DNA from: Nitrospirota bacterium | GTDB taxonomy: Bacteria; Nitrospirota; Thermodesulfovibrionia; UBA6902 | DNA: 64,000 nucleotides | Direction of reading: 5' to 3' | Assembly: GCA_016213945.1 (NCBI GenBank) | Contig: JACQZF010000001.1 | Coordinates: 5,831 to 69,830, forward strand | Shown here: positions 1-64,000 of the stretch, one piece after another | How positions within the stretch are numbered: position 1 is the stretch's first letter | How the letters are laid out: each line of letters starts with the position of its first letter | Program-made: the position numbers and the translations under genes | The notes under the pieces: generated by a model | Told to the model about the DNA's origin: nothing | Database searches by the model: none | What the model saw: the letters and a program-made list of their open reading frames with translations, nothing else

Positions 1-9
1 GAGGCAATT

Positions 10-273
10 ATGCTGTTTCTAATCTCAAGCGCGCCGGAAACAAAAGAATTCAAGACCGCATTCAACCTTGCAAAAGATATCAATGCTGATATCTGTCTTT
101 TGCAAAATGCCGTCTACGCTTCAAGAAATTCAAATGACAGCTCTTTATATGTTCTCCTTGACGAGCTGAAGCTCAGGGGAATTAATGAAAATGAAATATC
201 CGGCAAGCCGATAGACTACGGCAGGCTGATAGATTTAATGACTGAGACGGACAAGGTAGTGGGATTTTTTTAG
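10..273 (+). CDS. DsrH/TusB-like small sulfur-relay protein (87 aa)
   Basis: Size and composition resemble the DsrH/TusB family. It sits next to an SQR-like gene and a DsrE-like gene. A GAGG motif lies upstream of the ATG at 10. Assignment by family resemblance only. Confidence 0.4.
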   Translation: MLFLISSAPETKEFKTAFNLAKDINADICLLQNAVYASRNSNDSSLYVLLDELKLRGINENEISGKPIDYGRLIDLMTETDKVVGFF

Positions 274-300
274 AAACAATCATTTATCAGGGAGGGTAGG

Positions 301-1512
301 ATGAAGGCACATCATCAAATCTTAATTGTTGGAGGCGGCAACGCAGGCATTTCTGTTGCCGCGCAGCTTCTGCGTCAAAACTCAAAGCTGGATATAGCCA
401 TAGTAGAACCGTCCGAAAAACATTATTATCAGCCGGGCTGGACGCTTGTGGGTGGAGGTGTTTTTGACATTAACAGCACCGTGCGGAGTGAAGCCGATTA
501 TATACCTGCAAATGTAAAGTGGATCAAAGACAACGCTGACAAGTTTGAGCCGGAAAGCAACACGCTGATAACCGGGTCAGGCGGACGGATAACTTACGAT
601 TACATGGTCGTCTGCTGCGGCGCCCAGCTTAAGTGGGACGCAGCAAAAGGCTTGCGCGAGTCATTAGGCAAAAACGGCGTCTGCTCGATTTACAGCTTTA
701 ATACCGCCCCTTATACTTACGAATGCATTAAGAATTTCAACGGCGGCAAGGTAGTGTTTACACAGCCCGGCGGATTCAATAAATGCGGCGGCGCGCCTCA
801 GAAAATAATGTATCTCGCCGCGGATAATTTCAGGAAAAGAGGCATATTAGATAAAGCCGATATATCTTTCTTCACAGGTAAACCCGGGCTTCTGCGCGTT
901 AAGGAAATTAACGAACTCCTTCTGAAAGTAGTCAAGCGTTATAGCATCAAAGTTACCTATCAGGCGACCTTGAAAGAAGTCAGCGGCGAAACCAAAGAGG
1001 CGGTCTTTGAAGTCGTTAAGGGTGACAGTAAAGAGCAGGTGACCGCGCAGTATGATATGCTCCACGTATCTCCTATGGCTGCAGCCCCCGACTTTATCAA
1101 AAACAGCCCCCTCGCAGTCAAAGATGATCCGTTCGGATGGATTGATATTGACAAAGTCACAATGCAGCATAACAGGTACAAAAATGTATTCAGTCTCGGT
1201 GATGTTTCAAACGCAGGCGATACAAAGACAGGAGCCGCAGTGCACAAGCAGGCCCCTGTTGTGGTGACAAATCTGCTCTCTGCCATTGAGCGAAAATCCC
1301 TTACCGATCTGCCGGCCAAATATAACGGCTATACATCCTGCCCGCTTATCACGGGATACGGCAAATTAGTGCTGGCGGAATTTGACCATGACAACAAATT
1401 CCTGCCCACTTTCCCTTTGGAGCCGGCCAAAGAACGATACAGCATGTGGTTGTTGATCAAATACTTAATGCCGTGGTTCTACTGGAACAGAATCCTGAAG
1501 GGGAAATCGTAG
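301..1512 (+). CDS. FAD-dependent sulfide:quinone oxidoreductase-type flavoprotein (SQR/FCSD family)
   Basis: N-terminal dinucleotide-binding motif ILIVGGGNAGISVA. About 400 aa. Conserved Cys-containing segments (VVCCGAQL, KCGGAPQK) typical of the SQR / flavocytochrome c sulfide dehydrogenase flavoprotein family. RBS GGAGGG upstream. Confidence 0.6.
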   Translation: MKAHHQILIVGGGNAGISVAAQLLRQNSKLDIAIVEPSEKHYYQPGWTLVGGGVFDINSTVRSEADYIPANVKWIKDNADKFEPESNTLITGSGGRITYDYMVVCCGAQLKWDAAKGLRESLGKNGVCSIYSFNTAPYTYECIKNFNGGKVVFTQPGGFNKCGGAPQKIMYLAADNFRKRGILDKADISFFTGKPGLLRVKEINELLLKVVKRYSIKVTYQATLKEVSGETKEAVFEVVKGDSKEQVTAQYDMLHVSPMAAAPDFIKNSPLAVKDDPFGWIDIDKVTMQHNRYKNVFSLGDVSNAGDTKTGAAVHKQAPVVVTNLLSAIERKSLTDLPAKYNGYTSCPLITGYGKLVLAEFDHDNKFLPTFPLEPAKERYSMWLLIKYLMPWFYWNRILKGKS

Positions 1513-1609
1513 CATGAAGTGACGAGTGACGCGTAATGAGTAACGCGAAAACTGAAAAAGACCATTACGTATTTTACTCGCAGCCATTCACTCGGTACTA
1601 ACTTATAAT

Positions 1610-2398
1610 ATGGACATCCATTTTCTGACGACTCTCATCTTTCTCGGTCTCGGCGGCGGTTTTCTCTCCGGCCTCCTCGGACTTGGCGGAGCCATCTTCA
1701 TGATCCCGTTGCTTCTCTACGTCCCTCCGCTTTTGGGAGTCGGGCATCTTGATATGAAGCAGGTGGCGGCAATAAGTATGGTGCAGGTCCTCTTCGCATC
1801 TCTGACGGGACTTATTGTCCATAATAAAAACCGTTTTGTCAGCAAGTCGCTTCTTTTGTACATGGGAATATGTAATGCCATCGGCAACCTCGCAGGGTCC
1901 CTGTTCTCCAAGTACGCAAAGAGCGCATTCCTGCTGGCGATATTTGCTACGATGGCTGTGATCGCATCAATAGTCATGTTCATCCCGAAACGCGAACAGG
2001 GTGAAAAAATCTCTCCCGATGAGGTCCGGTATAACAAACCGCTGGCGATGTTCATGAGCCTTTTGATAGGCACTTTCGGAGGAATGGTCGGCGCTCCCGG
2101 CGCATTCATTTATATTCCCGTGATGATTTACCTGCTGAATATTCCTACACGCATCGTTATCGGCAGCACACTGGGCATTGTTTTCATGGGCGCGATCATG
2201 GGCACCATCGGCAAGATGGCTACAGGACAAATAATTTGGCCGTATGCATTTGCCCTTGTTATCGGCACAATACCAGGGGCCAGGGTTGGCGGGAACGTCA
2301 GCAAAAAAATCAGTACAAAATATCTGCGTCTTGCCATCGCAGTAATAATTGCAATAACCGGGATCAGGATGTGGTACCAGGTAGTGACTGGAAATTAA
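1610..2398 (+). CDS. TauE/SafE family sulfite/anion exporter (membrane protein)
   Basis: Very hydrophobic, with repeated GLGGG / GxxGAxG motifs (LGLGGGFLSGLLGLGGAIFMIPLL) diagnostic of the TauE/SafE (DUF81) family. Confidence 0.7.
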   Translation: MDIHFLTTLIFLGLGGGFLSGLLGLGGAIFMIPLLLYVPPLLGVGHLDMKQVAAISMVQVLFASLTGLIVHNKNRFVSKSLLLYMGICNAIGNLAGSLFSKYAKSAFLLAIFATMAVIASIVMFIPKREQGEKISPDEVRYNKPLAMFMSLLIGTFGGMVGAPGAFIYIPVMIYLLNIPTRIVIGSTLGIVFMGAIMGTIGKMATGQIIWPYAFALVIGTIPGARVGGNVSKKISTKYLRLAIAVIIAITGIRMWYQVVTGN

Positions 2399-2428
2399 TT
2401 TCTTTAAAACAATAAAGGATGGAAGAAA

Positions 2429-2851
2429 ATGGAAAAAATTGCTAAAAATGTTTCTGTAATGTGTTTCCATGATGAACTGTGTCAGGTTTACAATGCGCTT
2501 ATGACTGCATACAGTCTCTTGAAAGAGGGGGCCAAAGTCACAATATTTTTTGGGTCGCGCGGGGTCAACGCCCTTCATAAGGACAAGGTGAACAAGCTTG
2601 TTTGTTTGCCGGACCAGCCAAAAGAGGAAAGCGATGCCGTTATGAAAAGGATGGAGGATATGAACCTCCCTACGGCTGAAGATCTGCTTTTCATGCTCTA
2701 CAAGGAAGGAGCAAGGTTACTGGCCTGTCCCTTGAACGTCCCTCTTTTTGGCATGACTAAAAAAGATTTTGTTGATGGTGTTGAGGTAGCTGACCCCGCA
2801 ACATATTATAAGGAAGTTGTTATAAAAGCAGATATGAACCTGACGTTTTGA
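2429..2851 (+). CDS. DsrE/DsrF-like family protein (putative sulfur-carrier/sulfurtransferase)
   Basis: 140 aa with a KVTIFFGSRGVNAL segment resembling the DsrE/YchN fold family. Sits in the sulfur cluster context. RBS GGATGGAAG upstream. Confidence 0.4.
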   Translation: MEKIAKNVSVMCFHDELCQVYNALMTAYSLLKEGAKVTIFFGSRGVNALHKDKVNKLVCLPDQPKEESDAVMKRMEDMNLPTAEDLLFMLYKEGARLLACPLNVPLFGMTKKDFVDGVEVADPATYYKEVVIKADMNLTF

Positions 2852-2908
2852 TTGAGTCTGGACCGACCTTGTATTGAGGTTTTTTAAAAAAGTATATAAA
2901 ATTTCGCC

Positions 2909-3235
2909 ATGAGCAAGAAACTTTTTGAGATACATGCCGATATATGCAAGACACTGGGAAACGCCAAGAGGATAGAGATCCTCAGCGTACTTGAGAGCAA
3001 GGAGCTGAGTGTCGGCGAGATTGCCGACAGACTCGGCATATCAACTTCAAATGTCTCACAGCATCTTGCGGTCATGAAACAAAAAGGCATTCTTGTATCA
3101 AGGAGAGACAAAAACAATATTTTCTATAGGGTCTCAAATGAAAAAGTAATCACCGCATGCGGTCTGATGAGGGAAGTGCTGCTCGATAAATTTCAGGAAG
3201 GACATAAGATGGTCAGAAAGCTTGCAAAAAAGTAA
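2909..3235 (+). CDS. ArsR/SmtB family transcriptional regulator
   Basis: Winged-HTH ArsR signature: ILSVLESKELSVGEIADRLGISTSNVSQHLAVMKQKGILVSRRDKNNIFYRV. Confidence 0.8.
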   Translation: MSKKLFEIHADICKTLGNAKRIEILSVLESKELSVGEIADRLGISTSNVSQHLAVMKQKGILVSRRDKNNIFYRVSNEKVITACGLMREVLLDKFQEGHKMVRKLAKK

Positions 3236-3301
3236 TATTTTTTTATCTGGTACTTGCAGACTTTAGAATATTCTTGACTTATAATACATCAGCGCGTCGA
3301 T

Positions 3302-3360
3302 GTCACTCCCGCTTGTCGGGAGTCTTTCCGAGAAAATGATTCCGGACAAGCCGGAATGAC
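3302..3360. repeat. MITE/REP-like double-hairpin repeat, family R1, copy 1
   Basis: GTCACTCCCGCTTGTCGGGAGTC ... GATTCCGGACAAGCCGGAATGAC: two about 23-nt hairpins whose loops (CTTGT / ACAAG) are reverse complements. Related copies lie at 29453, 31777 and 61585. Confidence 0.7.
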
Positions 3361-3386
3361 AGAAAGAGAAGTGGAGGAAACAGAAA

Positions 3387-5705
3387 ATGCGTAAATTTTC
3401 ACTTGTTGAATTCTCCGTGAATCACCCTAAGCTGGTCGTATTGCTGACTATCATCGTTACCCTCGTCTCTATGACCCAGTTCACGAAGATCAGGACTGAT
3501 ACCAACCCCAAGCACATGCTGCCGGAGACGTCTGAAGTAAGGTTATGGAATGACGACGTGGATAAGGCCTTCAGTCTCTATGAAGACATGATAGTGGTCG
3601 GGATAGAGAATGAAAAAGGCGTTCTAAATAAGGACACTCTCGGCAAGATCATCAGGATTACTGATGAGATACTGAAAATTAAAGGCGTTGCAACAAGGGA
3701 CGTCAACAGCTTCCCCACCATTACTAATGTATCGGCGGAGGAAAGCGCCTTGAAGGTGGCGCCGCTTATGACCGAAGTTCCGAAAGATGACACAGAGATG
3801 CAGAGGCTCCGGAAAATGCTCTTTGAAAATCCGCTTTTTATAAACCGCATTATCTCAAAAGACGGGAAGACCACGGCAATCTACATTCCGCTCGAAAAAG
3901 GGGCAAACGGCAAAGAGATAGCGGACAAGATAAGAGAGATAGTGAGTAAAGAAAAGGGCGATGAGAAATATTATATCGCAGGCGACCCTGTCGCAAGGGA
4001 CACCTTCGGAGTGGAAATGTTCAAGCTCATGGCAGTCTTCGCGCCTATAGCAGGGATGATCATGCTTATTGTCCGGTATCTTATGTTCAGGGACATTTTC
4101 CTGTCTGTCACCCTGATGATGGACGCTATGGTGAGCATTGTCTGGAGCATGGGTCTTTTATTGGCTCTTGGATTTCCTGTTCATATCATGACTTCGATGG
4201 CCCCCGTATTTTTGATGGCGATTGCTACGGACAGCATACATATCTTCAACGAATTTTACTTCCGCTGCAGAGAGAAAACAGACAAGAAGACTGCAATAAT
4301 CGAGACGATGCATGCAGTGGGCCGTCCCGTGCGTTATACCGCGCTTGCGACTGCGGTGGGATTCGGTGTGCTTTTATTCATGCACATAATCCCGGTCAAG
4401 GTTTTTGGAGGAATGGTTGCATTCGGCACGGTTGCCCTGAGAATTCTAAGCTTCAGCTTCATACCCGCGATGTTTACCTTTGTGAAAGACGAACATATAG
4501 AGAAGGCGTCCAGGTCTGAAGATGCTGAATCGGGCAGGACGTCACAGTTCCTGAAGAAGCTTGCCGGCTTCGGAGCGCACAAGCCGAAGACCACTGTCTT
4601 TATCGGCCTGATATTTTTTGTGCTGGCAATCATAGGTATAACAAAAACAGTTGTTAACAATAATATGGTCGAGTGGTTCAAGAGGGACAGCGAAGTACGT
4701 GTTGCCGATACGGTCATGAATCAGGCCCTCGGCGGCACATCCCTTGGCTATGTTGTGGCTATTTCAGAAACTGAAGATTTCATAAAGACACCTGAGGCCA
4801 TGCGGTATATAGAGGGACTTCAGAGGCACATTGAGAAACTTCCAGTAGTCGGGAAGACGTCTTCGGTTGTTGATTACGTGAAAAGGATAAACCGTGTACT
4901 CCATGACAATGATCCCAAATATGATGTTGTGCCTGAAACAAAAGACACGATAGGTCAATATTTATTTTTGTTCTCAATGTCAGCAAAACCCACTGATCTG
5001 GATAATGTCGTTGATTACCCGTTCAAGAAGGCGAATATCTGGGTGCAGTTAAAGACATGGGATGCGCAGGCAATGAGGGATGTGATAAAGGCGGTGGATG
5101 AATACAAAATATCCAATCCGATACAGATGGAACTCAGACCCGCAGGCATTGCCTATTTCAATCTTATCTGGAACGATGAAGTGCTTTCGGACATGATAAA
5201 AGGCTTTATAATTGCGCTGATTGTGGTCTTTGTCATCCTCGTCTTTAACTTCCACTCCGTGAAATGGGCGATAGTGGGCTACACGCCGCTGCTTTTTACA
5301 ATCCTTCTCATCTATGGGGTCGTGGGATTTATCGGCAAAGACTTTGATATGCCAATAGCCGTGCTTTCTTGCCTGTCGCTCGGCATGGCAGTGGACTTTG
5401 CGATCCATTTCATAAGCAGGTTTAAACAAAGAGTGAAGGAACAAGAAGATGCAGGGGTGCCCGCTTCCATCACTGATGCATTACTCTGGACTGCCGCGCG
5501 TCCCGGCAAGGGGATAATGCGCAATGCGGTGCTTTTTGCATCGGCGTTTTCCGTGATGCTCTTTGCGCCATTAACACCGTACATCACTGTGGGCGCGTTT
5601 ATTGTCAGCATGATGCTGCTCAGCGCAGTAATGACAATAATCTTTCTGCCTGCGCTGATAATGCTGTTGCAGGGATGGTTGTTTAAATGTAATAAATGTT
5701 TGTAA
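3387..5705 (+). CDS. MMPL/RND superfamily exporter (12-TM, two large periplasmic loops)
   Basis: 772 aa. Two hydrophobic 6-TM bundles (about 190-390 and about 600-760), each preceded by a large soluble domain, as in the MMPL/HpnN/RND architecture. RBS GGAGGAAACAGAAAATG. Confidence 0.7.
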   Translation: MRKFSLVEFSVNHPKLVVLLTIIVTLVSMTQFTKIRTDTNPKHMLPETSEVRLWNDDVDKAFSLYEDMIVVGIENEKGVLNKDTLGKIIRITDEILKIKGVATRDVNSFPTITNVSAEESALKVAPLMTEVPKDDTEMQRLRKMLFENPLFINRIISKDGKTTAIYIPLEKGANGKEIADKIREIVSKEKGDEKYYIAGDPVARDTFGVEMFKLMAVFAPIAGMIMLIVRYLMFRDIFLSVTLMMDAMVSIVWSMGLLLALGFPVHIMTSMAPVFLMAIATDSIHIFNEFYFRCREKTDKKTAIIETMHAVGRPVRYTALATAVGFGVLLFMHIIPVKVFGGMVAFGTVALRILSFSFIPAMFTFVKDEHIEKASRSEDAESGRTSQFLKKLAGFGAHKPKTTVFIGLIFFVLAIIGITKTVVNNNMVEWFKRDSEVRVADTVMNQALGGTSLGYVVAISETEDFIKTPEAMRYIEGLQRHIEKLPVVGKTSSVVDYVKRINRVLHDNDPKYDVVPETKDTIGQYLFLFSMSAKPTDLDNVVDYPFKKANIWVQLKTWDAQAMRDVIKAVDEYKISNPIQMELRPAGIAYFNLIWNDEVLSDMIKGFIIALIVVFVILVFNFHSVKWAIVGYTPLLFTILLIYGVVGFIGKDFDMPIAVLSCLSLGMAVDFAIHFISRFKQRVKEQEDAGVPASITDALLWTAARPGKGIMRNAVLFASAFSVMLFAPLTPYITVGAFIVSMMLLSAVMTIIFLPALIMLLQGWLFKCNKCL

Positions 5706-5732
5706 ATATAAAAAACTTTGGAGGTGAGAGGA

Positions 5733-6242
5733 ATGAAAAAAGCAATAGTTCTGATTTTAAGTATCTTCGTAATCATCACGGCTCTGCCCGCACTTGCAGA
5801 GGACGACCTGGCAAAGAAAATGTCCGGGGTGCTCATGAAAGCGCCTGAGGACGGCGGCTGGCAGGTGACTTCCGATGAAGTCTACATGTGGATTAAGACC
5901 GGAAAGACGGACTTCATGGTTTTGGATGTAAGACCTGGTGTTGATGAATACAATGCAGGGCATATCCCTTCGGCAGTGCATATGCCGTATTACACGGTCC
6001 TGAATCCGGAGAATCTGTCAAAGCTTCCGAAGGTCAAAAAGCTCGTGCTTGCGTGCGCCACAGGACAGCTTGAAAATCTTCCGGTAGTAGGCTTGAGGAT
6101 GCTGGGATACGAGGCGTATACGCTTCTCTTCGGCTATGTCTCATGGATCAAAGATTATCCCGCCGGAGATGCAATTAAAAGCATAGTAGACAAAGCGGCT
6201 GCTAAAAATTATCCAATTGAACAGACAGGAGGTATGAAATGA
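5733..6242 (+). CDS. Periplasmic rhodanese-domain sulfurtransferase
   Basis: Signal peptide MKKAIVLILSIFVIITALPALA. Rhodanese fold motifs VLDVRPGVDEYNAGHIPSAVHMP and active-site loop LACATGQ. Start moved to the ATG at 5733, which follows GGAGGTGAGAGG. Confidence 0.8.
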   Translation: MKKAIVLILSIFVIITALPALAEDDLAKKMSGVLMKAPEDGGWQVTSDEVYMWIKTGKTDFMVLDVRPGVDEYNAGHIPSAVHMPYYTVLNPENLSKLPKVKKLVLACATGQLENLPVVGLRMLGYEAYTLLFGYVSWIKDYPAGDAIKSIVDKAAAKNYPIEQTGGMK

Positions 6243-6763
6243 AAGCAAGTTTAACAACAACAGATAACTTAAAAATCCCCCTTAATCCCCCTTTTTCAAA
6301 GGGGGAGATACGTCATGTCCCCCTCTTTGGAAAAGAGGGATCAGGGGAGATTTTAAAATGGATTGCAGTTCTATTGATAACAGTCTCCTTTTTATTTCCA
6401 CTAATCTCAATTGCTGCTGCCGCAGAAAAAGGCACAGAAGAAGAATTAAAAGAACGGATAGCGATAACGAACAAGAAACGTGTCACTCCAAAGGAGATAA
6501 AAAGGTTCACAGATCAGGTCAAAGCCTATTTCTTTGAAACGGTGCCGGATGACGTTATCGAGAGCGCGATGAAAGAACTCACACCCGGAGAGGCGCTCGC
6601 GGCGATTGTCATCACAAACCTTTCCAAAAAGCCCGGCAAGGACATCATAAAAATGAAAAAAGACGGAAAAAGCTGGACCGAAATCGTCAATGCTTCCGGT
6701 TTGAAGATGAAAGACGTGGTGAAAGAGGTCAAGGAATTCCAGAAGACATCAGGCTGCGCATAA
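6239..6763 (+). CDS. Hypothetical secreted protein; 5' end uncertain (overlaps repeat R2)
   Basis: Hydrophobic signal-like segment WIAVLLITVSFLFPLISIAAAAEK followed by a charged, Lys-rich soluble domain. The first about 40 codons of the tracked ORF translate the palindromic repeat, so the true start is probably downstream. Confidence 0.35.
   Translation: MKASLTTTDNLKIPLNPPFSKGEIRHVPLFGKEGSGEILKWIAVLLITVSFLFPLISIAAAAEKGTEEELKERIAITNKKRVTPKEIKRFTDQVKAYFFETVPDDVIESAMKELTPGEALAAIVITNLSKKPGKDIIKMKKDGKSWTEIVNASGLKMKDVVKEVKEFQKTSGCA
6271..6358. repeat. G/C-rich palindromic repeat, family R2, copy A
   Basis: AAAATCCCCCTTAATCCCCCTTTTTCAAAGGGGGAG...CCCCCTCTTTGGAAAAGAGGGATCAGGGGAGATTTTAAAA. Near-identical copy at 33392..33459. 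Overlaps the 5' end of ORF 6239..6763. Confidence 0.75.
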
Positions 6764-6772
6764 GGAGGCTGC

Positions 6773-8158
6773 ATGAAAAATATTTTTACAAAACCGTGGT
6801 CGTTCGTGTGGGGCGGGTTCATGGTCGGCCTTGCACAGGTGATTTACTTTCTTAAATATGAGACACCGATACCTATTACTACGGGCCTTGCAAAGATGTT
6901 CGGCTCCATCGAGGAGAATATTACAAAGACCGACTATATTACAAGATTATATGACGCTGATATTCACTGGATCATAATCGGTATCCTGCTTGGAGCGTTC
7001 CTTGTCGCAATACTTGAGAGGGAGCACAAGGCGTGGGCGAAATATCCTCCCCGTGTTGCCCTGCTTGCATTCATAGGCGGGGCGACATTCGGACTCGGCA
7101 CAAGGCTTGCGCAGGGATGCACTACATGGCACTATTTAGGCGGCATCCCGGCCATGAGTCTTACGTCTATTGTAGTGGCTCTTGTAAGTATTCCGTTTGC
7201 ATTTCTTGCATTTATGCTGATGACAAAACTCGATGCAGGCGGATACTTAAAGCACCACGAAAAACACGCTACAGTCAAACACTGTGTTGAACTGGAATAC
7301 CCGCATGACACGCTGTGTTATGACCCCAAATATAAACCGGGCAAAGACCCTCTGAGAATAATACTGACTGCGTTCCTGTTCCTGCTGCTGGCGTCAGCCT
7401 TCTACACGGCATTTACAGGAGAGTCCACAGAGGGCATCAGCCGCTTGCCGTGGACAGAGATACTTCTCAAGACATTCATCGGTGTCCTGCTTGGCTTTGG
7501 CATCGGGAAAACCGGCTTCGGCACGGAATGCGCCGTTATGGCGCCCCACTCCCTTCACATGTCACAAAAACATTTCGATTCCATGAAGGTCGCAAAGATA
7601 ACGCAGACCATGTTTACAGGGCTCCTGCCCTTTACCGCGCTGCTTGTGGCTATACTCATGTTCAATATAACGATACTCGTTACGTGGATATTCTTCGGAT
7701 GGGACATTCCGGTTGTTGTTGAATCAGGCAGATACAAGTGGGGGTTTCATCTCGGGCATCTTGTCGGCGGGCCGCTGTTAGGCATAGGCGCGGTCCTCAT
7801 GATCGGCTGCGAGATAAGGTCCTACGCCCGGACAGCTATGGGTTATCTTACAGGGCTGGCTTCGCTTCCGGGTTTTTTCTTCGGATATCTGCCGTTCACA
7901 CTTTACAAGCCGCAGTTTGAACAGGTTTTTTTCTCCAAAGGTTTTATGGAGGCCAAGAATATCCTTGAGCTCTTACCGGAGAATCCGTATATCCAATATG
8001 GTTTTGCATGCTGTTATACCGGGGTCCTCGCAGCGCTTCTCGTGTGGGCGATCAGAAAAGGCTCTCAGATGACAAAAGTAACTCCCAAAGAGTATCTTAC
8101 AGAATCCACAGACGAGATATTCTTGAAAGGACTTAAAACTAAAAATCAGGAGGGATGA
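6773..8158 (+). CDS. YeeE/YedE-family membrane protein (putative thiosulfate/sulfur-compound transporter)
   Basis: Polytopic membrane protein with repeated Gly-rich, Cys-containing loops (GGATFGLGTRLAQGCTTWHYLGG; GGPLLGIGAVLMIGCEIRS; GKTGFGTECAV) like the YeeE/YedE repeat motifs. Neighbours are rhodanese and sulfur genes. Confidence 0.55.
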   Translation: MKNIFTKPWSFVWGGFMVGLAQVIYFLKYETPIPITTGLAKMFGSIEENITKTDYITRLYDADIHWIIIGILLGAFLVAILEREHKAWAKYPPRVALLAFIGGATFGLGTRLAQGCTTWHYLGGIPAMSLTSIVVALVSIPFAFLAFMLMTKLDAGGYLKHHEKHATVKHCVELEYPHDTLCYDPKYKPGKDPLRIILTAFLFLLLASAFYTAFTGESTEGISRLPWTEILLKTFIGVLLGFGIGKTGFGTECAVMAPHSLHMSQKHFDSMKVAKITQTMFTGLLPFTALLVAILMFNITILVTWIFFGWDIPVVVESGRYKWGFHLGHLVGGPLLGIGAVLMIGCEIRSYARTAMGYLTGLASLPGFFFGYLPFTLYKPQFEQVFFSKGFMEAKNILELLPENPYIQYGFACCYTGVLAALLVWAIRKGSQMTKVTPKEYLTESTDEIFLKGLKTKNQEG

Positions 8159-8997
8159 TACAGATGAAAGAATTCAAGATTCAAAATTTAATATTCAAAA
8201 TTATGGTTGTCTTTCCCATTTGCTCTATGCTCTTTGCCCTTTGCTTACCTCTTTCTGCAGACGCCCTTACCGCTGAAGAAGTCGTCAAAAAATCCCAGGA
8301 GGCGTTCTTCTACCAGGGAAAGGACTTCAAAGCGCGGGTAATGATGAAGCTTATAAGCAAAAGCGGACAGGAGAGAGTTCGTGAACTCACCATGCTGAGA
8401 AAAAATTACGGCGCATCCGGCGGCGAGCAGAAGTATTTCATGTATTTCTATCAGCCTGCCGACGTGAAGGACATGACGTTCATGGTTTATAAATATCCGG
8501 CGAAGGACGATGACAGATGGCTATTTGTGCCTGCGATCAATATGGTGCGCAGGATTGCCGCGCAGGACAAAAGCTCAAGCTTTGTAGGATCTGATTTCAC
8601 ATACGAGGACGTTTCCGGCAGGGATATAGAAGACGATACCCATGAAATTGTAAAGGAAGAAAAACTCGGCGCAAATGATTGCTTCGTAATAAAGAGCGCT
8701 CCAAAGAAAGCTGATGTTGATTACAGCTATAAGCTTTCATGGATTGACAAGGGCAATTTCCTGCCTTTGAAAGATGAGTACTATGACAAAAAAGGCGGGC
8801 TCTACAGGGTATTCAGCGGTGAGGAAATCAAAGACGTGAAAGGTTTTCCTACTGTAACAAAGAGGACCATGAAAAACCTCTCGAGCGGCCACAGGACTGA
8901 GGTAACATATGTTAAAGCAGATTACAACATCAACATAGAGGATAATCTTTTCAGCGAACGCTTTCTCAAACAGCCGCCGAGAAAGTGGATAGAGTGA
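8155..8997 (+). CDS. Outer-membrane lipoprotein-sorting (LolA-like / DUF1329-type) periplasmic protein
   Basis: Signal peptide, about 280 aa. Its composition resembles LolA-fold partners of MMPL/RND exporters. Translationally coupled (ATGA overlap) to the upstream gene. Confidence 0.55.
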   Translation: MIQMKEFKIQNLIFKIMVVFPICSMLFALCLPLSADALTAEEVVKKSQEAFFYQGKDFKARVMMKLISKSGQERVRELTMLRKNYGASGGEQKYFMYFYQPADVKDMTFMVYKYPAKDDDRWLFVPAINMVRRIAAQDKSSSFVGSDFTYEDVSGRDIEDDTHEIVKEEKLGANDCFVIKSAPKKADVDYSYKLSWIDKGNFLPLKDEYYDKKGGLYRVFSGEEIKDVKGFPTVTKRTMKNLSSGHRTEVTYVKADYNINIEDNLFSERFLKQPPRKWIE

Positions 8998-9644
8998 GAT
9001 CTGTTGTTGAAGCCTTTGACCATCTTGCAGAAGATTATGACAAATGGTTCGATGCCCCCGAAGGGAAAATACTTTTTGATGCAGAGATCGAGGCAGTAAA
9101 GCTTCTTATGAAAGATATTTCGAAGCCATTCATTGAGATCGGGGTAGGAACAGGGAGATTTGCAAAGGCATTGGGAATTGAGTTTGGCATTGACCCTTCT
9201 CAAGAGGTTTTGAAAATAGCAGAAAAGCGCGGGATAAAGGTGAAGATGGCAACGGGCGAGAAACTGCCTTTTGAAGATGAATCCTTCGGCGGCGTATTTA
9301 TACTTTTTACGCTGTGTTTTGTGGAAAACCCTCAAAAGGTGATTTCCGAGGCCAAAAGAGTCTTAAAGAAAGCTGGAGGACTGATTGTTGGGATAATTAA
9401 TAGAGAAAGCCAGTGGGGTAAATTCTATCAGAGAAAAAAGAACGACGGACATCCTATTTATAAACATGCAATGTTTTATAGCGTCAGTGAGGTTAAAGAA
9501 ATAATAGAAAAGGCAGGCTTGAGTGTTGAGGCGTATTCATCAACATTATGTCAGCCACCATCGGAAAAGCCTGTGAAAGAGATTGTAAATAATAAATTGG
9601 TACATGATGCAGGTTTTATTTGTATCCGGGCAAAAAAACTTTAA
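8985..9644 (+). CDS. Class I SAM-dependent methyltransferase
   Basis: Motif I IEIGVGTGRFAKALG; acidic loop FEDESFGGVFI. GTG start overlapping the upstream stop. Confidence 0.7.
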   Translation: MDRVRSVVEAFDHLAEDYDKWFDAPEGKILFDAEIEAVKLLMKDISKPFIEIGVGTGRFAKALGIEFGIDPSQEVLKIAEKRGIKVKMATGEKLPFEDESFGGVFILFTLCFVENPQKVISEAKRVLKKAGGLIVGIINRESQWGKFYQRKKNDGHPIYKHAMFYSVSEVKEIIEKAGLSVEAYSSTLCQPPSEKPVKEIVNNKLVHDAGFICIRAKKL

Positions 9645-9694
9645 TATTCCCTTCTGTGAGGGAGAATAAAAAAAAATCAAAGGAGGACACTAAC

Positions 9695-10105
9695 ATGGTA
9701 ATCACAGATTATATAATGCTATTGCACAAAAGGGCTTCAATAAAGCCTGGTTCAACCGGGCGGGAAATTGCTTACAAGCTTATGTCAACCGGCCTGCCTG
9801 GGCTTCCGGTAGTAAATGAAAGTGACGAGGTCATAGGAGTGGTGACAGCATTTGATCTTCTTGGAAATATACGGGAAGGAGTGGACCTCTCTGAAATTGC
9901 CGCGGAGAAGATAATGTCAAAAGAGCCAAAGACCGCTGATATGAAGACTTCCGCCGAGGAGCTTATAGAAATAATGCTCGAAAACAATTTCACGATGATC
10001 CCTGTTGTAAAAGACAGAAAGCTTGTGGGAATAATAGACAGAACTTCTTTATTAAATGCCTACGTAGAGCCGGTGCTTCATCGATATTTTGGTGAACACA
10101 AATGA
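9695..10105 (+). CDS. CBS-domain pair protein
   Basis: Two CBS motifs (LPGLPVVNESDEVIGVVTAFDLL; FTMIPVVKDRKLVGIIDRTSLL). Start moved to the ATG at 9695, which follows AAAGGAGG. Confidence 0.7.
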   Translation: MVITDYIMLLHKRASIKPGSTGREIAYKLMSTGLPGLPVVNESDEVIGVVTAFDLLGNIREGVDLSEIAAEKIMSKEPKTADMKTSAEELIEIMLENNFTMIPVVKDRKLVGIIDRTSLLNAYVEPVLHRYFGEHK

Positions 10106-11343
10106 TAAGGCTTATTTTGATTCTCTTGCTTGCGACAAGCATTGCGTATCTATCTGCTTATGCTGAAGATGTAAGCCTGCACGGCTTTCTCCAGGGCAAC
10201 TATTCTGTTGATACCGCTAAATCAAATCCAAACGGTAAGGACTTCAAATGGGCGGAGGAAAGAGTCCAGTTAAAGCTTGATGCAAGCAAAGAGCCGTTCC
10301 GTCTGTTTTTGAAAACCGACATCTTCTACGACCACATTGACGATGCATCCCATTTAGACGTGAGAGAGGGGTATGCCGATTACACGTCTTCAATCTGGGA
10401 TGCAAGAACCGGCAGACAGATTATCACATGGGGGTTTGGGGATTTGATCTTTATCAACGATGTATTCCCGAAAGACTATGAGGCATTTTTCTCTGGGAGG
10501 CCGCTGGAATATCTGAAGATCGGTAGTGATGCTGTAAAGATCGGCATGTATCCGTCCTTTGCCTCTGCCGAGTTGATTATTATCCCGTTCTTTGAACCGA
10601 ACAACTTTCCCGATCACAAGAGATTCTTCATGTTTAATCCCATGCCTGCTGTAACAGAGAGGGAAGAAGAAAAACCGGCAACTACATTTGAAAACACGGA
10701 AGTTGCCTTCAGATTATATCGTGATGTGGCGGGCATGGATGCGTCATTGTATTTCTATCGCGGCTTTTTCAGGCAGCCTTCAATGCTTCCTGACAGTATA
10801 ACATCACCGGCAAAGATCGACCTCGTTTATCCTGAGCTTACCGTTTACGGCGCGAGCCTTCAGGGCAGGGCGTTAGATGGAGTTCTCAGTCTTGAGGCAG
10901 GATATTATGATTCAAGAGAAGACAGGGACGGCACAGACCCGATGGTCCCGAATTCACAGACAAGGTTTCTCGTTGGCTATCAGAGACAGATGTGGGAAGA
11001 CTGCACCCTCGGCCTTCAATACTACAGCGAATACATGGATGATTATTCAGAGTATGAAGAGAATCTCCCCTCCGGATTTCCGCAGGAAAAGAAACTGCAC
11101 CAGCTTGCCTCCGTGAGGCTTACACAATTTTTGATACATCAGACACTGCGGTTTTCCTTCTTTTCCTTCTACAGTCCGTCAGATGATGATTATCTGTTAA
11201 ACCCGGAAGTCAAATACAATTTCACCGATTCCGTGTGGGCGGCAGTTGGAGCGAGTGTATTTGGCGGCGGTGATGAGTGGGACCAGTTCGGGAGTCTTGA
11301 TGAGAATGACAATATTTATGTGCAAATAAGATATGAATTTTAA
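10102..11343 (+). CDS. Putative outer-membrane beta-barrel protein (DUF1302-like)
   Basis: Signal peptide MIRLILILLLATSIAYLSAYA. Alternating hydrophobic/aromatic beta-strand pattern. C-terminal aromatic residue (YVQIRYEF) typical of outer-membrane barrels. ATGA overlap with upstream gene. Confidence 0.5.
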   Translation: MIRLILILLLATSIAYLSAYAEDVSLHGFLQGNYSVDTAKSNPNGKDFKWAEERVQLKLDASKEPFRLFLKTDIFYDHIDDASHLDVREGYADYTSSIWDARTGRQIITWGFGDLIFINDVFPKDYEAFFSGRPLEYLKIGSDAVKIGMYPSFASAELIIIPFFEPNNFPDHKRFFMFNPMPAVTEREEEKPATTFENTEVAFRLYRDVAGMDASLYFYRGFFRQPSMLPDSITSPAKIDLVYPELTVYGASLQGRALDGVLSLEAGYYDSREDRDGTDPMVPNSQTRFLVGYQRQMWEDCTLGLQYYSEYMDDYSEYEENLPSGFPQEKKLHQLASVRLTQFLIHQTLRFSFFSFYSPSDDDYLLNPEVKYNFTDSVWAAVGASVFGGGDEWDQFGSLDENDNIYVQIRYEF

Positions 11344-11470
11344 CCTACAGTAAACCTTATCTTTGCGAAGTTTCAAAGTGACTGGATCATGATTGAAGCT
11401 GAATTAAATTTTTGTCTGTCCGGTCGCTGTTTTCTTTGGAGTTTCTTTAATTAAAAACAGAATAAAAAAA

Positions 11471-11501
11471 CTCCAGCAGCCGAAAAAATCGGCCGCTGGA
11501 G
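11471..11501. terminator. Bidirectional rho-independent terminator between convergent genes
   Basis: Hairpin CTCCAGCAGCCGA-aaaaa-TCGGCCGCTGGAG flanked by an A7 run upstream and TTTCTCTT downstream, so there is a U-run after the stem on both strands. Confidence 0.65.
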
Positions 11502-11520
11502 TTTCTCTTACGATCTTCCA

Positions 11521-11823
11521 TTACCCGCCGGCATACCCGCCAGGCACATCGCTGTCAGTAAGTGGAACGGACGAAGTAGTTTCACTCTCAACACCGAATT
11601 TACTCCAGTCAATCGGGCAGGATTTGGAGAAAATTTCCATCTTCCACTCAACTGACTCTATAAGCTCATTCAGGTGTCTCATGTGGGAACCCAAGACCTT
11701 CTTGTCCTTTCCCTCCATGTACTCGATCTCGTTCACTAACCCGTTGAGTCTGCTCTTAATATCAGAGAGCTCTTTATACAGCATGTCACAATATCCTTTT
11801 ATGTCAATATGTTTTACCGCCAT
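11521..11823 (-). CDS. Hypothetical protein (100 aa)
   Basis: Clean ORF followed by a strong terminator. No recognisable family. Confidence 0.4.
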   Translation of the reverse strand: MAVKHIDIKGYCDMLYKELSDIKSRLNGLVNEIEYMEGKDKKVLGSHMRHLNELIESVEWKMEIFSKSCPIDWSKFGVESETTSSVPLTDSDVPGGYAGG

Positions 11824-12050
11824 ATTCAGGGCCTCCTTTCCCAGGCCATATAGCCTGTCACCGGGCTGCGTTATGATTCACGGCCCGATGTCTTCTTCTA
11901 ATTTAATCGTATCGCGATTTTTGACGGCTGTCAAGGCCATTGGTAGGGTTCAACAACTATTGTCTAAGAAATTGTCATTATTGCTACTCTATGCGGCAAT
12001 ATGCTTATTCGCTCATTACAGGCGAAAATCCCTTGTACGGATATTAGCGG

Positions 12051-13070
12051 TTACTTCTGTCCCCAGCGAGCCCCTACTATTATCTCCTCGCTGCTTGTCA
12101 CGATAATGGCGGAGGATGTTGTCGGCTGAACTGAAACGATTTGTATCTTGCCTGTTGACCGCTCTACAGGCACATCTGCAAGTGTTGAAAAGACATCCCC
12201 TGCTTCAAGGCCATCATTTCGACCTTTGTCAAGAAAGACAATCGCGCCTTCCCCTGACATCTGAGTGTTTGAAAACGATTCAACCACGTAACCTTTTTTA
12301 TCGGGGGTCCTGACAACGCCGGGGATAAGGGGTGGCTCCATCTCCTGGTAAGGCAACAGTCCGTCGCTTACCTGAATATCTTCAAAAGACTCTGTTATCT
12401 TTGCCTTTGGCAGACCATTATCAGTCCCGGTAACTTCTACAATGCCGGTTACCCTTATCTGGTGCCCTAACTTTTTATGCGTTACAGGATGGTGAACTAT
12501 TTTTACGTCCCTGATTGTGAAGAACTTATTTTCAGGACCTACGTTCTTATTAAATTCAAGGTAAACAAAATCACCTCTTCCCAGCAGGGTGCGGTTTGTA
12601 GGCGAAGAAACTATCTTACCTATGCCGGGGAATTCATCCGCTATCCAGCCGCTTGATATGTAGAGGTTTTTATTGACTATATATTTCTTGCCTGCTTCCG
12701 CGAGAAATTCAAATTTGGATGCGGCTTCAGTAGCAACTACCGGTTTATTGAATGGTTTAGAAAACGGCTTATCCGCAGCCTGGGTTTCTTTCTTTTCCTC
12801 GGGTGCAAGAGGTTTTGTCTCCTGCATTAACTTTTCTTTTGACGGGATTATAATCTTTTCGCCGGGATGAATAAGGTCCGGATTGCTGATATGAGGGTTA
12901 ACACTCCATATCTTGGGCCAGAGAAAATTATCCTGTAACTTACTGCCGGAAATACCCCAGAGAGTATCACTCTTCTGAACTGTGTATTCCTCGGATGAAG
13001 CATCCTGAGCGTGAGCGTAAGCGGCACAAAACAACAGAGAAATGACGAAGACAATAAAAAAATTTTTCAT
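12051..13070 (-). CDS. LysM domain-containing secreted protein
   Basis: Signal peptide. LysM motif YTVQKSDTLWGISGSKL...IHPGEKIIIP. Pro/Lys-rich linker, then a C-terminal domain. Confidence 0.7.
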   Translation of the reverse strand: MKNFFIVFVISLLFCAAYAHAQDASSEEYTVQKSDTLWGISGSKLQDNFLWPKIWSVNPHISNPDLIHPGEKIIIPSKEKLMQETKPLAPEEKKETQAADKPFSKPFNKPVVATEAASKFEFLAEAGKKYIVNKNLYISSGWIADEFPGIGKIVSSPTNRTLLGRGDFVYLEFNKNVGPENKFFTIRDVKIVHHPVTHKKLGHQIRVTGIVEVTGTDNGLPKAKITESFEDIQVSDGLLPYQEMEPPLIPGVVRTPDKKGYVVESFSNTQMSGEGAIVFLDKGRNDGLEAGDVFSTLADVPVERSTGKIQIVSVQPTTSSAIIVTSSEEIIVGARWGQK

Positions 13071-13181
13071 ATTATTTCTCCTTCTCCAATCAATATCTGC
13101 AAACTACACACCTTACAATATCGAAGTACGGCGCTTGTGTCAAGTTTAACATGCCTGTATGATATTTCCATGTAATTTATA

Positions 13182-14372
13182 TCACGTTGTGTAATGCGCG
13201 TTGATTTCAATATACTTCTCCGTTAAATCGCAAGTTAGGACTTTGGCGCTTTTAGTCCCTGACCTTAAATTAATAGTGATTGTTATGTCTTTATTTGCAA
13301 GTAGTTTCCGGGCGATTGCTTCTTTCCCTGTGCCTGTGCCCCTGCTTACCAGTTTAATTTTATCAAGGTAAATATCCAGTTTATTCTCATCCACTTTTGC
13401 ACCTGAATAACCGGTTGCAGCTATGATCCTCCCCCAATTCGGGTCCATGCCGTAAATCGCAGTCTTTACAAGCATCGAATCAGCCACTGCCCTGGCAACC
13501 TTCTCCGCATCCCCCTCTGTGCCTGCTCCCTTGACGACGATCTCAACAAGCTTGGTTGCGCCCTCTCCGTCCTGAACTATCATTTTTGAAAGCTCGTGTG
13601 TCACCTCGTCCAATGCGTTTGCGAATTTCCGGTACAGAGGTGAATTTTTAGTGATCGGGGCATTTTTCAGCAAACCGTTCGCCATAACCATCGCTGTATC
13701 ATTTGTGCTCATGTCATTATCAATCCTGATCCTGTTGAATGACCTCTGCACCGCATCTTTCAACGCTGAACCAAGGGCCTGAGGTTTTATCGCAATGTCA
13801 GTCATTATGAAACACAGCATAGTGGCCATGTTCGGACAGATCATTCCGGCCCCCTTTGCAATGCCTGCTATAGTACCTGTTTTCCCGCCGATTCGTATTT
13901 TTCTTGATGATAATTTTGCAAAAGTGTCGGTCGTCATTATTGCTGATGCAACCTGTTGTAATGATGATGGGGAAAGGCTTCCGACCAATTCGGGAATCGC
14001 CTTTTTTATCTTTTCTATTGGAAGCGGCCTGCCTATAACGCCTGTAGAGGATGCGTAGACAAGCGCGGGTGAAATGCCGAGTTCCTTTGCAAGGCTGTCA
14101 ATCGTATCCTTAGCGTCTTTGATTCCACGGTTGCCTGTGCAGGCATTTGCGTTGCCGCTGTTTACGATGATTGCCTGTCCCTTTTGGGAAGCAATGTGTT
14201 TTAAAGCGAGCTTTACGGGAGCGGCTTTTATTTTGTTGGTTGTAAACACACCTGCAGTCACTGCCGGTGTCTCTGAAAATATCAGGGCAAGGTCATTTGC
14301 AGAGGATTTTTTTATTCCTGCCGATATGCCGGCGAATCTGAATCCGGGAATTATAGCTGTAGCTTGTCTCAT
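13182..14372 (-). CDS. argJ: Bifunctional glutamate N-acetyltransferase / amino-acid acetyltransferase
   Basis: ArgJ family length (396 aa) and the autoproteolytic ATML site (PNMATMLCFIMTDIA). Confidence 0.9.
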   Translation of the reverse strand: MRQATAIIPGFRFAGISAGIKKSSANDLALIFSETPAVTAGVFTTNKIKAAPVKLALKHIASQKGQAIIVNSGNANACTGNRGIKDAKDTIDSLAKELGISPALVYASSTGVIGRPLPIEKIKKAIPELVGSLSPSSLQQVASAIMTTDTFAKLSSRKIRIGGKTGTIAGIAKGAGMICPNMATMLCFIMTDIAIKPQALGSALKDAVQRSFNRIRIDNDMSTNDTAMVMANGLLKNAPITKNSPLYRKFANALDEVTHELSKMIVQDGEGATKLVEIVVKGAGTEGDAEKVARAVADSMLVKTAIYGMDPNWGRIIAATGYSGAKVDENKLDIYLDKIKLVSRGTGTGKEAIARKLLANKDITITINLRSGTKSAKVLTCDLTEKYIEINAHYTT

Positions 14373-15409
14373 CAGGGAGACGGCGGGGATGCCAACAGTC
14401 CGGCGGTTTCACCAAAGCCACACATGATATTCATATTCTGAACCGCAGCACCGGAGGCGCCTTTTAAAAGGTTGTCGATTGCGCTTACGACTATCAATGA
14501 TTGTGTCCGTTTATCATGAAACACGGACAAGTCACAGAAGTTGGTCCCTTTTACGGCCTTTGTAGTGGGATATACCCCATTATTCAAAACCCTGACAAAA
14601 GGCTCGTCTTTATAAAATTCATTGTAGAGCTTCTGCACTCCTGGCAGGTTTACTTTCTTTTTTAGGCGAATATAGATTGTGCTGAGAATGCCTCTGTCTA
14701 TAGGCATGAGGTGAGGCGTAAAGATTATCTTTATTTTCTTCTTCGATATAGCGCTTAATTCCTGTTCTATTTCCGGTGTATGACGGTGAGTCGTTACTGC
14801 GTAAGCCTTTACTGATTCGTTTACTTCGCAGAACATAAGCGGCTGTGCAGGGCTTCTGCCGGCGCCGGAGGTCCCGGATTTTGAATCAACAATAATTGAA
14901 TCAGCGTCTATAAAATCTTTGCCAATCACCGGAGCAAGCGCAAGTATCGCGCTCGTTGGATAGCAGCCGGGATTGGCAATAATTGATGCCTTTTTGATTT
15001 GCTTCCTGTAAATTTCAGGGAGTCCGTAAACCGCCTTTTTTAATAAGGCTGGGAAATTATGAGAGGTGTTATACCAGTCCTGATACACCTTAACATTTTT
15101 TATCCTGTAGTCAGCGGAAAAATCCACCACCTTCTTTCCAGCTTTATGAAGAGCGGCAACCGCCTCCTGCGAGGTCTTGTGCGGCAGGCAGAGAAAAAAA
15201 AGGTCTGCCTTCTCCTTCAGGGTTTTCAAGTCAAGAGGTTCGAACTTTAAATCGGTGTTTCTCAGGTGGAGGAATGAATCGACTATTTTTGTCCCGGCTG
15301 AACGCTCTGAAGTAACTGCTGTTACTTCCACATGCGGATGGCTGAGGAGCAATCTCAGGAGTTCAGAACCTGCATATCCGCTCCCTCCCAATATGGCAGC
15401 TTTTAACAT
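14372..15409 (-). CDS. argC: N-acetyl-gamma-glutamyl-phosphate reductase
   Basis: N-terminal Rossmann motif MLKAAILGGSGYAGSELLRLL. Active-site Cys region ANPGCYPT. Confidence 0.9.
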   Translation of the reverse strand: MLKAAILGGSGYAGSELLRLLLSHPHVEVTAVTSERSAGTKIVDSFLHLRNTDLKFEPLDLKTLKEKADLFFLCLPHKTSQEAVAALHKAGKKVVDFSADYRIKNVKVYQDWYNTSHNFPALLKKAVYGLPEIYRKQIKKASIIANPGCYPTSAILALAPVIGKDFIDADSIIVDSKSGTSGAGRSPAQPLMFCEVNESVKAYAVTTHRHTPEIEQELSAISKKKIKIIFTPHLMPIDRGILSTIYIRLKKKVNLPGVQKLYNEFYKDEPFVRVLNNGVYPTTKAVKGTNFCDLSVFHDKRTQSLIVVSAIDNLLKGASGAAVQNMNIMCGFGETAGLLASPPSP

Positions 15410-15520
15410 TTAAATACCGTAATGAGAAGTCCGTGATGAGTTATGTGTGAAAAATAGATGCGCAGCAATAAAATAATTTATCATTTATCTCATTACGCGT
15501 TACACATCACAGTCTCTATG

Positions 15521-15913
15521 TTATCTCTTAGAGAACTGGAAGCGTGCTCTCGCGCCCTTTTGACCGTATTTCTTTCTTTCAACAGCCCTTGGATCTCTTG
15601 TAAGAAGGCCTTCTTTTTTTAGTTTTCCCCTGAAATCTGAATTGAGCAGCGTAAGTGCCCTTGATATGCCGTGCCTTATCGCTAAAGCCTGTCCGCTTAC
15701 ACCGCCGCCGTTAACCCTTATAGTGATATCATACTTGCCGACAACCCCTACAATGTTCAACGGCTGCTGTATTATCATCTTCATTGTCTCGTAAGGGAAA
15801 TAATCATTGAGTGGTTTTTTATTTACGGTAATATTCCCTGGTCCGGGCTTAATGAATACCTGAGCGATTGATGTCTTTCTTCTGCCGGTTGCGTTATATT
15901 GTATTTCCGCCAT
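15521..15913 (-). CDS. rpsI: 30S ribosomal protein S9
   Basis: 130 aa, C-terminal ...[23 protein letters not shown]. Confidence 0.9.
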
Positions 15914-15932
15914 CTTTTTAAAACTCCTTATG

Positions 15933-16364
15933 TTAATTTAATGTTAATGCCTCAGGTTTTTGTGCCTGATGAGAATGTTCAGCCCCGCCGAATACCTTCA
16001 GCTTTTTAAACTGTTGCCTTCCGAGCCTGTTTTTGGGCAGCATCCCTTTTACCGCTTCCATAATTATTTGTTCTGGAGAATCCTTCATGATTTCCTTAGC
16101 GGTCTTCATCTTTATTCCCCCCGGATAACCGGAATGATGGTAGTATGCCTTTTTTTCAAGCTTGTTGCCTGTAAAACGAACCTTGCCTGCATTTACAACA
16201 ATAACAAAGTCACCGGTATCTGCGTGAGGCGTAAAGATAGGTTTATTCTTGCCTCTCAGTATGGCTGCGACCCTTGCTGCAAGCCTTCCAACAACCATGC
16301 CATCAGCATCAACAAGATGCCATTTTCTTACAACGTCTGTATTCTTTGCAAATAAAGTCTTCAT
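15933..16364 (-). CDS. rplM: 50S ribosomal protein L13
   Basis: 143 aa, [33 protein letters not shown]... canonical L13 N-terminus. Confidence 0.9.
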
Positions 16365-16509
16365 GTTACCTCTCAGAAATGCGTAATTTTGACGACATTA
16401 AACATAACATGATAATTGATTATGTTTTTAATTGTCAATATCGTGAATAAAAAAACAATTTGTTTTATTGTCAGCTTAGAATAAAAGCGGTAAGTGACGA
16501 CGATAAGCC

Positions 16510-16677
16510 CTACACTCTGTCACATGAACGGTTAGTCAATTTTTCCCAGGCGCCGGCGTCCATTTCATTTATATATTCTTCTATCGAAAAGTTTTTGCCG
16601 CATTCCATGCAGCGCAGTTGAACGGACTTTCAGCCTACTTTCAAATTGAGTTTGCCGTTACATTCTTTACATTTCAT
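16510..16677 (-). pseudogene. Small zinc-ribbon ORF (two CxxC pairs) interrupted by an in-frame TGA
   Basis: Minus-strand translation: MKCKECNGKLNLKVG-TGA-KSVQLRCMECGKNFSIEEYINEMDAGAWEKLTNRSCDRV*. Not in the ORF track because it is split by the stop at 16630..16632. Confidence 0.3.
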
Positions 16678-17072
16678 ATCTCTTCCACCTTTGAGATTTA
16701 TTTGCCTAATAAAATCGTTCTTAATAAATAATAATATAATTATTCTATAAAAGTGAAGTTGTTTTAAAAGTTGTTTTTCCTGTTAAATGGAAAACAGCTT
16801 GTTCTTAATACGGTTTCTTTCTGAACACATTGTAACCTTATGCTTGATTTTTCTTCTAACCATCTGTTAAAAAAGATAACATCTATATTATATTTTTTAC
16901 ATGATAGTATTCCAATTTTCCTTAATATTATTCAGATTGCTAATAACTTTATAAAAGAGAGATACCTATTGGTTGCAAAAGAACATCTCCTTAGCAAATT
17001 AAACTTGGCGCTAATTAATTATCTTTTTTGCCTCCAGGATTCTTATCTTCGTATATTGTTGCTATCAGAGAG

Positions 17073-17819
17073 ATGCCAATGAAAGACAATACGGTCCTTA
17101 TTAGCGGCGCAACAAGAGGTATAGGCAGGGCCATTGCAGTTGAATTGGCAGGTGAAGGCGCTAATATCAGTTTTAATTACTTAAAGAGCGGCAGAGAGGC
17201 TGCTGAACTGGAAAATGAAATAAAAAACCTGGGCGCCAACGCTAAGTCATTTCAGGCTGATATAAAAGATTTTCAAGCGGTGAGGTCATGGGTTGATAAA
17301 ACAAAGGAGCTGTTCGGCAGGATCGACATCGTGATTAACAATGCCGGTGTGATCAAAGACAAAGCGCTTGCCCTTATGGAATCTGATGATTGGCGGGAAG
17401 TGATCAATACTAATCTGGAAGGGACTTTCAACCTTACACGGGCCGCGATCGTAACACTGATGAAACAGAAAAGCGGCGTTGTTATTAATATCACTTCAGT
17501 AAGCGGTATTGTAGGTCTGCCACGGCAAACCAATTACTCCGCATCCAAAGCCGGGATAATCGGATTTACAAAATCTCTTGCAAAAGAGGTCGCCCCTTAC
17601 AATATCAGGGTCAACGCGATTGCTCCGGGTTTCATCGAAACAGATATGCTTAAAGTTCTCACAGAGGAATACAAGAATCAAATATTAAAACAAATACCTT
17701 TAAACAGATTGGGCAGGCCCCGGGAAGTGGCAAAGATGGTAAAATTCTTAGTAAGCGATGACGCCGGCTATATAACAGGCCAGACAATAGCCATTGACGG
17801 CGGAATGAGCATGATGTAA
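17073..17819 (+). CDS. fabG: 3-oxoacyl-ACP reductase (SDR family)
   Basis: ISGATRGIGRAIA cofactor motif, NNAG, catalytic YxxxK region (YSASKAG). Start moved to the internal ATG (MPMKDNT...). Confidence 0.8.
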   Translation: MPMKDNTVLISGATRGIGRAIAVELAGEGANISFNYLKSGREAAELENEIKNLGANAKSFQADIKDFQAVRSWVDKTKELFGRIDIVINNAGVIKDKALALMESDDWREVINTNLEGTFNLTRAAIVTLMKQKSGVVINITSVSGIVGLPRQTNYSASKAGIIGFTKSLAKEVAPYNIRVNAIAPGFIETDMLKVLTEEYKNQILKQIPLNRLGRPREVAKMVKFLVSDDAGYITGQTIAIDGGMSMM

Positions 17820-17823
17820 GGAA

Positions 17824-19056
17824 ATGCAAAAAAGACGGATCGTGATAACGGGTTTAGGTGTGATCGCCCCAAACGGCATCGGCAAAGAAGATTTCTGGTC
17901 GGCTTTAAAAGAAGGCCGTTCAGGTATCAGGCCTATCAGCAGATTTGATACCGGAGGGTTCAAGTGTAAACTGGGCGGAGAGATTAACAATTTCAAACCC
18001 GCCTATTTCTTAGGATACAAGGGATTAAAAAATCTTGACAGGACTTCAAGGCTGTTATGCTCCGCCGCAAAATTGGCAATGGACGACTCAGGATTAAAAA
18101 TCAACTATGACAACACGGATGATTTCGGAGTCTGCACCGGGACTACCCTGTCTGCGCTATGGAATATCGCTCAATTCGGCAAAGAATTGATAGAAGACGG
18201 TCCGCTTTTTACCAATGCCTCCCTGTTTCCTGCAATGGTAATAAATGCCGCTTCAAGCCAGGTTTCAATCAAGTTCAATATCCAAGGCTTTAATACAACT
18301 ATTTCAACAGGCTACAGTTCAAGCATAGATGCATTGAAATACGCTATAGATTTTATCAGAATGGGGAGAATAAAGGCCGTCCTTGTAGGTGCGGTGGAGA
18401 GTCTTTCCCTTGCAAATTTTCTTGGATTTTACCGTCTGGGTTTTTTTGCAGGTATAAACGGCGCAGAAATATCCTGCCCTTTCGACAAACGGAGAAATGG
18501 AGTTGTTTTGGGTGAAGGAGCCGCAGTCATAGTAGTGGAAGATGAGGAATATGCTAAAGAAAGAAAGGCAAATATCTATGCAGAAGTTAAGGATATCGGC
18601 TATTGCTTTGACTCCTATAAGATAGGCAGATATGAACCTGGGGCAAAGGGATTACAAGAAAGCATGAAAAAGGCTCTCAGCAATTCCGCTCTAAATATCA
18701 CTGACATTGACTATATAGGAGCATCGGCAAATTCCGTACCTGAGCAGGACAAACTGGAGACAATAGCAATAAAGGACGTTTTCGGCAGATATGCTTATAA
18801 CATTCCGGTGAGTTCTATCAAGTCAATGATAGGAGAGACTTTCAGTGCAGGCGGCCTTTTTCAGATCGCTGCTTCCATCGGCAGCATGTCCCGTGGCTTT
18901 ATACCGCCTACGATCAACTATGAGATGAGGGATGATGAATGCGACCTTGATTATGTGGCCGGAGCTTCGCGTATTACAAGGATTAATAATGTATTGATCA
19001 ACAATTTTGGACCAGGTGGCAATAGTGCATCGTTGGTTTTATCCAAGTATCACTGA
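17824..19056 (+). CDS. Ketosynthase-like protein lacking the catalytic Cys/His/His (chain-length-factor / KS-beta-like)
   Basis: Thiolase-fold KAS N-terminus (RIVITGLGVIAPNGIG). The position aligned with the active-site T-A-C reads TGY (NTTISTGYSSS). The HGTGT and GHxxGAAG His motifs are replaced by GASANS and GETFSAGG. Confidence 0.65.
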   Translation: MQKRRIVITGLGVIAPNGIGKEDFWSALKEGRSGIRPISRFDTGGFKCKLGGEINNFKPAYFLGYKGLKNLDRTSRLLCSAAKLAMDDSGLKINYDNTDDFGVCTGTTLSALWNIAQFGKELIEDGPLFTNASLFPAMVINAASSQVSIKFNIQGFNTTISTGYSSSIDALKYAIDFIRMGRIKAVLVGAVESLSLANFLGFYRLGFFAGINGAEISCPFDKRRNGVVLGEGAAVIVVEDEEYAKERKANIYAEVKDIGYCFDSYKIGRYEPGAKGLQESMKKALSNSALNITDIDYIGASANSVPEQDKLETIAIKDVFGRYAYNIPVSSIKSMIGETFSAGGLFQIAASIGSMSRGFIPPTINYEMRDDECDLDYVAGASRITRINNVLINNFGPGGNSASLVLSKYH

Positions 19057-19078
19057 AAAGGAGATTTAAGACCGGATT

Positions 19079-19318
19079 ATGACAAACAATAATTTATTAG
19101 AAGAAGAAATAAGACAGCTTGTTTCAAATGTAACTGAAGTCCCTTTTGAAAAACTTACTCTCGACGCGGATTTTTTCAAAGACCTGAACATCGATTCCTT
19201 AAAGGCGATCGAAATTGTGGCGGCTTTTGAAAAAAAGTATAGAATCATTATTCCTGAACAGGACATACCAAAGATCAGAAATCTCAGAAAGATAATTGAA
19301 TATAAGACATCCCGTTAA
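19079..19318 (+). CDS. Acyl carrier protein
   Basis: 79 aa, acidic, phosphopantetheine-attachment DSL motif (DLNIDSLKAIEIV). Confidence 0.7.
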   Translation: MTNNNLLEEEIRQLVSNVTEVPFEKLTLDADFFKDLNIDSLKAIEIVAAFEKKYRIIIPEQDIPKIRNLRKIIEYKTSR

Positions 19319-19329
19319 ATGAACACTGC

Positions 19330-19773
19330 ATGAATTGGGACAAGAAAAAGATAAAATCTGTTTTGCCTCACAGGGAGCCTTTCCTTTTTATTGATGAGGT
19401 AATAGAGACAATTGGCACCGAAAAAGTAGTTGCAGTAAAAAACGTTAAAAGTGATGAAAAATATTTTAAGGGGCACTTCCCGGGCAATCCCGTAATGCCG
19501 GGGGTTCTATTGATTGAAGCAATGGCGCAAGCTTCAATTATTCTATATTCAATCGCCAAACCGGAAATAGCTAAACTTCACCCTGATTATTACCTTGGTA
19601 AAACAAAAGCGGAATTCTTATCGCCGGTATATCCTGGAGACAAACTTATTATAGAGGCAAACTGCATAAAAATTATAGATGAAGCCGGAATTGTCGATAC
19701 CTCAGCACGGGTTAATGACAGGATCGTCGCTAAAGCAAACCTTATATTCAGCGTTCAAAAAAAGAATGAATAG
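19330..19773 (+). CDS. FabZ/FabA-like hot-dog fold beta-hydroxyacyl-ACP dehydratase
   Basis: HFPGNPVMPGVLLIEAMAQA motif typical of FabZ. Confidence 0.75.
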   Translation: MNWDKKKIKSVLPHREPFLFIDEVIETIGTEKVVAVKNVKSDEKYFKGHFPGNPVMPGVLLIEAMAQASIILYSIAKPEIAKLHPDYYLGKTKAEFLSPVYPGDKLIIEANCIKIIDEAGIVDTSARVNDRIVAKANLIFSVQKKNE

Positions 19774-20977
19774 AAGAAGAGTTGTCGTGACAGGACTGGG
19801 TGTGATTTCATCGGTAGGAACCGGCAAAGAAGAATTTTGGAGAGCGATGGTAAGCGGTAAGTCGGGTATAAGCAAAGTCGCTTCTTTCGATACATCTGAA
19901 TTCAGGTGTCATTACGGAGGCGAAATAAGGAATTTCAATCCGGAGGATTTTATTCCCAAGAGAAGAGTGAAATTTTTTGGACGGACCTCACAGTTGGCGA
20001 TAGCCGCTGCCTCCATGGCGTTAAAAGACGCTAAATTATCTGCAAAAGACCTCAATCAAAAAAGGACCGGCGTTATTATCGGAACAACAATGGGTGAAAA
20101 ACCTTTGGAGGAATCTGTTGATGAGTGGGTCATGAAGGGCGCAGATAAAGTAAGCAAGATAAAAATATTACAGTCTTCCGCTAATAATATTCCCGCCAAT
20201 ATTTCAATTTACTTGAAAATACAGGGTCCCAATTACCTTATTCCTACAGCATGTGCAGCCGGTAACTACGCTATTGGTTATGGATTTGATTTAATAAGAA
20301 AAGGAGATTTGGATTGCATAATCGTAGGAGGGGCGGATGCGTTTTCAAAACTTGCATTTGGTGGCTTTCAAAGGATATACGCAATGGCGCCGGAGAAATG
20401 TCAGCCTTTTGATAAGAACAGAAGGGGCATGCTGGTTGGCGAAGGCGCCGGGATACTTTTCCTTGAAACGATGGAGTCTGCGCTCAATAGAGACGCGGCC
20501 ATCTATGCCGAGATCGCGGGTTACGGGCTTAGTTGTGATGCTTACCATATGACAGCCTCAGATTCCGATGGAATTGAGAAAGTTATGTTGAAAGCGCTCA
20601 AAGATGCGGAATTGCAAAAAGAAGAAGTTGATTACATCTGTGCTCATGGAACCGGGACTCAGGGGAATGATAAGAATGAATGTGCAGCGATCAAGAAGGT
20701 CTTTAAAGAGCATTATAAAACGATTCCAGTCAATTCAATCAAATCTATGCTCGGTCATCCGATGGGAGCTGCTTCAGCGATCGAAGCTGTTTCATGCTGT
20801 CTTACAGTTAAGGAGAATATTATTCCTCCGACTATAAATTATGAAACAGTTGATATAAATTGCGATATAGACTGTGTTCCCAATAAAGCAAGAGTAAAGA
20901 GGGTGAATATAGCTTTGAATAACGGGTTTGCATTTGGAGGGAATAATTCTTGTTTGGTGATTAGGAAGTTTCATTGA
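19766..20977 (+). CDS. Beta-ketoacyl-ACP synthase (catalytically intact KS)
   Basis: Active-site Cys in TACAAGNYAIGYG, His in CAHGTGTQ, second His in SMLGHPMGAAS. Start moved to MNRRRVVVTGLGV at 19766, which overlaps the FabZ stop. Confidence 0.8.
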   Translation: MNRRRVVVTGLGVISSVGTGKEEFWRAMVSGKSGISKVASFDTSEFRCHYGGEIRNFNPEDFIPKRRVKFFGRTSQLAIAAASMALKDAKLSAKDLNQKRTGVIIGTTMGEKPLEESVDEWVMKGADKVSKIKILQSSANNIPANISIYLKIQGPNYLIPTACAAGNYAIGYGFDLIRKGDLDCIIVGGADAFSKLAFGGFQRIYAMAPEKCQPFDKNRRGMLVGEGAGILFLETMESALNRDAAIYAEIAGYGLSCDAYHMTASDSDGIEKVMLKALKDAELQKEEVDYICAHGTGTQGNDKNECAAIKKVFKEHYKTIPVNSIKSMLGHPMGAASAIEAVSCCLTVKENIIPPTINYETVDINCDIDCVPNKARVKRVNIALNNGFAFGGNNSCLVIRKFH

Positions 20978-20987
20978 TAATTAAAAT

Positions 20988-22283
20988 ATGATACAAAAAC
21001 GAAGAGTAGCTATCACGGGAATTGGTCCTCTTGCTTCGACAGGAGCAGGCAAAGATGCCTTTTGGGAAGGCATCATAAGCAAAAAACTCGGCCTGACATT
21101 AGAAGAAATTCATATTGATGGAGAATTATGGGACAAATTTTATTTTCATAAGATGGCAGATTTTGATGTTTCGATGTGCGGGGTCGATAAGGATATAATT
21201 GAGGACATCCGGATATGGAAAAACGGAGATGAGGATAAAGACCTTCTCTATTTGCTGGCTGCTATTGGATTGGCTTTAGATGATAGTAATATTGCTTACG
21301 ATAAAGAGTATAACAATATAGGGTTGTTCTTAACATCCGAGCATCCTGGTTTTGAACCTTTCTGTGAATCAATAATAAAAGAAGCCATAGCATTTCTTGA
21401 GAATAATAAATCTTCCAAACATACAATATTCAGACAGGTGTTCGAGCGTTTCTCAAAAAAGGGCTACGATCTTCAGGGTTTCATGTACCTTTTTTTTGCA
21501 GCTAAAGCATTTGGAATCCACGGGTACTCCCTTTATACAAACAATGCATGCGCATCCGGCTTATATGCGCTTGAATCCGCAGCAAGACAAATTAGATATG
21601 GTGAGAGTGATATTGCTATCCTTGCCGGAGGGGATGTATCCAATACCATGTTTAAGCACCTATGGTTTAAAGAACAAGGGCTTTATGCAGAGGATGGAAG
21701 AATAAAGCCTTTTTCTAAAAATGCCGATGGCATAGTTCTCGGAGACGGGGCTGCTGCGCTGGTGCTGGAAGATATGGAGCACGCTTTAGACAGGAATGCC
21801 CATATATATGCGGAATATCTTGGAGGAGGGTTCTCTCTTGAAGGATGGAAGGTGACAGTGCCTATGATGGGAAGTTTGTCATATCAAAATGCCATAAACA
21901 GCTCATTAAAGCAAGCTGCTATAGGCACTGAAGATATTGATTTGATAGTCCCTCATGGAGTGGCGCTTAAAGTTACCGATGGATATGAAGCAAAAGCAAT
22001 GACGGATATTTTTGGCAAGAATTGTCAAAGACCGCTTGTTACAGCATTGAAGCCATTTGTCGGCCATAATCTTGGCGGCAGCGCAATTATAGAAAGCATT
22101 ATTCTTTTATTGTCGATGGAAAAAAACACGATACTTCCAACATTGAACTGTAATGAATTTGAAGAAAAATATCAGTTTAACTTGGTGAATGAACTGACAA
22201 CATCCCCCCTAAATACAGCGATGAAACTGTCCTGCGGTTTTGCAGGATACAATGCAGCGGCGATATTCAAAAAGGTAGTCTGA
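20988..22283 (+). CDS. Divergent beta-ketoacyl-ACP synthase (third KS paralog, catalytic residues present)
   Basis: Cys in NNACASGLYALE, His in VPHGVAL, His in FVGHNLGGSA. N-terminal VAITGIGPLA thiolase motif. Confidence 0.65.
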   Translation: MIQKRRVAITGIGPLASTGAGKDAFWEGIISKKLGLTLEEIHIDGELWDKFYFHKMADFDVSMCGVDKDIIEDIRIWKNGDEDKDLLYLLAAIGLALDDSNIAYDKEYNNIGLFLTSEHPGFEPFCESIIKEAIAFLENNKSSKHTIFRQVFERFSKKGYDLQGFMYLFFAAKAFGIHGYSLYTNNACASGLYALESAARQIRYGESDIAILAGGDVSNTMFKHLWFKEQGLYAEDGRIKPFSKNADGIVLGDGAAALVLEDMEHALDRNAHIYAEYLGGGFSLEGWKVTVPMMGSLSYQNAINSSLKQAAIGTEDIDLIVPHGVALKVTDGYEAKAMTDIFGKNCQRPLVTALKPFVGHNLGGSAIIESIILLLSMEKNTILPTLNCNEFEEKYQFNLVNELTTSPLNTAMKLSCGFAGYNAAAIFKKVV

Positions 22284-22505
22284 AACGTGACAGGAAAATA
22301 TGATTAGGACGCAATAGTTATAGGAAAATAGAACTTGGAAAGGCACAGCTCTCGGGGTAGGCCTCTACTGTAATGCAGATAGATAAAAATTTTTTTCCAA
22401 ACAAAACCGTCATAAGCTGTTTGTTGGCAGAATGCACCTGAACTTGTGAGAAGACATTTTAATAATTAAACATAATTTATTGATAATGGATAATATATCG
22501 AGAAA

Positions 22506-24617
22506 ATGAACATAGCAAATTTGTTTTCAATTAGCGGATTTTTATTAGGTCTGACAGGCACTGTATTAACAATTGTCATTTTCAGGCTCAGAAAATCCAA
22601 ATTGCATTATCTGTGGATGTTGTTTAATATCGCCGTAGCTCTTTGGGGTTGGGGTGCTTTTTTTATAGGGAGGACGTCTAATGGGCCCGATGCATTAGTA
22701 CTGTGGAGAATCAGTTATGTTCCAATATTATTTATTAGTGTATTTTTCTTTCATACTGTATATGAATTTTGCAACCTTTCGTCGAGTAAGCTATTAATCT
22801 TCGCTTATGCTCAAGGGATACTATCCAGCATCTTGAGTATTTTTACCGATCTATCTATTTCAAATACATATTTAATATATGACAATCTCCATTATGCTTA
22901 TGTTAAGAGTTTTTGGGGTAAGCTTTCATTTGTTATATGGATGGGACTTGTAGCTTATGGAATTTATCAACTATTCAGGAACTACGTTGAATACAAGGGA
23001 CACAAAAAGCTTCAAACTTTATATTTTCTTGTAGCTATTATAGTAGGATTCTCAAGCGGTTTAACAAATTTCATCCCGTACTTCGGCATTAAAATTTATC
23101 CGATAGGGAATATAGGTATTGTTATCTACTGTATCATCGTTTCTTATGCCATTTTCCGTTATCGACTTATGGATATAAGCCTTGTCTTTAAGAAAAGCAT
23201 GGCTTACTCGCTTTCCGCCGGGCTTTTAATGGCTCTTTTTGTCGTTCTTGTTATAACGATAACAAATCTTTTCTCTGCTTTCACAAATGTGAGTTCATTT
23301 AAGATCAGCATCTTTGCCTCCATTGTAATAGCCCTGCTCTTTAATCCTCTCAGAAACAGGATCCAGAAACTGATTGATAAAATGTTCTACAAAAAGTCTT
23401 ATGATTATTTTGCCACTGTGCGGAAAGTCAGTCATGAGCTTGCCTCCACATTTGAATGCGGAAAAATATACGATTTTGTCGGAGGCACGATTTATTCCAC
23501 ATTAGGAATAAAAAACATTTCCATCATGGCTGCCATGCATGGCGGGGCCTATGATATTGTTTATCATTCATCACTCAAAAAGGACAAGACCAGAAAAAAA
23601 CCCGACCTTGAAAAAGAGGAAGAAATAAAAATAAACAAATATCCCGGGCTCGCTAAATTTTTCAGGACATCGGACGACGTCCTGATAAGGGAAGAGTTGC
23701 CGGCATTTGAAAAAAAACACGGGCTGGACGTGATAGAGCGTGTTAATAAAGACCTCGACATACTGCACGGCGACGCCGCAGTCCCGGTATTTGTTGATCA
23801 CAAGCTGGCGCTCCTGGTAATACTCGGGACGAAACTGTCCGGCGATATGTTTACCAATGAAGATATAGACTTATTAAAGACGATCTCTAACCAGACTGCA
23901 ATTGCGCTTAAGAATGCCAGGCTTTATCAGGACAAGGTCAACTCCGCGAGGCTCGCGTCCATAGGCATGATGTCAGCGACCTTTGCACATGAAATACGCA
24001 ACCCTCTAACGTCGCTGAAGACCTTTGCGCAGTTAATGCCGGAGAAATATAACGATACCGAGTTCAGGGACACCTTCTCGAAAATTGTTGTCGGGGAGAT
24101 TGAAAAGATAGACGGGCTTATCAGCGACCTGCTTGATTTTTCATCCAGGAAAAAATCCACCCGCATGAATAACTTCGATCTCGCGGAGCTTGTAGATGAG
24201 GTGGTTGAATACGTAAAGGGCAAACTTGATTTTGAAAAGTCAAAGATTGTTGTTGAAAAGAATTTTAACGGGAATGCGATCAGTATGTCGGGAGACGCCG
24301 TAAAGCTGAAGCAGGCTTTCGGCAACATAATATTAAACGGCTGCCAGGCCATGCACGGCGAAGGGGTCCTCCGGGTTGATATAAAAAACAGCAGCAGGTT
24401 TGTTGACGTAACTGTCGAAGACACGGGAGAAGGCATTCATCCCGAAGACCTCCCAAAGATATTCGACCCTTTTGTAACAACAAAGGAGATGGGAGTCGGC
24501 CTGGGGCTTGCGATCAGTAAAAGGATTGTGGAAGATCATAACGGTAAAATACATGTCAGAAGCCAGTTGGCAAAAGGCACCGCCTTTACTATTTCCCTGC
24601 CTGTACAGAATGAGTAA
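22506..24617 (+). CDS. Sensor histidine kinase with N-terminal multi-TM (7TM-type) sensor
   Basis: About 300 aa polytopic membrane N-terminus. Central GAF-like region. HisKA H-box FAHEIRNPLTSL. HATPase_c N/G boxes (ILNGCQAM; TGEGIHPEDLPKIFDPF; GVGLGLAI). Confidence 0.8.
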   Translation: MNIANLFSISGFLLGLTGTVLTIVIFRLRKSKLHYLWMLFNIAVALWGWGAFFIGRTSNGPDALVLWRISYVPILFISVFFFHTVYEFCNLSSSKLLIFAYAQGILSSILSIFTDLSISNTYLIYDNLHYAYVKSFWGKLSFVIWMGLVAYGIYQLFRNYVEYKGHKKLQTLYFLVAIIVGFSSGLTNFIPYFGIKIYPIGNIGIVIYCIIVSYAIFRYRLMDISLVFKKSMAYSLSAGLLMALFVVLVITITNLFSAFTNVSSFKISIFASIVIALLFNPLRNRIQKLIDKMFYKKSYDYFATVRKVSHELASTFECGKIYDFVGGTIYSTLGIKNISIMAAMHGGAYDIVYHSSLKKDKTRKKPDLEKEEEIKINKYPGLAKFFRTSDDVLIREELPAFEKKHGLDVIERVNKDLDILHGDAAVPVFVDHKLALLVILGTKLSGDMFTNEDIDLLKTISNQTAIALKNARLYQDKVNSARLASIGMMSATFAHEIRNPLTSLKTFAQLMPEKYNDTEFRDTFSKIVVGEIEKIDGLISDLLDFSSRKKSTRMNNFDLAELVDEVVEYVKGKLDFEKSKIVVEKNFNGNAISMSGDAVKLKQAFGNIILNGCQAMHGEGVLRVDIKNSSRFVDVTVEDTGEGIHPEDLPKIFDPFVTTKEMGVGLGLAISKRIVEDHNGKIHVRSQLAKGTAFTISLPVQNE

Positions 24618-24679
24618 GATGCGTTTATAATAGTAAAGTTTTTTAGTTTATTTATTTAGCATCTTGTTATAATTATTTT

Positions 24680-24711
24680 CCAGCCATTCCCACGGAAGTG
24701 GGAACGGCTGG
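24680..24711. terminator. Putative terminator hairpin downstream of the histidine kinase
   Basis: CCAGCCATTCCCAC-ggaa-GTGGGAACGGCTGG (one mismatch), T-run before and A-run after. Confidence 0.4.
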
Positions 24712-24780
24712 AAATAAAAAAATAGATTCCTGCCGGGGTTTCCGAATTTTGATACGAGCAGGGATGAAAACATTTAATTT

Positions 24781-26835
24781 TTGAAAGGGCAACAGGTGGA
24801 ACTTTTAGCTTTATTAAGCGGTAGAGACGCTTTTGTTATACCTCATGTTAAGAACGCTTTAAAACAGTACACCGTTTATCCCCTGAAGACTGTGGAAGAG
24901 CTTGAGGATTTATACGGCAATATACCGCTCAATCTGCTTCTTATTGACACGGTATCTCACAAGCTGTCTGCCCTTGGGGAATTCTTAGGTAAACTGGATA
25001 GTGACAGGGTAGTGCTTATCGCACATGAAAAACTTGATAAATACACAAAGGAACAGCTTCCGCGAAGTGTATTTGACTCCATTGATGACGGTTCAATAAA
25101 AACCGAGCTTCCCGCGATAGTTGAACGGGCACTGGAAAGACAGAGATTCAGGAACGAATTGGGTTTATTAAAACAATCCAGGGACATAGTCTCTCCAGCG
25201 CATATGCAGATCTATAATAAGCATGAGTCTGAGGTGTTTTCAGGCCGTTATGATCCTGTCCCGAGCGGGAGATATGTCCACGAAAAAGTCATTGTCAATT
25301 TCGCCAAGATGCTGACGGCAAGCTTTGACATGCGAAAGCTCTTTAACCACTTTATTGATTCTGTCATGGAAATCGCCCGGGTAAGCAAGATGTCCATTAT
25401 GCTCAAAGACAAAGATGTCTTTCATGTCAAAACTCATTACGGGCTGGACCCTTATTTAGCCGACAACCTGCAGCTCAGGAAGGACAGCGCGCTCGCGTCC
25501 TGGCTTGCAAAGACAGGGCGTATAATGAGCAAGCCGGTCAATTTTTTCGATACGGAGTCGGTCAGTATCAAAAGCGACATGGAAATCCTGCAGTGCTCCG
25601 TTTCTTTTCCCATGATCCACAAAGGGAAATTAATAGGGATTTTCAATATTGACAATAAAATTACCGAGGAGCCTTTTTACAGGGAAGAACTGGAAATAAT
25701 TTATGTGCTCTGCAATTATCTCGCAGCCGCAATCAAAGACATCGACCTTTATCACCACATGTGGTATCAGAAGGAATTCACCAATAATATAATATCAAGC
25801 ATGAGCAGCGGCATGATCGCAATTGATAAAGACGAGAAGATAACCGTTTTCAATCAACAGGCCGCCGATATCCTGAGCCTGCATCCTTCGGACATGATAG
25901 CCAGGGACCTGAGGGCGCTGCCGTCGCCGCTTGGAGATATCCTGTATGAAACCTTGTCGGGAGGGAAGTCGTACAGGCGTTATGAGGCAGTTATCAATCC
26001 CGCAAGAATCCCCGTCGGAATAAACAGTTACAGGCTCATCGATGAACAGCAAAATCCCGTAGGGGCCGGAATTGTATTCTCCGATCTTTCCGATTCCAAG
26101 AAATTAGAGGAGCAGAAAAGCAGGGCTGATAAGCTCAAGGCGGTCAATGACCTGATTGCAAAAATAGCCCATGAGGTGAGAAATCCCCTGACCTCAATAC
26201 AAACCTACACTCAACTGCTCAACGAAAAGCATGAAGATGACGAGTTGCATAACTTTTATATCTCTTCCGTAAGTCAGTCAATCAACCGGCTGGATAAATT
26301 AATTGATAAACTCATAACCTTCTCAAGCACGCAGGATTACAACCTGAAAAAGGAAGACATAAACGACCTAATAAATGACGCTGCGGACTTTATTTCCAGG
26401 AATTTGCCGCAAACCCATAAACTCTCGAAGAACCTGACCGATAAAGCTTTTTACATAAATGCCGATAAGAGACAAGCAGTAAAGGCAATTTATTATCTTG
26501 TGCAAAGTATTATTGACAGGACGCCGGACGGAGCGCTAATCATGATTAATGCCCGCATAATAATGCAGGATTCTTTCTCCGCAGAAATAACGATAATGTA
26601 TGAAGGGGACAAGCTCGTCGAAGAAGAGCAAAACCTGTCAAAACCTCTGTTTGACATTGACAATCTCGATACAGAGCTGAATGTTCCTATAAGCCGCAAA
26701 ATCATTGAAGGCCACGCCGGAAGCCTGGATATAAAGAGCAAGGAAGGGATAAATACCTTTATTATTTCTTTGCCGGTTCTCGACAGGAGGGGCTCTGCAG
26801 TTTCATTTAAAGGAGGTTACGTTAATGAACAATAG
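24781..26835 (+). CDS. Sensor histidine kinase with GAF and PAS domains (cytoplasmic)
   Basis: H-box AHEVRNPLTSIQTY. C-terminal ATPase region ending ...GHAGSLDIKSKEGINTFIISLPV. GAF- and PAS-like middle domains. TTG start used by the track, so the 5' end is uncertain. Confidence 0.7.
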   Translation: MKGQQVELLALLSGRDAFVIPHVKNALKQYTVYPLKTVEELEDLYGNIPLNLLLIDTVSHKLSALGEFLGKLDSDRVVLIAHEKLDKYTKEQLPRSVFDSIDDGSIKTELPAIVERALERQRFRNELGLLKQSRDIVSPAHMQIYNKHESEVFSGRYDPVPSGRYVHEKVIVNFAKMLTASFDMRKLFNHFIDSVMEIARVSKMSIMLKDKDVFHVKTHYGLDPYLADNLQLRKDSALASWLAKTGRIMSKPVNFFDTESVSIKSDMEILQCSVSFPMIHKGKLIGIFNIDNKITEEPFYREELEIIYVLCNYLAAAIKDIDLYHHMWYQKEFTNNIISSMSSGMIAIDKDEKITVFNQQAADILSLHPSDMIARDLRALPSPLGDILYETLSGGKSYRRYEAVINPARIPVGINSYRLIDEQQNPVGAGIVFSDLSDSKKLEEQKSRADKLKAVNDLIAKIAHEVRNPLTSIQTYTQLLNEKHEDDELHNFYISSVSQSINRLDKLIDKLITFSSTQDYNLKKEDINDLINDAADFISRNLPQTHKLSKNLTDKAFYINADKRQAVKAIYYLVQSIIDRTPDGALIMINARIIMQDSFSAEITIMYEGDKLVEEEQNLSKPLFDIDNLDTELNVPISRKIIEGHAGSLDIKSKEGINTFIISLPVLDRRGSAVSFKGGYVNEQ

Positions 26836-27847
26836 CGAAAGAATACTTGTCATTGACGACGAACTCGCACCGAGGGAGTCGATACGAATGGTGCTTAAGG
26901 ACAAGTATGCGGTATCCACTGCCTCGGGAGCGCTTGAGGGATTAAGCATGATGTCGGAAAATTCCGTAGACCTCGTTGTGATGGACATAAAGATGCCGAA
27001 GATGGACGGCATAACCGCATTGCAGGAGATAAAGAAAAAGCATCCGGATACCGAGGTGATCCTTCTGACGGCGTATGCAAGTCTTGAAACGGCAAGGGAT
27101 GCCATACGCTTTGGCGCCTTTGACTACCTGTTAAAGCCATTTGACAAGGATGACATCCTGATGGTAGTAGAGAAAGGGCTGACTAAAAGGCGTTCAAGCA
27201 CGGGATTGAAAATGGAACGGGACATATTGCTTGACAGGGCTTCATATCTTGAAAAGCAGATAAGCGAAGCAAGGACCAATATCATGATGTGCTATGAAGG
27301 CACTGTCAATGCTTTGATCCTTACAATAGACGCCAAAGACCACTACACTTATAATCACTCAAACCGCGTCGCTAAACTGTCTTCTGCAATGGCTGAAGTG
27401 TTAGGGTCGCCCGAGAAGACAATAAAAGAAATAGAACATGCCGCCTGCATCCACGACATCGGCAAGATCGGCATTGACGAAAACATCCTCAAGAAAAACG
27501 GCCGGCTGACAAGTGACGAATATATGGAAATGAAAAAACATCCGGCCATAGGAGTCAGGATTGTGCAATCAGTGCCTTTTCTTGAAGATGCAATCCCGGT
27601 CATTCAGTATCATCATGAGCGATATGACGGCAAAGGATATCCTGAGGGAATAAAGGGAGATAAGATACCGCTGGCTGCGAGGATAGTTAATGTTGCCGAT
27701 GCTATTGACGCAATGATGTGCGCAAGACCCTACAGGGCCGCTCTCACGGTGGACAATGTGATGAGTGAGTTGACGAATAACGCGGGGACCCAGTTTGATC
27801 CCGCGATAGTTGAAATCATATTAAACGGCAGGGTCACGCTTTTTTAG
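26825..27847 (+). CDS. Response regulator, receiver + HD-GYP domain (c-di-GMP phosphodiesterase type)
   Basis: REC: LVIDDE...DLVVMDIKMPKMDG...LLKPF. HD-GYP: HSNRVAKL, IHDIGKIGI, HHERYDGKGYPEG. Confidence 0.8.
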   Translation: MNNSERILVIDDELAPRESIRMVLKDKYAVSTASGALEGLSMMSENSVDLVVMDIKMPKMDGITALQEIKKKHPDTEVILLTAYASLETARDAIRFGAFDYLLKPFDKDDILMVVEKGLTKRRSSTGLKMERDILLDRASYLEKQISEARTNIMMCYEGTVNALILTIDAKDHYTYNHSNRVAKLSSAMAEVLGSPEKTIKEIEHAACIHDIGKIGIDENILKKNGRLTSDEYMEMKKHPAIGVRIVQSVPFLEDAIPVIQYHHERYDGKGYPEGIKGDKIPLAARIVNVADAIDAMMCARPYRAALTVDNVMSELTNNAGTQFDPAIVEIILNGRVTLF

Positions 27848-27873
27848 ATCTTGCTCTCCGCGTAAGGGTCTTA

Positions 27874-28299
27874 CTAATTAAAAGCTGATTCCCTTGGTCC
27901 TTTCCCTTCCCTGACGCAAAAATTACCGGGCGGTCCGTTTCTGAGCGCTTCTTCTACCATATTCATAAGTCTCTTTTGGTCAAAAGGCTTCATAATAAAA
28001 CCGAACGCTCCGAGGTTTATGCCTTTTCTTATTGTTTCAAGGGCCGCAAATGCGGTCACAAATATTACCCCGATTCCGGGATGCCTTGTCTTTATCTCCT
28101 GCAAAGCGGTTATGCCGTCCATCCTCGGCATATTAATGTCAAGCAGCACCAGGTCAACAGAATTATTTGCCAGATAATCAAAGGCTTCTGCCGCCCCCCC
28201 GGCTGTTGCAACGGAGTACTTGTCTTTCAGGATAAAACTGAGGATTTCTCTTAACGCAAACTCGTCATCGACAATAAGTATTTTTGCTCTTTTCTCCAT
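27874..28299 (-). CDS. Single-domain response regulator (CheY-like receiver)
   Basis: ILIVDDE...DLVLLDINMPRMDGITALQEIK...MKPF. Close paralog of the REC domain of the convergent HD-GYP regulator. Confidence 0.8.
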   Translation of the reverse strand: MEKRAKILIVDDEFALREILSFILKDKYSVATAGGAAEAFDYLANNSVDLVLLDINMPRMDGITALQEIKTRHPGIGVIFVTAFAALETIRKGINLGAFGFIMKPFDQKRLMNMVEEALRNGPPGNFCVREGKGPRESAFN

Positions 28300-28416
28300 A
28301 CCATGTCTCTCTCAATATTCAATAAAATTTTTTTCAGGCTAAATCTTAGTTGGTTGGTTTAATCTAACATTTATTAAACCCGGTGTCACCTGTCCTTTTG
28401 TACAGGTACCTGATGT

Positions 28417-29220
28417 TTATTTCAGTCCAAGGACATCCTGCATATCGTAAAGTCCGGGCGTCTGCTTGTATACCCACAGGGCGGCTTTCAACGCTCCTCT
28501 GGCGAAAGTGTCCCTGCTTGAGGCCTTGTGCGTGATTTCTATCCTTTCACCAGGAGTCCCGAAGATGACCGTATGTTCACCGACAATGTCGCCTGCCCTG
28601 ACCGTCTGAATGCCGATTTCTTTCTTTGTCCTCTCACCTATTAAACCATGCCTTGCGTAAACTGCCGACTCCTCAAGGTTTCTGTCAAGCGCAGACGCGA
28701 TGACCTGGGCCATCTTAATTGCCGTGCCGGAGGGGGCGTCTTTTTTCATCCTGTGATGGGCCTCAACGATTTCAACATCATAGTCATCGCCGGTGACCTT
28801 TGCTATGTCTGCCAGGATTTTCAGAAGAAGATTCACCCCGACGCTCATGTTTGGAGCAAGAACGCACGGGACTTTTTGGGCGTATAAACTTACAAAATCT
28901 AATTCATCCCTGCTGAAGCCCGTTGTGCCGATAACTACAGGCACCGGTTTGTCCGAGAGAGACTTCAGGCATTCTATTGTTGCAGACGTGGAAGAAAAAT
29001 CCACAAGTACGTCAGCCTTCCCGGTGATATTCTTTACGCTGCCGGTGATCTTAATTCCGGAAGCACCAATGCCGATGACCTCCCCGATATCTCTTCCGAG
29101 GTCTTTATGATTTTTATTCTCTAAAGCTCCTGAGATCTTTATGTCCTTGAAATCCCCTGAAAGCGCGATAATGCGGCTGCCCATTCTCCCGGCAGCTCCC
29201 GATACGATCATGTTAATCAT
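28417..29220 (-). CDS. dapB: 4-hydroxy-tetrahydrodipicolinate reductase
   Basis: N-terminal [17 protein letters not shown] Rossmann motif. Conserved [15 protein letters not shown] region. Start moved to the internal ATG, which follows GGAGAACGGAA. Confidence 0.8.
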
Positions 29221-29401
29221 TTCCGTTCTCCTTTTCCGAAGGTGTCTGCCCTGCCTCATCGCTGAGCTTGCCCTCAATCCTGTATTCGTCAGAGGCCCAG
29301 GACCCAAGGTCAATGAGCTTGCACTTCTCAGAACAAAAAGGCCTGAAAGGGTTATTCTGCCATTCAGTCCATTTTTTGCAGGTAGGACACTTTACTTTCA
29401 T
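29213..29401 (-). CDS. yacG: DNA gyrase inhibitor YacG-like zinc-binding protein
   Basis: 62 aa; CPTCKK...[20 protein letters not shown] matches the YacG zinc-ribbon signature. Confidence 0.55.
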
Positions 29402-29452
29402 ATTTTTAAATCTGGAATATCCTTTAGCTTACTGAAAGGTTACCATATTTCT

Positions 29453-29511
29453 GTCATTCCGACTTGTTCGGAATCGCTCTTCAAGAAGGATTCCCGGCAA
29501 GCGGGAATGAC
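29453..29511. repeat. MITE/REP-like double-hairpin repeat, family R1, copy 2
   Basis: GTCATTCCGACTTGTTCGGAATC ... GATTCCCGGCAAGCGGGAATGAC. Confidence 0.75.
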
Positions 29512-29540
29512 AACAAAAACAAAGATTCAACTGAAACTTT

Positions 29541-30461
29541 TTATATTTCAATTGTTCCGTCAAAAACCTTCACTGCATCACCCGTCATATAAACATGATC
29601 GTCCTGTGCAGGCCAGTCAATGAGGAGCTTGCCTCCGGGAAGATGCATGGTGACTTTTCTGCCGGTCAACCCCAGCAGTGCTGAAGCAACCGCTGAGGCG
29701 GAAGCGCCTGTACCGCAGGCCATTGTCTCCCCTGCCCCTCTCTCCCAGACTCTCATCTTAATGTTTTTCCTGTTCAGTATTTGTATGAATTCAACATTCG
29801 TCCTGTTTGGAAAAAGCCTGTGGTTTTCGATAATGGGGCCATATTGTTCCACAGGAAATTTCCCGACATCTTTAACAACAATCACCGCATGGGGATTGCC
29901 CATGGAAACACAAGTGATCCTGAATGTCTTATCAGCTATTTTTAATGGATAATTGATAACAGGTTTAGGGTTACTCCCCCGTTGCCCCCCCTTACAAAGG
30001 GTAGGATTTAACTTCTGACTTCTGACTTCTGACTTCTGACTTACTTTCACCGGTATCTTCTCCGCTTCAAGCACTGGCTCTCCCATGTCGACTTCTATAA
30101 GGCTGCCGGTTTTTTTCAGATTCTTGGTCCCCGCAAGGGTCTCTACAGTTAGAACATCAATAAACGATTTTTGCTTTTGCGTTATCTTGCTGCGCAGTAT
30201 TTCATGCCATATGTATTGCCCCAGGCACCTTATCCCGTTGCCGCACATTTCAACTTCCGGGCCGTCCGCATTGAATATGCGCATTTTGAAATCAGCTAAT
30301 TCCGAATGACTCAACAGCAGCATCTGGTCAGCGCCGATGCCAAATCTCCTGTCGCAGAGTTTTTTTGCGAGCTCCGGAAGTTTCTTTAAATTCAAATTCC
30401 TGCTATCAATGACAACGAAGTCATTGCCGAGTGAATGCATCTTTGTAAATTGCAGTTTCAT
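29541..30461 (-). CDS. dapF: Diaminopimelate epimerase with an in-frame about 28-aa low-complexity insertion
   Basis: MHSLGNDFVVID and CGNGIRC active-site Cys motifs. 306 aa versus about 275-285 typical. The extra segment SQKSEVRSQKLNPTLCKGGQRGSNPKPV is encoded by the repeat at 29968..30039. Confidence 0.8.
   Translation of the reverse strand: MKLQFTKMHSLGNDFVVIDSRNLNLKKLPELAKKLCDRRFGIGADQMLLLSHSELADFKMRIFNADGPEVEMCGNGIRCLGQYIWHEILRSKITQKQKSFIDVLTVETLAGTKNLKKTGSLIEVDMGEPVLEAEKIPVKVSQKSEVRSQKLNPTLCKGGQRGSNPKPVINYPLKIADKTFRITCVSMGNPHAVIVVKDVGKFPVEQYGPIIENHRLFPNRTNVEFIQILNRKNIKMRVWERGAGETMACGTGASASAVASALLGLTGRKVTMHLPGGKLLIDWPAQDDHVYMTGDAVKVFDGTIEI
30012..30039. repeat. Tandem heptamer (CTTCTGA)x4 inside dapF, adjacent to a degenerate R2-like G/C element (29968..30004)
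   Basis: cttctgacttctgacttctgacttctga preceded by gggttactcccccgttgcccccccttacaaagggtagg, which resembles CCCCCTTTTTCAAAGGGGG of family R2. Confidence 0.7.
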
Positions 30462-31717
30462 TTTAAAAACTCCGGCATCTTTGTCTCCTTTATTAAATCC
30501 TTGTAAGTCTCTCTTTCACGGATTACAAAAAATTTATTCCCTTTAACCAGGACCTCAGCGACCCTGGGCCTGCCGTTGTAGTTTGAACTCATGGAGAACC
30601 CGTATGCACCGGCGCTCATAACAGCGAGCAGATCTCCAGCACGGGGAGCGTTAATCTTTCTCCCCTTCGCAAAGAAGTCGCCTGATTCGCATATCGGGCC
30701 GACTACGTCAACAAGCGCGAGCGGACGGTTGTTCTTTGCCACGTGCTGAATGTGATGGTAAGCATCGTACAGGCTCGGCCTTATGAGGTCGTTCATACCG
30801 GCGTCAACAATCACAAATTCCTTCTTGTGATGCTTTTTCAGATAAAGGACTTTTGTAACAAGCATCCCGGCGTTTCCGACAATGGACCTTCCCGGTTCAA
30901 TGATCAATGTAAAGTCATGCAGCTTTATCAGAGGCAGTATCGCCTTTGCAAGGTCCTTAGGCTGGGGCAGGTCCTCTTCCATGTTATAAGGGATCCCAAG
31001 GCCGCCGCCCATGTCAAGGTATTTAATTTCTATCCCCCGTGATTTCAATTCCTGCGCGAGCGCCAGGACCTTCTTTAACGCGTCAACAAAAGGGGTGATC
31101 CTGGTGATCTGGGAGCCTATGTGCTTGTGGATCCCGATGACCTTTATGTTCCTGAGCTTGTCTGCCAGGGTGTAATATTCAACCGCCTCATGGATCGGGA
31201 TGCCGAATTTGTGCTTCTTCAATCCCGTTGAAATATACGGATGCGTGGATGCGTTTATGTCGGGATTAACTCTCAGCGCTATCGGCGCCTTCACTCCGAG
31301 CTTCCCGGCTATCCTGTCAATGGCTGTCAACTCGTCAGAGGATTCTATATTGAACATGAGGATGCCGGATTTCAGGGCGTATGCAATTTCTTTTTCAGTC
31401 TTGCCGACCCCGGCATAAACAATTTTTTTGGCGGGTATGCCGGCTTTCAAGGCAAAGAAAAGCTCGCCGCCTGAGACAACGTCCGCGCCGCTTCCGGATT
31501 TTGCGAGAAGCCTTAAGATCGCCGGATTCGAATTCGCCTTCAGTGCAAAGCAGATCACATTTGGATAACCATCGAATGCCTCTTCATAAGCCTTGTAATG
31601 GTTAACAAGGGTATCGTGACTGTAGATGTAAACAGGCGAGCCTGCAGCTTCAACTATCTTCTTAACAGGAACGTTCTCTGCGTACAGTTCGGATTTTTTG
31701 TAATTAAAACAATTCAT
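30458..31717 (-). CDS. lysA: Diaminopimelate decarboxylase
   Basis: 419 aa Orn/DAP/Arg decarboxylase fold. PLP-Lys region CFALKANSNPAIL. C-terminal GAYGFSMSSNYNGRPR. Confidence 0.85.
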   Translation of the reverse strand: MNCFNYKKSELYAENVPVKKIVEAAGSPVYIYSHDTLVNHYKAYEEAFDGYPNVICFALKANSNPAILRLLAKSGSGADVVSGGELFFALKAGIPAKKIVYAGVGKTEKEIAYALKSGILMFNIESSDELTAIDRIAGKLGVKAPIALRVNPDINASTHPYISTGLKKHKFGIPIHEAVEYYTLADKLRNIKVIGIHKHIGSQITRITPFVDALKKVLALAQELKSRGIEIKYLDMGGGLGIPYNMEEDLPQPKDLAKAILPLIKLHDFTLIIEPGRSIVGNAGMLVTKVLYLKKHHKKEFVIVDAGMNDLIRPSLYDAYHHIQHVAKNNRPLALVDVVGPICESGDFFAKGRKINAPRAGDLLAVMSAGAYGFSMSSNYNGRPRVAEVLVKGNKFFVIRERETYKDLIKETKMPEFLK

Positions 31718-31776
31718 GGTTGTTTAATGCATGTTGATATAAGATTTGCCATATCTCTAATATTCCGGCGCGGCAT

Positions 31777-31863
31777 GTCATTCCGACTTGTTCGGAATCT
31801 TTCTTTATTGTTTTAGCGAATCAGCCTGGACCGAAAGAAGGATTCCCGACAAGCGGGAATGAC
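31777..31863. repeat. MITE/REP-like double-hairpin repeat, family R1, copy 3 (long spacer)
   Basis: GTCATTCCGACTTGTTCGGAATC ...47 nt... GATTCCCGACAAGCGGGAATGAC, in the divergent lysA/tilS promoter region. Confidence 0.75.
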
Positions 31864-31924
31864 ATACAATTCAACTTTCCTCTTTACTTTCTGATTCTAT
31901 TTTTAAGTTATAATTAATCTGCTT

Positions 31925-33373
31925 ATGGAACTCCTGAAAAAAGTAAAAGAGACAATCAGCAAATACTCAATGCTTTCAGAAGGTGATTGCGTCCTTATAG
32001 GGCTTTCCGGAGGTCCTGACTCAGTATGCCTTGCCGCTATTTTAGACAAACTAAAAAAGGATTTCAATCTTTCTCTTTCAGCGGTCTATGTAGACCACGG
32101 TCTGAGGCCGGATGAGGTTGAGGCTGAAAAGGCATTTTGCAGAGAATTTTGCGATGGGTTCGGGATCAATTTCTTCTGCGAATCAGTTGATGTCAAAGGT
32201 CATGCAAGTGATACAGGGCTGAGCAAACAGGAAGCCGCAAGGGAACTTCGGTATAAAATATTCGATGAGATTTCAGGGAAGATAAGCGCAACAAAGATAG
32301 CCCTCGGCCACAACGCGGATGATCAGGCGGAGACACTTTTAATGATGGTCCTGCGGGGCGCAGGCAGAAAGGGCTTGGCAGGGATCCCGCCCGTGAGAGA
32401 TATAGCGTTGAGCGTTCAGCGCTCAGCATTAGGCGTCAAAAAAAATGTATTAATAATCAGGCCGCTAATCGAGATTGAACGTAAGGACATTGAAGAATTT
32501 TTTAATTCCGGCCCGTCACCCGTCACCCGTCACCCGTCACTGCCTTTTATGATCGACTCCTCCAACCTCAGGAAAGATTATTTCAGGAACTGGATAAGGC
32601 TCACTGTTATGCCTGAACTCAGGAAAAGAAACCCGTCGCTCGTGCAGAACATCTGCAGGACTATGGACATCCTGCGTGAGGAAGACAACTACCTTGAGAT
32701 CATCGTTACAAAAACGCTCATGAAATTAATAACCAACAAAACCGCCGACACTATAGAACTCTTTCTTGTCCCACTTGAGACTATGGAGAAACCAATATTA
32801 AGACGTGTCCTCAGGAGGGCGATTGATGCAACAGAAGGACTGAGAGAGATCGGCTTTGTTCATATTGAGGACATCATCAATCTCGTAAAGAAAGGCGCGT
32901 CAGGCGACAGGATATATCTGCCGCAGGGCATTAGGGTGATCAAGTCGTATGCCACGTTAAAACTGACATCCGCGCCGCCTGTGAAAATAAATTCTCACAG
33001 CCTCGATGTCCCAGGAGAGCTTGCTTTGAAAGAGGCAGGGGTTGTGATCAAGTCTTCTTTGACGGGCAGCGTGGAAGGTTACGGAGACGGAAAATCAGAT
33101 ATTGTTTTCGACGCGGACAAAATCAACCTGCCGCTGACCGTAAGACACCGGAAAGAAGGCGACTGTTTCTATCCCGCGGGTTTCGGGAAAAGAAAAAAGC
33201 TCCAGGATTTTTTCGTGGATGAAAAGATACCGAGAGACAAAAGGGACGCGGTGCCGGTTGTCGTTTCCGGTGATGACGTTGTCTGGATTGCGGGTTACAG
33301 GGCTGACGGAAGATTCACGGCAACAGACAGGACAGAAAAGTTTTTAAGGCTTATAATATCAAGGATGAAATAA
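31925..33373 (+). CDS. tilS: tRNA(Ile)-lysidine synthetase with an in-frame heptamer-repeat insertion
   Basis: PP-loop LIGLSGGPDSVCLA. 482 aa. Contains (CCGTCAC)x4 encoding SPVTRHPSL. Confidence 0.8.
   Translation: MELLKKVKETISKYSMLSEGDCVLIGLSGGPDSVCLAAILDKLKKDFNLSLSAVYVDHGLRPDEVEAEKAFCREFCDGFGINFFCESVDVKGHASDTGLSKQEAARELRYKIFDEISGKISATKIALGHNADDQAETLLMMVLRGAGRKGLAGIPPVRDIALSVQRSALGVKKNVLIIRPLIEIERKDIEEFFNSGPSPVTRHPSLPFMIDSSNLRKDYFRNWIRLTVMPELRKRNPSLVQNICRTMDILREEDNYLEIIVTKTLMKLITNKTADTIELFLVPLETMEKPILRRVLRRAIDATEGLREIGFVHIEDIINLVKKGASGDRIYLPQGIRVIKSYATLKLTSAPPVKINSHSLDVPGELALKEAGVVIKSSLTGSVEGYGDGKSDIVFDADKINLPLTVRHRKEGDCFYPAGFGKRKKLQDFFVDEKIPRDKRDAVPVVVSGDDVVWIAGYRADGRFTATDRTEKFLRLIISRMK
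32513..32540. repeat. Tandem heptamer (CCGTCAC)x4 inside tilS
   Basis: ccgtcacccgtcacccgtcacccgtcac. Its reverse complement (GTGACGG)n matches the intergenic GTGACGR motif family at 1519, 15437 and 56083. Confidence 0.7.
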
Positions 33374-33391
33374 TAGTCCACAAAATCCCCC

Positions 33392-33459
33392 TTTATCCCC
33401 CTTTTTCAAAGGGGGACTTAAACCCCCTCTTTGGTAAAGAGGGGTTAGGGGAGATTTTA
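33392..33459. repeat. G/C-rich palindromic repeat, family R2, copy B
   Basis: AAAATCCCCCTTTATCCCCCTTTTTCAAAGGGGGACTTAAACCCCCTCTTTGGTAAAGAGGGGTTAGGGGAGATTTTAC, between tilS and gltX. Confidence 0.75.
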
Positions 33460-33485
33460 CAAAACAACTAATTCGGGAGGTTCTT

Positions 33486-34898
33486 TTGACAGAGAAAGTT
33501 AGGGTACGGTTCGCGCCGAGTCCCACCGGGTTCCTTCACATAGGAGGAGCGAGGACGGCGCTTTTTAACTGGCTTTACGCAAAACATAACAGCGGCACTT
33601 TTATATTAAGAATTGAAGACACCGACAGGACGCGCTCCACTGATGAATACATCGAGGCGATCATTGAGGGGATGAAATGGCTCGGGCTCGATTGGGACGA
33701 GGGACCGTTCAGGCAGACAGACAGGTTTGACGTCTACAGGAATTATATTGACAGGCTTGTGCGCGAAGGCAAGGCGTATTATTGTTACTGTTCAGCGGAG
33801 GACCTTGAAGAAAGGCGCAAGCTTGCAATGGCCCTGGGCAAAACACCTACGTATGACGGAAGAGGCAGGAACCTGAAAGAGCCGATCCCGGGTGAGATCC
33901 CAGCTGTCAGATTCAAGATGCCGCAGGAAGGGCATACCGTTGTTGACGATCTGATAATGGGGACAATAGAGTTTGAGAACACACAGCTCGATGACCTCAT
34001 CATCATGAGGTCTGACGGCACGCCGACTTATAATTTCACGGTCGTAGTTGATGACGTGGACATGAAGATCACACACGTTATAAGGGGCGACGACCATTTA
34101 AACAACACTCCCAAACAGATACACATTTACAGGGCGCTGGGCTACAAGACCCCGTTGTTTGCCCACCTGCCGATGATCCTTGGCTCCGACAAGACGCGCC
34201 TTTCAAAGAGGCACGGCGCGACATCCGTCATGGCGTATTACGAAATGGGATACCTGCCTGACGCGCTCGTGAATTATCTTGTGAGGCTCGGGTGGTCACA
34301 CGGGGATAAAGAGGTTTTTACGCGGGAGGAACTTACAGGATATTTCTCTTTTGAGAATGTCGGCAAGGCGGCGTCAATCTTCAATCCCGAAAAACTCCTC
34401 TGGCTGAACAGCCAGTATATTATTCATACACCGACTGAAATACTCGCGGAGCTGGTCATGCCGTTTCTGGTCAAAGAAAACATCATAAGCGAAGATCAGG
34501 ACCTTGATAAGGAATGGCTCTGCAAGGCGATCAATACTTTAAAGGAGCGCTCAAAGACGCTGGTGGAGCTTGCGAATTCCCTGCGCTACTATATCGCCGA
34601 GGAAGTTACATTCAATGAAAAGGCGAAGGAGAAATTCCTGAATGAAAAGAGCCGCGATTTATTAGCTGAGTTAAAAAGCGGCCTTGAATCATCTCCCGAA
34701 TTTTCACACCAGGAACTCGAGAAGATATTCAAGAGTATCGTGGAGAAACACGGCGTCAAGCTCAAAGACCTCGCCCAGCCCGTCCGCGTCGCGTTAACAG
34801 GCGGCACGGAAAGCCCGGGCATATTTGAAGTGCTTGATGTAATCGGCAAAGAAAAAACAATCCGGAGATTAGAGTACGCAATAAAAGCGATCGGGTAA
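33486..34898 (+). CDS. gltX: Glutamyl-tRNA synthetase
   Basis: HIGH motif (PSPTGFLHIGGARTALFNW). KMSKS-type loop (LSKRHG). 470 aa. Confidence 0.9.
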   Translation: MTEKVRVRFAPSPTGFLHIGGARTALFNWLYAKHNSGTFILRIEDTDRTRSTDEYIEAIIEGMKWLGLDWDEGPFRQTDRFDVYRNYIDRLVREGKAYYCYCSAEDLEERRKLAMALGKTPTYDGRGRNLKEPIPGEIPAVRFKMPQEGHTVVDDLIMGTIEFENTQLDDLIIMRSDGTPTYNFTVVVDDVDMKITHVIRGDDHLNNTPKQIHIYRALGYKTPLFAHLPMILGSDKTRLSKRHGATSVMAYYEMGYLPDALVNYLVRLGWSHGDKEVFTREELTGYFSFENVGKAASIFNPEKLLWLNSQYIIHTPTEILAELVMPFLVKENIISEDQDLDKEWLCKAINTLKERSKTLVELANSLRYYIAEEVTFNEKAKEKFLNEKSRDLLAELKSGLESSPEFSHQELEKIFKSIVEKHGVKLKDLAQPVRVALTGGTESPGIFEVLDVIGKEKTIRRLEYAIKAIG

Positions 34899-35026
34899 AT
34901 GAGATTGGACCTAAAGAAGCCGCAAGATAATGCCGAGATAGTGTCAGACACGCTTAACAAAGACAGGAGAGAAATCAGATTTGTGCAGGCTTAATTCAAT
35001 GAACAAAATCTGATATAATCATTACC

Positions 35027-36739
35027 ATGTCAATTTTAGATAAATACATTACCGAACCAAAGATCGCATACTTTTCAATGGAAATCGGGCTGATGGACGA
35101 GATCCCCACCTACTCGGGCGGCCTCGGCGTTCTTGCCGGCGACACAGTGAAGTCCGCAGCGGACCTGAACCTGCCTTTCGTGCCGGTCACGCTTATCAGC
35201 AGAAAGGGATATTTCTACCAGGAGATCGACGTCCAGGGACATCAGATAGAGCGTCCCGCAGTATGGGACCCTGAAAAAATGCTGAAAAAAACCTCCGTCA
35301 AAGTTACCCTTATGATGGAAGGCAGAGATGTTGTTATTCAGTCATGGGTCTACATAGTGCAGAGTCCAAGGGGCAGCAGCGTCCCGGTGATCTATCTTGA
35401 CACCGACCTGCCTGAAAATCATCCTGATGACAGGACGTTGACAGATCACCTCTACGGCGGTGGAGACGATTACAGGTTGAAACAGGAGGCGATCCTCGGC
35501 ATCGGCGGAGTGCGGATGCTCCGCAAGCTCGGGTTCAGGATAAAGAAATATCACATGAACGAAGGTCATGCCGCTTTCTTAACCCTTGAGTTGCTGCATA
35601 AGTTTAAAAAAGATATCGAAGCAGTCTGGGACGAATCCCAGATATGGGACACCGAAGCAGTAAAAGACCTGTGCGTGTTCACCACCCACACACCTGTTGA
35701 GGCGGGTCACGACAAGTTTTCCTATGAACTTTACAATAAGGTGTTTGGAGACTATTTTCCGGAAAAGATCCTGAAACGGTTAGCCGGGGACAGTAAGATC
35801 AACATGACGCTTCTTGGTTTTAACCTGAGCAAGTACGTCAACGGTGTTGCGAAGAAACATGGGGAAGTGTCCCAGTCAATGTTCCCCGGTTATATTATCA
35901 ATGCAATAACAAACGGCGTGCACTCTTACACATGGACCTGCGACAGCATGAAAAAGGTCTTTGATAAATATCTCCTCGGCTGGGCCAACGAGCCTGAGAT
36001 TTTCGTAAGGGTTGGAGCGATCCCTGACGAGGAATTATGGGCGGCCCACATGGAAGCAAAGAAAAAGCTGATCTACTATGTCAACTCCCTGTCGGATGCC
36101 GGGATGGATCCCGACACCCTGACAATAGGTTTTGCGAGAAGGGCCACTGCTTACAAAAGGGCGGACCTTTTATTCACCGATATAAAGAGGCTTGAAAAAA
36201 TAGGCAAAGGTAAGATCCAGATCATCTACGCGGGAAAGGCCCATCCGAAAGATACCGTCGGCAAACAGTTGATTGAGAAGATATTCGCTTACAAACAGGA
36301 ACTGAAGGGAAAGATCAAGATAGCCTTTATCCAGAATTACAATATGGAAGTTGCTTTAAAACTCGCCTCCGGCGTGGACATCTGGCTGAATACCCCCCTG
36401 CGCCCGCTCGAAGCGTCAGGCACAAGCGGCATGAAGGCGGCTCATAACGGAGTGATGAACTTCAGCGTGCTTGACGGCTGGTGGATAGAAGGGCATATAG
36501 AAGGTTTTACAGGATGGTCAATCGGCCCTGCCCCGACAGAGATAAGGCCCGACAATAATATGAATAAAATAGACGCCGAAGACCTCTACCATAAACTTGG
36601 AGACATAATAATTCCCCTCTACTACAATGACCGCAAGACCTGGGTAAGGATGATGCAGAACGCCATCGGCAAGAACGCCTACTATTTCAACAGCCACAGG
36701 ATGATGCGCAGGTACGTCACTGAAGCTTATATCAGATAA
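35027..36739 (+). CDS. Alpha-glucan phosphorylase family protein (short GlgP/MalP-like)
   Basis: PLP-lysine signature EASGTSGMKAAHNG. GT35 family length of about 570 aa. Confidence 0.8.
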   Translation: MSILDKYITEPKIAYFSMEIGLMDEIPTYSGGLGVLAGDTVKSAADLNLPFVPVTLISRKGYFYQEIDVQGHQIERPAVWDPEKMLKKTSVKVTLMMEGRDVVIQSWVYIVQSPRGSSVPVIYLDTDLPENHPDDRTLTDHLYGGGDDYRLKQEAILGIGGVRMLRKLGFRIKKYHMNEGHAAFLTLELLHKFKKDIEAVWDESQIWDTEAVKDLCVFTTHTPVEAGHDKFSYELYNKVFGDYFPEKILKRLAGDSKINMTLLGFNLSKYVNGVAKKHGEVSQSMFPGYIINAITNGVHSYTWTCDSMKKVFDKYLLGWANEPEIFVRVGAIPDEELWAAHMEAKKKLIYYVNSLSDAGMDPDTLTIGFARRATAYKRADLLFTDIKRLEKIGKGKIQIIYAGKAHPKDTVGKQLIEKIFAYKQELKGKIKIAFIQNYNMEVALKLASGVDIWLNTPLRPLEASGTSGMKAAHNGVMNFSVLDGWWIEGHIEGFTGWSIGPAPTEIRPDNNMNKIDAEDLYHKLGDIIIPLYYNDRKTWVRMMQNAIGKNAYYFNSHRMMRRYVTEAYIR

Positions 36740-36751
36740 AAATGGGGTAAT

Positions 36752-37630
36752 TCAGTTCGTCAAGATTCTTAATATCCCCTGATACCTTTCGGAAGTCTTT
36801 TTCACTATATCCTCAGGCAGCTCAGGTCCTGGAGGGGTTTGGTCCCAGTCCAGCGTTAGTAAATAATCCCTGACGATCTGCTTGTCAAAGCTGTCCTGGC
36901 TTCTGCCGGGGGCGTAGTCTTTTATGCCCCAGAAGCGGGAGGAATCAGGTGTGAGCAGTTCGTCAATGAGAGTTATTTCGTTATTGTAAATACCGAACTC
37001 CATCTTCGTGTCGGCAATGATTATTCCTTTTTTCTCCGCGTAATCCCTCGCCCGCCCGTAAACCTTCAGTGTCAGGGTTTTTAATTTTGCGGCAGTATCA
37101 TCGCCGATGATTTCTCTCACCTCGTCAAAAGAAATATTTATATCATGCCCTGCGTCAGCCTTTGTGCTCGGGGTAAAAATGGGCTGCTCGATCTTTGAAG
37201 ATTCGCTCATACCGGCAGGGAGTTTTATCCCGCAGACAGTGCCGTCCTTTTGATACGACTTCCAGCCGCTTCCTGAAAGATAGCCCCGGACTATGCACTC
37301 AACAGGCACGACCTTTGCCTTTTTTACAAGGAGGCTCCTGCCTTCAAGGGTATCTTTGTACTTCTGGAGTTTCTGAGGGAAGTCTTTTACATCGGTTGCG
37401 ACAATGTGATTTTTGACAATGTCCTCCATCATCTTAAACCAGAACACGGAGATGGCGGTAAGGACCGTTCCTTTGCCGGGAATTCCGTTTGGCAGCACAA
37501 CGTCGAAGGCCGAGACCCTGTCTGTCACCACAAGCAGGAGGTGCTCTCCGAGGTCGTAAATGTCCCTCACCTTCCCGCGCCGTGGGACGCCGATGTCGGG
37601 CATCTCTGTTTTTAAAACGATGTCTCTCAT
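36752..37630 (-). CDS. purC: Phosphoribosylaminoimidazole-succinocarboxamide (SAICAR) synthase
   Basis: N-terminal [25 protein letters not shown] motif of the PurC family; 292 aa. Confidence 0.85.
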
Positions 37631-37880
37631 AAGAATAAAAAATAATACACTATCGGGGGGGGTTTTATCAAAGTAAATTCCCGTATGCTAAAATATCCCG
37701 TTAGTAAAAAAAATAACACGCGGAAAGGGCAGAGATTATTTTACTTGACCATCCACAGATTAACGCAGATTTATTTAATACATAATTAGTTCTCTGTTAT
37801 TTCAAATCTGTGTAATCTACGAAATCTGCGGACAAACTTATTCTCTGTGTTCTCTGTGGTTAATTTGACAGGAGGCAATC

Positions 37881-39137
37881 ATGGACATAAAATCATTCGT
37901 TCTGAAAAAGGCACAGGAAGCAAAAGAAGGCGCGCGGGCAATTGCGAAGATTTCGTCTGAGCGGAAAAACTCTGCTCTGATAAAAATGGCTGATGCCCTG
38001 AAAAAGAAGACAAAGGAACTTCAGAGGGAAAACAGGAAAGACCTTGCAGCAGCGCAGAAGAAAGGCCTGTCAAAGGCAATGATCGACCGGCTCACCCTGA
38101 CCACTCAGAGGATTGAAGACATGGCAAAGGGGTTGATCGAGATCGCTGCCCTGCCCGACCCTGTCGGCGAGATAATTAAAATGTGGAGAAGGCCTAACGG
38201 CATGGAAGTCGGCAGGATGCGCGTGCCGATCGGGACCATAGCGATAATCTATGAGTCAAGGCCGAACGTGACAGCGGACGCAACAGGATTGTGTTTGAAA
38301 GCAGGAAACGCTGTGATACTTCGCGGAGGTTCAGAGGCGATAAACTCAAACCTGGCGATAGTGAATATCTTAAGGGGCGTGCTGAGGTCCGAGGGCATTC
38401 ACGAAGGAGTGGTGACCTTCATCAATATTCCCGACAGGGAAGCGGTGATGGAGATGCTGAAACTCGAAGGGACCATCGACCTCGTCATTCCGCGCGGCGG
38501 TGAAGGGCTTATCAGGGCGGTCACGGAAAATTCGCGTATCCCCGTGCTCAAGCATTACAAAGGCGTGTGCCACGTGTTTGTTGACCGCGATGCCGATTTC
38601 AGGATGGCTGAGGATATTTGCTTTAACGCTAAGGTCCAGCGTCCCGGGACATGCAATGCCATGGAGACAATGCTCGTTGACGGAAAGATCGCGAGGAAAT
38701 TTCTGCCGGCGGCGATCAAGAGATTCAAAGACGCCGGTGTCTTGCTTAAAGGCTGTCCCGCGACACTTAAAATTGATAAGTCTCTTGAGGCGGCCAAAGA
38801 GGAAGACTTCCACGCTGAATATCTCGACAAGATTTTAAACATTAAAATAGTCAAAGATGTAGACGATGCAATGGAGCACATCGCAAAATACAGCTCCGCG
38901 CATACGGATTCAATCGTCACAAAAGATTACGGCAAGGCCATGAGGTTCCTCCGCGAGGTGGATTCCGCCTCAGTATTTGTGAATGCGTCAACGAGGTTGA
39001 GCGATGGCTTCCAGTTCGGCCTCGGCGCGGAGATGGGCATCTCAACCGACAAGATCCACGCCCGCGGCCCCATGGGGCTTGAGGAACTTACCTGCACAAA
39101 ATTCATTGTCTTCGGCAGCGGACAACTGAGAGTGTGA
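37881..39137 (+). CDS. proA: Gamma-glutamyl phosphate reductase (glutamate-5-semialdehyde dehydrogenase)
   Basis: 418 aa ALDH-fold with ProA-type layout. Catalytic Cys region GTCNAMETMLV. RBS GGAGG upstream. Confidence 0.85.
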   Translation: MDIKSFVLKKAQEAKEGARAIAKISSERKNSALIKMADALKKKTKELQRENRKDLAAAQKKGLSKAMIDRLTLTTQRIEDMAKGLIEIAALPDPVGEIIKMWRRPNGMEVGRMRVPIGTIAIIYESRPNVTADATGLCLKAGNAVILRGGSEAINSNLAIVNILRGVLRSEGIHEGVVTFINIPDREAVMEMLKLEGTIDLVIPRGGEGLIRAVTENSRIPVLKHYKGVCHVFVDRDADFRMAEDICFNAKVQRPGTCNAMETMLVDGKIARKFLPAAIKRFKDAGVLLKGCPATLKIDKSLEAAKEEDFHAEYLDKILNIKIVKDVDDAMEHIAKYSSAHTDSIVTKDYGKAMRFLREVDSASVFVNASTRLSDGFQFGLGAEMGISTDKIHARGPMGLEELTCTKFIVFGSGQLRV

Positions 39138-39193
39138 GGCAGTTTAATACGATAATGCTGTCATGCATTTGAGTGCGTTAACAGGTTATCTGC

Positions 39194-40705
39194 TCACTTT
39201 TGTGTGGCCTTGACTCGCTCCTCCTGTGACATCTTGGCCAGTGACTTGACCTTTTTCAGATCCAATTCCAGTCCTTTTGCCACACGGCTGCCATAATCTG
39301 GGTCTGCTTTATAGAAAATGGCTGTCTGCCGGAGTTGGATGCGCTTCTGTGCGTTGCCCAGGTGGGAGACAATATTCCCAATGAGGTTAGTGCGGTCACT
39401 TTCTGTCATTACTTCCCGGTAAAGATCTCCAGCCTGTACAAAATCATCGTTCGGATGAATATATTCTTGACGAGCAGCCTGTCCCGAAACCGTAATGGCT
39501 GGACCCACTGCCTTTGGATCAGGCGCAGGGCCTCCGAAACTGTTTGGATAGTAGTTCGGGTAACCGATATTTGAAGTTCCTGGGTTCATGAAACCGTCAC
39601 GCTGATAGTTGTTAGTGTTGCTTGCTTTGGATGCATTGACTGGCAGAAGGTGGTAGTTAGGACCGAGCCTGTGCCGATGGGTGTCGTGATAACTGAACAA
39701 ACGCCCCTGTAACATTTTATCGGGAGACGGGCCAATCCCCGGCACAAAGTTGGCAGGAGAAAATGCAGACTGCTCCACCTCGGCAAAGTAGCTTTCAGGG
39801 TTACGGTTAAGCACCATGCGGCCTACTGTGACAGGAGGATAGTCGGCGTGAGGCCAAACCTTGGTAATATCAAAGGGGTCGAAGCGATATTTCTCAGCCT
39901 GCTCCGGCGTCATGATCTGAACCTCCAGTCTCCAGGAGGGATACTCACCTCGCTTTATCGCGTCAGAGAGGTCGCGTGTGGCGTGGTCAGGGTCCGCGCT
40001 TTTCATCCGGTCGGCTTCTTCACGTGTAAAACTCTTGATGCCCTGCTCGGTCTTAAAGTGGTATTGCACCCAGAAGTATTTGCCCTTGTCGTTGTACCAC
40101 ATGAAGGTGTGACTGCTGTAACCGTTCATGTGGCGGAAGCTCCTGGGTGTGCCCCTGTCTGAAAAAAGTATAGTCACCTGATGTATGGATTCCGGCGTAA
40201 GTGAAAGGAAGTCCCAGAACATATCCGGGTCTTTAAGATTGGTGACCGGGTGTCTCTTTTGAGTATGAATGAAGTCGGGGAATTTAAGAGGGTCTCGAAT
40301 GAAAAATACAGGCGTGTTATTCCCTACCATGTCATAGTTTCCCTCTTCGGTGTAAAACTTCACTGCAAAGCCGCGCGGATCACGCTCAGCATCCGCGGAA
40401 CCCTTTTCGCCGCCAACAGTTGAGAAACGCGCAAAAAGACCAGTTCGTTTCCCGACCTTTGAGAGGAACTTGGCTCTGGTGTACTTCGTGAGATCGTTAG
40501 TAGCCTCGAAATATCCGTAAGCGCCTGCGCCTTTTGCGTGAACGACACGTTCAGGAATACGTTCGCGATCGAAATGAGCCAGCTTTTCGAGCAGATGAAC
40601 GTCCTGCATCAGGACGGGACCCGGGTTACCCGCTGTCATACTGTTCTGGTCGTTATAGACCGACGCTCCAAAGTTGCCTGTCAATATCTTTTTATCTTCT
40701 GACAT
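39194..40705 (-). CDS. katA: Monofunctional heme catalase (small-subunit clade)
   Basis: [21 protein letters not shown] distal-His region. Proximal Tyr region [17 protein letters not shown]. 503 aa. Confidence 0.9.
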
Positions 40706-41036
40706 GTTAACCCTCCTCTAATGCTTAAGTGGTTATGATGGGACTGCATCGGCATTGTTGCTCTTTACTTAATTCAAAGTATACAGGATTAAACGGGGAG
40801 TGCAAGTCTATGATTAGGCGATGTGATAGCAAAGGGATAATGGCCCTATTAACTGCTCATGGAGAAAAAGCTATTCAAAGTAGCGATACCATAAAACAGG
40901 AAGACCTTTTCAAGCAAATTGATGAGAATTTGGTAAAAAAAACGCACAACTAATTGATAGAAAGGTTTTTATACCAATTCGTCCCTGCTCTCAGTATTGC
41001 CGAAAAATCCCTCCCTTCTGTATACTTCAATGTACC

Positions 41037-41741
41037 ATGAAACTCGGCATCTACGGCGGGACGTTCAACCCCATACATTACGGACATTTGAGGACCGCAG
41101 AGGAGATCTTTGAGAAGCTTTCCCTCGACAGGATACTCTTTATACCCGCAGGCAGGACACCGTTTGTAAAACCCGATCTCATCAAGGCCGCTCACCGTTA
41201 TAAAATGGTAAAGCTCGCCATTGCTGGCAATCCCCGTTTTGATGTGTCTAACATTGAGGCAAAATCAACCGTCAAATCATTTACTGTTGACACTATCAGC
41301 AAATTGAAACTCAAACATAGGAACGCGGAGTTGTTTTTTATCCTCGGCATTGACGCCTTCCTGGACCTGCCGCACTGGAAGCAGCCCGGCAAGCTTCTCG
41401 ATCTTACAAACATGGTCGTTATATCAAGGCCGTCCCATGCGTTTGCGGCCCTTTCATCATCCCCGTATCTCAAAAATGTGCCTATGAAGATACTGAAGGA
41501 GCTTGATAATGGGACAAGGAATTGTTTTTCTTTTGACATCTCTGAGAAACAGAAAGGGTCCCTTTGCAATGTCACGGGGCTTGATATTTCAGCGTCACGC
41601 GTCAGAAATCTGGTTGCGTCCGGCAGGAATATTAAGTACCTCTTGCCTGATTCTGTAGAAAACTATATAATTTCACATGAATTATATAGTAAGGGCGGAC
41701 GGCCGTTCGCACCTGCAATTTGGAAAAGGAGATTCCTTTAA
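41037..41741 (+). CDS. nadD: Nicotinate-nucleotide adenylyltransferase
   Basis: GIYGGTFNPIHYGHL (H/TxGH motif) at the N-terminus. ISASRVRNLV C-terminal motif. Confidence 0.85.
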   Translation: MKLGIYGGTFNPIHYGHLRTAEEIFEKLSLDRILFIPAGRTPFVKPDLIKAAHRYKMVKLAIAGNPRFDVSNIEAKSTVKSFTVDTISKLKLKHRNAELFFILGIDAFLDLPHWKQPGKLLDLTNMVVISRPSHAFAALSSSPYLKNVPMKILKELDNGTRNCFSFDISEKQKGSLCNVTGLDISASRVRNLVASGRNIKYLLPDSVENYIISHELYSKGGRPFAPAIWKRRFL

Positions 41742-42097
41742 TTAGCAACAGCAAGAAAAGGGCAGTCAGGGCCGCGGAGACGGCCCTCGACAAAAAAGCC
41801 AAAGACACGATCATCCTCGAATTAAAAGACCTTTCAACGATTGCAGATTATTTTGTGATCTGTTCGGGAGATAATACGTCGCAGATCAGGGCGATAGCGG
41901 AAGCCATACAGGAGAATTTTTCAAAGCACAATGTCTTCCCTCTCGGGAAAGAGGGTCTGGATTTCGCCCGGTGGGTCCTGATAGATTACGGCGATGTGAT
42001 AATCAATATCTTTGATGATGAGACCAGGGCTTATTACGACCTGGAAAAGCTCTGGATAGACGCGCCGAGAATACCGGTAGAGGAGCACAAGAAATAA
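41720..42097 (+). CDS. rsfS: Ribosomal silencing factor RsfS (Iojap family)
   Basis: DKKAKDTIILELKDLSTIADYFVICSGDNTSQIRAIAEAI and WVLIDYGDVIINIF are canonical RsfS motifs. TTG start. Confidence 0.8.
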   Translation: MEKEIPLISNSKKRAVRAAETALDKKAKDTIILELKDLSTIADYFVICSGDNTSQIRAIAEAIQENFSKHNVFPLGKEGLDFARWVLIDYGDVIINIFDDETRAYYDLEKLWIDAPRIPVEEHKK

Positions 42098-42098
42098 T

Positions 42099-43433
42099 AT
42101 GGCAAAGTTTTCAGTATTCCTGACGATCATGTTCCTGCTTGTAGTGGGCATACTGGCGTTCTTCAACAAGGACACAGTCAACCTGACGGTCTGGCAGGGC
42201 GTCACTTATGAAGTCCCGGTTATCGGCCTTATACTGATCTCCACCGCGGCCGGCATCTTCGCCATGTTCGTTGTCTTTTCCATCAGGGACGCAAGGCGGT
42301 TCTTCAGCAACTGGCAGTTCAACCGCCGCCAGAAGAAGGAATTGAAGATCCAGGAATCCTACACAAGGGGACTCGACGCCTTCTTTGCCTGCAGGTACGA
42401 AGAGGCGGAGGAGCTTTTCACAAAAGTTATTGAAGAAGACCCGTTCAATGTAAACGCCCTGCTGAGGCTGGGGGACATCGCGATCTATGAAGAAGATTAT
42501 TTCAAGGCCAAGGATTTTTATACAAGGGCCAAGGAAATAAAACCGCGCAGCGTTGAGGTATTGCTCTCGCTTGAAAAGGTCTTTGAGGGGCAGCAGAAAT
42601 GGAATGAGGCCCTGAAATATCTTGACACCATCCTTGAGATCGACGAAGAGAACCCTGAGATCCTTTACAGGAAACGCGATATATACGAGAGGGACAAAAA
42701 ATGGGAAGATGTTTTAGAGGTTCAGCACAAGGTGCTTAAATGTGATCTCTCTCCCGAAGAAGAGCAGGAAGAGCACAAAAAACATTTAGGCTACAGGTAC
42801 GAGCTTGGATGCCATTATCTTGAAACGAATAACACTGAAAAGGCGGTGAAGATACTGAAGTCCGTTATCAAGGCGGACAAGGACTTTGCCTCCGCGTACA
42901 TCGCGCTCGCTGAAGCTTATTTAAAAGACGGCAATACGGATGAGGCGCAGGAGCTTCTGCTGAAGGGATATGAAACGACCTCTTCACTGGTCCTGCTTGT
43001 GCGCCTGGAGGACTTTTTCATATCAATGGGAGAGCCGGGCACGATAATCGATCTGTATCAAAAGGCGGTGCAGAAAGACCCTCGTGACCTGAAGCTCCAG
43101 TTCTTCCTTGCGAAACTTTATTACCGCCTTGAGATGATAGATTACGCCTTTGAGACAATCAACGCTCTTGATACCAGCGCATTTGATTTTCCCGACCTGC
43201 ACATCCTTTTAGGCAATATTTACCAGAGACGCTCCCAGGCGGAAAAGGCCGCCGAGGAATTCAAGAAAGCCCTGAAAGTTGACAAGCCGCTGCTTGTGCC
43301 TTTTTGCTGCTCAAACTGCGGGTACACCTCAAAAGACTGGGGCGGGAGATGCCCTTCATGCAAGACCTGGAACACCTTCGTCCTGAATACATATGAAGTC
43401 TGCAAGACAAAGAAAAGACAGAGTAGTTCTTGA
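42099..43433 (+). CDS. LapB(YciM)-like TPR protein with fused N-terminal LapA-like membrane segment and C-terminal rubredoxin-type zinc ribbon
   Basis: Two N-terminal TM helices, then an RRFF segment, multiple TPRs, and C-terminal CCSNCGYTSKDWGGRCPSCKTW (CxxC...CxxC) as in LapB. Confidence 0.6.
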   Translation: MAKFSVFLTIMFLLVVGILAFFNKDTVNLTVWQGVTYEVPVIGLILISTAAGIFAMFVVFSIRDARRFFSNWQFNRRQKKELKIQESYTRGLDAFFACRYEEAEELFTKVIEEDPFNVNALLRLGDIAIYEEDYFKAKDFYTRAKEIKPRSVEVLLSLEKVFEGQQKWNEALKYLDTILEIDEENPEILYRKRDIYERDKKWEDVLEVQHKVLKCDLSPEEEQEEHKKHLGYRYELGCHYLETNNTEKAVKILKSVIKADKDFASAYIALAEAYLKDGNTDEAQELLLKGYETTSSLVLLVRLEDFFISMGEPGTIIDLYQKAVQKDPRDLKLQFFLAKLYYRLEMIDYAFETINALDTSAFDFPDLHILLGNIYQRRSQAEKAAEEFKKALKVDKPLLVPFCCSNCGYTSKDWGGRCPSCKTWNTFVLNTYEVCKTKKRQSSS

Positions 43434-43989
43434 TACAAGCCTTTTTGTAAATCCCGACGTTCGCAATGATTTCGGCGATTCGCCTACAGAGGCAATAAAT
43501 GGATTTCTCCAGATAGCGGAGCAGATACCCTCGCTCGAATTCTACATGCCCTCTTCCATCTTTCAGGAGCTCCTGAATTTTGTGAATGAAAAAGAGATCC
43601 CCGGCGCGCTTCTTGCCGTGCTTCATCAAAAGTCCCCAAGCAAGCATGAACTGACCTGCCCCGCCTTTTTCCTGTACGAGCTCATCGAAGATATAAGGGA
43701 GCGCGTTAACAAAGGATTAAGGATCGCTGAGAAGGCCGTAAGGACCGCGGGCAAAAGCGATGAACGTGAAGTCATCCAGGCCATGAGGAAAAATTACAGG
43801 GAGGCGCTTCGCGAGGGAATAATCGACAGCAAGGAAGACGTGGACCTGATATTGCTGGCAAAAGAACTCGACGCGCTCCTTGTCACCGTCGATCACGGCG
43901 CAATAAAATGGGCCGAGAAGCTGGGCATAAGATGGCTCCTGCCAAGCAAGTTCAAAGAATATCTGCTGAGCTTTATTCAGAACGACTGA
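43393..43989 (+). CDS. PIN-like domain protein (putative ribonuclease)
   Basis: N-terminal VVLDTSLFVNPD acidic PIN-type start. Later TVDHG. About 198 aa. Family assignment tentative. Confidence 0.4.
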   Translation: MKSARQRKDRVVLDTSLFVNPDVRNDFGDSPTEAINGFLQIAEQIPSLEFYMPSSIFQELLNFVNEKEIPGALLAVLHQKSPSKHELTCPAFFLYELIEDIRERVNKGLRIAEKAVRTAGKSDEREVIQAMRKNYREALREGIIDSKEDVDLILLAKELDALLVTVDHGAIKWAEKLGIRWLLPSKFKEYLLSFIQND

Positions 43990-44223
43990 CAGGATTATAT
44001 TCATTCCTCATTATTAATTTTATTTGTCAAAGCCATTATGTCTCCTCTACCTGCCACGCAAAAAATGGAGTAGTTCCGCGAAGTTTTACGTCATTTTTCT
44101 CTGCTTATAGATTCATCAAATATCATGACGGCAGACATATCCCAAGAGATGTTCTATGTGGCTGTTTTACTGCCGTTTAATGTAAAATCTTTCAGAGATA
44201 TTCTCTAATAGAGGACGGGGTTA

Positions 44224-44450
44224 ATGGGCAATAAAACTATTTACGAAAGATTCGCATGGTTTGACAGCAAGGTCAGATCAGGCAAGTATCCCAATGCCAC
44301 GGCTCTCTCGTACTGAGCTTCCCGGCGGCATCATTCATGGAGATCGAAATGGAGGTCTTGAGTCACGGGCATGATGTAGAAGTAATTGCGCCACGGGCAG
44401 TTAGGGAGCTGATTAAGGCGGAAGCGGAAAAGATTGCGGGAATTTATTGA
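44224..44450 (+). pseudogene. Degraded gene remnant: N-terminal HTH-like fragment and C-terminal fragment of a WYL/BrxR-type regulator, in two frames
   Basis: Frame 1: MGNKTIYERFAWFDSKVRSGKYPNATALSY*. Frame 2: ...SHGHDVEVIAPRAVRELIKAEAEKIAGIY*. These resemble the N- and C-termini of wHTH-WYL regulators, with the middle missing. Confidence 0.25.
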
Positions 44451-44539
44451 AGTATAGAAACAAACATGCTCAATTTCCCATTTTTTATGACTGGGGTATA
44501 ATAATAAAATAAATTATAGCTATTTCAAGGAGGTAAAAA

Positions 44540-44737
44540 ATGAGTGTCGGCGTCATGGTTGAGTTAAAGGTAGAAGACATTGCGGCTTCGATTAAGAAAA
44601 TGAAAAAATCAGATAAGGAAATGCTGCTCCTTATGTTGTCAGGAGAAGGCAAGGAAATTGCCAAAAGATTGAAAGAAGTAAATTCCCGAAAAGTAAAAAC
44701 TCTGACAAGAGAGGAGACCTTCAAGAATGTCCTTTAA
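44540..44737 (+). CDS. Putative antitoxin (65 aa) of a RelE/ParE-type module
   Basis: Small charged protein with a strong RBS (AAGGAGGTAAAAAATG). Overlaps the downstream RelE-family toxin gene by 11 nt. Confidence 0.45.
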   Translation: MSVGVMVELKVEDIAASIKKMKKSDKEMLLLMLSGEGKEIAKRLKEVNSRKVKTLTREETFKNVL

Positions 44738-45017
44738 GGATGAGTATCATCCGAAAATAAAATCAGATCTAAAAAAACTTGATAAAGCTGTTGCGCGAGA
44801 AATTTATGATGTACATATAGACAATATTTTACATCACCCCTTCGTTAACGAAAATCTTCACGGAGACCTTGAGGGTGCATCGAGCTACCATTTTAGAAAA
44901 AATAAGGCAGATTACAGAATTGCCTATTCAATTGATAAGTCCCGGAAAGTTGTTTATTTCCTGATGATGGCAAAGAGAGAAAATTTCTACGAGATATTGA
45001 AGAGACGGCTGCTGTGA
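44727..45017 (+). CDS. RelE/ParE-family type II toxin
   Basis: LHGDLEGASSYHFRKNKADYRIAYSIDKSRKVVYFLMMAKRENFY matches the RelE/ParE core (L.G...R.G.YRI.Y.I......V....R...Y). Confidence 0.75.
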   Translation: MSFKDEYHPKIKSDLKKLDKAVAREIYDVHIDNILHHPFVNENLHGDLEGASSYHFRKNKADYRIAYSIDKSRKVVYFLMMAKRENFYEILKRRLL

Positions 45018-45073
45018 AATATCGCCTATTTGGGGCTTTGATATAATGATATGAAAATCAATGGGGTTGAACA

Positions 45074-45343
45074 ATGATAAATGAAACAGATAAAACTATA
45101 ATTTTACAGTGTGCAAAAAAGTTTAATGTCGCTTCTGTTTTCCTTTTCGGGTCGTCTGTCGAGGACGACATGGAGGCTAATGATATAGATATAGCTGTCA
45201 AAGGGATAGAACCGCGCCTATTTTTCAAATTTTATGCGGAGCTGTTTAAGCGTTTGTCAAAACCTGTTGACCTGATAGACCTTTCCAGGAAGACTTTGTT
45301 TAACAACCTTGTGGAAGAGACCGGAGTAAAAATTTATGGGTAA
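45074..45343 (+). CDS. Minimal nucleotidyltransferase (MNT), no HEPN partner evident
   Basis: FLFGSSVEDDMEANDIDIAV (GS...D.D polymerase-beta-type nucleotidyltransferase motif), 89 aa. Confidence 0.75.
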   Translation: MINETDKTIILQCAKKFNVASVFLFGSSVEDDMEANDIDIAVKGIEPRLFFKFYAELFKRLSKPVDLIDLSRKTLFNNLVEETGVKIYG

Positions 45344-45360
45344 AAGTATGGAGGGATTTA

Positions 45361-45588
45361 ATGCTAAAAACCGTTAAGGGACATTACAGTAAAGGCAAAT
45401 TAGAACTTTACGAAAAGCCACAGGTAGAAGAATGTGACGTTCTTGTAACGTTTATCGAGAATGGCGAATCGATAGACCTTCAATCGCGAGGTATATCAAA
45501 AGAAGAAGCACAAGATTTAAGAGGCAGATTGCACACTTTTGAAGATGACTGGAACACGCCTGGGATGGAGCTTTATGACAGAGTATAA
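45361..45588 (+). CDS. Putative antitoxin paired with MazF
   Basis: 75 aa (VKGHYSKGKLELYEKP...VLVTFIE, swapped-hairpin-like). Overlaps the MazF start by 14 nt. Confidence 0.45.
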   Translation: MLKTVKGHYSKGKLELYEKPQVEECDVLVTFIENGESIDLQSRGISKEEAQDLRGRLHTFEDDWNTPGMELYDRV

Positions 45589-45898
45589 AAAAGGTATGGT
45601 TGTTTTAGTCTTATTCCCAAATTCGGATCTGATAACGGCAAAGCGCCGTCCAGCCTTGATTGTACAGGCTGATAATTTGAATACTGGATTGGATCAGGTT
45701 GTCGTGGCAATGATAACAAGCAACTTAAATCGTGACGGACATCCAAGTCGCTTTCGCATTAATAGAGATTCAGAGCAAGGGAAATCTGCCGGCATACTCA
45801 CGGATTCGGTAATAATGGCGGATAATCTTGCCACAGTCAGATTCAAAGAAATTGATAAGACATTGGGGACATTGCCGCTGTTGATAAGGCCCTTATAG
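45575..45898 (+). CDS. MazF/PemK-family endoribonuclease toxin
   Basis: GMVVLVLFPNSDLITAKRRPALIVQADNLN...VVVAMITSN...GILTDSVIMADNLATVRFKEIDKTLGTL is the canonical MazF/PemK pattern. Start moved to MTEYKKG. Confidence 0.8.
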   Translation: MTEYKKGMVVLVLFPNSDLITAKRRPALIVQADNLNTGLDQVVVAMITSNLNRDGHPSRFRINRDSEQGKSAGILTDSVIMADNLATVRFKEIDKTLGTLPLLIRPL

Positions 45899-46014
45899 TC
45901 ACTTTTGGGTTGTAATACATATCATTTAAAGTACTTTTTAAAATGTAGGACATCGGTTTGGTGATGCAAGGGTATAGACTAATAAATATTTATTAATGGG
46001 GGTAGTGAGATAAA

Positions 46015-49000
46015 TTGGCTTTGAGTGAAAGTATATTTCAGATTGGGCAAGTGGTTGCCTTGAAATCCAACCCATCGGTCATGGGTGTTATTACAAAAAT
46101 ATTGCGAGGCGATCACGAAACACGTTATGAAGTTTTTCATGGAAATTCAAAGAATATATACTATGCAAGCCAAATAATTCCTTCTCAACAAACTGAAGAA
46201 GAAATTAAGACGATACCGCTAAATTTATTTAATGCGAGATTAACGGCAATACAAATCAATTATCCCGGAATTGCATCTCTCTATTCTCTGCATTCTGCAA
46301 GAGTCAATTTTATCCCATTTCAATTTAAACCCGTCCTGAAACTTATCCGCTCTGACCGCCCAAGATTGTTAATTGCAGATGAAGTGGGAGTCGGTAAGAC
46401 TATAGAAGCGGGATTGATTCTCCGTGAATTGCAGGCAAGAATGAATATTAAATCTATATTGGTTTTATGTCCCAAGCCTCTTGTTACTGATCGAAAGTGG
46501 CAGCTTGAGTTAAAGCGTTTTGACGAAGAATTTACACACCTTGATGGTCCTGCTTTACGCTACTGTATTAATGAAACGGATTTAGACGGAAGATGGCCGA
46601 CTCAGCATAGTAAAACCATTATGCCTTTTTCACTTTTCAATGAGTCGCTCTTAACTGGAGAAGGAAAAGGAAAAAAGAAACAGAAGGGCCTTCTTGAACT
46701 TGACCCGCCGGTTCAGTTTGACCTCGTTATAATTGACGAGGCGCATCATTTGCGTAATACAAACACTTATATTCATCAGGTAGCACGGTATTTCTGTGAA
46801 AACGCAGAGGCTATACTCCTGCTCTCTGCAACACCTATACAATTGGGAGATAATGATCTTTATGTCCTGCTCAACCTGTTACGTCCAGACTTGATTATTG
46901 ACCGCAGCAGTTTTGAACACATGGCAGAACCTAATCCTTTTATTAACCAGGCAATAGATGTTGCACGTGCCGCTCAGCCTCAATGGGAAGCAAGAAGCAG
47001 GGCTGCTTTAAGTGAGGCATCGTTAACAAGCTGGGGGCAAAGAATGCTGAAAAGTAATCCTGATTTTCAACAGGCAATAACGCTTCTTGAAAATCCTTTG
47101 TCCGCAGAGCAACGCCTTGAATTTGTCCGGGCCACTGAACAATTTCATACATTTTCGGGGTTGATTAACAGAACAAGGAGAAGGGACATAGGCGCCTTCA
47201 CTCTCCGCAAATCAGAGACAGTTACGATTGAGTTTACTCAGGAACAGAAGGACCTTCATGATTCTTTACTGGATATACAAGCAGAAATGCTTGGCATGAT
47301 TCATGATCCCCAGCATATTAAATTTATGATGACAACACTGAGAAGACAGGCCTCAAGTTGCATTCATGGGCTTGTTCCATTGATGCAGGCTATATTGAAC
47401 AGGAATCTAAGCAGGGTTACAGATGGTGATAATCTTGAGGAAGATTGGGAAGAATCATTAACTGCATTTAACGACGCTATCCAGAAGATAACCAAACAAG
47501 ACCTTACAAGTCTTATGAGTAAATTTCAGACCATTATTGAAGCAGGGAAAAGACTTAATAAAAGAGATCCGAAATCAGAAGCATTGCTAAATGTAATAAA
47601 ACAAAAACAGTCACTCCCTAATAATAAAATTCTGATTTTCAGTACCTTCCGCCATACACTGACTTATCTCTATACGAAAATGGTCAAGGGCGGGGTAAGG
47701 GTTGGAATGATACATGGCGATATCAAAGATTATGAGAGACTGGAACTAAGACATCGTTTCAGTCTGCCAAAAGAGAACGCTGATGCAATAGATATCCTGC
47801 TTTCCTCTGAAGTCGGTTGTGAAGGATTGGATTATCAATTCTGCGATTGCATGGTTAACTATGATATACCCTGGAACCCCATGAGAGTTGAACAGCGTAT
47901 CGGGCGCATAGACAGATACGGGCAGAAGAGCGAGAGTGTGCTTATCTATAACTTCATCACTCCTGACACAGTGGATGCAGATATATATGAACGCTGTCTT
48001 ATAAGAATCGGGGTTTTTCAAAGAAGTCTTGGAGGCAGTGAGGAGATATTAGGGAAAATCAGTCGGCAGATAATGGATATAGCAGAAAATTATAAGCTTA
48101 CGGAAGACGAAAGGAAAAGAAAATTGCAGCAGCTTGCAGATAATGAAATCCGCCTTCAAATGGAACAGGATGAATTGGAAGAAAGGCAGGCAGAGCTATT
48201 CGGGCTTAGTCTTCCGCTGGATAAAGCGAGAAAGGATATTGAAGACGCGAGTAGTTTCTGGCTTAGCCCTGAAGCGCTGCAGAATCTTGTAGAAACATAT
48301 CTGCAAAAAGTCACCGGAGCAGAACAATCCCTTCTTGGAGAGAAGGACTCAAAAACATTGCGGTTAAATCAAGAGGCAAGAAATAGACTTTTATCAGATT
48401 ACCGTCAGATACCGAAACAATCTTCCCCTGTTTATAGGGACTGGGAGAAATGGCTTAAGGGTGGAGATGCACATCTTCCGCTTACTTTTGACGCCGGGTA
48501 CGCTACAGAAAACCGGGACATTATTTTTATTACACCAGTCCACCCTCTTATACGTCAGGCGGCATCTACACTCCATGAGAAGCCGCCTCTTTATGTCATT
48601 GTTAGATATCCTGGTTATTCAATACCATCTGGGAAGTATCCATTTGCTGTTTACCAATGGCAAAAGACAGGGGTCAAATCAGATGCGGAGTTTCAGGTGA
48701 TTTGTAGTTCAGAAGCTGTTTCCAGCTCCTTTATGCAGTTGATTACAACAGCAACCGATGCAGAAGAAGGCCTTTATGGACTACCGGACAAGCATGTTTT
48801 TGACGAACTGGATAAGCAGCATTACGGTCTGTGGATTAATGCGAGAGATAAACACGTTCAGAGTAATAACCGAATGATAGAATTTCGTACCGAGAGTTTA
48901 AAAACGAGTCATAACGCAAGACTGAATCAACTGAATGATCTGTTAAGCAGGGCGGAAAACGATAGGATACAACGCATGAGAATTAGCCAGATTGCATCGG

Positions 49001-49104
49001 CAGAGGTTGATTTCCAGAGACGGATGAAAGAGATAGAAGAAGCGAGAACAAAGGCAGATATTATCAGTGAGCCAGTGGCTTTTGGGGTATTTATTATTGA
49101 ATAA
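46015..49104 (+). CDS. SNF2/SWI2-family helicase (1029 aa) with small N-terminal beta-rich domain and long C-terminal extension
   Basis: Motif I LIADEVGVGKTIEAG. DEAH box LVIIDEAHHLRN. Motif III LLLSATPIQL. C-lobe ILIFSTFRHT... and DIPWNPMRVEQRIGRIDRYGQ (motifs V/VI). Coiled-coil region about 680-720. 13-nt gap to the next gene. Confidence 0.85.
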   Translation: MALSESIFQIGQVVALKSNPSVMGVITKILRGDHETRYEVFHGNSKNIYYASQIIPSQQTEEEIKTIPLNLFNARLTAIQINYPGIASLYSLHSARVNFIPFQFKPVLKLIRSDRPRLLIADEVGVGKTIEAGLILRELQARMNIKSILVLCPKPLVTDRKWQLELKRFDEEFTHLDGPALRYCINETDLDGRWPTQHSKTIMPFSLFNESLLTGEGKGKKKQKGLLELDPPVQFDLVIIDEAHHLRNTNTYIHQVARYFCENAEAILLLSATPIQLGDNDLYVLLNLLRPDLIIDRSSFEHMAEPNPFINQAIDVARAAQPQWEARSRAALSEASLTSWGQRMLKSNPDFQQAITLLENPLSAEQRLEFVRATEQFHTFSGLINRTRRRDIGAFTLRKSETVTIEFTQEQKDLHDSLLDIQAEMLGMIHDPQHIKFMMTTLRRQASSCIHGLVPLMQAILNRNLSRVTDGDNLEEDWEESLTAFNDAIQKITKQDLTSLMSKFQTIIEAGKRLNKRDPKSEALLNVIKQKQSLPNNKILIFSTFRHTLTYLYTKMVKGGVRVGMIHGDIKDYERLELRHRFSLPKENADAIDILLSSEVGCEGLDYQFCDCMVNYDIPWNPMRVEQRIGRIDRYGQKSESVLIYNFITPDTVDADIYERCLIRIGVFQRSLGGSEEILGKISRQIMDIAENYKLTEDERKRKLQQLADNEIRLQMEQDELEERQAELFGLSLPLDKARKDIEDASSFWLSPEALQNLVETYLQKVTGAEQSLLGEKDSKTLRLNQEARNRLLSDYRQIPKQSSPVYRDWEKWLKGGDAHLPLTFDAGYATENRDIIFITPVHPLIRQAASTLHEKPPLYVIVRYPGYSIPSGKYPFAVYQWQKTGVKSDAEFQVICSSEAVSSSFMQLITTATDAEEGLYGLPDKHVFDELDKQHYGLWINARDKHVQSNNRMIEFRTESLKTSHNARLNQLNDLLSRAENDRIQRMRISQIASAEVDFQRRMKEIEEARTKADIISEPVAFGVFIIE

Positions 49105-49117
49105 AGGGGGACAGTAG

Positions 49118-52100
49118 ATGAGTGACCAACTTAATTTTCTTTCAAGCGTGTTGGCAAAGCGCATAAAATGGGTTGAGGCAAACAGAGAAAACGACTTTGA
49201 AGAAGGCATTCAGACCCTTCTTACAGAATTATATCCAGATACAGCCCATTTCATATTTGAGCTCTTGCAAAATGCCGAAGACGCAGGAGCAACAAAAATT
49301 GTATTCAACCTGAAGAAGAATATGTTGAGAGTTACTCATAATGGCAAACGGGTGTTCGATGAGAAAGATGTTGAATCCATCACTAACATAGGCAAGAGTA
49401 CAAAAAAGGATGATGTAAACCAAATTGGCAAATTCGGCGTGGGCTTTAAATCGGTGTTTTCATACACAAGTACCCCTCTCGTACATTCCTGTAATTTTTC
49501 GTTTGAACTGAGGGATCTCGTCTGTCCGTATGCCATACAAAAACCTCTCGATTTAGGGCAACACACGTTGTTTGAGTTTCCTTTTAATCATGAAAAGAAG
49601 AACGCCGAGCAGTCGTTCAATGAAACTGCCAATATGCTCCAGTCATTAAAAGAAAATGTGCTTTTATTTCTGAACAATATTGATGAAGTAGAATGGCAGA
49701 TAGAAGGGCAAGGAAGAGGGTTTGTCACACGGCTGCCCTATAACGAAAACCATATAGAGATAGATTACCAGAGCGTAACCGGCGAAAGGGCAACCTCTCA
49801 CTGGTTACGTTTTACTAAGCCGTATAGGGAAGATGCAAAACTGCATATAGCAATAGCATTTAAACTATCCTTTGTGTCAGAGGTTCAGAGTCTGTTGGAC
49901 GATAAGAAGACAATCGCAAAACAAATGACCATATCGCCAATCTACGGCAGACTTTCAATCTTCTTCCCTGCTGAAAAGGAAACGACAAACCTCAAGTTTC
50001 ATATTCACGGCCCTTATGCCTCAACTGTCGCAAGAGACAGTATTCCTGATAAGAACGAGGGTAACAAAAAACTTCTGCAAATGACGGCTTCCCTGTTGGC
50101 AGAAAGTCTGCATAAAATACAAGAAATGGGACTGCTCACAGCGGAGTTTCTTGCCGTGCTGCCTAATGATACTGATGAACTGGCAGAATTCTATAAACCG
50201 ATTCAGGCAGCAGTTATTAAGGAAATGAAATCAAGCCCACTTGTCCCTACGCACAGTAAAGATTTTGCTTCGGCAGACAATCTGTATCAGGGACCAGCAG
50301 CTATTCGGGAAGTTATTTCTGACGATGACCTTGGATTCCTTTCGGATACGGACCAAGTTAAATGGGCGATTGGAGTTATGCAAAACTCACGGCAAGAAAA
50401 GTTCATGAAGACGTTGGGGATAGACGAGTGGGGATGGCCTGAACTTACGGAAGCAATTGAAGATAAATTCTATTCAGCGGATAAAAATGCTCTTTCATGG
50501 CTGTCACATAGAAAAGATATGTGGATGCAAAAATTATATGGTCTATTAAAAAAAGCATTGGATTCAGAAGAGATACGTCCTTGGAAATTAAGACAGTGCG
50601 AGATTATAAGATTAGAGTCAGGGGAGCATACAAGCGGTGATGGAGTTTATTTCCCGGATTTGATAGATAAAGATAGCAAAGGCACAAGCGCTTTACCTCG
50701 TGTTAGAACAGAAATATTTAAAGGCAGAAAAGAACAAATCGAAAAGATTCGTCAGTTCCTTGAGTATATGGGTGTCAAGGAAGTCGGCGAAAAGGAGGAG
50801 GTAGAGTATATATTCAAAACATATTATTCAGAAAACTCTAAAAAAACTCCTTCTATTAAGCAACATATTCAGCATATGAAGAAATTCATATCTTATTGGA
50901 ATGGTCATAAGGAAGATACTGTAGATATGTTCTCAGGTTATGAAATATTTCATGACTATTCCGGCTCAACTCTCCGTTCAGCAGAAGAATTGTATATTGA
51001 CATGCCTTATCTTGAAACAGGACTTACAGATTTTTTTCAAAATACAAAGAATGTAGAGGTGAAAAAATACAAGTTATGGGATGGTTATGCGGAAAAAAGA
51101 ATTGCTAATTTTAAAGAGTTTACTAAAGCTGCTGGTGTGATGCATGGATTAGAACTTAGAAAAGCTTCAGCAACACTATTGCAACCAAGGATTTTTCAAA
51201 AAAATGGTAACCAGACAGTCAATACTATAAATCAAGATCATTTTGTTAATGGTCTACACTGGTACAATAAGCAATCATCCAAATACATTGGGATGTTTAA
51301 GTTAGATTGCAATAATATTTATCTCAGTAAGCTGCTCTGGAAATGTATGAGCAACGCTTCCCCGGAGATATTAAGAGCAAAATATAAACCAAATGCACAG
51401 TATAATGAGACAACAGATTCGTCATTAGTTATAAAACAACTTAAGGAATATAGCTGGATTCCTGATAAGAAAGGCAACTTTCATAAGCCATGTGATATTA
51501 CCCAAGACATGCTTCACAAAGATTTCCCTTATGACGACAGAAACGGGTGGCTAACAGCTATCGGTTTTGGAGAAAACCAGAAAAAACAAACAGAAGAATA
51601 TAAGACATTTAAAACACTATGTGAAAATATGGGGTTTGATGATGACACCTTCGAATTAATAAATGAATTGAAGGGAATAGCATCGGACGAGCAAAAGCAA
51701 TTATTGAAAGATATCATTGGTCAACTGAAGACAAAGAGACTCAACCCATCTTTCCCCGAAAAAGAATCCGCCGATCCTGAAAGAAGGGCCTCTAAGATCA
51801 AGGAAAATTTAGCAGGCGCACCCGAAAAGGAATATGAAGTAAGGGATCGCTCCGTTAGAACGACTTCTAATGAAATCAAGCCGGATGGCAAAATATATCT
51901 CCGTAACAATTATACGAATGAGGATGGAGAAATGTTCTGCCAAGTATGTAAAGAAGTTATGCCGTTTAAGCTTGACGATGGCTCTCATTACTTTGAGGCT
52001 GTAGAGTGCATAAAAGACTTTCCCAAGGAATGCAGGGAAAACTACCTCGCCCTCTGTCCAGTTTGCGCAGCCAAATACAAACACGCCAATACCTCTAAAC

Positions 52101-52240
52101 CGGAAGACCTCCGTGCAAAGCTTTCGGATACTGACAACGAGGACCTCTCAATTCCTGTAACTATTGCCCGTGAAGACAAAACAATCCGCTTTGTGAAAAT
52201 CCATCTGGAGGATTTAAGGACAATATTAAATGAAAAGTAA
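49118..52240 (+). CDS. Large GHKL (Bergerat-fold, sacsin/Hsp90/MORC-like) ATPase protein (1040 aa) with C-terminal Cys-rich HNH-like zinc-finger motif
   Basis: N-box FELLQNAEDAGATKIVF. G-box GKFGVGFKSVFSYT. C-terminal CQVCKEVMPFKLDDGSHYFEAVECIKDFPKECRENYLALCPVCAAKYKH (CxxC-H-N-CxxC-H pattern). RBS AAGGGGGA. Confidence 0.7.
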   Translation: MSDQLNFLSSVLAKRIKWVEANRENDFEEGIQTLLTELYPDTAHFIFELLQNAEDAGATKIVFNLKKNMLRVTHNGKRVFDEKDVESITNIGKSTKKDDVNQIGKFGVGFKSVFSYTSTPLVHSCNFSFELRDLVCPYAIQKPLDLGQHTLFEFPFNHEKKNAEQSFNETANMLQSLKENVLLFLNNIDEVEWQIEGQGRGFVTRLPYNENHIEIDYQSVTGERATSHWLRFTKPYREDAKLHIAIAFKLSFVSEVQSLLDDKKTIAKQMTISPIYGRLSIFFPAEKETTNLKFHIHGPYASTVARDSIPDKNEGNKKLLQMTASLLAESLHKIQEMGLLTAEFLAVLPNDTDELAEFYKPIQAAVIKEMKSSPLVPTHSKDFASADNLYQGPAAIREVISDDDLGFLSDTDQVKWAIGVMQNSRQEKFMKTLGIDEWGWPELTEAIEDKFYSADKNALSWLSHRKDMWMQKLYGLLKKALDSEEIRPWKLRQCEIIRLESGEHTSGDGVYFPDLIDKDSKGTSALPRVRTEIFKGRKEQIEKIRQFLEYMGVKEVGEKEEVEYIFKTYYSENSKKTPSIKQHIQHMKKFISYWNGHKEDTVDMFSGYEIFHDYSGSTLRSAEELYIDMPYLETGLTDFFQNTKNVEVKKYKLWDGYAEKRIANFKEFTKAAGVMHGLELRKASATLLQPRIFQKNGNQTVNTINQDHFVNGLHWYNKQSSKYIGMFKLDCNNIYLSKLLWKCMSNASPEILRAKYKPNAQYNETTDSSLVIKQLKEYSWIPDKKGNFHKPCDITQDMLHKDFPYDDRNGWLTAIGFGENQKKQTEEYKTFKTLCENMGFDDDTFELINELKGIASDEQKQLLKDIIGQLKTKRLNPSFPEKESADPERRASKIKENLAGAPEKEYEVRDRSVRTTSNEIKPDGKIYLRNNYTNEDGEMFCQVCKEVMPFKLDDGSHYFEAVECIKDFPKECRENYLALCPVCAAKYKHANTSKPEDLRAKLSDTDNEDLSIPVTIAREDKTIRFVKIHLEDLRTILNEK

Positions 52241-52286
52241 TCTCAAATTAGAGACCTCAGGTTTTTAGATATTACTTTAATATTTT

Positions 52287-54014
52287 TCATTCCTTCTTTT
52301 TCAACACCCACAGCAAAGCCCTCGCCCTCGTCGCTCCGACATACAGATTCGAGGGCTTACATGCCGGCAGATGTCCGTCGATACTGCAGAGAATAACAAC
52401 ATCAGCCTCAAGTCCTTTAAATGACTGTATCGTTCCCACACGGATTTTGCCTTGTCCCTTTTTGACCATGTCCGTCGTGAACAGGTCTTTTCCTTCTTCG
52501 ATCATCTGTTTTATACCGGCCCTTTGGTTGTCATATTTATAGGGAGACAGCACAACTATTTCATCGGGGGAAACCTTTTGCTTTCTGAGAAGATCATCTA
52601 ACAATCCTTTTAGCAGAACCGGAACTTCATTGATATCAGAGTAATATTTAACCTCAGGTTTCGGCCCCTCGTTTACAGCATATTGGGCTTTCCCCGGTAT
52701 GTTTCCGATCTTGAGCGCAAAGTCACCAATAGGTTTTGTATTCCGTACATTCTGTTCCAGCACAAAAGGTTCTGCCATAAAAGGGGCATTCCATTCTCCG
52801 CTTTCGTTATACAGGTTCTGGTTCCTGTCGTAGAACACATAATAAGAATGGTTGTCAGCTCCCAATGATTCAAGCGATATCCACCATGTGTCTTTAAAGT
52901 CGAGCGCTTCATCAACGATGATGGTGTCATATTTATGCGCGATAAACTCGGAAGTCTTCTCAAGAAGTTCCGCGCAGCCGGTATCAAAGAAATGCCGTTT
53001 CATTTCCTCTTCATCCGGGACTTCATAAGTGACCGCATGTCTTTCACAGAGCCTCTTGACGAGCTCATGGAAATTAAGCACATCTATCCTTTCATTACCC
53101 TGAAATTCAAAAGCAACATATTCGGCAAGGTTCTTATTGAAGCAAGTGAATAAAACTTTCTTGCCATCATTTATATGGTCATGTGCAAGTCTCACTGCAA
53201 GTAGCGTTTTGCCTGAACCTGCACAGCCTTCAACAAGGAGACGCTTCTGCATTCTCAAAGCCCTGAGCGTCTTGATCTGTCCCTCGGTCATCCTGTAGAG
53301 GTTGTCTTTTATAGTCCCAAGCACAACTCCTAACGGCGGCAGCATATTCACTTCTGGGGCAAGGGACCTTATCAGGGAATCGATCTGAGAACGAGACCAT
53401 GGGGCTGGATTGGGAGATGACTGGCGCATGATATTCCTAAGATGGTTAGAGCAATTTTTCAGATGTCTTGAATCGAGAACAAATCCATTATGAGGAACCT
53501 CAGGCGGGACATCCTCTGTCCATGTGATATCAGGAAACCATGCTGTATGAGTAAATACAGTGGACTTTAAAAACTCCTGTCCGATGGGTGTCTTTTTCAG
53601 TCTATCAAAGAGGTAATACCGGCTGCGGCCTGCCTGTTCAATGGGGGAATGCATTCTGCTGACAACGCTTCCATCGAAGAGGCTCACATAATACCACTCC
53701 CCGTCCTGCAGCTTGACCCCGCCTCCCTTGACCTCAACTACAAGGACACCTAAATCCGGGTGAAAGATGATCAGATCAATTTCGCCGGAACGCTCGCCGC
53801 TTCTTTGATCGATCTCTCTCCATGCAAGATTGTGAAAAATCCTCCAGTCATCATTCAGATCAGAAAGCGCATCGAGCACTCTTTTTTCAGCATGGTACCC
53901 GGTTCTCTCGATTCCCCGGGATTCATCTGTGTCGAATGGGGGATAAAAGATTGCCATATCAGCAAATAGCTTACAACATATACGCATTATTAGGCATAAC
54001 TTACTGTAAAACAT
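52287..54014 (-). CDS. NERD-domain + SF1 (UvrD-like) helicase
   Basis: N-terminal NERD pattern (...GEIDLIIFHPDLGVLVVEVKGGG...). Walker A VEGCAGSGKT. Walker B TIIVDEALDF. Motif V/VI (TIQSFKGLEADVVIL; YVGATRARALLWVL). True start may be the internal MAIFYPPF. Confidence 0.8.
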   Translation of the reverse strand: MFYSKLCLIMRICCKLFADMAIFYPPFDTDESRGIERTGYHAEKRVLDALSDLNDDWRIFHNLAWREIDQRSGERSGEIDLIIFHPDLGVLVVEVKGGGVKLQDGEWYYVSLFDGSVVSRMHSPIEQAGRSRYYLFDRLKKTPIGQEFLKSTVFTHTAWFPDITWTEDVPPEVPHNGFVLDSRHLKNCSNHLRNIMRQSSPNPAPWSRSQIDSLIRSLAPEVNMLPPLGVVLGTIKDNLYRMTEGQIKTLRALRMQKRLLVEGCAGSGKTLLAVRLAHDHINDGKKVLFTCFNKNLAEYVAFEFQGNERIDVLNFHELVKRLCERHAVTYEVPDEEEMKRHFFDTGCAELLEKTSEFIAHKYDTIIVDEALDFKDTWWISLESLGADNHSYYVFYDRNQNLYNESGEWNAPFMAEPFVLEQNVRNTKPIGDFALKIGNIPGKAQYAVNEGPKPEVKYYSDINEVPVLLKGLLDDLLRKQKVSPDEIVVLSPYKYDNQRAGIKQMIEEGKDLFTTDMVKKGQGKIRVGTIQSFKGLEADVVILCSIDGHLPACKPSNLYVGATRARALLWVLKKKE

Positions 54015-54090
54015 AGGACACCAGATGGGAGAGGTCGGGACATATAATAGAAATCAAAAAGGATTATTGAAATAAGGAAGAGGGACAGCA

Positions 54091-54489
54091 TTGATCATGA
54101 TGAATATGATTGTAATCAAAACAAATAACGAGCAGTACAAAGAATTTCTTGAAAAATACGCTCCGGATATTGAATATATTATGAGAGGGTTAGCGAGGCA
54201 TTATAAATTCCGCCCGCCAAAAAATATAATCTTCCGTCCAATGCGGAAAATAGGCAGCCAGCATTTTATCCGCTGTGTTTGGGCAAACGCCGGTTGGAGT
54301 CATGGTGCAGGATATTACATATCGTTAGACATGGAATCTAATATGCCCTTAAGCAGATCGCGAATCCTCGATACAATTGCCCACGAAGCCGCCCATATTG
54401 CAGAAGTATTAACGACGAACGAATGTACGCACGGAAAGAGGTGGCAGGAGCTGTATGGGACTGCGAAGGAAATTTTGAAAGCTCAATGA
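54091..54489 (+). CDS. SprT-like zinc metallopeptidase domain protein
   Basis: HEAAH zinc-binding motif (TIAHEAAHIAE) followed by THGKRWQ, the HExxH...HG pattern of the SprT/WLM family. Confidence 0.6.
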   Translation: MIMMNMIVIKTNNEQYKEFLEKYAPDIEYIMRGLARHYKFRPPKNIIFRPMRKIGSQHFIRCVWANAGWSHGAGYYISLDMESNMPLSRSRILDTIAHEAAHIAEVLTTNECTHGKRWQELYGTAKEILKAQ

Positions 54490-54510
54490 AAGTTTAAGGA
54501 GCAATACAAT

Positions 54511-55035
54511 TTATCTGTCCGTTGAGTCCCTGAAAAGTGACGGCCCCCTTGAATACTCTTTCTGCCTTATTATGGTGAGCACCCTGTTATCTTGCATCTG
54601 ATAGTAAATATAAAGCACATCCGATTGCCCGAATTCGAACAGGTGATATAACGGTCTCAATTCATATCCGATGGGATTGCCTTCGTTATCAACAATCCTG
54701 CTCAGCCTGGAGCGCATAAAAGCGCTGTTGAATCTGACGAACCTTTCCGCTTCCTCAAGTGCCTCTTTTGCCGGCAGGCCTTTCTTCACTGTGTAATCAT
54801 ATTCAGGCGCGTATATCTCAAAGGTGTACCGGTCTCCCTCTTTATCAAGGACCGCCACGTTCTCGACATCGTCGCTGTACCTTCCGCCGTGAAGCAAAAG
54901 GGTGTAAGTCCCCCGTATCTCCTCAGTTGTGGCGGGGCCTGTGCCCAGATATTTTCCGGCGGCACAGGAATACAGAACTGATACGCATGATATAAATATA
55001 ATTGTTGTTAAGACATTTGGACTTTTCATATTCAT
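54511..55035 (-). CDS. Hypothetical lipoprotein
   Basis: Signal peptide with lipobox-like LYSCAAG. Confidence 0.4.
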   Translation of the reverse strand: MNMKSPNVLTTIIFISCVSVLYSCAAGKYLGTGPATTEEIRGTYTLLLHGGRYSDDVENVAVLDKEGDRYTFEIYAPEYDYTVKKGLPAKEALEEAERFVRFNSAFMRSRLSRIVDNEGNPIGYELRPLYHLFEFGQSDVLYIYYQMQDNRVLTIIRQKEYSRGPSLFRDSTDR

Positions 55036-55044
55036 GACGCACCT

Positions 55045-55842
55045 CTATTTCCTGAAGATCGCCTTGAGGAACTTCTTCAATTCACTCCACGATTTTTTGT
55101 CTGCGTTCGCGTTGTACCCTAACAGCAGATTGAATTTCTTTGCATACATATCAGCATCGGGGTTCGTAAAGCTGTGAACGGCGCCCGGATAGGAGATGAA
55201 TTTGGAATCGGCCCCTGCCGCCTTCATCTCCTTCTTGAAGGCGTCGATCTGTTCAGGCGTAACAAACTTATCTTCTGCGCCATGAAGCACCAGTACCTTC
55301 GCCTTTACAGCTCCGGGCTCCGCCGGCTTTACGGCTGTCAACCCTCCATGGAAACTTGCAACCCCTTTAAGTTCCAGGCCCTGCCGCGCCACATTGAGCA
55401 CAGTGCCTCCGCCAAAACAGTATCCGATAGCGGCGATACGTTCGGGATCAACAGTAGGCTGTTGCTTTAGAAAGTTCATGGCTGCGGTAAACCGTGACTT
55501 CGCAACGTCGAAGTTCTTCATAAGCTCTGATGAGAACTTCCCGGCGTCATCGGGATGCATTGCCTGCTTGCCGTCACCGTACATATCAACCGCAAGGGCC
55601 GTGTATCCGAGTTCCGCAAGCATCCGCGCGCGCTTGCGGGCGTATTCGTTATGCCCCCACCATTCATGAACAACCAGCACACCAGGTCGTTTCCCTTTTA
55701 TATTTTCATCATACGCGAGGTACCCTTTCATCACCACGCCATTGTCGCTGTAATCAACAGCCTGCCCTATGACCTTCGCGCCTGCATAAGACTGGCTTGC
55801 CGCTAACAATATCAATGAAATAACAACCGCTATCCTGTACAT
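55045..55842 (-). CDS. Dienelactone hydrolase family protein (secreted alpha/beta hydrolase)
   Basis: Signal peptide. VVHEWWGHNEY and IGYCFGG nucleophile-elbow-type motifs of the DLH family. Confidence 0.75.
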   Translation of the reverse strand: MYRIAVVISLILLAASQSYAGAKVIGQAVDYSDNGVVMKGYLAYDENIKGKRPGVLVVHEWWGHNEYARKRARMLAELGYTALAVDMYGDGKQAMHPDDAGKFSSELMKNFDVAKSRFTAAMNFLKQQPTVDPERIAAIGYCFGGGTVLNVARQGLELKGVASFHGGLTAVKPAEPGAVKAKVLVLHGAEDKFVTPEQIDAFKKEMKAAGADSKFISYPGAVHSFTNPDADMYAKKFNLLLGYNANADKKSWSELKKFLKAIFRK

Positions 55843-56116
55843 CGTGTCCTCCTTGCTTGATGTTTGTCCATTCTCTATAGTGAAATGTTATCACATTTTC
55901 AGCCGCCCGCAAGTGTCAAAAAATTTTGGCTTTATAAGCAGAGGGCAAAGAGCAGAGCGCATAGAGTTAAAGTCACGGATACAGTTGCCTGAAGCAAAAA
56001 TGTTATAAGCCGTTTGTCGATTTTAGAAATTCTGAGGCAGACTTTAATTTTGGATGGAAGTGGCGAGTTAAGATTTCCATTCCCGTCACTCGTCACTGAT
56101 TACTATTTTGTGAAGA

Positions 56117-56203
56117 TGGTGCCGAAGGCGGGATTTGAACCCGCACAGCCTTTCGACCACTAGACCCTGAACCTAGCGCGTCTGCCAGTTCCGCCACTTC
56201 GGC
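56117..56203 (-). tRNA. tRNA-Leu (anticodon CAG), long variable arm, encoded CCA
   Basis: Reverse complement reads GCCGAAGTGGCGGAACTGGCAGACGCGCTAGGTTCAGGGTCTAGTGGTCGAAAGGCTGTGCGGGTTCAAATCCCGCCTTCGGCACCA. Cloverleaf with anticodon loop TTCAGGG, type II variable arm, T-arm GGTTCAAATCC. Confidence 0.85.
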
Positions 56204-56211
56204 ATTTATAG

Positions 56212-56625
56212 TTATGGTAAGTGAAAAGGGTTATCACCCTCTATTTGCGTCAACTTCATTGTGTCTCTATGTAATACTAAATTAGCCGTGCCCCTGTTTT
56301 CAAGCCTCTTGTCTTTAATGAGCCATGATCCCTGCCAGCTTAAATTAATTATAACTGAGTCACTCTTTATACTCACAAATCTCGGGGTAAAAGATAATTC
56401 AGCATTTTCAAATGATAGTTCTTTTAAAATGTCATCAGAAAGTCCGGCATCCAACTGCTGCTGCAAGATCGCGGCGTCCTTTTCCTGGTACGCTGTTTTT
56501 ATGGCTTCGATCTTGTTCACTGCCTCCGATGCCAATTGTGAATCTTCTGACGGCTTTTTAACTTCTTTGGAGCAGCCAAAAGAGATCAGAACAACAAGTA
56601 CCAGGAAAAAATAAATCCTTTTCAT
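56212..56625 (-). CDS. Hypothetical lipoprotein
   Basis: MKRIYFFLVLVVLISFGCS lipobox. Confidence 0.4.
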   Translation of the reverse strand: MKRIYFFLVLVVLISFGCSKEVKKPSEDSQLASEAVNKIEAIKTAYQEKDAAILQQQLDAGLSDDILKELSFENAELSFTPRFVSIKSDSVIINLSWQGSWLIKDKRLENRGTANLVLHRDTMKLTQIEGDNPFHLP

Positions 56626-56751
56626 AATGTTAAAACCGGGCAGAAGCTTCTCCTTAAACTTAGCGCCAGTGAAGGTCCTTCACATTCACACTGCTTGCGC
56701 TGGTAGATTTTACATTCTCAATGAATTTTTTTGCAATACGAGAGCGAAAAA

Positions 56752-56792
56752 ATTCGGGCTTTATTCCAGGATATTCAGAATAAAGCCCGAAT
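56752..56792 (-). terminator. Rho-independent terminator for the minus-strand cytochrome operon
   Basis: Perfect hairpin ATTCGGGCTTTATTC-caggatattca-GAATAAAGCCCGAAT. On the minus strand it is followed by a UUUUUU run (plus-strand gcgaaaaaa). Confidence 0.65.
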
Positions 56793-56812
56793 CGTTTTAC
56801 AGAATCAAGCTG

Positions 56813-57115
56813 TTAGAATTCAATCTTTTTAGTTGCCTTGTTCCAGGTGGCGTCCTTGCCTTTTTCATAGTGAAATACAAACGCGGCTTCCACTGTGGCT
56901 GATTTCACCCCTTTTTCAAGAGGGACCACAAAGGATGTTGATTTAATTTCACCCGGTTCTATCCCTTCATGGAGATGCACCTGTCTGTCAAACCACCAGT
57001 TAGCAACCATGATCGGGTCTTTTGAAGGGTCAGCGTTTTTAATATAAAAGTCATTTACTATGTAATCCTCGGATTTTGAATATATTACCTTTCCATTCTC
57101 GTCTTTAACGGTCAC
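56813..57115 (-). CDS. Hypothetical protein (100 aa), in-frame with the upstream cytochrome across a single TGA
   Basis: GTG start only. No signal peptide or convincing RBS. Same frame as the 57143..58033 ORF, separated by TGA plus 9 sense codons. Confidence 0.35.
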   Translation of the reverse strand: MTVKDENGKVIYSKSEDYIVNDFYIKNADPSKDPIMVANWWFDRQVHLHEGIEPGEIKSTSFVVPLEKGVKSATVEAAFVFHYEKGKDATWNKATKKIEF

Positions 57116-57142
57116 TTCCAGTGCCGCTGATGGTATGTATAC

Positions 57143-58033
57143 TCAACCATGAGGAATGCCGTGCCCGGCAGTATTCTTCACCTGAACATTCACGATTACC
57201 GCGGGAACAATCTTGTTGTCCAGATGATAAAGATACTCTGTTGCGGAAGCATTGAGGGTAAGGTCTATTCCGGTTTTAGCAAAATCAACTTCCATGATTC
57301 CCGGGAACTTATGCGACATGCCATAATCTTTTGCGTCCATATGGCAGTCCTGACAGGTTTTATTTCCGCCATGAGTCAGGTAGTGTTCGTTGTAAGCAAA
57401 CCAAAGTGTCGGACAGCGTTCAGCCGTCATGCCCGGTGAACAGCCGTGATGACATTCCGAACAAAACTTGGCTTGTTTAAGATAATCTGATTTTGCTGTC
57501 TCAAACCCAAGCTGTTCTTTGTGTGGTCCGGCGTCAACATTTCCTTTTGGGCCATATATGGTTTTGGCCTGAGGATTACCGTCCGGGGTGGCTTTTAAAT
57601 TGTGACAAATAATACAGTTAACATTCAGCTTTGACAATTCATTCACCGCGGCTTCTTTCTTTGACGCGTCAGGGTCGTCTGCAGCTACTAATATCAATTC
57701 TGCAATCTTGACTGAAACTTCAGGCGCAGCGTCCTTGATCTGCGGGGCGTGACAGCCTAAGCATGTGTCCTTCAGCGCCGCCCTCGGCATCCCGTCCTTG
57801 TCAAGGCCATTCAGGATAAAAGTCCTCCATGTCCTGATGACGCGTGAATCTGTGAGAGACTTGCTGTGCCATGAATCTTTCCAGTCTTTGTGGATATCCT
57901 CATGACAATCAGCACATGCGTCAACATTGTACATTGCCGCAAGCTCATCAATTGTCTTTGCCTGTTCTGCAGATACAGACAGCGGAACAGCAACCAACGC
58001 GATGAGAAATACTAATGTGACTACTAATCTCAT
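57143..58033 (-). CDS. Pentaheme c-type cytochrome (periplasmic)
   Basis: Signal peptide. Five CxxCH motifs (CADCH, CLGCH, CIICH, CSECH, CQDCH). RBS AGGAGGGTG. Confidence 0.8.
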   Translation of the reverse strand: MRLVVTLVFLIALVAVPLSVSAEQAKTIDELAAMYNVDACADCHEDIHKDWKDSWHSKSLTDSRVIRTWRTFILNGLDKDGMPRAALKDTCLGCHAPQIKDAAPEVSVKIAELILVAADDPDASKKEAAVNELSKLNVNCIICHNLKATPDGNPQAKTIYGPKGNVDAGPHKEQLGFETAKSDYLKQAKFCSECHHGCSPGMTAERCPTLWFAYNEHYLTHGGNKTCQDCHMDAKDYGMSHKFPGIMEVDFAKTGIDLTLNASATEYLYHLDNKIVPAVIVNVQVKNTAGHGIPHG

Positions 58034-58294
58034 ACACCCTCCTTTTTAATGAATTTTAGTTTGTAGATTTACACCGTTTAGATAATTTAAACGGCTGAAT
58101 TTACAATGGGGTCAAAAACTCAGACATTATAATAATACCTTGAAAATTCTTCAAGGCAATATTAATAATAGCAAAATTAGAAAACTTTATTTATTGCAGT
58201 AAGGATACAATTTTTTGCAGATTTATATTAATAAGATGTGCAATTCTGCCGATTGACTTTTGCAAATCATTAAGGGTAGAATTATCTACCACCT

Positions 58295-59209
58295 ATGGAT
58301 GATCACAAGTTAAAAGTATTCTGTATAGTTGCGGAAACTAAAAGCTTTTCAAGGGCGTCTGAAATCATTCGCCTTACCCAGCCTGCCGTCAGTCTTCAAA
58401 TACAAGCTCTCGAAGAAATGTACGGCACAAAATTATTCAACCGCTCCGGTTGTGTTATAACTCTCACGCCTGCGGGTGAAATGCTCTACAAATACGCAAA
58501 AGAGATAAACGCTCTCTATGAAGCCGCTGAAAAAGAGATAGGCGGGATCACCGGTCTTGTAAAAGGAGTGATAACCGTCGGCGCCAGCTCTACCATAGGC
58601 AATTACGTTTTGCCGACCGTAGTATCTGATTTCAAGAGAAGGTTTCCGAAGGTGGGGGTCCATATTCATGTAGGAAACACTAAAGCCGTTGTCGATTATT
58701 TGAATGCAGGCAGCGTTGATATCGGACTTGTTGAGGGAGAGGTCAACAAACAGAAACTGATTTTGGAAAAACTCATCCCCGACGAAATGGTTTTGATAAT
58801 GTCGCCTTATCATCACCTTGCAAAAAAATCCACCGTCTCCATCATGGAACTCGCAAAAGAGCCTTTGATATTCAGAGAGGAAGGGTCTGGGACAAGAGAG
58901 GCCATAGAGAAGTATCTTTCAAAGCACGGGATAACTCAGCAGAACCTGAAGATCTCTATAATAATGGGAAGCACCGAATCAATAAAAAGCGCCGTTGAAG
59001 AGGGCTTAGGCATTTCAATACTTTCAAAGTGGGCAGCCAGAAAAGAGTGCAAGTACGGAAGTTTGAAAACAGCGGTCTTTAAAGAAGAGAAATTCGTAAG
59101 AGATTTTTCGCTCGTATACAGGAAGTCCAAGGAGCCTTCACACACAGTTGAGCAATTTATGGGGTTCTTAAGGAGATATCCTTACAACAAGCTTTTAAGC
59201 GTCCAATAA
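58295..59209 (+). CDS. LysR-family transcriptional regulator
   Basis: N-terminal HTH LKVFCIVAETKSFSRASEIIRLTQPAVSLQIQALEE. About 300 aa with a LysR substrate-binding domain. Confidence 0.85.
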   Translation: MDDHKLKVFCIVAETKSFSRASEIIRLTQPAVSLQIQALEEMYGTKLFNRSGCVITLTPAGEMLYKYAKEINALYEAAEKEIGGITGLVKGVITVGASSTIGNYVLPTVVSDFKRRFPKVGVHIHVGNTKAVVDYLNAGSVDIGLVEGEVNKQKLILEKLIPDEMVLIMSPYHHLAKKSTVSIMELAKEPLIFREEGSGTREAIEKYLSKHGITQQNLKISIIMGSTESIKSAVEEGLGISILSKWAARKECKYGSLKTAVFKEEKFVRDFSLVYRKSKEPSHTVEQFMGFLRRYPYNKLLSVQ

Positions 59210-59247
59210 TACTGCCCCTTCAGCAGCAATTCAAAATCACGACATTA

Positions 59248-59949
59248 TCATCCGCTAATTTTTAGTGTATTTATAAATTCCATCGAGTTCAATTCAGCAA
59301 ATAGCTGCCTTACCGCTTCCCTGTTTCTTGTAGAGACTGTGAAGTTATATATAATTTCGCCCTTTGATTTATGCTTCTCGTAATCAATGGAGTGGATGTG
59401 AAATCCGCGGCCTGAGAGCATAGATGTAATTTCCTCCTCCTTGTTTGCCGTAATGAGCATGGAAACCGTAATCACTTTGTAACGTAAAAATTTTATCTTC
59501 CTTTCAACAGCCCTGAGCGCAATTAATGCGATGATGGTAATTATGGAAGTCGCAATCCCCTCGAAATAGAGCCCGCCCCCGATTGCAAGTCCGATAGCGG
59601 AGACGATCCATATAGACGCCGCGGTTGTCAGTCCTCTGATTGCAAAACCGCTTTTTACAATCACACCTGCGCCTAAAAAGCCGATACCGATTAACGCGCC
59701 AGCTGAAATCCTCGCGGGATCAATTCTGAGCGTTGGGTCGAGACTCTGAATGTGAAAATAGTAGTTTTCGGAGACCACCATTATGAGCACCGAAGCTAAG
59801 CAGACAATCAACTGCGTCCTGAAGCCCGCCGCCCTGCCGTGCACCTCTCTTTCAAAACCTATAACGCCGCCAATAACAGCGCCGAGAATAAGCCGGACAA
59901 TTACTTCATAAGCAGATATCATATCTGACATTATAATTGAGCATTTCAT
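59248..59949 (-). CDS. MgtC/SapB family membrane protein
   Basis: LILGAVIGGVIGFEREVHGRAAGFRTQLIVCLASVL is the MgtC N-terminal signature. C-terminal soluble ACT-like domain. Confidence 0.8.
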   Translation of the reverse strand: MKCSIIMSDMISAYEVIVRLILGAVIGGVIGFEREVHGRAAGFRTQLIVCLASVLIMVVSENYYFHIQSLDPTLRIDPARISAGALIGIGFLGAGVIVKSGFAIRGLTTAASIWIVSAIGLAIGGGLYFEGIATSIITIIALIALRAVERKIKFLRYKVITVSMLITANKEEEITSMLSGRGFHIHSIDYEKHKSKGEIIYNFTVSTRNREAVRQLFAELNSMEFINTLKISG

Positions 59950-60042
59950 CCGCTGTCAAAAATTGTCTGATTTTATGTATAATGACTTTTCCGTCACGAT
60001 CATGATTTTGCGGATTTCTTTATTCCAAAAGGAGATGAAAAA

Positions 60043-61428
60043 TTGAGGACCGAAAAAGACACCATGGGTGAACTCAGTCTTCCTGATGATGTTTATTACG
60101 GCGCGCAGACGAAAAGGGCACTCGATAATTTCCCGATAAGCGGGCTGAAACTGCCGAGGCGGTTTATCAGGGCGCAGGGAATAGTTAAACTTGCTTCAGC
60201 GAGGGCAAACGGCGCCCTGGGTCTTCTCGACAGGAAAATTTTATCAGCTATGGAAAAAGCGGCCCGGGAAGTAATCGAGGGAATTCATGACAGGCATTTT
60301 GTTGTTGACGTGTACCAGGCAGGCGCCGGGACTTCCCAGAATATGAACGCCAATGAAGTAATCGCGAACAGGGCGATCGAGATATTAAAAGGCAGGAAAG
60401 GTGATTATAAACTCATTCATCCAAATGATCATGTAAACATGGCCCAATCAACCAATGACACGATTCCTGCTTCAATATATATTTCATCCTTTGAAGCTGT
60501 TCGGGAAGGATTACTCCCTGCACTGAAAAAACTGAAGGAAGCGTTGTCTAAGAAATCCCGGGAGTTCGACAAAATCGTGAAGGCAGGCAGGACCCATTTG
60601 CAGGATGCGGTCCCGATAAGGCTCGGCCAGGAATTCGGCGGTTATGCAGAGGCGGTCAATAAAGACATTCGCAGGGTATCGAATGCAATGGGGGCTCTTT
60701 TGTATTTGCCCATCGGGGGCAATGCTGTCGGCACTGGAATAAATGCCGCTCCGAAATTTAAAAGTTTTGTTATACGGGAGATAGGAAAGATCACAGGCAT
60801 TAAATTCAAAAGTTGTGAAAACCCGTTTGAAGGCATACAGAATGTAAGTCCTGCTCTTGAGCTCAGCGCATCGCTGAGGGGGACAGCAATAACACTTACA
60901 AAGATAGCCAACGATATAAGATTATTAAGCTCAGGACCCCGCACTGGTTTCGCAGAAATTCAGCTCCCGCCGGTTCAGCCGGGATCATCAATAATGCCAG
61001 GCAAGATAAACCCCGTAATGGCGGAAATGCTCAACATGATTTGCTTTCAGGTGATAGGGAATGATACCACTATCGCTTATGCAACACAGGCATCACAGCT
61101 TGAACTCAATGTCATGATGCCGGTAATAGCTTATAATCTTCTTTTTGCAATTGACATCCTGACAAATGGGATTAACGCATTTACGGAAAAATGTTTGAGA
61201 GGCATCAAGGCAGATGCTGAAAAATGCAGGGTACTTGCAGACACTACCCTCGCAATGGCAACAGCACTGAATCCGGTTATCGGTTATGCCGCTGCCGCTG
61301 AAGTCTCAAAGGAAGCCTATCGAACAGGAAAGTCCGTCAAGCAAATTGCAGTCGAGAAAAAAATATTAAAAGAGAAGGAGGCAAACCGCCTGCTTGATCC
61401 TTTAAAACTTACAGGTAACCCCAGTTAG
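60043..61428 (+). CDS. aspA: Aspartate ammonia-lyase (fumarase/aspartase class II family)
   Basis: Signature GSSIMPGKINPVMAEM; RLLSSGPR; N-terminal DTMGELSLPDDVYYGAQTKRALDNF. By hand alignment it matches aspartase better than FumC. Confidence 0.75.
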   Translation: MRTEKDTMGELSLPDDVYYGAQTKRALDNFPISGLKLPRRFIRAQGIVKLASARANGALGLLDRKILSAMEKAAREVIEGIHDRHFVVDVYQAGAGTSQNMNANEVIANRAIEILKGRKGDYKLIHPNDHVNMAQSTNDTIPASIYISSFEAVREGLLPALKKLKEALSKKSREFDKIVKAGRTHLQDAVPIRLGQEFGGYAEAVNKDIRRVSNAMGALLYLPIGGNAVGTGINAAPKFKSFVIREIGKITGIKFKSCENPFEGIQNVSPALELSASLRGTAITLTKIANDIRLLSSGPRTGFAEIQLPPVQPGSSIMPGKINPVMAEMLNMICFQVIGNDTTIAYATQASQLELNVMMPVIAYNLLFAIDILTNGINAFTEKCLRGIKADAEKCRVLADTTLAMATALNPVIGYAAAAEVSKEAYRTGKSVKQIAVEKKILKEKEANRLLDPLKLTGNPS

Positions 61429-61584
61429 AATACTTTCATCTTCATAAAGGGGTAAATATATTTCCCTACGTCCCTCGATTGATTTTGTGTTTTACAGCAT
61501 GTTATTTTGTATCATATTTTTTTCACAATCTCAGCATCGAATCCCTAATTAGAGTCTGTTTATAAATTGCTGTTTTTTATTTTT

Positions 61585-61664
61585 GTCATGCCCGAAGTCC
61601 TTAATCGGGCATCCAGAACCTCTTAAGAAGACTGGATTCCCGCTCAACAGACTGCGGGAATGAC
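61585..61664. repeat. MITE/REP-like double-hairpin repeat, family R1, copy 4 (divergent)
   Basis: GTCATGCCCGAAGTCCTTAATCGGGCATCC ... GGATTCCCGCTCAACAGACTGCGGGAATGAC. Confidence 0.65.
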
Positions 61665-61996
61665 GGTTAATGTTCGAGTTTATGAACAGACTCTAATTAG
61701 TGTAAGACATAAGCGATAAGCGTAAAGCAAGTTTACACTCGGCAACTATTTAAATTTAATTATTTTTCTACTCATTTTAAAAAATACTAACAATTTCATG
61801 TCGGAATATATTACACTATAACTATAGCCAGATATTCAAAAAACAATTAATTCAACAAGTTACAAAGTGGTTAGCTTATTGCTTAATGAAATTGGGGTAT
61901 TAGATGAATTAGCAACTTTTCGGCGAAATTCTCTGTTGCTAATTCACAGGTTAATCAGATACCACCTAAATAGACAGGAGATGGAGCATAACAACA

Positions 61997-64000
61997 ATGC
62001 CTGACTATATAAAAAGAGATAATATGACTTTTTCAGAACTATTATCGTCAAAAGACTGGTCTGAGTATTTCTCCAACCTTTCAAAGACACTAAATTTTGA
62101 ATTTCATTTTTATGACGAAGATGGCATCAAATTATTCTCTATAGGGGAAAACAAATTTTGCAAATTCATTGAATCAGCTAAAGTGGAGCGTCTAACTTGT
62201 TCTGATTCGTGTATTAAATTAATGCTCGAATCTCTGAAAGCAATAACGCCGTCGATTTATAAGTGCCCCGCTGGAATAATGAATTTTTCTTTCCCGGTGG
62301 AGCGGTTTGATGAAAAAATATATATAAGAGGGATAGGAGGGTTTGCCTCGTATGATGCCTTTCTGGACTTTTTAAAATTCGCAAAAGAAACTGTTCTGCC
62401 GCCTTTACTCTCAACAATGCCATTAAATTTTATGGAAGAAGAATCGGTAAGCGCTATAGCAAACTATGTTTATCTGACAGTAAACAAATTATTGAGCACC
62501 TTTGACGAAAAATACCGCGTCGAGGAAAAGCTCCTCCGCATGACATCGCTTTTTGACAGTCATACGTTTGCGACATTATCCAAGAATCCGGACCTGCTAC
62601 ACAGATACATTTTAGACACCATCGAATTTGTCCTTGGTAAAACTTCAGCAACCATAATGGTGCTTGATCATTCGGAGTTTGTTTATAAAAGCATCTACAG
62701 TACCGGGGTATATAAAGATGATCTTGCGGGTTTTCAGCTTGACGCAAAAAGCCCTCTTGTGCATAACATGTTTAATACCCGAACATTCGTTTTTTCAGGC
62801 GGCACAGAGAAACATACAGCGGGAGAACCGCTTAAAAAGACGTCGTCATTCCTTTTCTTCCCAATTTTTATCGGAGACACTATTGAAAAAATTATCGGCA
62901 TTTTTGACAGGAGTCTTTCCCGTGAAGATTTGAAGATAATGAATGCCTTCAGGGATTACCTGCAGTTGAATCTAGAAAATCATAATTTGCGTTTTTCAAT
63001 CACTAAAATGAAAAAGGCTGACGAAAAGCTCGCATATATCGCGGATTTTTCGAATTCCATAGCGGCAGTTTTAGGCAGAGAGAGACTCTTCAACACCCTG
63101 CTTGAGAAAACTCTGCAATACCTCCACGCGGAGCAAGGCTCAGTCATGCTTCTGGACCACGATACGTCCGAACTGGTGGTAGAAGCCAGAAAGGGCACGG
63201 ATGATGCCGTGCAGGAGAAGATGCGTCTCAAAAAGGAAGAAACTATAGCGGGAAGGGTCATTGAGAGCGGCGAACCTCTCCTTGTCGAAGACATAGAGAA
63301 AGACCCCAGGGTCAAGCGGGAAAACAGGTCACACTACAAGACCAAGTCCTTTATCAGCATAATGATAAAAATCGAAGACAGGGTGACAGGCGTTATCAAT
63401 GTAGCGGACAAAATCCGCGGCGACGCCTTTACTGATGAAGACCTGAAATTACTGCAATCTTTTGTAAGCAACGCCGCGATCGCCATTGAGCGGAGCCTCC
63501 TGTATAAACAGACGGAAGAGCTTAAGCAACTGTCCATAACAGACCCCCTCACCGGCATCTATAACCGCCGGTATCTCAACACGAGGCTTTCAGAGGAAAT
63601 CACGCGTTACAACAGGTACAAGCATCCTTTCAGTTTTATGATGCTCGATATGGATAAATTCAAGGAATATAACGACACCTTCGGCCATATACTGGGTGAC
63701 AAGTTAATAAAGGCCCTTGCGACCATAATGGAGAAATCCCTGCGAAACGTTGATATAGCAGCGCGGTTCGGCGGCGATGAATTTGTCGCAATATTCCCTC
63801 AGACCACAAAGGTCGATGCCATACATATTACAAACCGGTTAAAGGAAAAGATTGACAAGGCCCTGCACCAGGAGACCCTGGAAATACCGGTGACCGTAAG
63901 CATGGGGCTTACCACATATCCTGATGATGCGTCATCTATCGGGGAGCTACTGGAGAAAACAGACCAGGCTCTTTATCTTGCTAAAAGGGGAGGAGGGAAC
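61997..64000 (+). CDS. GAF-domain diguanylate cyclase (GGDEF), 3' end beyond window; absent from ORF track
   Basis: Continuous frame of 668 codons to the window edge. GGDEF active site RFGGDEFVAIF. Preceding ITDPLTGIYNRRYL. GAF-like region (...VINVADKIRGDAFTDEDL...). Confidence 0.8.
   Translation, partial: MPDYIKRDNMTFSELLSSKDWSEYFSNLSKTLNFEFHFYDEDGIKLFSIGENKFCKFIESAKVERLTCSDSCIKLMLESLKAITPSIYKCPAGIMNFSFPVERFDEKIYIRGIGGFASYDAFLDFLKFAKETVLPPLLSTMPLNFMEEESVSAIANYVYLTVNKLLSTFDEKYRVEEKLLRMTSLFDSHTFATLSKNPDLLHRYILDTIEFVLGKTSATIMVLDHSEFVYKSIYSTGVYKDDLAGFQLDAKSPLVHNMFNTRTFVFSGGTEKHTAGEPLKKTSSFLFFPIFIGDTIEKIIGIFDRSLSREDLKIMNAFRDYLQLNLENHNLRFSITKMKKADEKLAYIADFSNSIAAVLGRERLFNTLLEKTLQYLHAEQGSVMLLDHDTSELVVEARKGTDDAVQEKMRLKKEETIAGRVIESGEPLLVEDIEKDPRVKRENRSHYKTKSFISIMIKIEDRVTGVINVADKIRGDAFTDEDLKLLQSFVSNAAIAIERSLLYKQTEELKQLSITDPLTGIYNRRYLNTRLSEEITRYNRYKHPFSFMMLDMDKFKEYNDTFGHILGDKLIKALATIMEKSLRNVDIAARFGGDEFVAIFPQTTKVDAIHITNRLKEKIDKALHQETLEIPVTVSMGLTTYPDDASSIGELLEKTDQALYLAKRGGGN

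Follow-up and report, generated by a model that had tools for sequence, protein, structure and literature searches.

The window analysed here, a stretch of 64,000 nucleotides from a Nitrospirota bacterium, holds one copy of a widespread bacterial gene pair in which a RapA/DrmD-like SNF2 dsDNA translocase whose N- and C-terminal domains are specific to the family (gene A) is followed by a sacsin-type GHKL protein (gene B). The pair is an uncharacterised, Tiamat-related two-gene variant of the GHKL-plus-SNF2 conflict systems, related both to single-gene Tiamat and to the restriction-like operons of MORC/paraMORC plus SNF2 that a 2008 study predicted, and a literature search found no experiment on it. 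A defence role is likely. On balance we favour, by a modest degree, reading the pair as a self-contained conflict module of two genes that moves horizontally and most probably acts against phages or plasmids, because the two genes behave as a unit, occur in mobile and defence contexts, include a TmtA homologue, retain intact motifs, and combine a sensor-like gene B with an optional HEPN domain; counted against this, RapA- and Hsp90-like folds also fit non-immune roles.

Table 1. Features of the gene pair (window positions; residue numbers refer to the gene in which the feature lies)
Feature	Position	Strand	Details
Gene A: RapA/DrmD-like SNF2 ATPase, HEPN-less form	46015..49104	+	1029 aa, TTG start
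N-terminal five-stranded beta-barrel, aa 13-56	46051..46182	+	AF2 model m080755fa2bdf
SNF2 N-lobe, aa 107-305, Walker A GVGKT and DEAH box	46333..46929	+	Pfam SNF2-rel_dom aa 116-305, ResIII aa 107-275
SNF2 C-lobe, aa 520-636, motif VI QRIGRIDRYGQ	47572..47922	+	Pfam Helicase_C 1.2e-20
Family-specific C-terminal region, aa 700-1029	48112..49101	+	AF2 model, invariant residues
Shine-Dalgarno-like AAGGGGGA	49104..49111	+	6 nt 5' of gene B ATG
Gene B: sacsin-type GHKL protein, TmtA(Tiamat)-related	49118..52240	+	1040 aa, ATG start
Bergerat-fold ATP-binding domain, aa 28-125	49199..49492	+	Pfam SACS aa 31-125; PDB profile match sacsin SR1 1.5e-17
Transducer / Hsp90-middle-like region, aa 126-420, conserved FFPAEKET...FHIHGP..ST.ARDS block	49493..50377	+	
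Fast-evolving middle region, aa 421-830, ends in conserved DDRNGWLTAIGFGE motif	50378..51607	+	Per-block identity, entropy
McrA-type HNH-like Cys4 zinc finger, aa 924-990, catalytic residues replaced	51887..52087	+	
C-terminal tail, aa 991-1040: helix, beta-hairpin, helix	52088..52237	+	Invariant F1025, H1029; near-invariant D1032

The original prediction of two tightly coupled genes on one strand holds to the nucleotide (Table 1). The gene A stop codon TAA occupies 49102-49104 and the gene B ATG lies at 49118, giving a gap of 13 nt; this gap and the ribosome-binding site proposed with it are both present in the sequence, and a scan of the + strand between the genes gave no terminator-like site. 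The NCBI annotation of gene A (P0121) starts 22 codons later; the residues N-terminal to the NCBI-chosen Met are kept in homologues, which makes the TTG start plausible.

The complete SNF2 motor first read in gene A is borne out, with GVGKT, DEAH(H), LSATP and QRIGRIDRYGQ all present in the translation and Pfam in agreement (SNF2-rel_dom, 2.8e-19). Residues G125, G127, K128, T129, D241, E242, A243 and H244 are invariant among 70 homologues, and the most conserved block spans aa 601-640 with an identity of 0.91. The AF2 model of gene A has moderate confidence overall (pLDDT 73), and in it the N-terminal barrel is formed by strands at aa 13-16, 23-30, 37-42, 45-50 and 54-56 (pLDDT about 80-86). 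This barrel has no Pfam match, appears SH3/Tudor-like from its secondary structure, and may act as a contact for a partner or a polymerase. The C-terminal region, likewise without a Pfam match, folds in the model into an alpha/beta domain (approximately aa 780-912) and a long hairpin of helices (aa 926-1013), with a strand at the end; its many invariant residues include W810, W813, Y880, W882, H936, W940, E960, S961, H966 and R969. It is common to all orthologous partners, phmmer coverage extending to aa 1025-1029.

Among sequence models, gene A fits best to DISARM DrmD (PADLOC PDLC02623, 1.3e-110, 369 bits) and E. coli RapA, with HmaA as a secondary PADLOC match (7.6e-43), and the best Foldseek matches are to full-length RapA (E 1.9e-31). 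Gene A nevertheless lies under both NCBIfam equivalog cutoffs (DISARM_DrmD, 323 bits against 610; RapA, 186 bits against 576) and differs from both proteins in its family-specific terminal domains. None of DrmA, DrmB, DrmC and DrmM is present with gene A.

Gene B has more than 2599 homologues, and its assignment as a GHKL protein from the ELLQNAEDA and GKFGVGFKS sequences, both found in the translation, agrees with the sacsin profiles (Pfam SACS, 2.6e-21; NCBIfam sacsin N-terminal ATP-binding domain, 94.9 bits with a cutoff of 50), the NCBIfam HSP90-family score being 15.8 against a cutoff of 455. The N-box (E48-LLQ-N52-AE-D55), the sacsin-type G1 box (H74-N-G76) and the G2 box (G104-KFGVGFK111) are all recognisable, with E48, N52, D55, H74, G104, G107 and K111 conserved in 101/101 homologues; the motif residues of the window copy are thus intact in both proteins, as in the 70 SNF2 and 101 GHKL homologues. 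The G1 box reads H-N-G, not DxGxG, and whether sacsin domains bind ATP is a matter of debate (PMC9880540), so ATP-driven dimerisation of gene B is an assumption. The AF2 model (me4a4ad0a2d6d, pLDDT 90) finds its best structural matches in TRAP1/Hsp90 over about 550 columns. The middle region is modelled with a pLDDT of about 90, has no Pfam or PDB sequence match over aa 421-830, and within aa 441-760, where most of the variation lies, shows per-block identities of 0.21-0.33 and entropies of 2.1-2.5. Mean identity among homologues is lower for gene B than for gene A (0.37 versus 0.52), and at one locus a motor of 87% identity goes with a GHKL partner of 35% identity; this pattern of variation suggests sensor-like behaviour of gene B.

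The C-terminal CQVC...H...N...CPVC...H motif, read earlier as compatible with an HNH-type nuclease finger, is present and homologous to the McrA HNH domain; the nuclease part of that reading probably does not stand, as both the catalytic and the metal-binding His have given way to other residues throughout the gene B family. Compared with the HNH domains of E. coli McrA and TagI (PDB codes 6ghc and 6ghs), the McrA HH, N and H positions become V-(Q/E), N in just 60%, and A/S, and no modified-base-binding N-terminal domain was identified. The Cys4 finger descends from a McrA-type HNH nuclease with loss of the catalytic residues, and it is probably a DNA-binding finger rather than a nuclease. Searches of the window pair for NOV_C/DUF3883, HEPN, PLD and PD-(D/E)xK domains gave no match and a methyltransferase is absent, which together with the degenerate HNH counts against the conflict-module reading of this copy. 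As suggested, the pair resembles an immunity module, though the window copy has no recognisable working nuclease.

Genes A and B are a conserved unit. The expected co-occurrence of the two families is strongly upheld, with an SNF2 gene adjoining the GHKL gene in 72 of the 79 species-level loci that could be evaluated, which span about 15 phyla. With one exception (L083, 274 bits) the adjacent SNF2 is an orthologue; complete orthologues score about 740-1270 bits, and the alignments run over the full length, C-terminal region included. The genes overlap by 4 nt in most homologous loci, and in one (L060) the SNF2 gene lies on the opposite strand. The identity matrices of A and B correlate (r=0.88, Mantel p=0.001, n=67). 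No third conserved gene was found among 117 nearest neighbours, in which no nuclease family is conserved and, in line with the earlier remark that the pair carries no methyltransferase, none of these is conserved either.

An HEPN_Swt1 domain with an intact RN[RK]xAH motif stands N-terminal to SNF2 in 46 of 68 full-length partners, suggesting that the pair usually acts by cleaving RNA, and is absent from gene A and from the whole window. The HEPN-SWI2/SNF2 fusions described by Anantharaman et al. 2013 (PMC3710099; e.g. WQE_15321) resemble most gene A orthologues in their Swt1-like HEPN and SNF2 architecture, differ in this from the HEPN-less window gene A, and are not linked to a sacsin-like GHKL partner in that paper's passages on sacsin and SNF2. 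The window copy might then be an effector-less remnant of an RNA-cleaving abortive-infection system (HEPN-SNF2 plus GHKL, or SNF2, an HEPN-like gene and GHKL) that has lost its HEPN and is now inactive or a decoy/regulator. The lack of a detectable nuclease in the pair would fit, as would the closest locus (L004; SNF2 80% and GHKL 58% identical), where an extra 300-aa gene with an Rx4H-like motif (KFRNVLFHEG), absent from the window, lies between SNF2 and GHKL. We consider this unlikely: that insert matched nothing in Pfam or PADLOC and lacks homologues at other loci, neither window gene is truncated and all family-invariant residues are intact in both, and HEPN-less partners fall in at least six clades of the SNF2 tree, with HEPN-less two-gene pairs in Actinomycetota, Poribacteria, Desulfovibrio, Nitrospirota and alpha-proteobacteria. 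The window copy is one example of this recurrent HEPN-less form.

As originally described, the pair is flanked by toxin-antitoxin genes and a NERD-helicase within a low-GC islet (0.38-0.42 over 44-53 kb compared with 0.46-0.49 in the flanks). PIN_5, ParE-like, Pol-beta NTase and PemK/MazF genes lie upstream of gene A, and downstream of gene B is a convergent NERD and UvrD-type helicase gene (52287-54014). The mobile and defence setting recurs elsewhere, in individual example loci that include an ICE in P. aeruginosa, a conjugative plasmid in Ensifer, Gabija-like AAA_15/21 and UvrD genes with SbcCD-like genes, a DUF499/DUF1156/PLD-helicase system, a preceding WYL regulator with HNH and PIN/MazE genes beside, and, at six loci, a GHKL gene within an SNF2-AbiJ(HEPN)-type III MTase-type III REase block; contexts vary between ICEs, plasmids and R-M, MANTIS-like and Gabija-like neighbours. 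A nuclease might be supplied in trans by such a neighbour, in the window by the NERD-helicase, which matches the PADLOC model RTasNERD-Hel (8.7e-64) and whose stop codon is 46 nt from that of gene B. Similar neighbours include an HNH gene adjoining the HEPN-less pair in L086, a RecB-like PD-(D/E)xK/SF1 protein in Ensifer and three other HEPN-less loci, a Sulfuricurvum NERD gene overlapping a Tiamat-like sacsin-NOV_C gene, and, in two Arthrobacter loci, homologues of the NERD-helicase at 6-8 kb from the pair. The arrangement is quite unlikely given that no nuclease family is conserved beside the pair, that the pair and the window NERD-helicase are encoded on opposite strands, and that NERD-helicases occur as stand-alone defence-island genes.

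The statement that the pair matches no established system is not supported for gene B, whose best PADLOC match is TmtA (PDLC03972, 2.3e-64, 216 bits) of Tiamat, an anti-phage system of one gene (Millman et al. 2022) reported with a PD-(D/E)xK domain and a mechanism given as unknown in a 2026 review. All nine PADLOC models matched best or at meaningful E-values are TmtA, making gene B a relative of Tiamat, not a member. Both have an N-terminal sacsin-type GHKL domain, a collinear core of approximately 800 aa and defence-island settings. That gene B is simply Tiamat beside an unrelated orphan DrmD-like helicase, as an automated annotator would probably say from the best PADLOC matches, is very unlikely. 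The alignment (gene B aa 7-794, profile positions 6-804 of 1302) covers 61% of the profile, collinearity ending in the middle region at about aa 794; the C-terminal NOV_C/PF13020 (DUF3883) of the Tiamat-like comparator is replaced in gene B by the degenerate McrA-type finger; gene B depends on a co-evolving, often HEPN-bearing SNF2 partner; and the DrmD match lies under its cutoff with DrmA, DrmB and DrmC absent. A non-immune role, such as RapA-like transcription recycling with an Hsp90-like chaperone or DNA-topology factor, would suit the structural matches and the chaperone function reported for eukaryotic sacsin (PMC3710099), and is highly improbable given the sub-cutoff RapA and HSP90-family scores, the patchy spread over phyla with different neighbours in every locus, ICE and plasmid carriage, HEPN toxin-domain fusions and the low-GC islet amid TA genes.

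Two further systems are comparable with the conflict module favoured here. Hma is likewise built on a bacterial SNF2 motor, HmaA being an SNF2 and NOV_C nickase active against T4 (PMC11232893); the pair differs in lacking NOV_C, the DUF1156 methylase and the DUF499 AAA+ ATPase, and HmaC is AAA+ rather than GHKL, gene B having no PADLOC match to it. In the MORC/paraMORC restriction-like operons, for which DNA looping or clamping plus a motor was predicted (Iyer, Abhiman & Aravind 2008, PMC2292703), a GHKL+S5 ATPase gene also adjoins an SWI2/SNF2 (SF-II) helicase and an HNH-family domain is part of the system. The pair differs in its sacsin/Hsp90-like GHKL clade, in the main form having no methylase and a catalytically degenerate HNH, and in a commonest effector that is an HEPN RNase, not a DNase.

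In the proposed mechanism, ATP binding would dimerise gene B through its GHKL heads, as in MutL, MORC and Hsp90, the inactive HNH finger would grip nucleic acid, and the variable middle region would read an invader-specific cue. The SNF2 motor, docked by its conserved C-terminal region, would then translocate on or remodel the bound DNA, and in about two-thirds of the family this may activate the HEPN RNase (RNxxAH) carried on the motor, giving abortive or transcript-level immunity. In the HEPN-less window copy, ATP-driven clamping or remodelling alone might block replication or transcription of the invader, or a nuclease might be supplied in trans. Three modules, SNF2, sacsin-GHKL and NOV_C, seem to be joined two at a time, as SNF2 with NOV_C in HmaA, GHKL with NOV_C in TmtA, and SNF2 with GHKL in the present pair.

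Translation of the window reproduces exactly the two open reading frames of the original prediction, coordinates included, and every motif quoted for them is found in their products, referred to here as protein A (the SNF2 ATPase encoded by gene A) and protein B (the sacsin-type GHKL protein encoded by gene B). The 13-nt gap and ribosome-binding site are as described, with AAGGGGGA lying within the gap 6 nt ahead of the gene B ATG. Pfam assigns SNF2-rel_dom and Helicase_C to protein A, and SACS (the sacsin domain) with a weak HATPase_c_3 match to protein B, in agreement with the SNF2 and GHKL identities first proposed, and a Pfam scan of the neighboring open reading frames returns the flanking toxin-antitoxin genes and the NERD-helicase named at the outset. 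The AT-richer block is also confirmed, with the GC content down to 0.38-0.42 across 44-53 kb, and the islet is bordered by housekeeping genes on the left (catalase, cytidylyltransferase, and a LapB-like TPR protein) and on the right (dienelactone hydrolase, a tRNA-Leu gene, and cytochromes). Nothing informative came of scanning for promoters and terminators: 13 promoter-like sites are seen where 18.5 are expected. A protein in a Nitrospirae MAG has the same sequence as protein B (100% identity).

Features of the window in and around the SNF2-GHKL gene pair
Feature	Window position	Strand	Remark
PIN_5	43393-43989	+	upstream run of toxin-antitoxin-type genes (43393-45898)
ParE-like toxin	44727-45017	+	upstream toxin-antitoxin-type run
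Pol-beta/MNT nucleotidyltransferase	45074-45343	+	upstream toxin-antitoxin-type run; no HEPN partner detected
75-aa open reading frame without match	45361-45588	+	upstream toxin-antitoxin-type run
PemK/MazF	45539-45898	+	upstream toxin-antitoxin-type run
Gene A, SNF2 ATPase	46015-49104	+	1029 aa; TTG start
Gene B, sacsin-type GHKL protein	49118-52240	+	1040 aa
NERD + UvrD-type SF1 helicase	52287-54014	-	convergent with gene B, stop codons 46 nt apart
SprT-like metalloprotease-domain open reading frame	54091-54489	+	adjoins the NERD-helicase
tRNA-Leu(CAG)	56117-56203	-	~2 kb past the low-GC islet

The NERD-helicase matches the PADLOC model RTasNERD-Hel (8.7e-64) and C3a187 NERD+UvrD. Homologues of it lie 6-8 kb away from the SNF2-GHKL pair at two Arthrobacter loci, and on the Sulfuricurvum plasmid pSULKU01 a NERD gene overlaps a sacsin-NOV_C gene resembling that of Tiamat, a single-gene anti-phage system.

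The sacsin-type GHKL domain of protein B is supported by Pfam SACS (77 bits, cutoff 32.8), by the NCBIfam model NF047352 for the sacsin N-terminal ATP-binding-like domain (94.9 bits, cutoff 50), and by a PDB profile match to sacsin SR1 (1.5e-17). Its ATPase motifs are intact, with N-box residues Glu-48, Asn-52, and Asp-55 and G2 box residues Gly-104, Gly-107, and Lys-111 invariant in 101 homologues and a G1 box of the sacsin type (H-N/D-G) in the same set; whether domains of this sacsin type bind ATP is a matter of debate (PMC9880540). The structure model is of high confidence (pLDDT 90), and about 550 columns of it align in Foldseek with full-length TRAP1/Hsp90, a likeness that is at the level of the fold only, as the NCBIfam model PRK14083 (cutoff 455) gives 15.8 bits and an Hsp90/HtpG equivalog is rejected. 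Sequence variability is concentrated in residues 441-760, and in the C-terminal tail Phe-1025 and His-1029 are invariant and Asp-1032 is near-invariant.

The C-terminal finger of protein B had been read as compatible with an HNH-type nuclease finger. Its homology to McrA stands, as the Cys4 zinc β-β-α fold of the McrA-type HNH is present; the nuclease does not, the catalytic residues being replaced throughout the family. Zinc ligands Cys-941, Cys-944, and Cys-980 are each 100% conserved among the 101 homologues, and position 983 is Cys in 96 and His in 5. The McrA "HH" general base falls at Val-962-Glu-963, where position 963 is Gln in 49 homologues, Glu in 42, and never His. The McrA Asn corresponds to position 975 (Asn in 60 of 101), and the final metal-binding His to position 984, which is Ala in 87, Ser in 11, and never His or Asn. 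Because the McrA catalytic residues are missing family-wide, an active HNH nuclease is rejected as the effector of the pair. Judged from these substitutions, the degenerate finger is an inactivated HNH kept as a zinc finger, with nucleic-acid binding the most likely role.

The best profile models for protein A are those of DrmD, the DISARM SNF2 protein (369 bits in PADLOC; 323 bits in NCBIfam, cutoff 610), and NCBIfam DrmD_b gives 143 bits, under its cutoff of 950. By sequence, RapA is the best solved relative (3e-32), and Foldseek aligns it over the whole length at 1.9e-31 compared with ~1e-16 for chromatin remodelers; a RapA equivalog is rejected, since PRK04914 scores 186 bits and the cutoff of 576 is not reached. 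No NOV_C domain is found in protein A by Pfam searches. Pfam matches nothing in the C-terminal third, which is nevertheless rich in invariant residues and kept in all orthologues. The public annotation of the gene (P0121) is 1007 aa long, starting 22 codons downstream of the TTG, and the residues it skips (IGQVVALKSNPSV, window 46015-46080) are conserved among homologues; in the protein A model they make up the opening strand of a predicted N-terminal barrel.

A pattern scan taking one genome per species gave >534 relatives, of which the best 80 loci were kept; one of these is too short to judge, leaving 79 evaluable. Co-occurrence of the two families across genomes, proposed as a check with the original prediction, is borne out, with an SNF2 gene directly beside the GHKL gene in 72 of the 79. 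At homologous loci the two genes usually overlap by 4 nt, and at one locus (L060) the SNF2 gene is on the strand opposite to the GHKL gene. In all but one of the 72, the adjoining SNF2 is clearly orthologous to gene A, scoring ~740-1270 bits where complete and aligning through the end of the C-terminal region; at the exception, L083, it scores 274 bits and aligns over residues 82-1011. Linkage is accompanied by co-evolution, the identity matrices of proteins A and B over 67 pairs being correlated with r = 0.88 (Mantel p = 0.001) and the mean identity being 0.52 for the motor versus 0.37 for the GHKL protein. At the Nitrospiraceae locus L086 (10001-16209) the SNF2 protein is 87% identical to that of the window and the adjacent GHKL protein only 35% identical, a discordance that suggests a recombinational swap of the GHKL partner between systems.

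No further conserved family is found among the 117 nearest neighbors by Pfam, PADLOC, or all-against-all clustering, and a conserved third gene is rejected, the extras being lineage-restricted: a 184-aa sigma-70-like protein at eight α-proteobacterial loci, a type III R-M block at six variant loci, and a RecB-like gene at a few. The 184-aa gene lies just upstream of the SNF2 gene (L088, 3229-3783; L054, L058, L062, L063, L066, L067, and L068, ~6.2-6.8 kb); its product has no Pfam or PADLOC match, resembles sigma-70 regions 2 and 4 by eye only (LGxDATGYDTARRRMxR), and may be a dedicated regulator. The 7 exceptions among the 79 loci comprise one locus without an SNF2 gene and six with a common architecture (L016, 1637-15392, as an example; L019, L021, L024, L029, and L034) composed of a DrmD-b-like SNF2, an AbiJ-type HEPN, a type III methylase, a type III restriction enzyme, the GHKL gene, and PDC-S06. 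In this variant the GHKL gene sits within an R-M-like system whose SNF2 is of another type and whose HEPN is encoded separately. Related MTase/REase genes lie near two Sphingomonadaceae loci (L041 and L047).

In many relatives the SNF2 partner carries a HEPN domain. HEPN_Swt1 is placed at the N terminus of the partner in Pseudomonas aeruginosa, in Desulfosediminicola, and in a metagenome homologue; 46 of 68 full-length partners are HEPN-fused, the RN[RK]xAH motif is intact in 10 of 12 HEPN sequences inspected, and, among the 120 highest-ranking database homologues of gene A, roughly two in three have PF18731. A 2013 paper (PMC3710099) already remarks on fusion of HEPN to SNF2, and excerpts from it make no link to a sacsin-like partner. 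There is no room for a HEPN domain in protein A of the window because the PemK gene ends 116 nt upstream, and a custom HMM built from the 46 fused HEPN domains detects no credible HEPN within the window, its best match (E 0.0019) lying inside an aldehyde-dehydrogenase open reading frame. HEPN-less partners are spread over at least six separate clades of the SNF2 tree, and bare two-gene pairs like that of the window occur at L017, L069, L070, L072, L073, L075, L082, L086, and L087.

Other HEPN-less forms carry lineage-specific additions, the 184-aa gene of the α-proteobacteria among them. In the closest locus, L004, a further gene of 300 aa (3676-4578), absent from the window, separates SNF2 from GHKL; the insert bears a HEPN-like Rx4H motif (KFRNVLFHEG), has no Pfam or PADLOC match, and lacks homologues at the 88 other loci. 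Small genes lie between the SNF2 and GHKL genes at L042 (8533-9956) and L044 (9258-9841), PIN/VapC-like and antitoxin-like by eye; the one insert scanned, a 312-aa open reading frame at L042 (8533-9468), has no Pfam match, and if the likeness holds these would be toxin-antitoxin modules nested in the operon. N-terminal extensions of 170-220 aa occur in some GHKL orthologues (L061, 3898-4440; L055, 9362-10000), with a weak LSm/Hfq-like match at L061 (E 0.0011), and the database GHKL homologue P0009 carries an OST-HTH domain (PF12872), additions that point to possible RNA binding, in line with the HEPN theme. As HEPN-less forms recur, with varied additions, the invariant core is SNF2 plus GHKL, and HEPN is its commonest optional output.

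The pair spans about 15 phyla, with >2,500 GHKL homologues (E≤1e-5) and >7,500 SNF2 homologues (E≤1e-20) among 8,000 candidates scored for each. It is found on a P. aeruginosa ICE, on a conjugative Ensifer plasmid beside a RecB-like/MkoA-like nuclease-helicase, beside Gabija-like and SbcCD-like genes, downstream of a WYL regulator and upstream of HNH and MazE/PIN genes at L086, and directly after a block of DndB and DUF499/DUF3780/DUF1156/PLD-helicase genes resembling BREX-related systems such as MANTIS. Settings like those of these example loci are typical of a mobile conflict module. A plasmid collection holds three full-length matches and a phage collection one partial match; the pair is rare in both collections and resides mainly on chromosomes or ICEs.

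Against PADLOC, every significant match of protein B is to TmtA, the Tiamat protein (best 2.3e-64). With model PDLC03972 (216 bits), residues 7-794 align to positions 6-804 of 1302, leaving the last ~500 profile positions unmatched. Tiamat is a validated anti-phage gene of unknown mechanism for which a PD-(D/E)xK domain is reported; the text of the Millman preprint does not name its domains. A Tiamat-like Sulfuricurvum plasmid protein combines SACS with NOV_C (PF13020, formerly DUF3883; 6.1e-17), and PF13020 is not detected in protein B at E≤0.1 over the whole protein or at E≤10 over residues 885-1040. TmtA and protein B have the N-terminal sacsin-type GHKL ATPase domain in common, whereas Tiamat is a single gene and the pair has a co-evolving SNF2 neighbor. 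Membership in Tiamat is rejected on the missing NOV_C and the two-gene organization; the profile match is partial. Against the earlier view that it matches no familiar system, the pair is a relative of this one and shares its GHKL core.

The 19 open reading frames of ≥74 aa over 37.9-61.4 kb are toxin-antitoxin, NERD-helicase, SprT-like, and housekeeping genes, and among them Pfam finds neither the DISARM core of DrmA and DrmB, a DUF1998 helicase pair, nor any DrmC, methylase, HmaB-like, or HmaC-like gene. DISARM is rejected on these absences and on the DrmD score under cutoff. Hma, which comprises HmaA (SNF2+NOV_C), HmaB (DUF1156), and HmaC (an AAA+ protein with DUF499) (PMC11232893), is rejected as gene A is without NOV_C and no HmaB-like or HmaC-like gene is nearby, and BREX-related systems and MANTIS are rejected for want of their defining components. 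A related theme is that of the restriction-like MORC/paraMORC-SFII systems, which, like the pair, place a GHKL + S5/transducer ATPase beside a SWI2/SNF2 helicase; they have an active endonuclease and often a methylase, whereas the window locus has the degenerate HNH and, as first proposed, no methyltransferase in a Pfam scan. A methylase and restriction enzyme accompany the GHKL gene only in the six-locus variant. SNF2, sacsin-GHKL, and NOV_C occur in all pairwise combinations (HmaA, TmtA, and the pair). In the literature searched, no paper names or tests an SNF2 + sacsin pair; an earlier description may exist elsewhere. The description that suits the pair best is a new two-gene form of the known GHKL + SF-II helicase conflict theme, and the finding is not categorically new. 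The original prediction is confirmed in its observations and supported in part in its interpretation: the two genes are a real, conserved candidate defense pair, but it missed the relationship to Tiamat, the dead HNH, and the absence of the usual HEPN effector.

The mechanism can be outlined by analogy with MutL, MORC, and Hsp90 and from the 2008 prediction for GHKL-SFII operons (PMC2292703). Driven by ATP, the heads of protein B would dimerize on or around nucleic acid to which the zinc finger is bound, the variable middle region would recognize the invader, the SNF2 partner would translocate or remodel, and HEPN, where present, would be activated. For the window copy, with neither HEPN nor an active HNH, the preferred reading is that the output would be direct ATP-dependent interference with replication or transcription of the invader. 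The main alternatives are that this copy uses a nuclease in trans or that it has lost function. In a further reading, which we consider improbable as a whole, the SNF2-GHKL core would be a nuclease-free immune module whose clamp and motor silence invading DNA and do not cut it. An ATP-gated Hsp90/MORC-like clamp anchored by the dead HNH finger would act with the RapA-like motor to entrap or compact the DNA or to strip transcription or replication machinery from it; HEPN, NOV_C, or R-M modules would be optional add-ons, and the core would be the counterpart in prokaryotes of eukaryotic silencing partnerships between GHKL proteins (MORC/SMCHD1/NOV/sacsin) and SNF2 proteins, and might be their source.

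In the pair, the GHKL core of Tiamat stands apart from its nuclease and is partnered with an SNF2 motor that co-evolves with it, which gives a natural "separation of functions" series with SNF2+NOV_C in HmaA, GHKL+NOV_C in TmtA, and SNF2+GHKL with or without HEPN in the pair, which should be of moderate to high interest to defense-system specialists. The family is large, and its spread across phyla and presence in P. aeruginosa ICEs make it experimentally tractable. If the HEPN-less form does not protect, it documents effector loss that leaves intact sensor-motor pairs in genomes. If it does, it would be a defense system of two ATPases with no evident nuclease or methylase, and would bear on the cooperation of GHKL clamp and SNF2 motor that is also used in eukaryotic genome silencing.

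Follow-up and report, generated by a model that had tools for sequence, protein, structure and literature searches.

A gene on the minus strand of a 64,000-nucleotide stretch of Nitrospirota DNA (the window) encodes an N-terminal NERD nuclease fused to a compact SF1 helicase, with intact catalytic and ATPase motifs that are conserved throughout the family. Relatives of this NERD-helicase lie in variable, defence-rich surroundings and, in a distant clade, are members of defence operons. With about even confidence, and judging from sequence comparisons, we regard the protein as a candidate single-gene immunity factor: a self-contained nuclease–helicase that would constitute its own transcription unit in the window's clade and belong to a mobile family of defence islands and plasmids.

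Results

The minus-strand open reading frame (ORF) comprises 575 codons (52287..54014) and carries the motifs GCAGSGKT, IIVDEALDF and VGATRARAL. A preliminary description had assigned it a 575-aa product; an ORF of that length is present, but the starts of homologues indicate that the real product is probably 556 aa. The first 19 in-frame codons (53958..54014, minus strand) are missing in most aligned homologues, are unconserved in the few that possess an N-terminal extension, and are probably untranslated. The sequence MAIFYPP, at 53957, is the start in 31 of 31 aligned homologues, and a 100% identical NCBI entry, a 556-aa MAG protein named 'NERD domain-containing protein [Nitrospirae bacterium]', begins at the same residue. 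Because both the family alignment and the database protein begin there, the start was placed at 53957, which gives a coding sequence of 556 codons plus stop at 52287..53957 (minus strand). The AF2 model of the protein has a mean pLDDT of 85.

The NERD domain (residues 20-142; 53532..53900, minus strand) was delimited by Pfam, invariant residues and fold matches. Pfam NERD (PF08378) matches ORF residues 39-142 with 51.9 bits against a gathering cut-off of 22.1 (E = 1.2e-13). In a 32-sequence alignment, with identities down to 32%, E24, E59, D61, E75, K77 and Q108 are invariant; the minus-strand catalytic codons lie at 53886-53888 (E24), 53775-53777 (D61), 53733-53735 (E75), 53727-53729 (K77) and 53634-53636 (Q108). 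Loss of the nuclease catalytic residues had been named in advance as an observation that would count against the defence reading, and all of them are kept in this alignment. By sequence the N-terminal domain had no significant match in the PDB. It is modelled (pLDDT 82) with a restriction-endonuclease-like fold, and its top PDB fold matches are PD-(D/E)xK nuclease domains (VC1899, Card1, Shedu SduA, Bax1 and NucS), weak by E-value (7.6e-4 to 0.2) and consistent. The catalytic pattern E…D…ExK matches a residue set of the NERD enzyme ZwsA in which alanine substitutions impaired defence, K582A being the inactive control. The nuclease domain is intact and predicted to be a PD-(D/E)xK endonuclease.

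A linker and helical region follows (residues 143-236; 53250..53531, minus strand), recognized from secondary structure and pLDDT; it includes a low-confidence loop at 204-213 and matched no family in a Pfam search. The compact SF1 helicase core (residues 237-556; 52290..53249, minus strand) was defined from motifs, Pfam and structure matches. Motif I (GCAGSGKT, residues 244-251) is encoded at 53205-53228 and motif II (DEALD, residues 349-353) within 52290..53249, both on the minus strand, and further conserved positions are Q380, NVRNT (403-407), FKGLEADV (513-520) and VGATRAR (540-546). Every helicase motif is intact, with GCAGSGKT, VDEALD and VGATRAR invariant in the family alignment. Pfam matches above cut-off were UvrD_C_2 (34.9 bits; cut-off 27.4), ResIII (31.9; 22.5) and AAA_12 (30.2; 27), and SLFN-g3_helicase was also matched. 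Together with the motifs, these scores bear out the original domain reading of an N-terminal NERD domain fused to a UvrD-like SF1 helicase core. Among solved structures the nearest by sequence are HelD, SLFN11 and Upf1, HelD being the closest and UvrD-type DNA helicases weaker; the best fold matches of the full-length model are SLFN11/SLFN14 (Foldseek, E = 2e-19), Upf1, Sen1 and IGHMBP2, and UvrD was found as well.

Within the window the gene converges on a plus-strand pair, as initially described: with the end of the GHKL gene at 52240, 46 bp separate one stop codon from the other. The spacer (52241..52286) holds a weak, non-significant hairpin (z = -1.7) and nothing resembling a terminator. 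The first gene of the pair encodes a DrmD/BrxHII-like SNF2 helicase (46015..49104, plus strand; PADLOC DrmD, 1.3e-110), which scores 323 bits with NCBIfam DISARM_DrmD against a cut-off of 610. The second encodes a sacsin-like, TmtA/Tiamat-like GHKL ATPase of 1040 aa (49118..52240, plus strand; Pfam SACS, 2.6e-21; PADLOC TmtA, 2.3e-64); the TmtA model PDLC03972 matches residues 7-794 with 216 bits, and a NOV_C match is absent. To the left lie a PIN_5 gene (43393-43989) and a plus-strand toxin–antitoxin block, identified by domain searches (44540..45898), which contains a ParE-like gene (44727-45017), an MntA-like gene (45074-45343), PemK (45539-45898) and small putative antitoxin ORFs. This block makes up the left, GC-poor part of the island (0.38, against 0.48 in the flanking core). 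The GC content of the NERD-helicase gene, 0.46, is near that of the core genome and not that of the low-GC block of SNF2, GHKL and toxin–antitoxin genes (SNF2 and GHKL, 0.39-0.42). The island boundaries were drawn from GC alone; the 3' end of the tRNA-Leu is not directly repeated, no integrase was found, and the repeats present between 43.3 and 56.7 kb are short and at chance level. There is no WYL regulator beside this copy of the NERD-helicase. A tblastn search of 164 related loci for conserved partnership with orf174, the dienelactone hydrolase or the toxin–antitoxin genes yielded 0 co-occurrences, and such a partnership was rejected.

On its other side the NERD-helicase shares a 133-bp divergent intergenic region (53958..54090), containing one weak promoter-like match for the plus-strand gene, with a small gene for an SprT-like or HExxH…H metallopeptidase-like protein of 130-132 aa (54091..54489, plus strand; 132-codon ORF). 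The divergent arrangement and the HEAAH motif are as previously described; the Pfam SprT-like (PF10263) score of 24.7 bits, however, is slightly below the cut-off of 25.6, and the gene is no recurring partner, being present in 0 of 164 NERD-helicase loci (tblastn). Given this sub-threshold score and the lack of co-occurrence, the SprT-like gene adds nothing to the case for defence, and it looks like a chance neighbour. Searching a word index with the SprT-like protein recovered the self-match only, and its relatives, 39 clusters among 1.84 billion representatives, came from a full HMMER scan. In the zinc site of 20 relatives the second histidine of HExxH is invariant, the glutamate and the distal histidine are nearly so, and the first histidine is replaced in a few. 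The single genomic context retrieved for a homologue, a 1-kb contig, was uninformative.

The NERD-helicase family has at least 309 confirmed relatives among 185,579 species representatives. Its distribution is patchy and takes in Nitrospirota, Pseudomonadota, Chloroflexota, Planctomycetota, Actinomycetota, Cyanobacteria and other phyla; full-length copies also occur on plasmids (17) and on a phage contig (1). The 122 immediate neighbours match 121 different Pfam families, and the family is without a conserved partner and without conserved synteny. A fixed core DNA-repair context of orthologs, which would have argued against an immune role, was looked for, and variable, defence-rich flanks were found instead: across about 170 related loci these contain WYL regulators, toxin–antitoxin pairs, plasmid genes, and BREX, DISARM-like, Druantia-like and Tiamat genes. 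Defence-type genes (BREX, YprA-type (DrmA/DruE) with DrmB, TmtA, SNF2, WYL, DUF2779, kinase and Eco57I-like) flank the NERD-helicase in 72 of 168 loci and are directly adjacent to it in 41. WYL-HTH regulators, a type known to co-localize with defence systems (PMC9122601), accompany the gene in 18 of 162 loci, at a distance of no more than 1.4 kb in 13 of these; they are found in all three clades and include those of 5 close relatives. Toxin–antitoxin modules adjoin the gene in three loci (L082, L084 and L175). In the window's own clade (identity of at least 50%) the NERD-helicase is a solo gene, and in clade C (27–33% identity) DrmA–DrmB or DruE-like operons end with it, its reading frame overlapping that of the gene before.

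Conserved SNF2→GHKL pairs occur at other sites, also without the NERD-helicase, and most NERD-helicase relatives lack SNF2 and GHKL genes. All three were seen together a second time only in one Nitrospirae contig (L081), where the gene order is rearranged and an intact NERD-helicase adjoins a frameshifted GHKL gene. On a Leisingera plasmid an SNF2 gene lies near the NERD-helicase, unpaired with a GHKL protein.

Discussion

The scattered distribution and horizontal movement of the family, beside known anti-phage systems, make the NERD-helicase a credible candidate immunity gene. It may be described as an ordinary, well-supported defence candidate of a known type; our literature search found no validated member of the family. 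Genomic context is what points to an anti-phage role, and we infer, beyond that role, a nucleic acid substrate, a link between nuclease and helicase activity, and independence from the neighbouring SNF2 and GHKL genes. In the mechanism that we propose, a helical linker ties a predicted Mg-dependent PD-(D/E)xK (NERD) endonuclease to a compact SF1 ATPase or translocase, in a family of proteins of about 550 aa. The helicase would load on invader nucleic acid, such as the DNA of a phage or plasmid or its replication intermediates, and track along it at the expense of ATP, and the N-terminal nuclease would then cleave it and so limit replication of the element, by analogy with the unrelated protein Nhi.

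Nhi (SERP2475) is a staphylococcal single-gene immunity protein for which both nuclease and helicase activities are required, with homologues reported from Firmicutes, Bacteroidetes and Proteobacteria. Like the NERD-helicase it places an N-terminal PD-(D/E)xK nuclease before an SF1 helicase in one polypeptide, and both families are horizontally spread, often plasmid-borne and found near defence genes. The resemblance to Nhi suggested at the outset does not, however, extend to sequence: in a comparison made by profile only, the PADLOC Nhi model aligns just around the Walker A motif (residues 239-290, E = 1.8e-9), and Dda served as the template for the Nhi helicase model, that of the window being nearest HelD, SLFN and Upf1. 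ArmD of ARMADA type II likewise joins a nuclease-type domain to an SF1 helicase, and it directly follows a YprA-family helicase as the clade C NERD-helicases follow DruE-like or DrmA–DrmB genes; its N-terminus, in contrast, is a RelE-like RNase rather than NERD, and models of GajB, which its helicase resembles, match the NERD-helicase weakly, again in a profile comparison only. No YprA helicase (DrmA, DruE or ArmC) and no methylase is present in the window, a YprA helicase being found with the clade C relatives only. In five of these loci (L072, L142, L150, L156 and L179) the NERD-helicase takes the DrmC slot of DISARM: it comes immediately after DrmA–DrmB, its start codon overlapping the stop codon ahead of it. 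That slot is normally occupied by a PLD nuclease, whereas the NERD-helicase brings another nuclease fold and an added helicase, and the likeness is limited to relatives at 27-33% identity, outside the window clade. Genuine TmtA genes of Tiamat adjoin NERD-helicases in two loci (L053 and L171). For Gabija, GajB matches are partial (E = 3e-9 or weaker) and no AAA_15/TOPRIM gene lies nearby. Human Schlafen 11 and 14, with Upf1-like SF1B helicases the best structural matches, also join a nuclease to a helicase of this kind, but at 13-15% identity and with a nuclease fold unrelated to NERD, such that the resemblance is one of analogy and not of family. ZwsA (Zowangsin), a NERD RNA endonuclease directed against RNA phages, has the same catalytic pattern but carries VHS, DUF647 and S4 domains in place of a helicase.

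It could be argued that the NERD-helicase is the nuclease or effector arm of a three-gene system with its SNF2 and GHKL neighbours, either a methylase-less relative of ARMADA and DISARM or an extended Tiamat. The three genes recur in L081 at 62%, 56% and 51% identity, in another order and between flanks unrelated to those of the window; in L053 and on a Sphingomonas plasmid the NERD-helicase has a true TmtA gene 0-3 bp upstream; helicase-based systems include distant relatives as their integral, final gene, so that the autonomy we propose may not hold; and ARMADA type II requires a nuclease-domain SF1 helicase, ArmD, beside its SNF2 helicase. Such a system nevertheless appears rather unlikely. 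A GHKL/TmtA-like neighbour occurs in just 4 of about 168 NERD-helicase loci, and SNF2→GHKL pairs are found without the NERD-helicase. The orientation is convergent in the window, divergent in L081 and never co-directional, the GC contents are mismatched (0.46 against 0.39-0.42), and in L081 a frameshift disrupts the GHKL gene and spares the helicase. Other SNF2→GHKL arrays do carry a methylase and a large SF1 helicase, but this 1269-aa protein, considered as a possible relative of the NERD-helicase, was rejected since it has no homology to it beyond the P-loop. The best PADLOC match of the window protein raises another association. PDLC03813, RTasNERD-Hel (8.8e-64, 214.5 bits, ORF residues 38-574 against positions 13-513 of 519), shares its two-domain architecture and length class, and the PADLOC candidate 'NERD+UvrD' is matched as well. 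RTasNERD-Hel is cluster 485 of Mestre et al. (2022), which adjoins 7 of 17 UG34 reverse transcriptases, an association predicted from genomes. The full-length match might mark the window gene as an accessory that has been parted from a reverse-transcriptase (UG34/DRT) defence system, a reading that we disfavour as very improbable: the defining UG34 partner is missing, no reverse-transcriptase domain was detected in the ORFs scanned from 39.2 to 59.9 kb, an Rfam search at the locus returned tRNA only, and RVT families do not figure in the list of the 25 commonest Pfam families among the 122 immediate neighbours. With neither a reverse-transcriptase domain nor a structured RNA (tRNA aside) at the locus, this association was rejected for the window copy.

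The substrate of the NERD-helicase could be DNA or RNA, as its helicase fold is near those of Upf1 and Schlafen, which act on RNA or single-stranded DNA, and one NERD enzyme is an RNase. A dedicated RNA enzyme, pairing a NERD endoribonuclease with an Upf1/Schlafen-like RNA helicase against phage transcripts, RNA phages or tRNA, would accord with the best folds (SLFN11/SLFN14, Upf1, Sen1 and IGHMBP2), the AAA_12 and SLFN-g3_helicase matches and the selective RNA endonuclease activity of ZwsA. It is quite unlikely, however, as the nearest solved helicase by sequence is HelD, followed by the weaker UvrD-type DNA helicases, the NERD fold matches the DNA nucleases SduA, NucS and Bax1 in addition to Card1, distant relatives reside in DNA-targeting DISARM, Druantia and BREX arrays, and the protein is without an RNA-binding accessory domain. 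A housekeeping or stress-induced nuclease–helicase of DNA repair or recombination (Dna2-, AddAB- or RecB-like), with no part in immunity, is kept in view by AddAB-like neighbours of three relatives (L086, L176 and L060) and an SbcCD-like neighbour of one (L092), by the core-like GC of the window gene, and by the fact that WYL regulators also govern DNA-damage responses, DriD being an example. Against such a role, which seems distinctly improbable, are the patchy distribution, the unconserved synteny, the plasmid-borne copies and the toxin–antitoxin, BREX, DISARM, Druantia and Tiamat genes among the neighbours; in addition, no curated NCBIfam repair family scored above its cut-off for the protein.

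It is hard to conceive of immune effectors much simpler than nuclease–helicases made of one polypeptide, of which few, Nhi among them, have been tested. The NERD-helicase family is broad, extending over hundreds of species in at least eight phyla, and plasmids, with intact active sites. As PADLOC catalogues the family solely in an accessory role, for a rare reverse-transcriptase system, current annotation pipelines would leave solo copies unflagged. Should the NERD-helicase protect alone, a compact defence gene would be added to those known; should it instead serve DISARM-, Druantia- and Tiamat-type systems as an interchangeable nuclease module, it would offer a clue to how multi-helicase systems destroy invader DNA. 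In a speculative and rather unlikely extension of the latter idea, the NERD–SF1 helicase might be an exchangeable cassette for a 'nuclease slot', replacing PLD or Vsr nucleases in helicase-based immune systems, and might complete an undescribed methylase-less system of SNF2, GHKL and nuclease–helicase in the window and in one other Nitrospirae contig. The NERD-helicase is indeed found as the last gene in three such settings: after DrmA–DrmB, after DruE-like helicases and after TmtA.

Gene structure and domain architecture

The preliminary description of this locus placed a 575-aa protein on the minus strand, containing the motifs GCAGSGKT, IIVDEALDF and VGATRARAL. The ORF scan of the window did identify a minus-strand ORF of 575 codons encoding all three motifs (52287..54014), but its first 19 codons are not conserved among 31 aligned homologues, most of which start at a MAIFYPP-like N terminus, and an identical database protein (‘NERD domain-containing protein', from a 71 kb contig of a Nitrospirae MAG) comprises 556 aa. 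The gene was therefore reannotated as 52287..53957, and in the mature 556-aa product the three motifs occupy residues 244-251, 346-354 and 540-548, respectively. The stop codon of the gene, hereafter the NERD-helicase, lies 46 bp from the end of the convergent GHKL gene, in the 3'-to-3' arrangement originally reported, and, also as reported, a small HEAAH ORF (132 codons, 54091..54489) is divergent from the helicase at a distance of 133 bp.

The proposed fusion of a NERD domain to a UvrD-like helicase is borne out by Pfam, in which NERD (51.9 bits), UvrD_C_2, ResIII and AAA_12 each exceed the curated cut-off. In an alignment of 32 sequences, spanning three clades that display 50-71% (A, which includes the window copy), 39-44% (B) and 32-33% (C) identity to the window protein, E24, E59, D61, E75, K77 and Q108 of the N-terminal domain are invariant. 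The same is true of G244, A246, G247, G249, K250 and T251 of the Walker A motif (C245 and S248 are nearly so), D349, E350, Q380, R405 and N406 in the helicase part, and FKGLE 513-517, Y539, G541 and R544. Thus, the predicted catalytic residues E24, D61, E75 and K77 are retained, and the E…D…ExK arrangement conforms, at the sequence level, to the PD-(D/E)xK nuclease pattern. It mirrors the four NERD residues of the endonuclease ZwsA (E535, D567, E580 and K582), replacement of which by alanine impaired defence.

In the AlphaFold2 model (mean pLDDT 85), an α/β nuclease domain spans residues from about 20 to 142 and is joined through a helical linker (143-236), which includes one disordered loop, to a pair of RecA-like domains that lack large accessory insertions. 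No solved homologue of the N-terminal domain was identified by sequence search. A separate model of the first 235 residues (pLDDT 82) matched the nuclease domains of VC1899/Card1, Bax1, Shedu SduA and NucS, with weak E-values but consistently to PD-(D/E)xK folds. The helicase is nearest to HelD, SLFN11 and Upf1 by sequence and to SLFN11/14, Upf1 and Sen1 by fold, likenesses from which translocation polarity and substrate are not deducible.

Relationship to catalogued defence systems

The top PADLOC match of the NERD-helicase, over its full length, was to RTasNERD-Hel (8.8e-64), a NERD-helicase cluster that adjoins 7 of the 17 UG34 reverse transcriptases, followed by the candidate model NERD+UvrD (8e-26); matches to AbiO, Nhi, GajB and MkoA were confined to the P-loop region or the C-terminal helicase lobe. 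Around the window copy, none of the ORFs examined from 39.2 to 59.9 kb encodes a reverse transcriptase domain; tRNA-Leu was the only Rfam RNA at the locus. As, in addition, no curated NCBIfam family matched the protein above cut-off, rule-based tools would not call the gene as a defence system.

Genomic context of the family

A total of 80 loci encoding relatives were compiled from species-representative genomes and 80 from metagenomes, together with contigs of close relatives and plasmid records. In clade C, which extends to 27% identity outside the alignment, the NERD-helicase closes conserved arrays of co-directional genes whose stop and start codons overlap or nearly do so. One array, comprising a protein of ~625 aa, DrmA-like, DrmB (DUF1998) and the NERD-helicase, occurs at five loci (L072, L142, L150, L156 and, on an Azospirillum plasmid, L179). 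The other, in which a protein of ~1200-1350 aa and a DruE-like YprA helicase precede the NERD-helicase, occurs at six (L071, L106, L115, L117, L120 and, on a Leisingera plasmid, L170), two of these arrays being located between BrxC and PglXI. Overall, YprA-type helicases or DrmB flank the gene at 34/168 loci and are directly adjacent in 22. The clade C protein thus occupies the position that in DISARM encodes the PLD nuclease DrmC, and that in ARMADA type II is held by ArmD, a defence-essential SF1 helicase whose N terminus bears an RNase-like domain. The terminal position in these DISARM-like and Druantia-like arrays, of which no description was found in the main text of the literature surveyed, demonstrates that, in clade C, helicase-centred immune systems make use of the family as one of their components. 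This provides the strongest support, albeit indirect, for an immune function of the family; no clade A member displays either arrangement.

Across the family the immediate neighbours are highly varied (122 ORFs, 121 Pfam families), yet rich in defence and mobile functions. With reference proteins from the collected loci as queries, at least one defence- or mobile-type gene was present in the flanks of 72 of the 168 loci, and directly adjacent in 41. The neighbours of the NERD-helicase include PIN/VapBC and HEPN–MNT modules, ParB/RepB plasmid partition genes, BrxC with PglXI (seven loci), Eco57I-like restriction-modification genes and PD-T4-6-like kinases. Regulators of the WYL-HTH-WCX type were identified at 18/162 loci (at 13 no more than 1.4 kb away); every clade is represented, clade A by five loci. 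They directly adjoin the NERD-helicase at 11 loci (L082, L084, L085, L087, L088, L044, L046, L110, L126, L132 and L138), usually co-oriented and 1-370 bp away, again in all three clades; none lies beside the window gene. DUF2779 proteins (~490-580 aa) recur at seven loci (L059, L079, L085, L052, L108, L177 and L168), adjacent or close to NERD-helicases and close to a Gabija-like pair.

Proposed immune or repair function

It could be argued that the NERD-helicase is a repair enzyme, as AddAB-like or SbcCD-like genes adjoin some relatives. These constitute a minority, however, and the variety of neighbours shows that orthologues do not consistently occupy a core-repair context; repair is a minor rival. 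The most probable reading of the NERD-helicase is a self-contained ATP-driven nuclease–helicase that would attack invading nucleic acid. It would be a non-homologous counterpart of Nhi, a protein that needs its nuclease motifs as well as those of its helicase. The analysis establishes the domain architecture, the intact sites, the mobility of the family and its defence-rich and operonic surroundings; for the window clade we infer the immune role, substrate and autonomy. The protein is one more candidate in the already known class of single-gene nuclease–helicases.

The adjacent SNF2/GHKL pair

The convergent pair (46015-52240, plus strand) encodes, as judged by profile searches, a DrmD/BrxHII-like SNF2 helicase followed by a sacsin-like GHKL ATPase resembling Tiamat TmtA. 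The two genes recur as a conserved module across many genomes and match no rule-defined system. In variants there is a ~300-aa gene in between, an SNF2 protein that carries a HEPN_Swt1 domain, or an HsdM-like methylase then a 1269-aa SF1 helicase (L166-L168, L181 and L182). The pair and the NERD-helicase occur together elsewhere only on one Nitrospirae contig, L081 (62%, 56% and 51% identity), where the NERD-helicase is divergent from SNF2, not convergent on GHKL, and the flanks are unrelated to the window. There the GHKL homologue is frameshifted into ORFs of 183 and 806 aa (2819-5736), which reflects pseudogenisation or a fault in the assembly, while the NERD-helicase and SNF2 are intact. 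At two loci (L171, a Sphingomonas plasmid, 2142-8704; L053, 5181-11707) bona fide TmtA (PADLOC 1279 and 694 bits, respectively) lies 0-3 bp upstream of the NERD-helicase on the same strand, which suggests a two-gene variant of Tiamat, a system for which PADLOC has TmtA models only. Such GHKL/TmtA associations number four in about 168 loci, a suggestive frequency no stronger than that with other systems, and the GC content of the window helicase (0.46) differs from that of the pair (0.39-0.42). Functional coupling to the pair is thus unlikely, and it is similarly doubtful that the NERD-helicase serves as an exchangeable nuclease cassette by which an SNF2 and GHKL system is completed. At L173 (2252-9479) a relative with 63% identity is convergent with a gene trio (PLD–SNF2 helicase, HSP70-like and HTH_GRAD), another uncharacterised SNF2-based cluster.

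The surrounding island

The SprT-like gene (the HEAAH ORF) scored just under the Pfam cut-off. A word-indexed search returned no relatives, but a full HMMER scan recovered 39 related clusters (120-150 aa) that conserve the HExxH glutamate, second histidine and a distal histidine. This small metallopeptidase-like protein is genuine, though uncommon. It is tied to the helicase by adjacency alone, in one contig, and neither it nor the 174-aa ORF, hydrolase or toxin–antitoxin genes of the window recur next to a NERD-helicase relative at the loci compiled. The 174-aa ORF (54511-55035, minus strand), without matches in Pfam, NCBIfam, PADLOC or PHROGs, is co-directional with a dienelactone hydrolase gene across a 10-bp gap. 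tRNA-Leu(CAG) (56117-56203, minus strand), which lies beyond the SprT-like gene, 1.6 kb further right, is not demonstrable as the island attachment site, since no 3'-end repeat and no integrase were found. The densely packed toxin–antitoxin block (44540-45898) encodes a ParE-like toxin, a PemK toxin, whose gene follows a 75-aa ORF, and an MntA-like antitoxin for which no HepT partner could be recognised. A PIN_5 gene (43393-43989) lies just upstream of this block, and at about 44.1 kb the GC content drops from 0.48 to 0.36-0.40.
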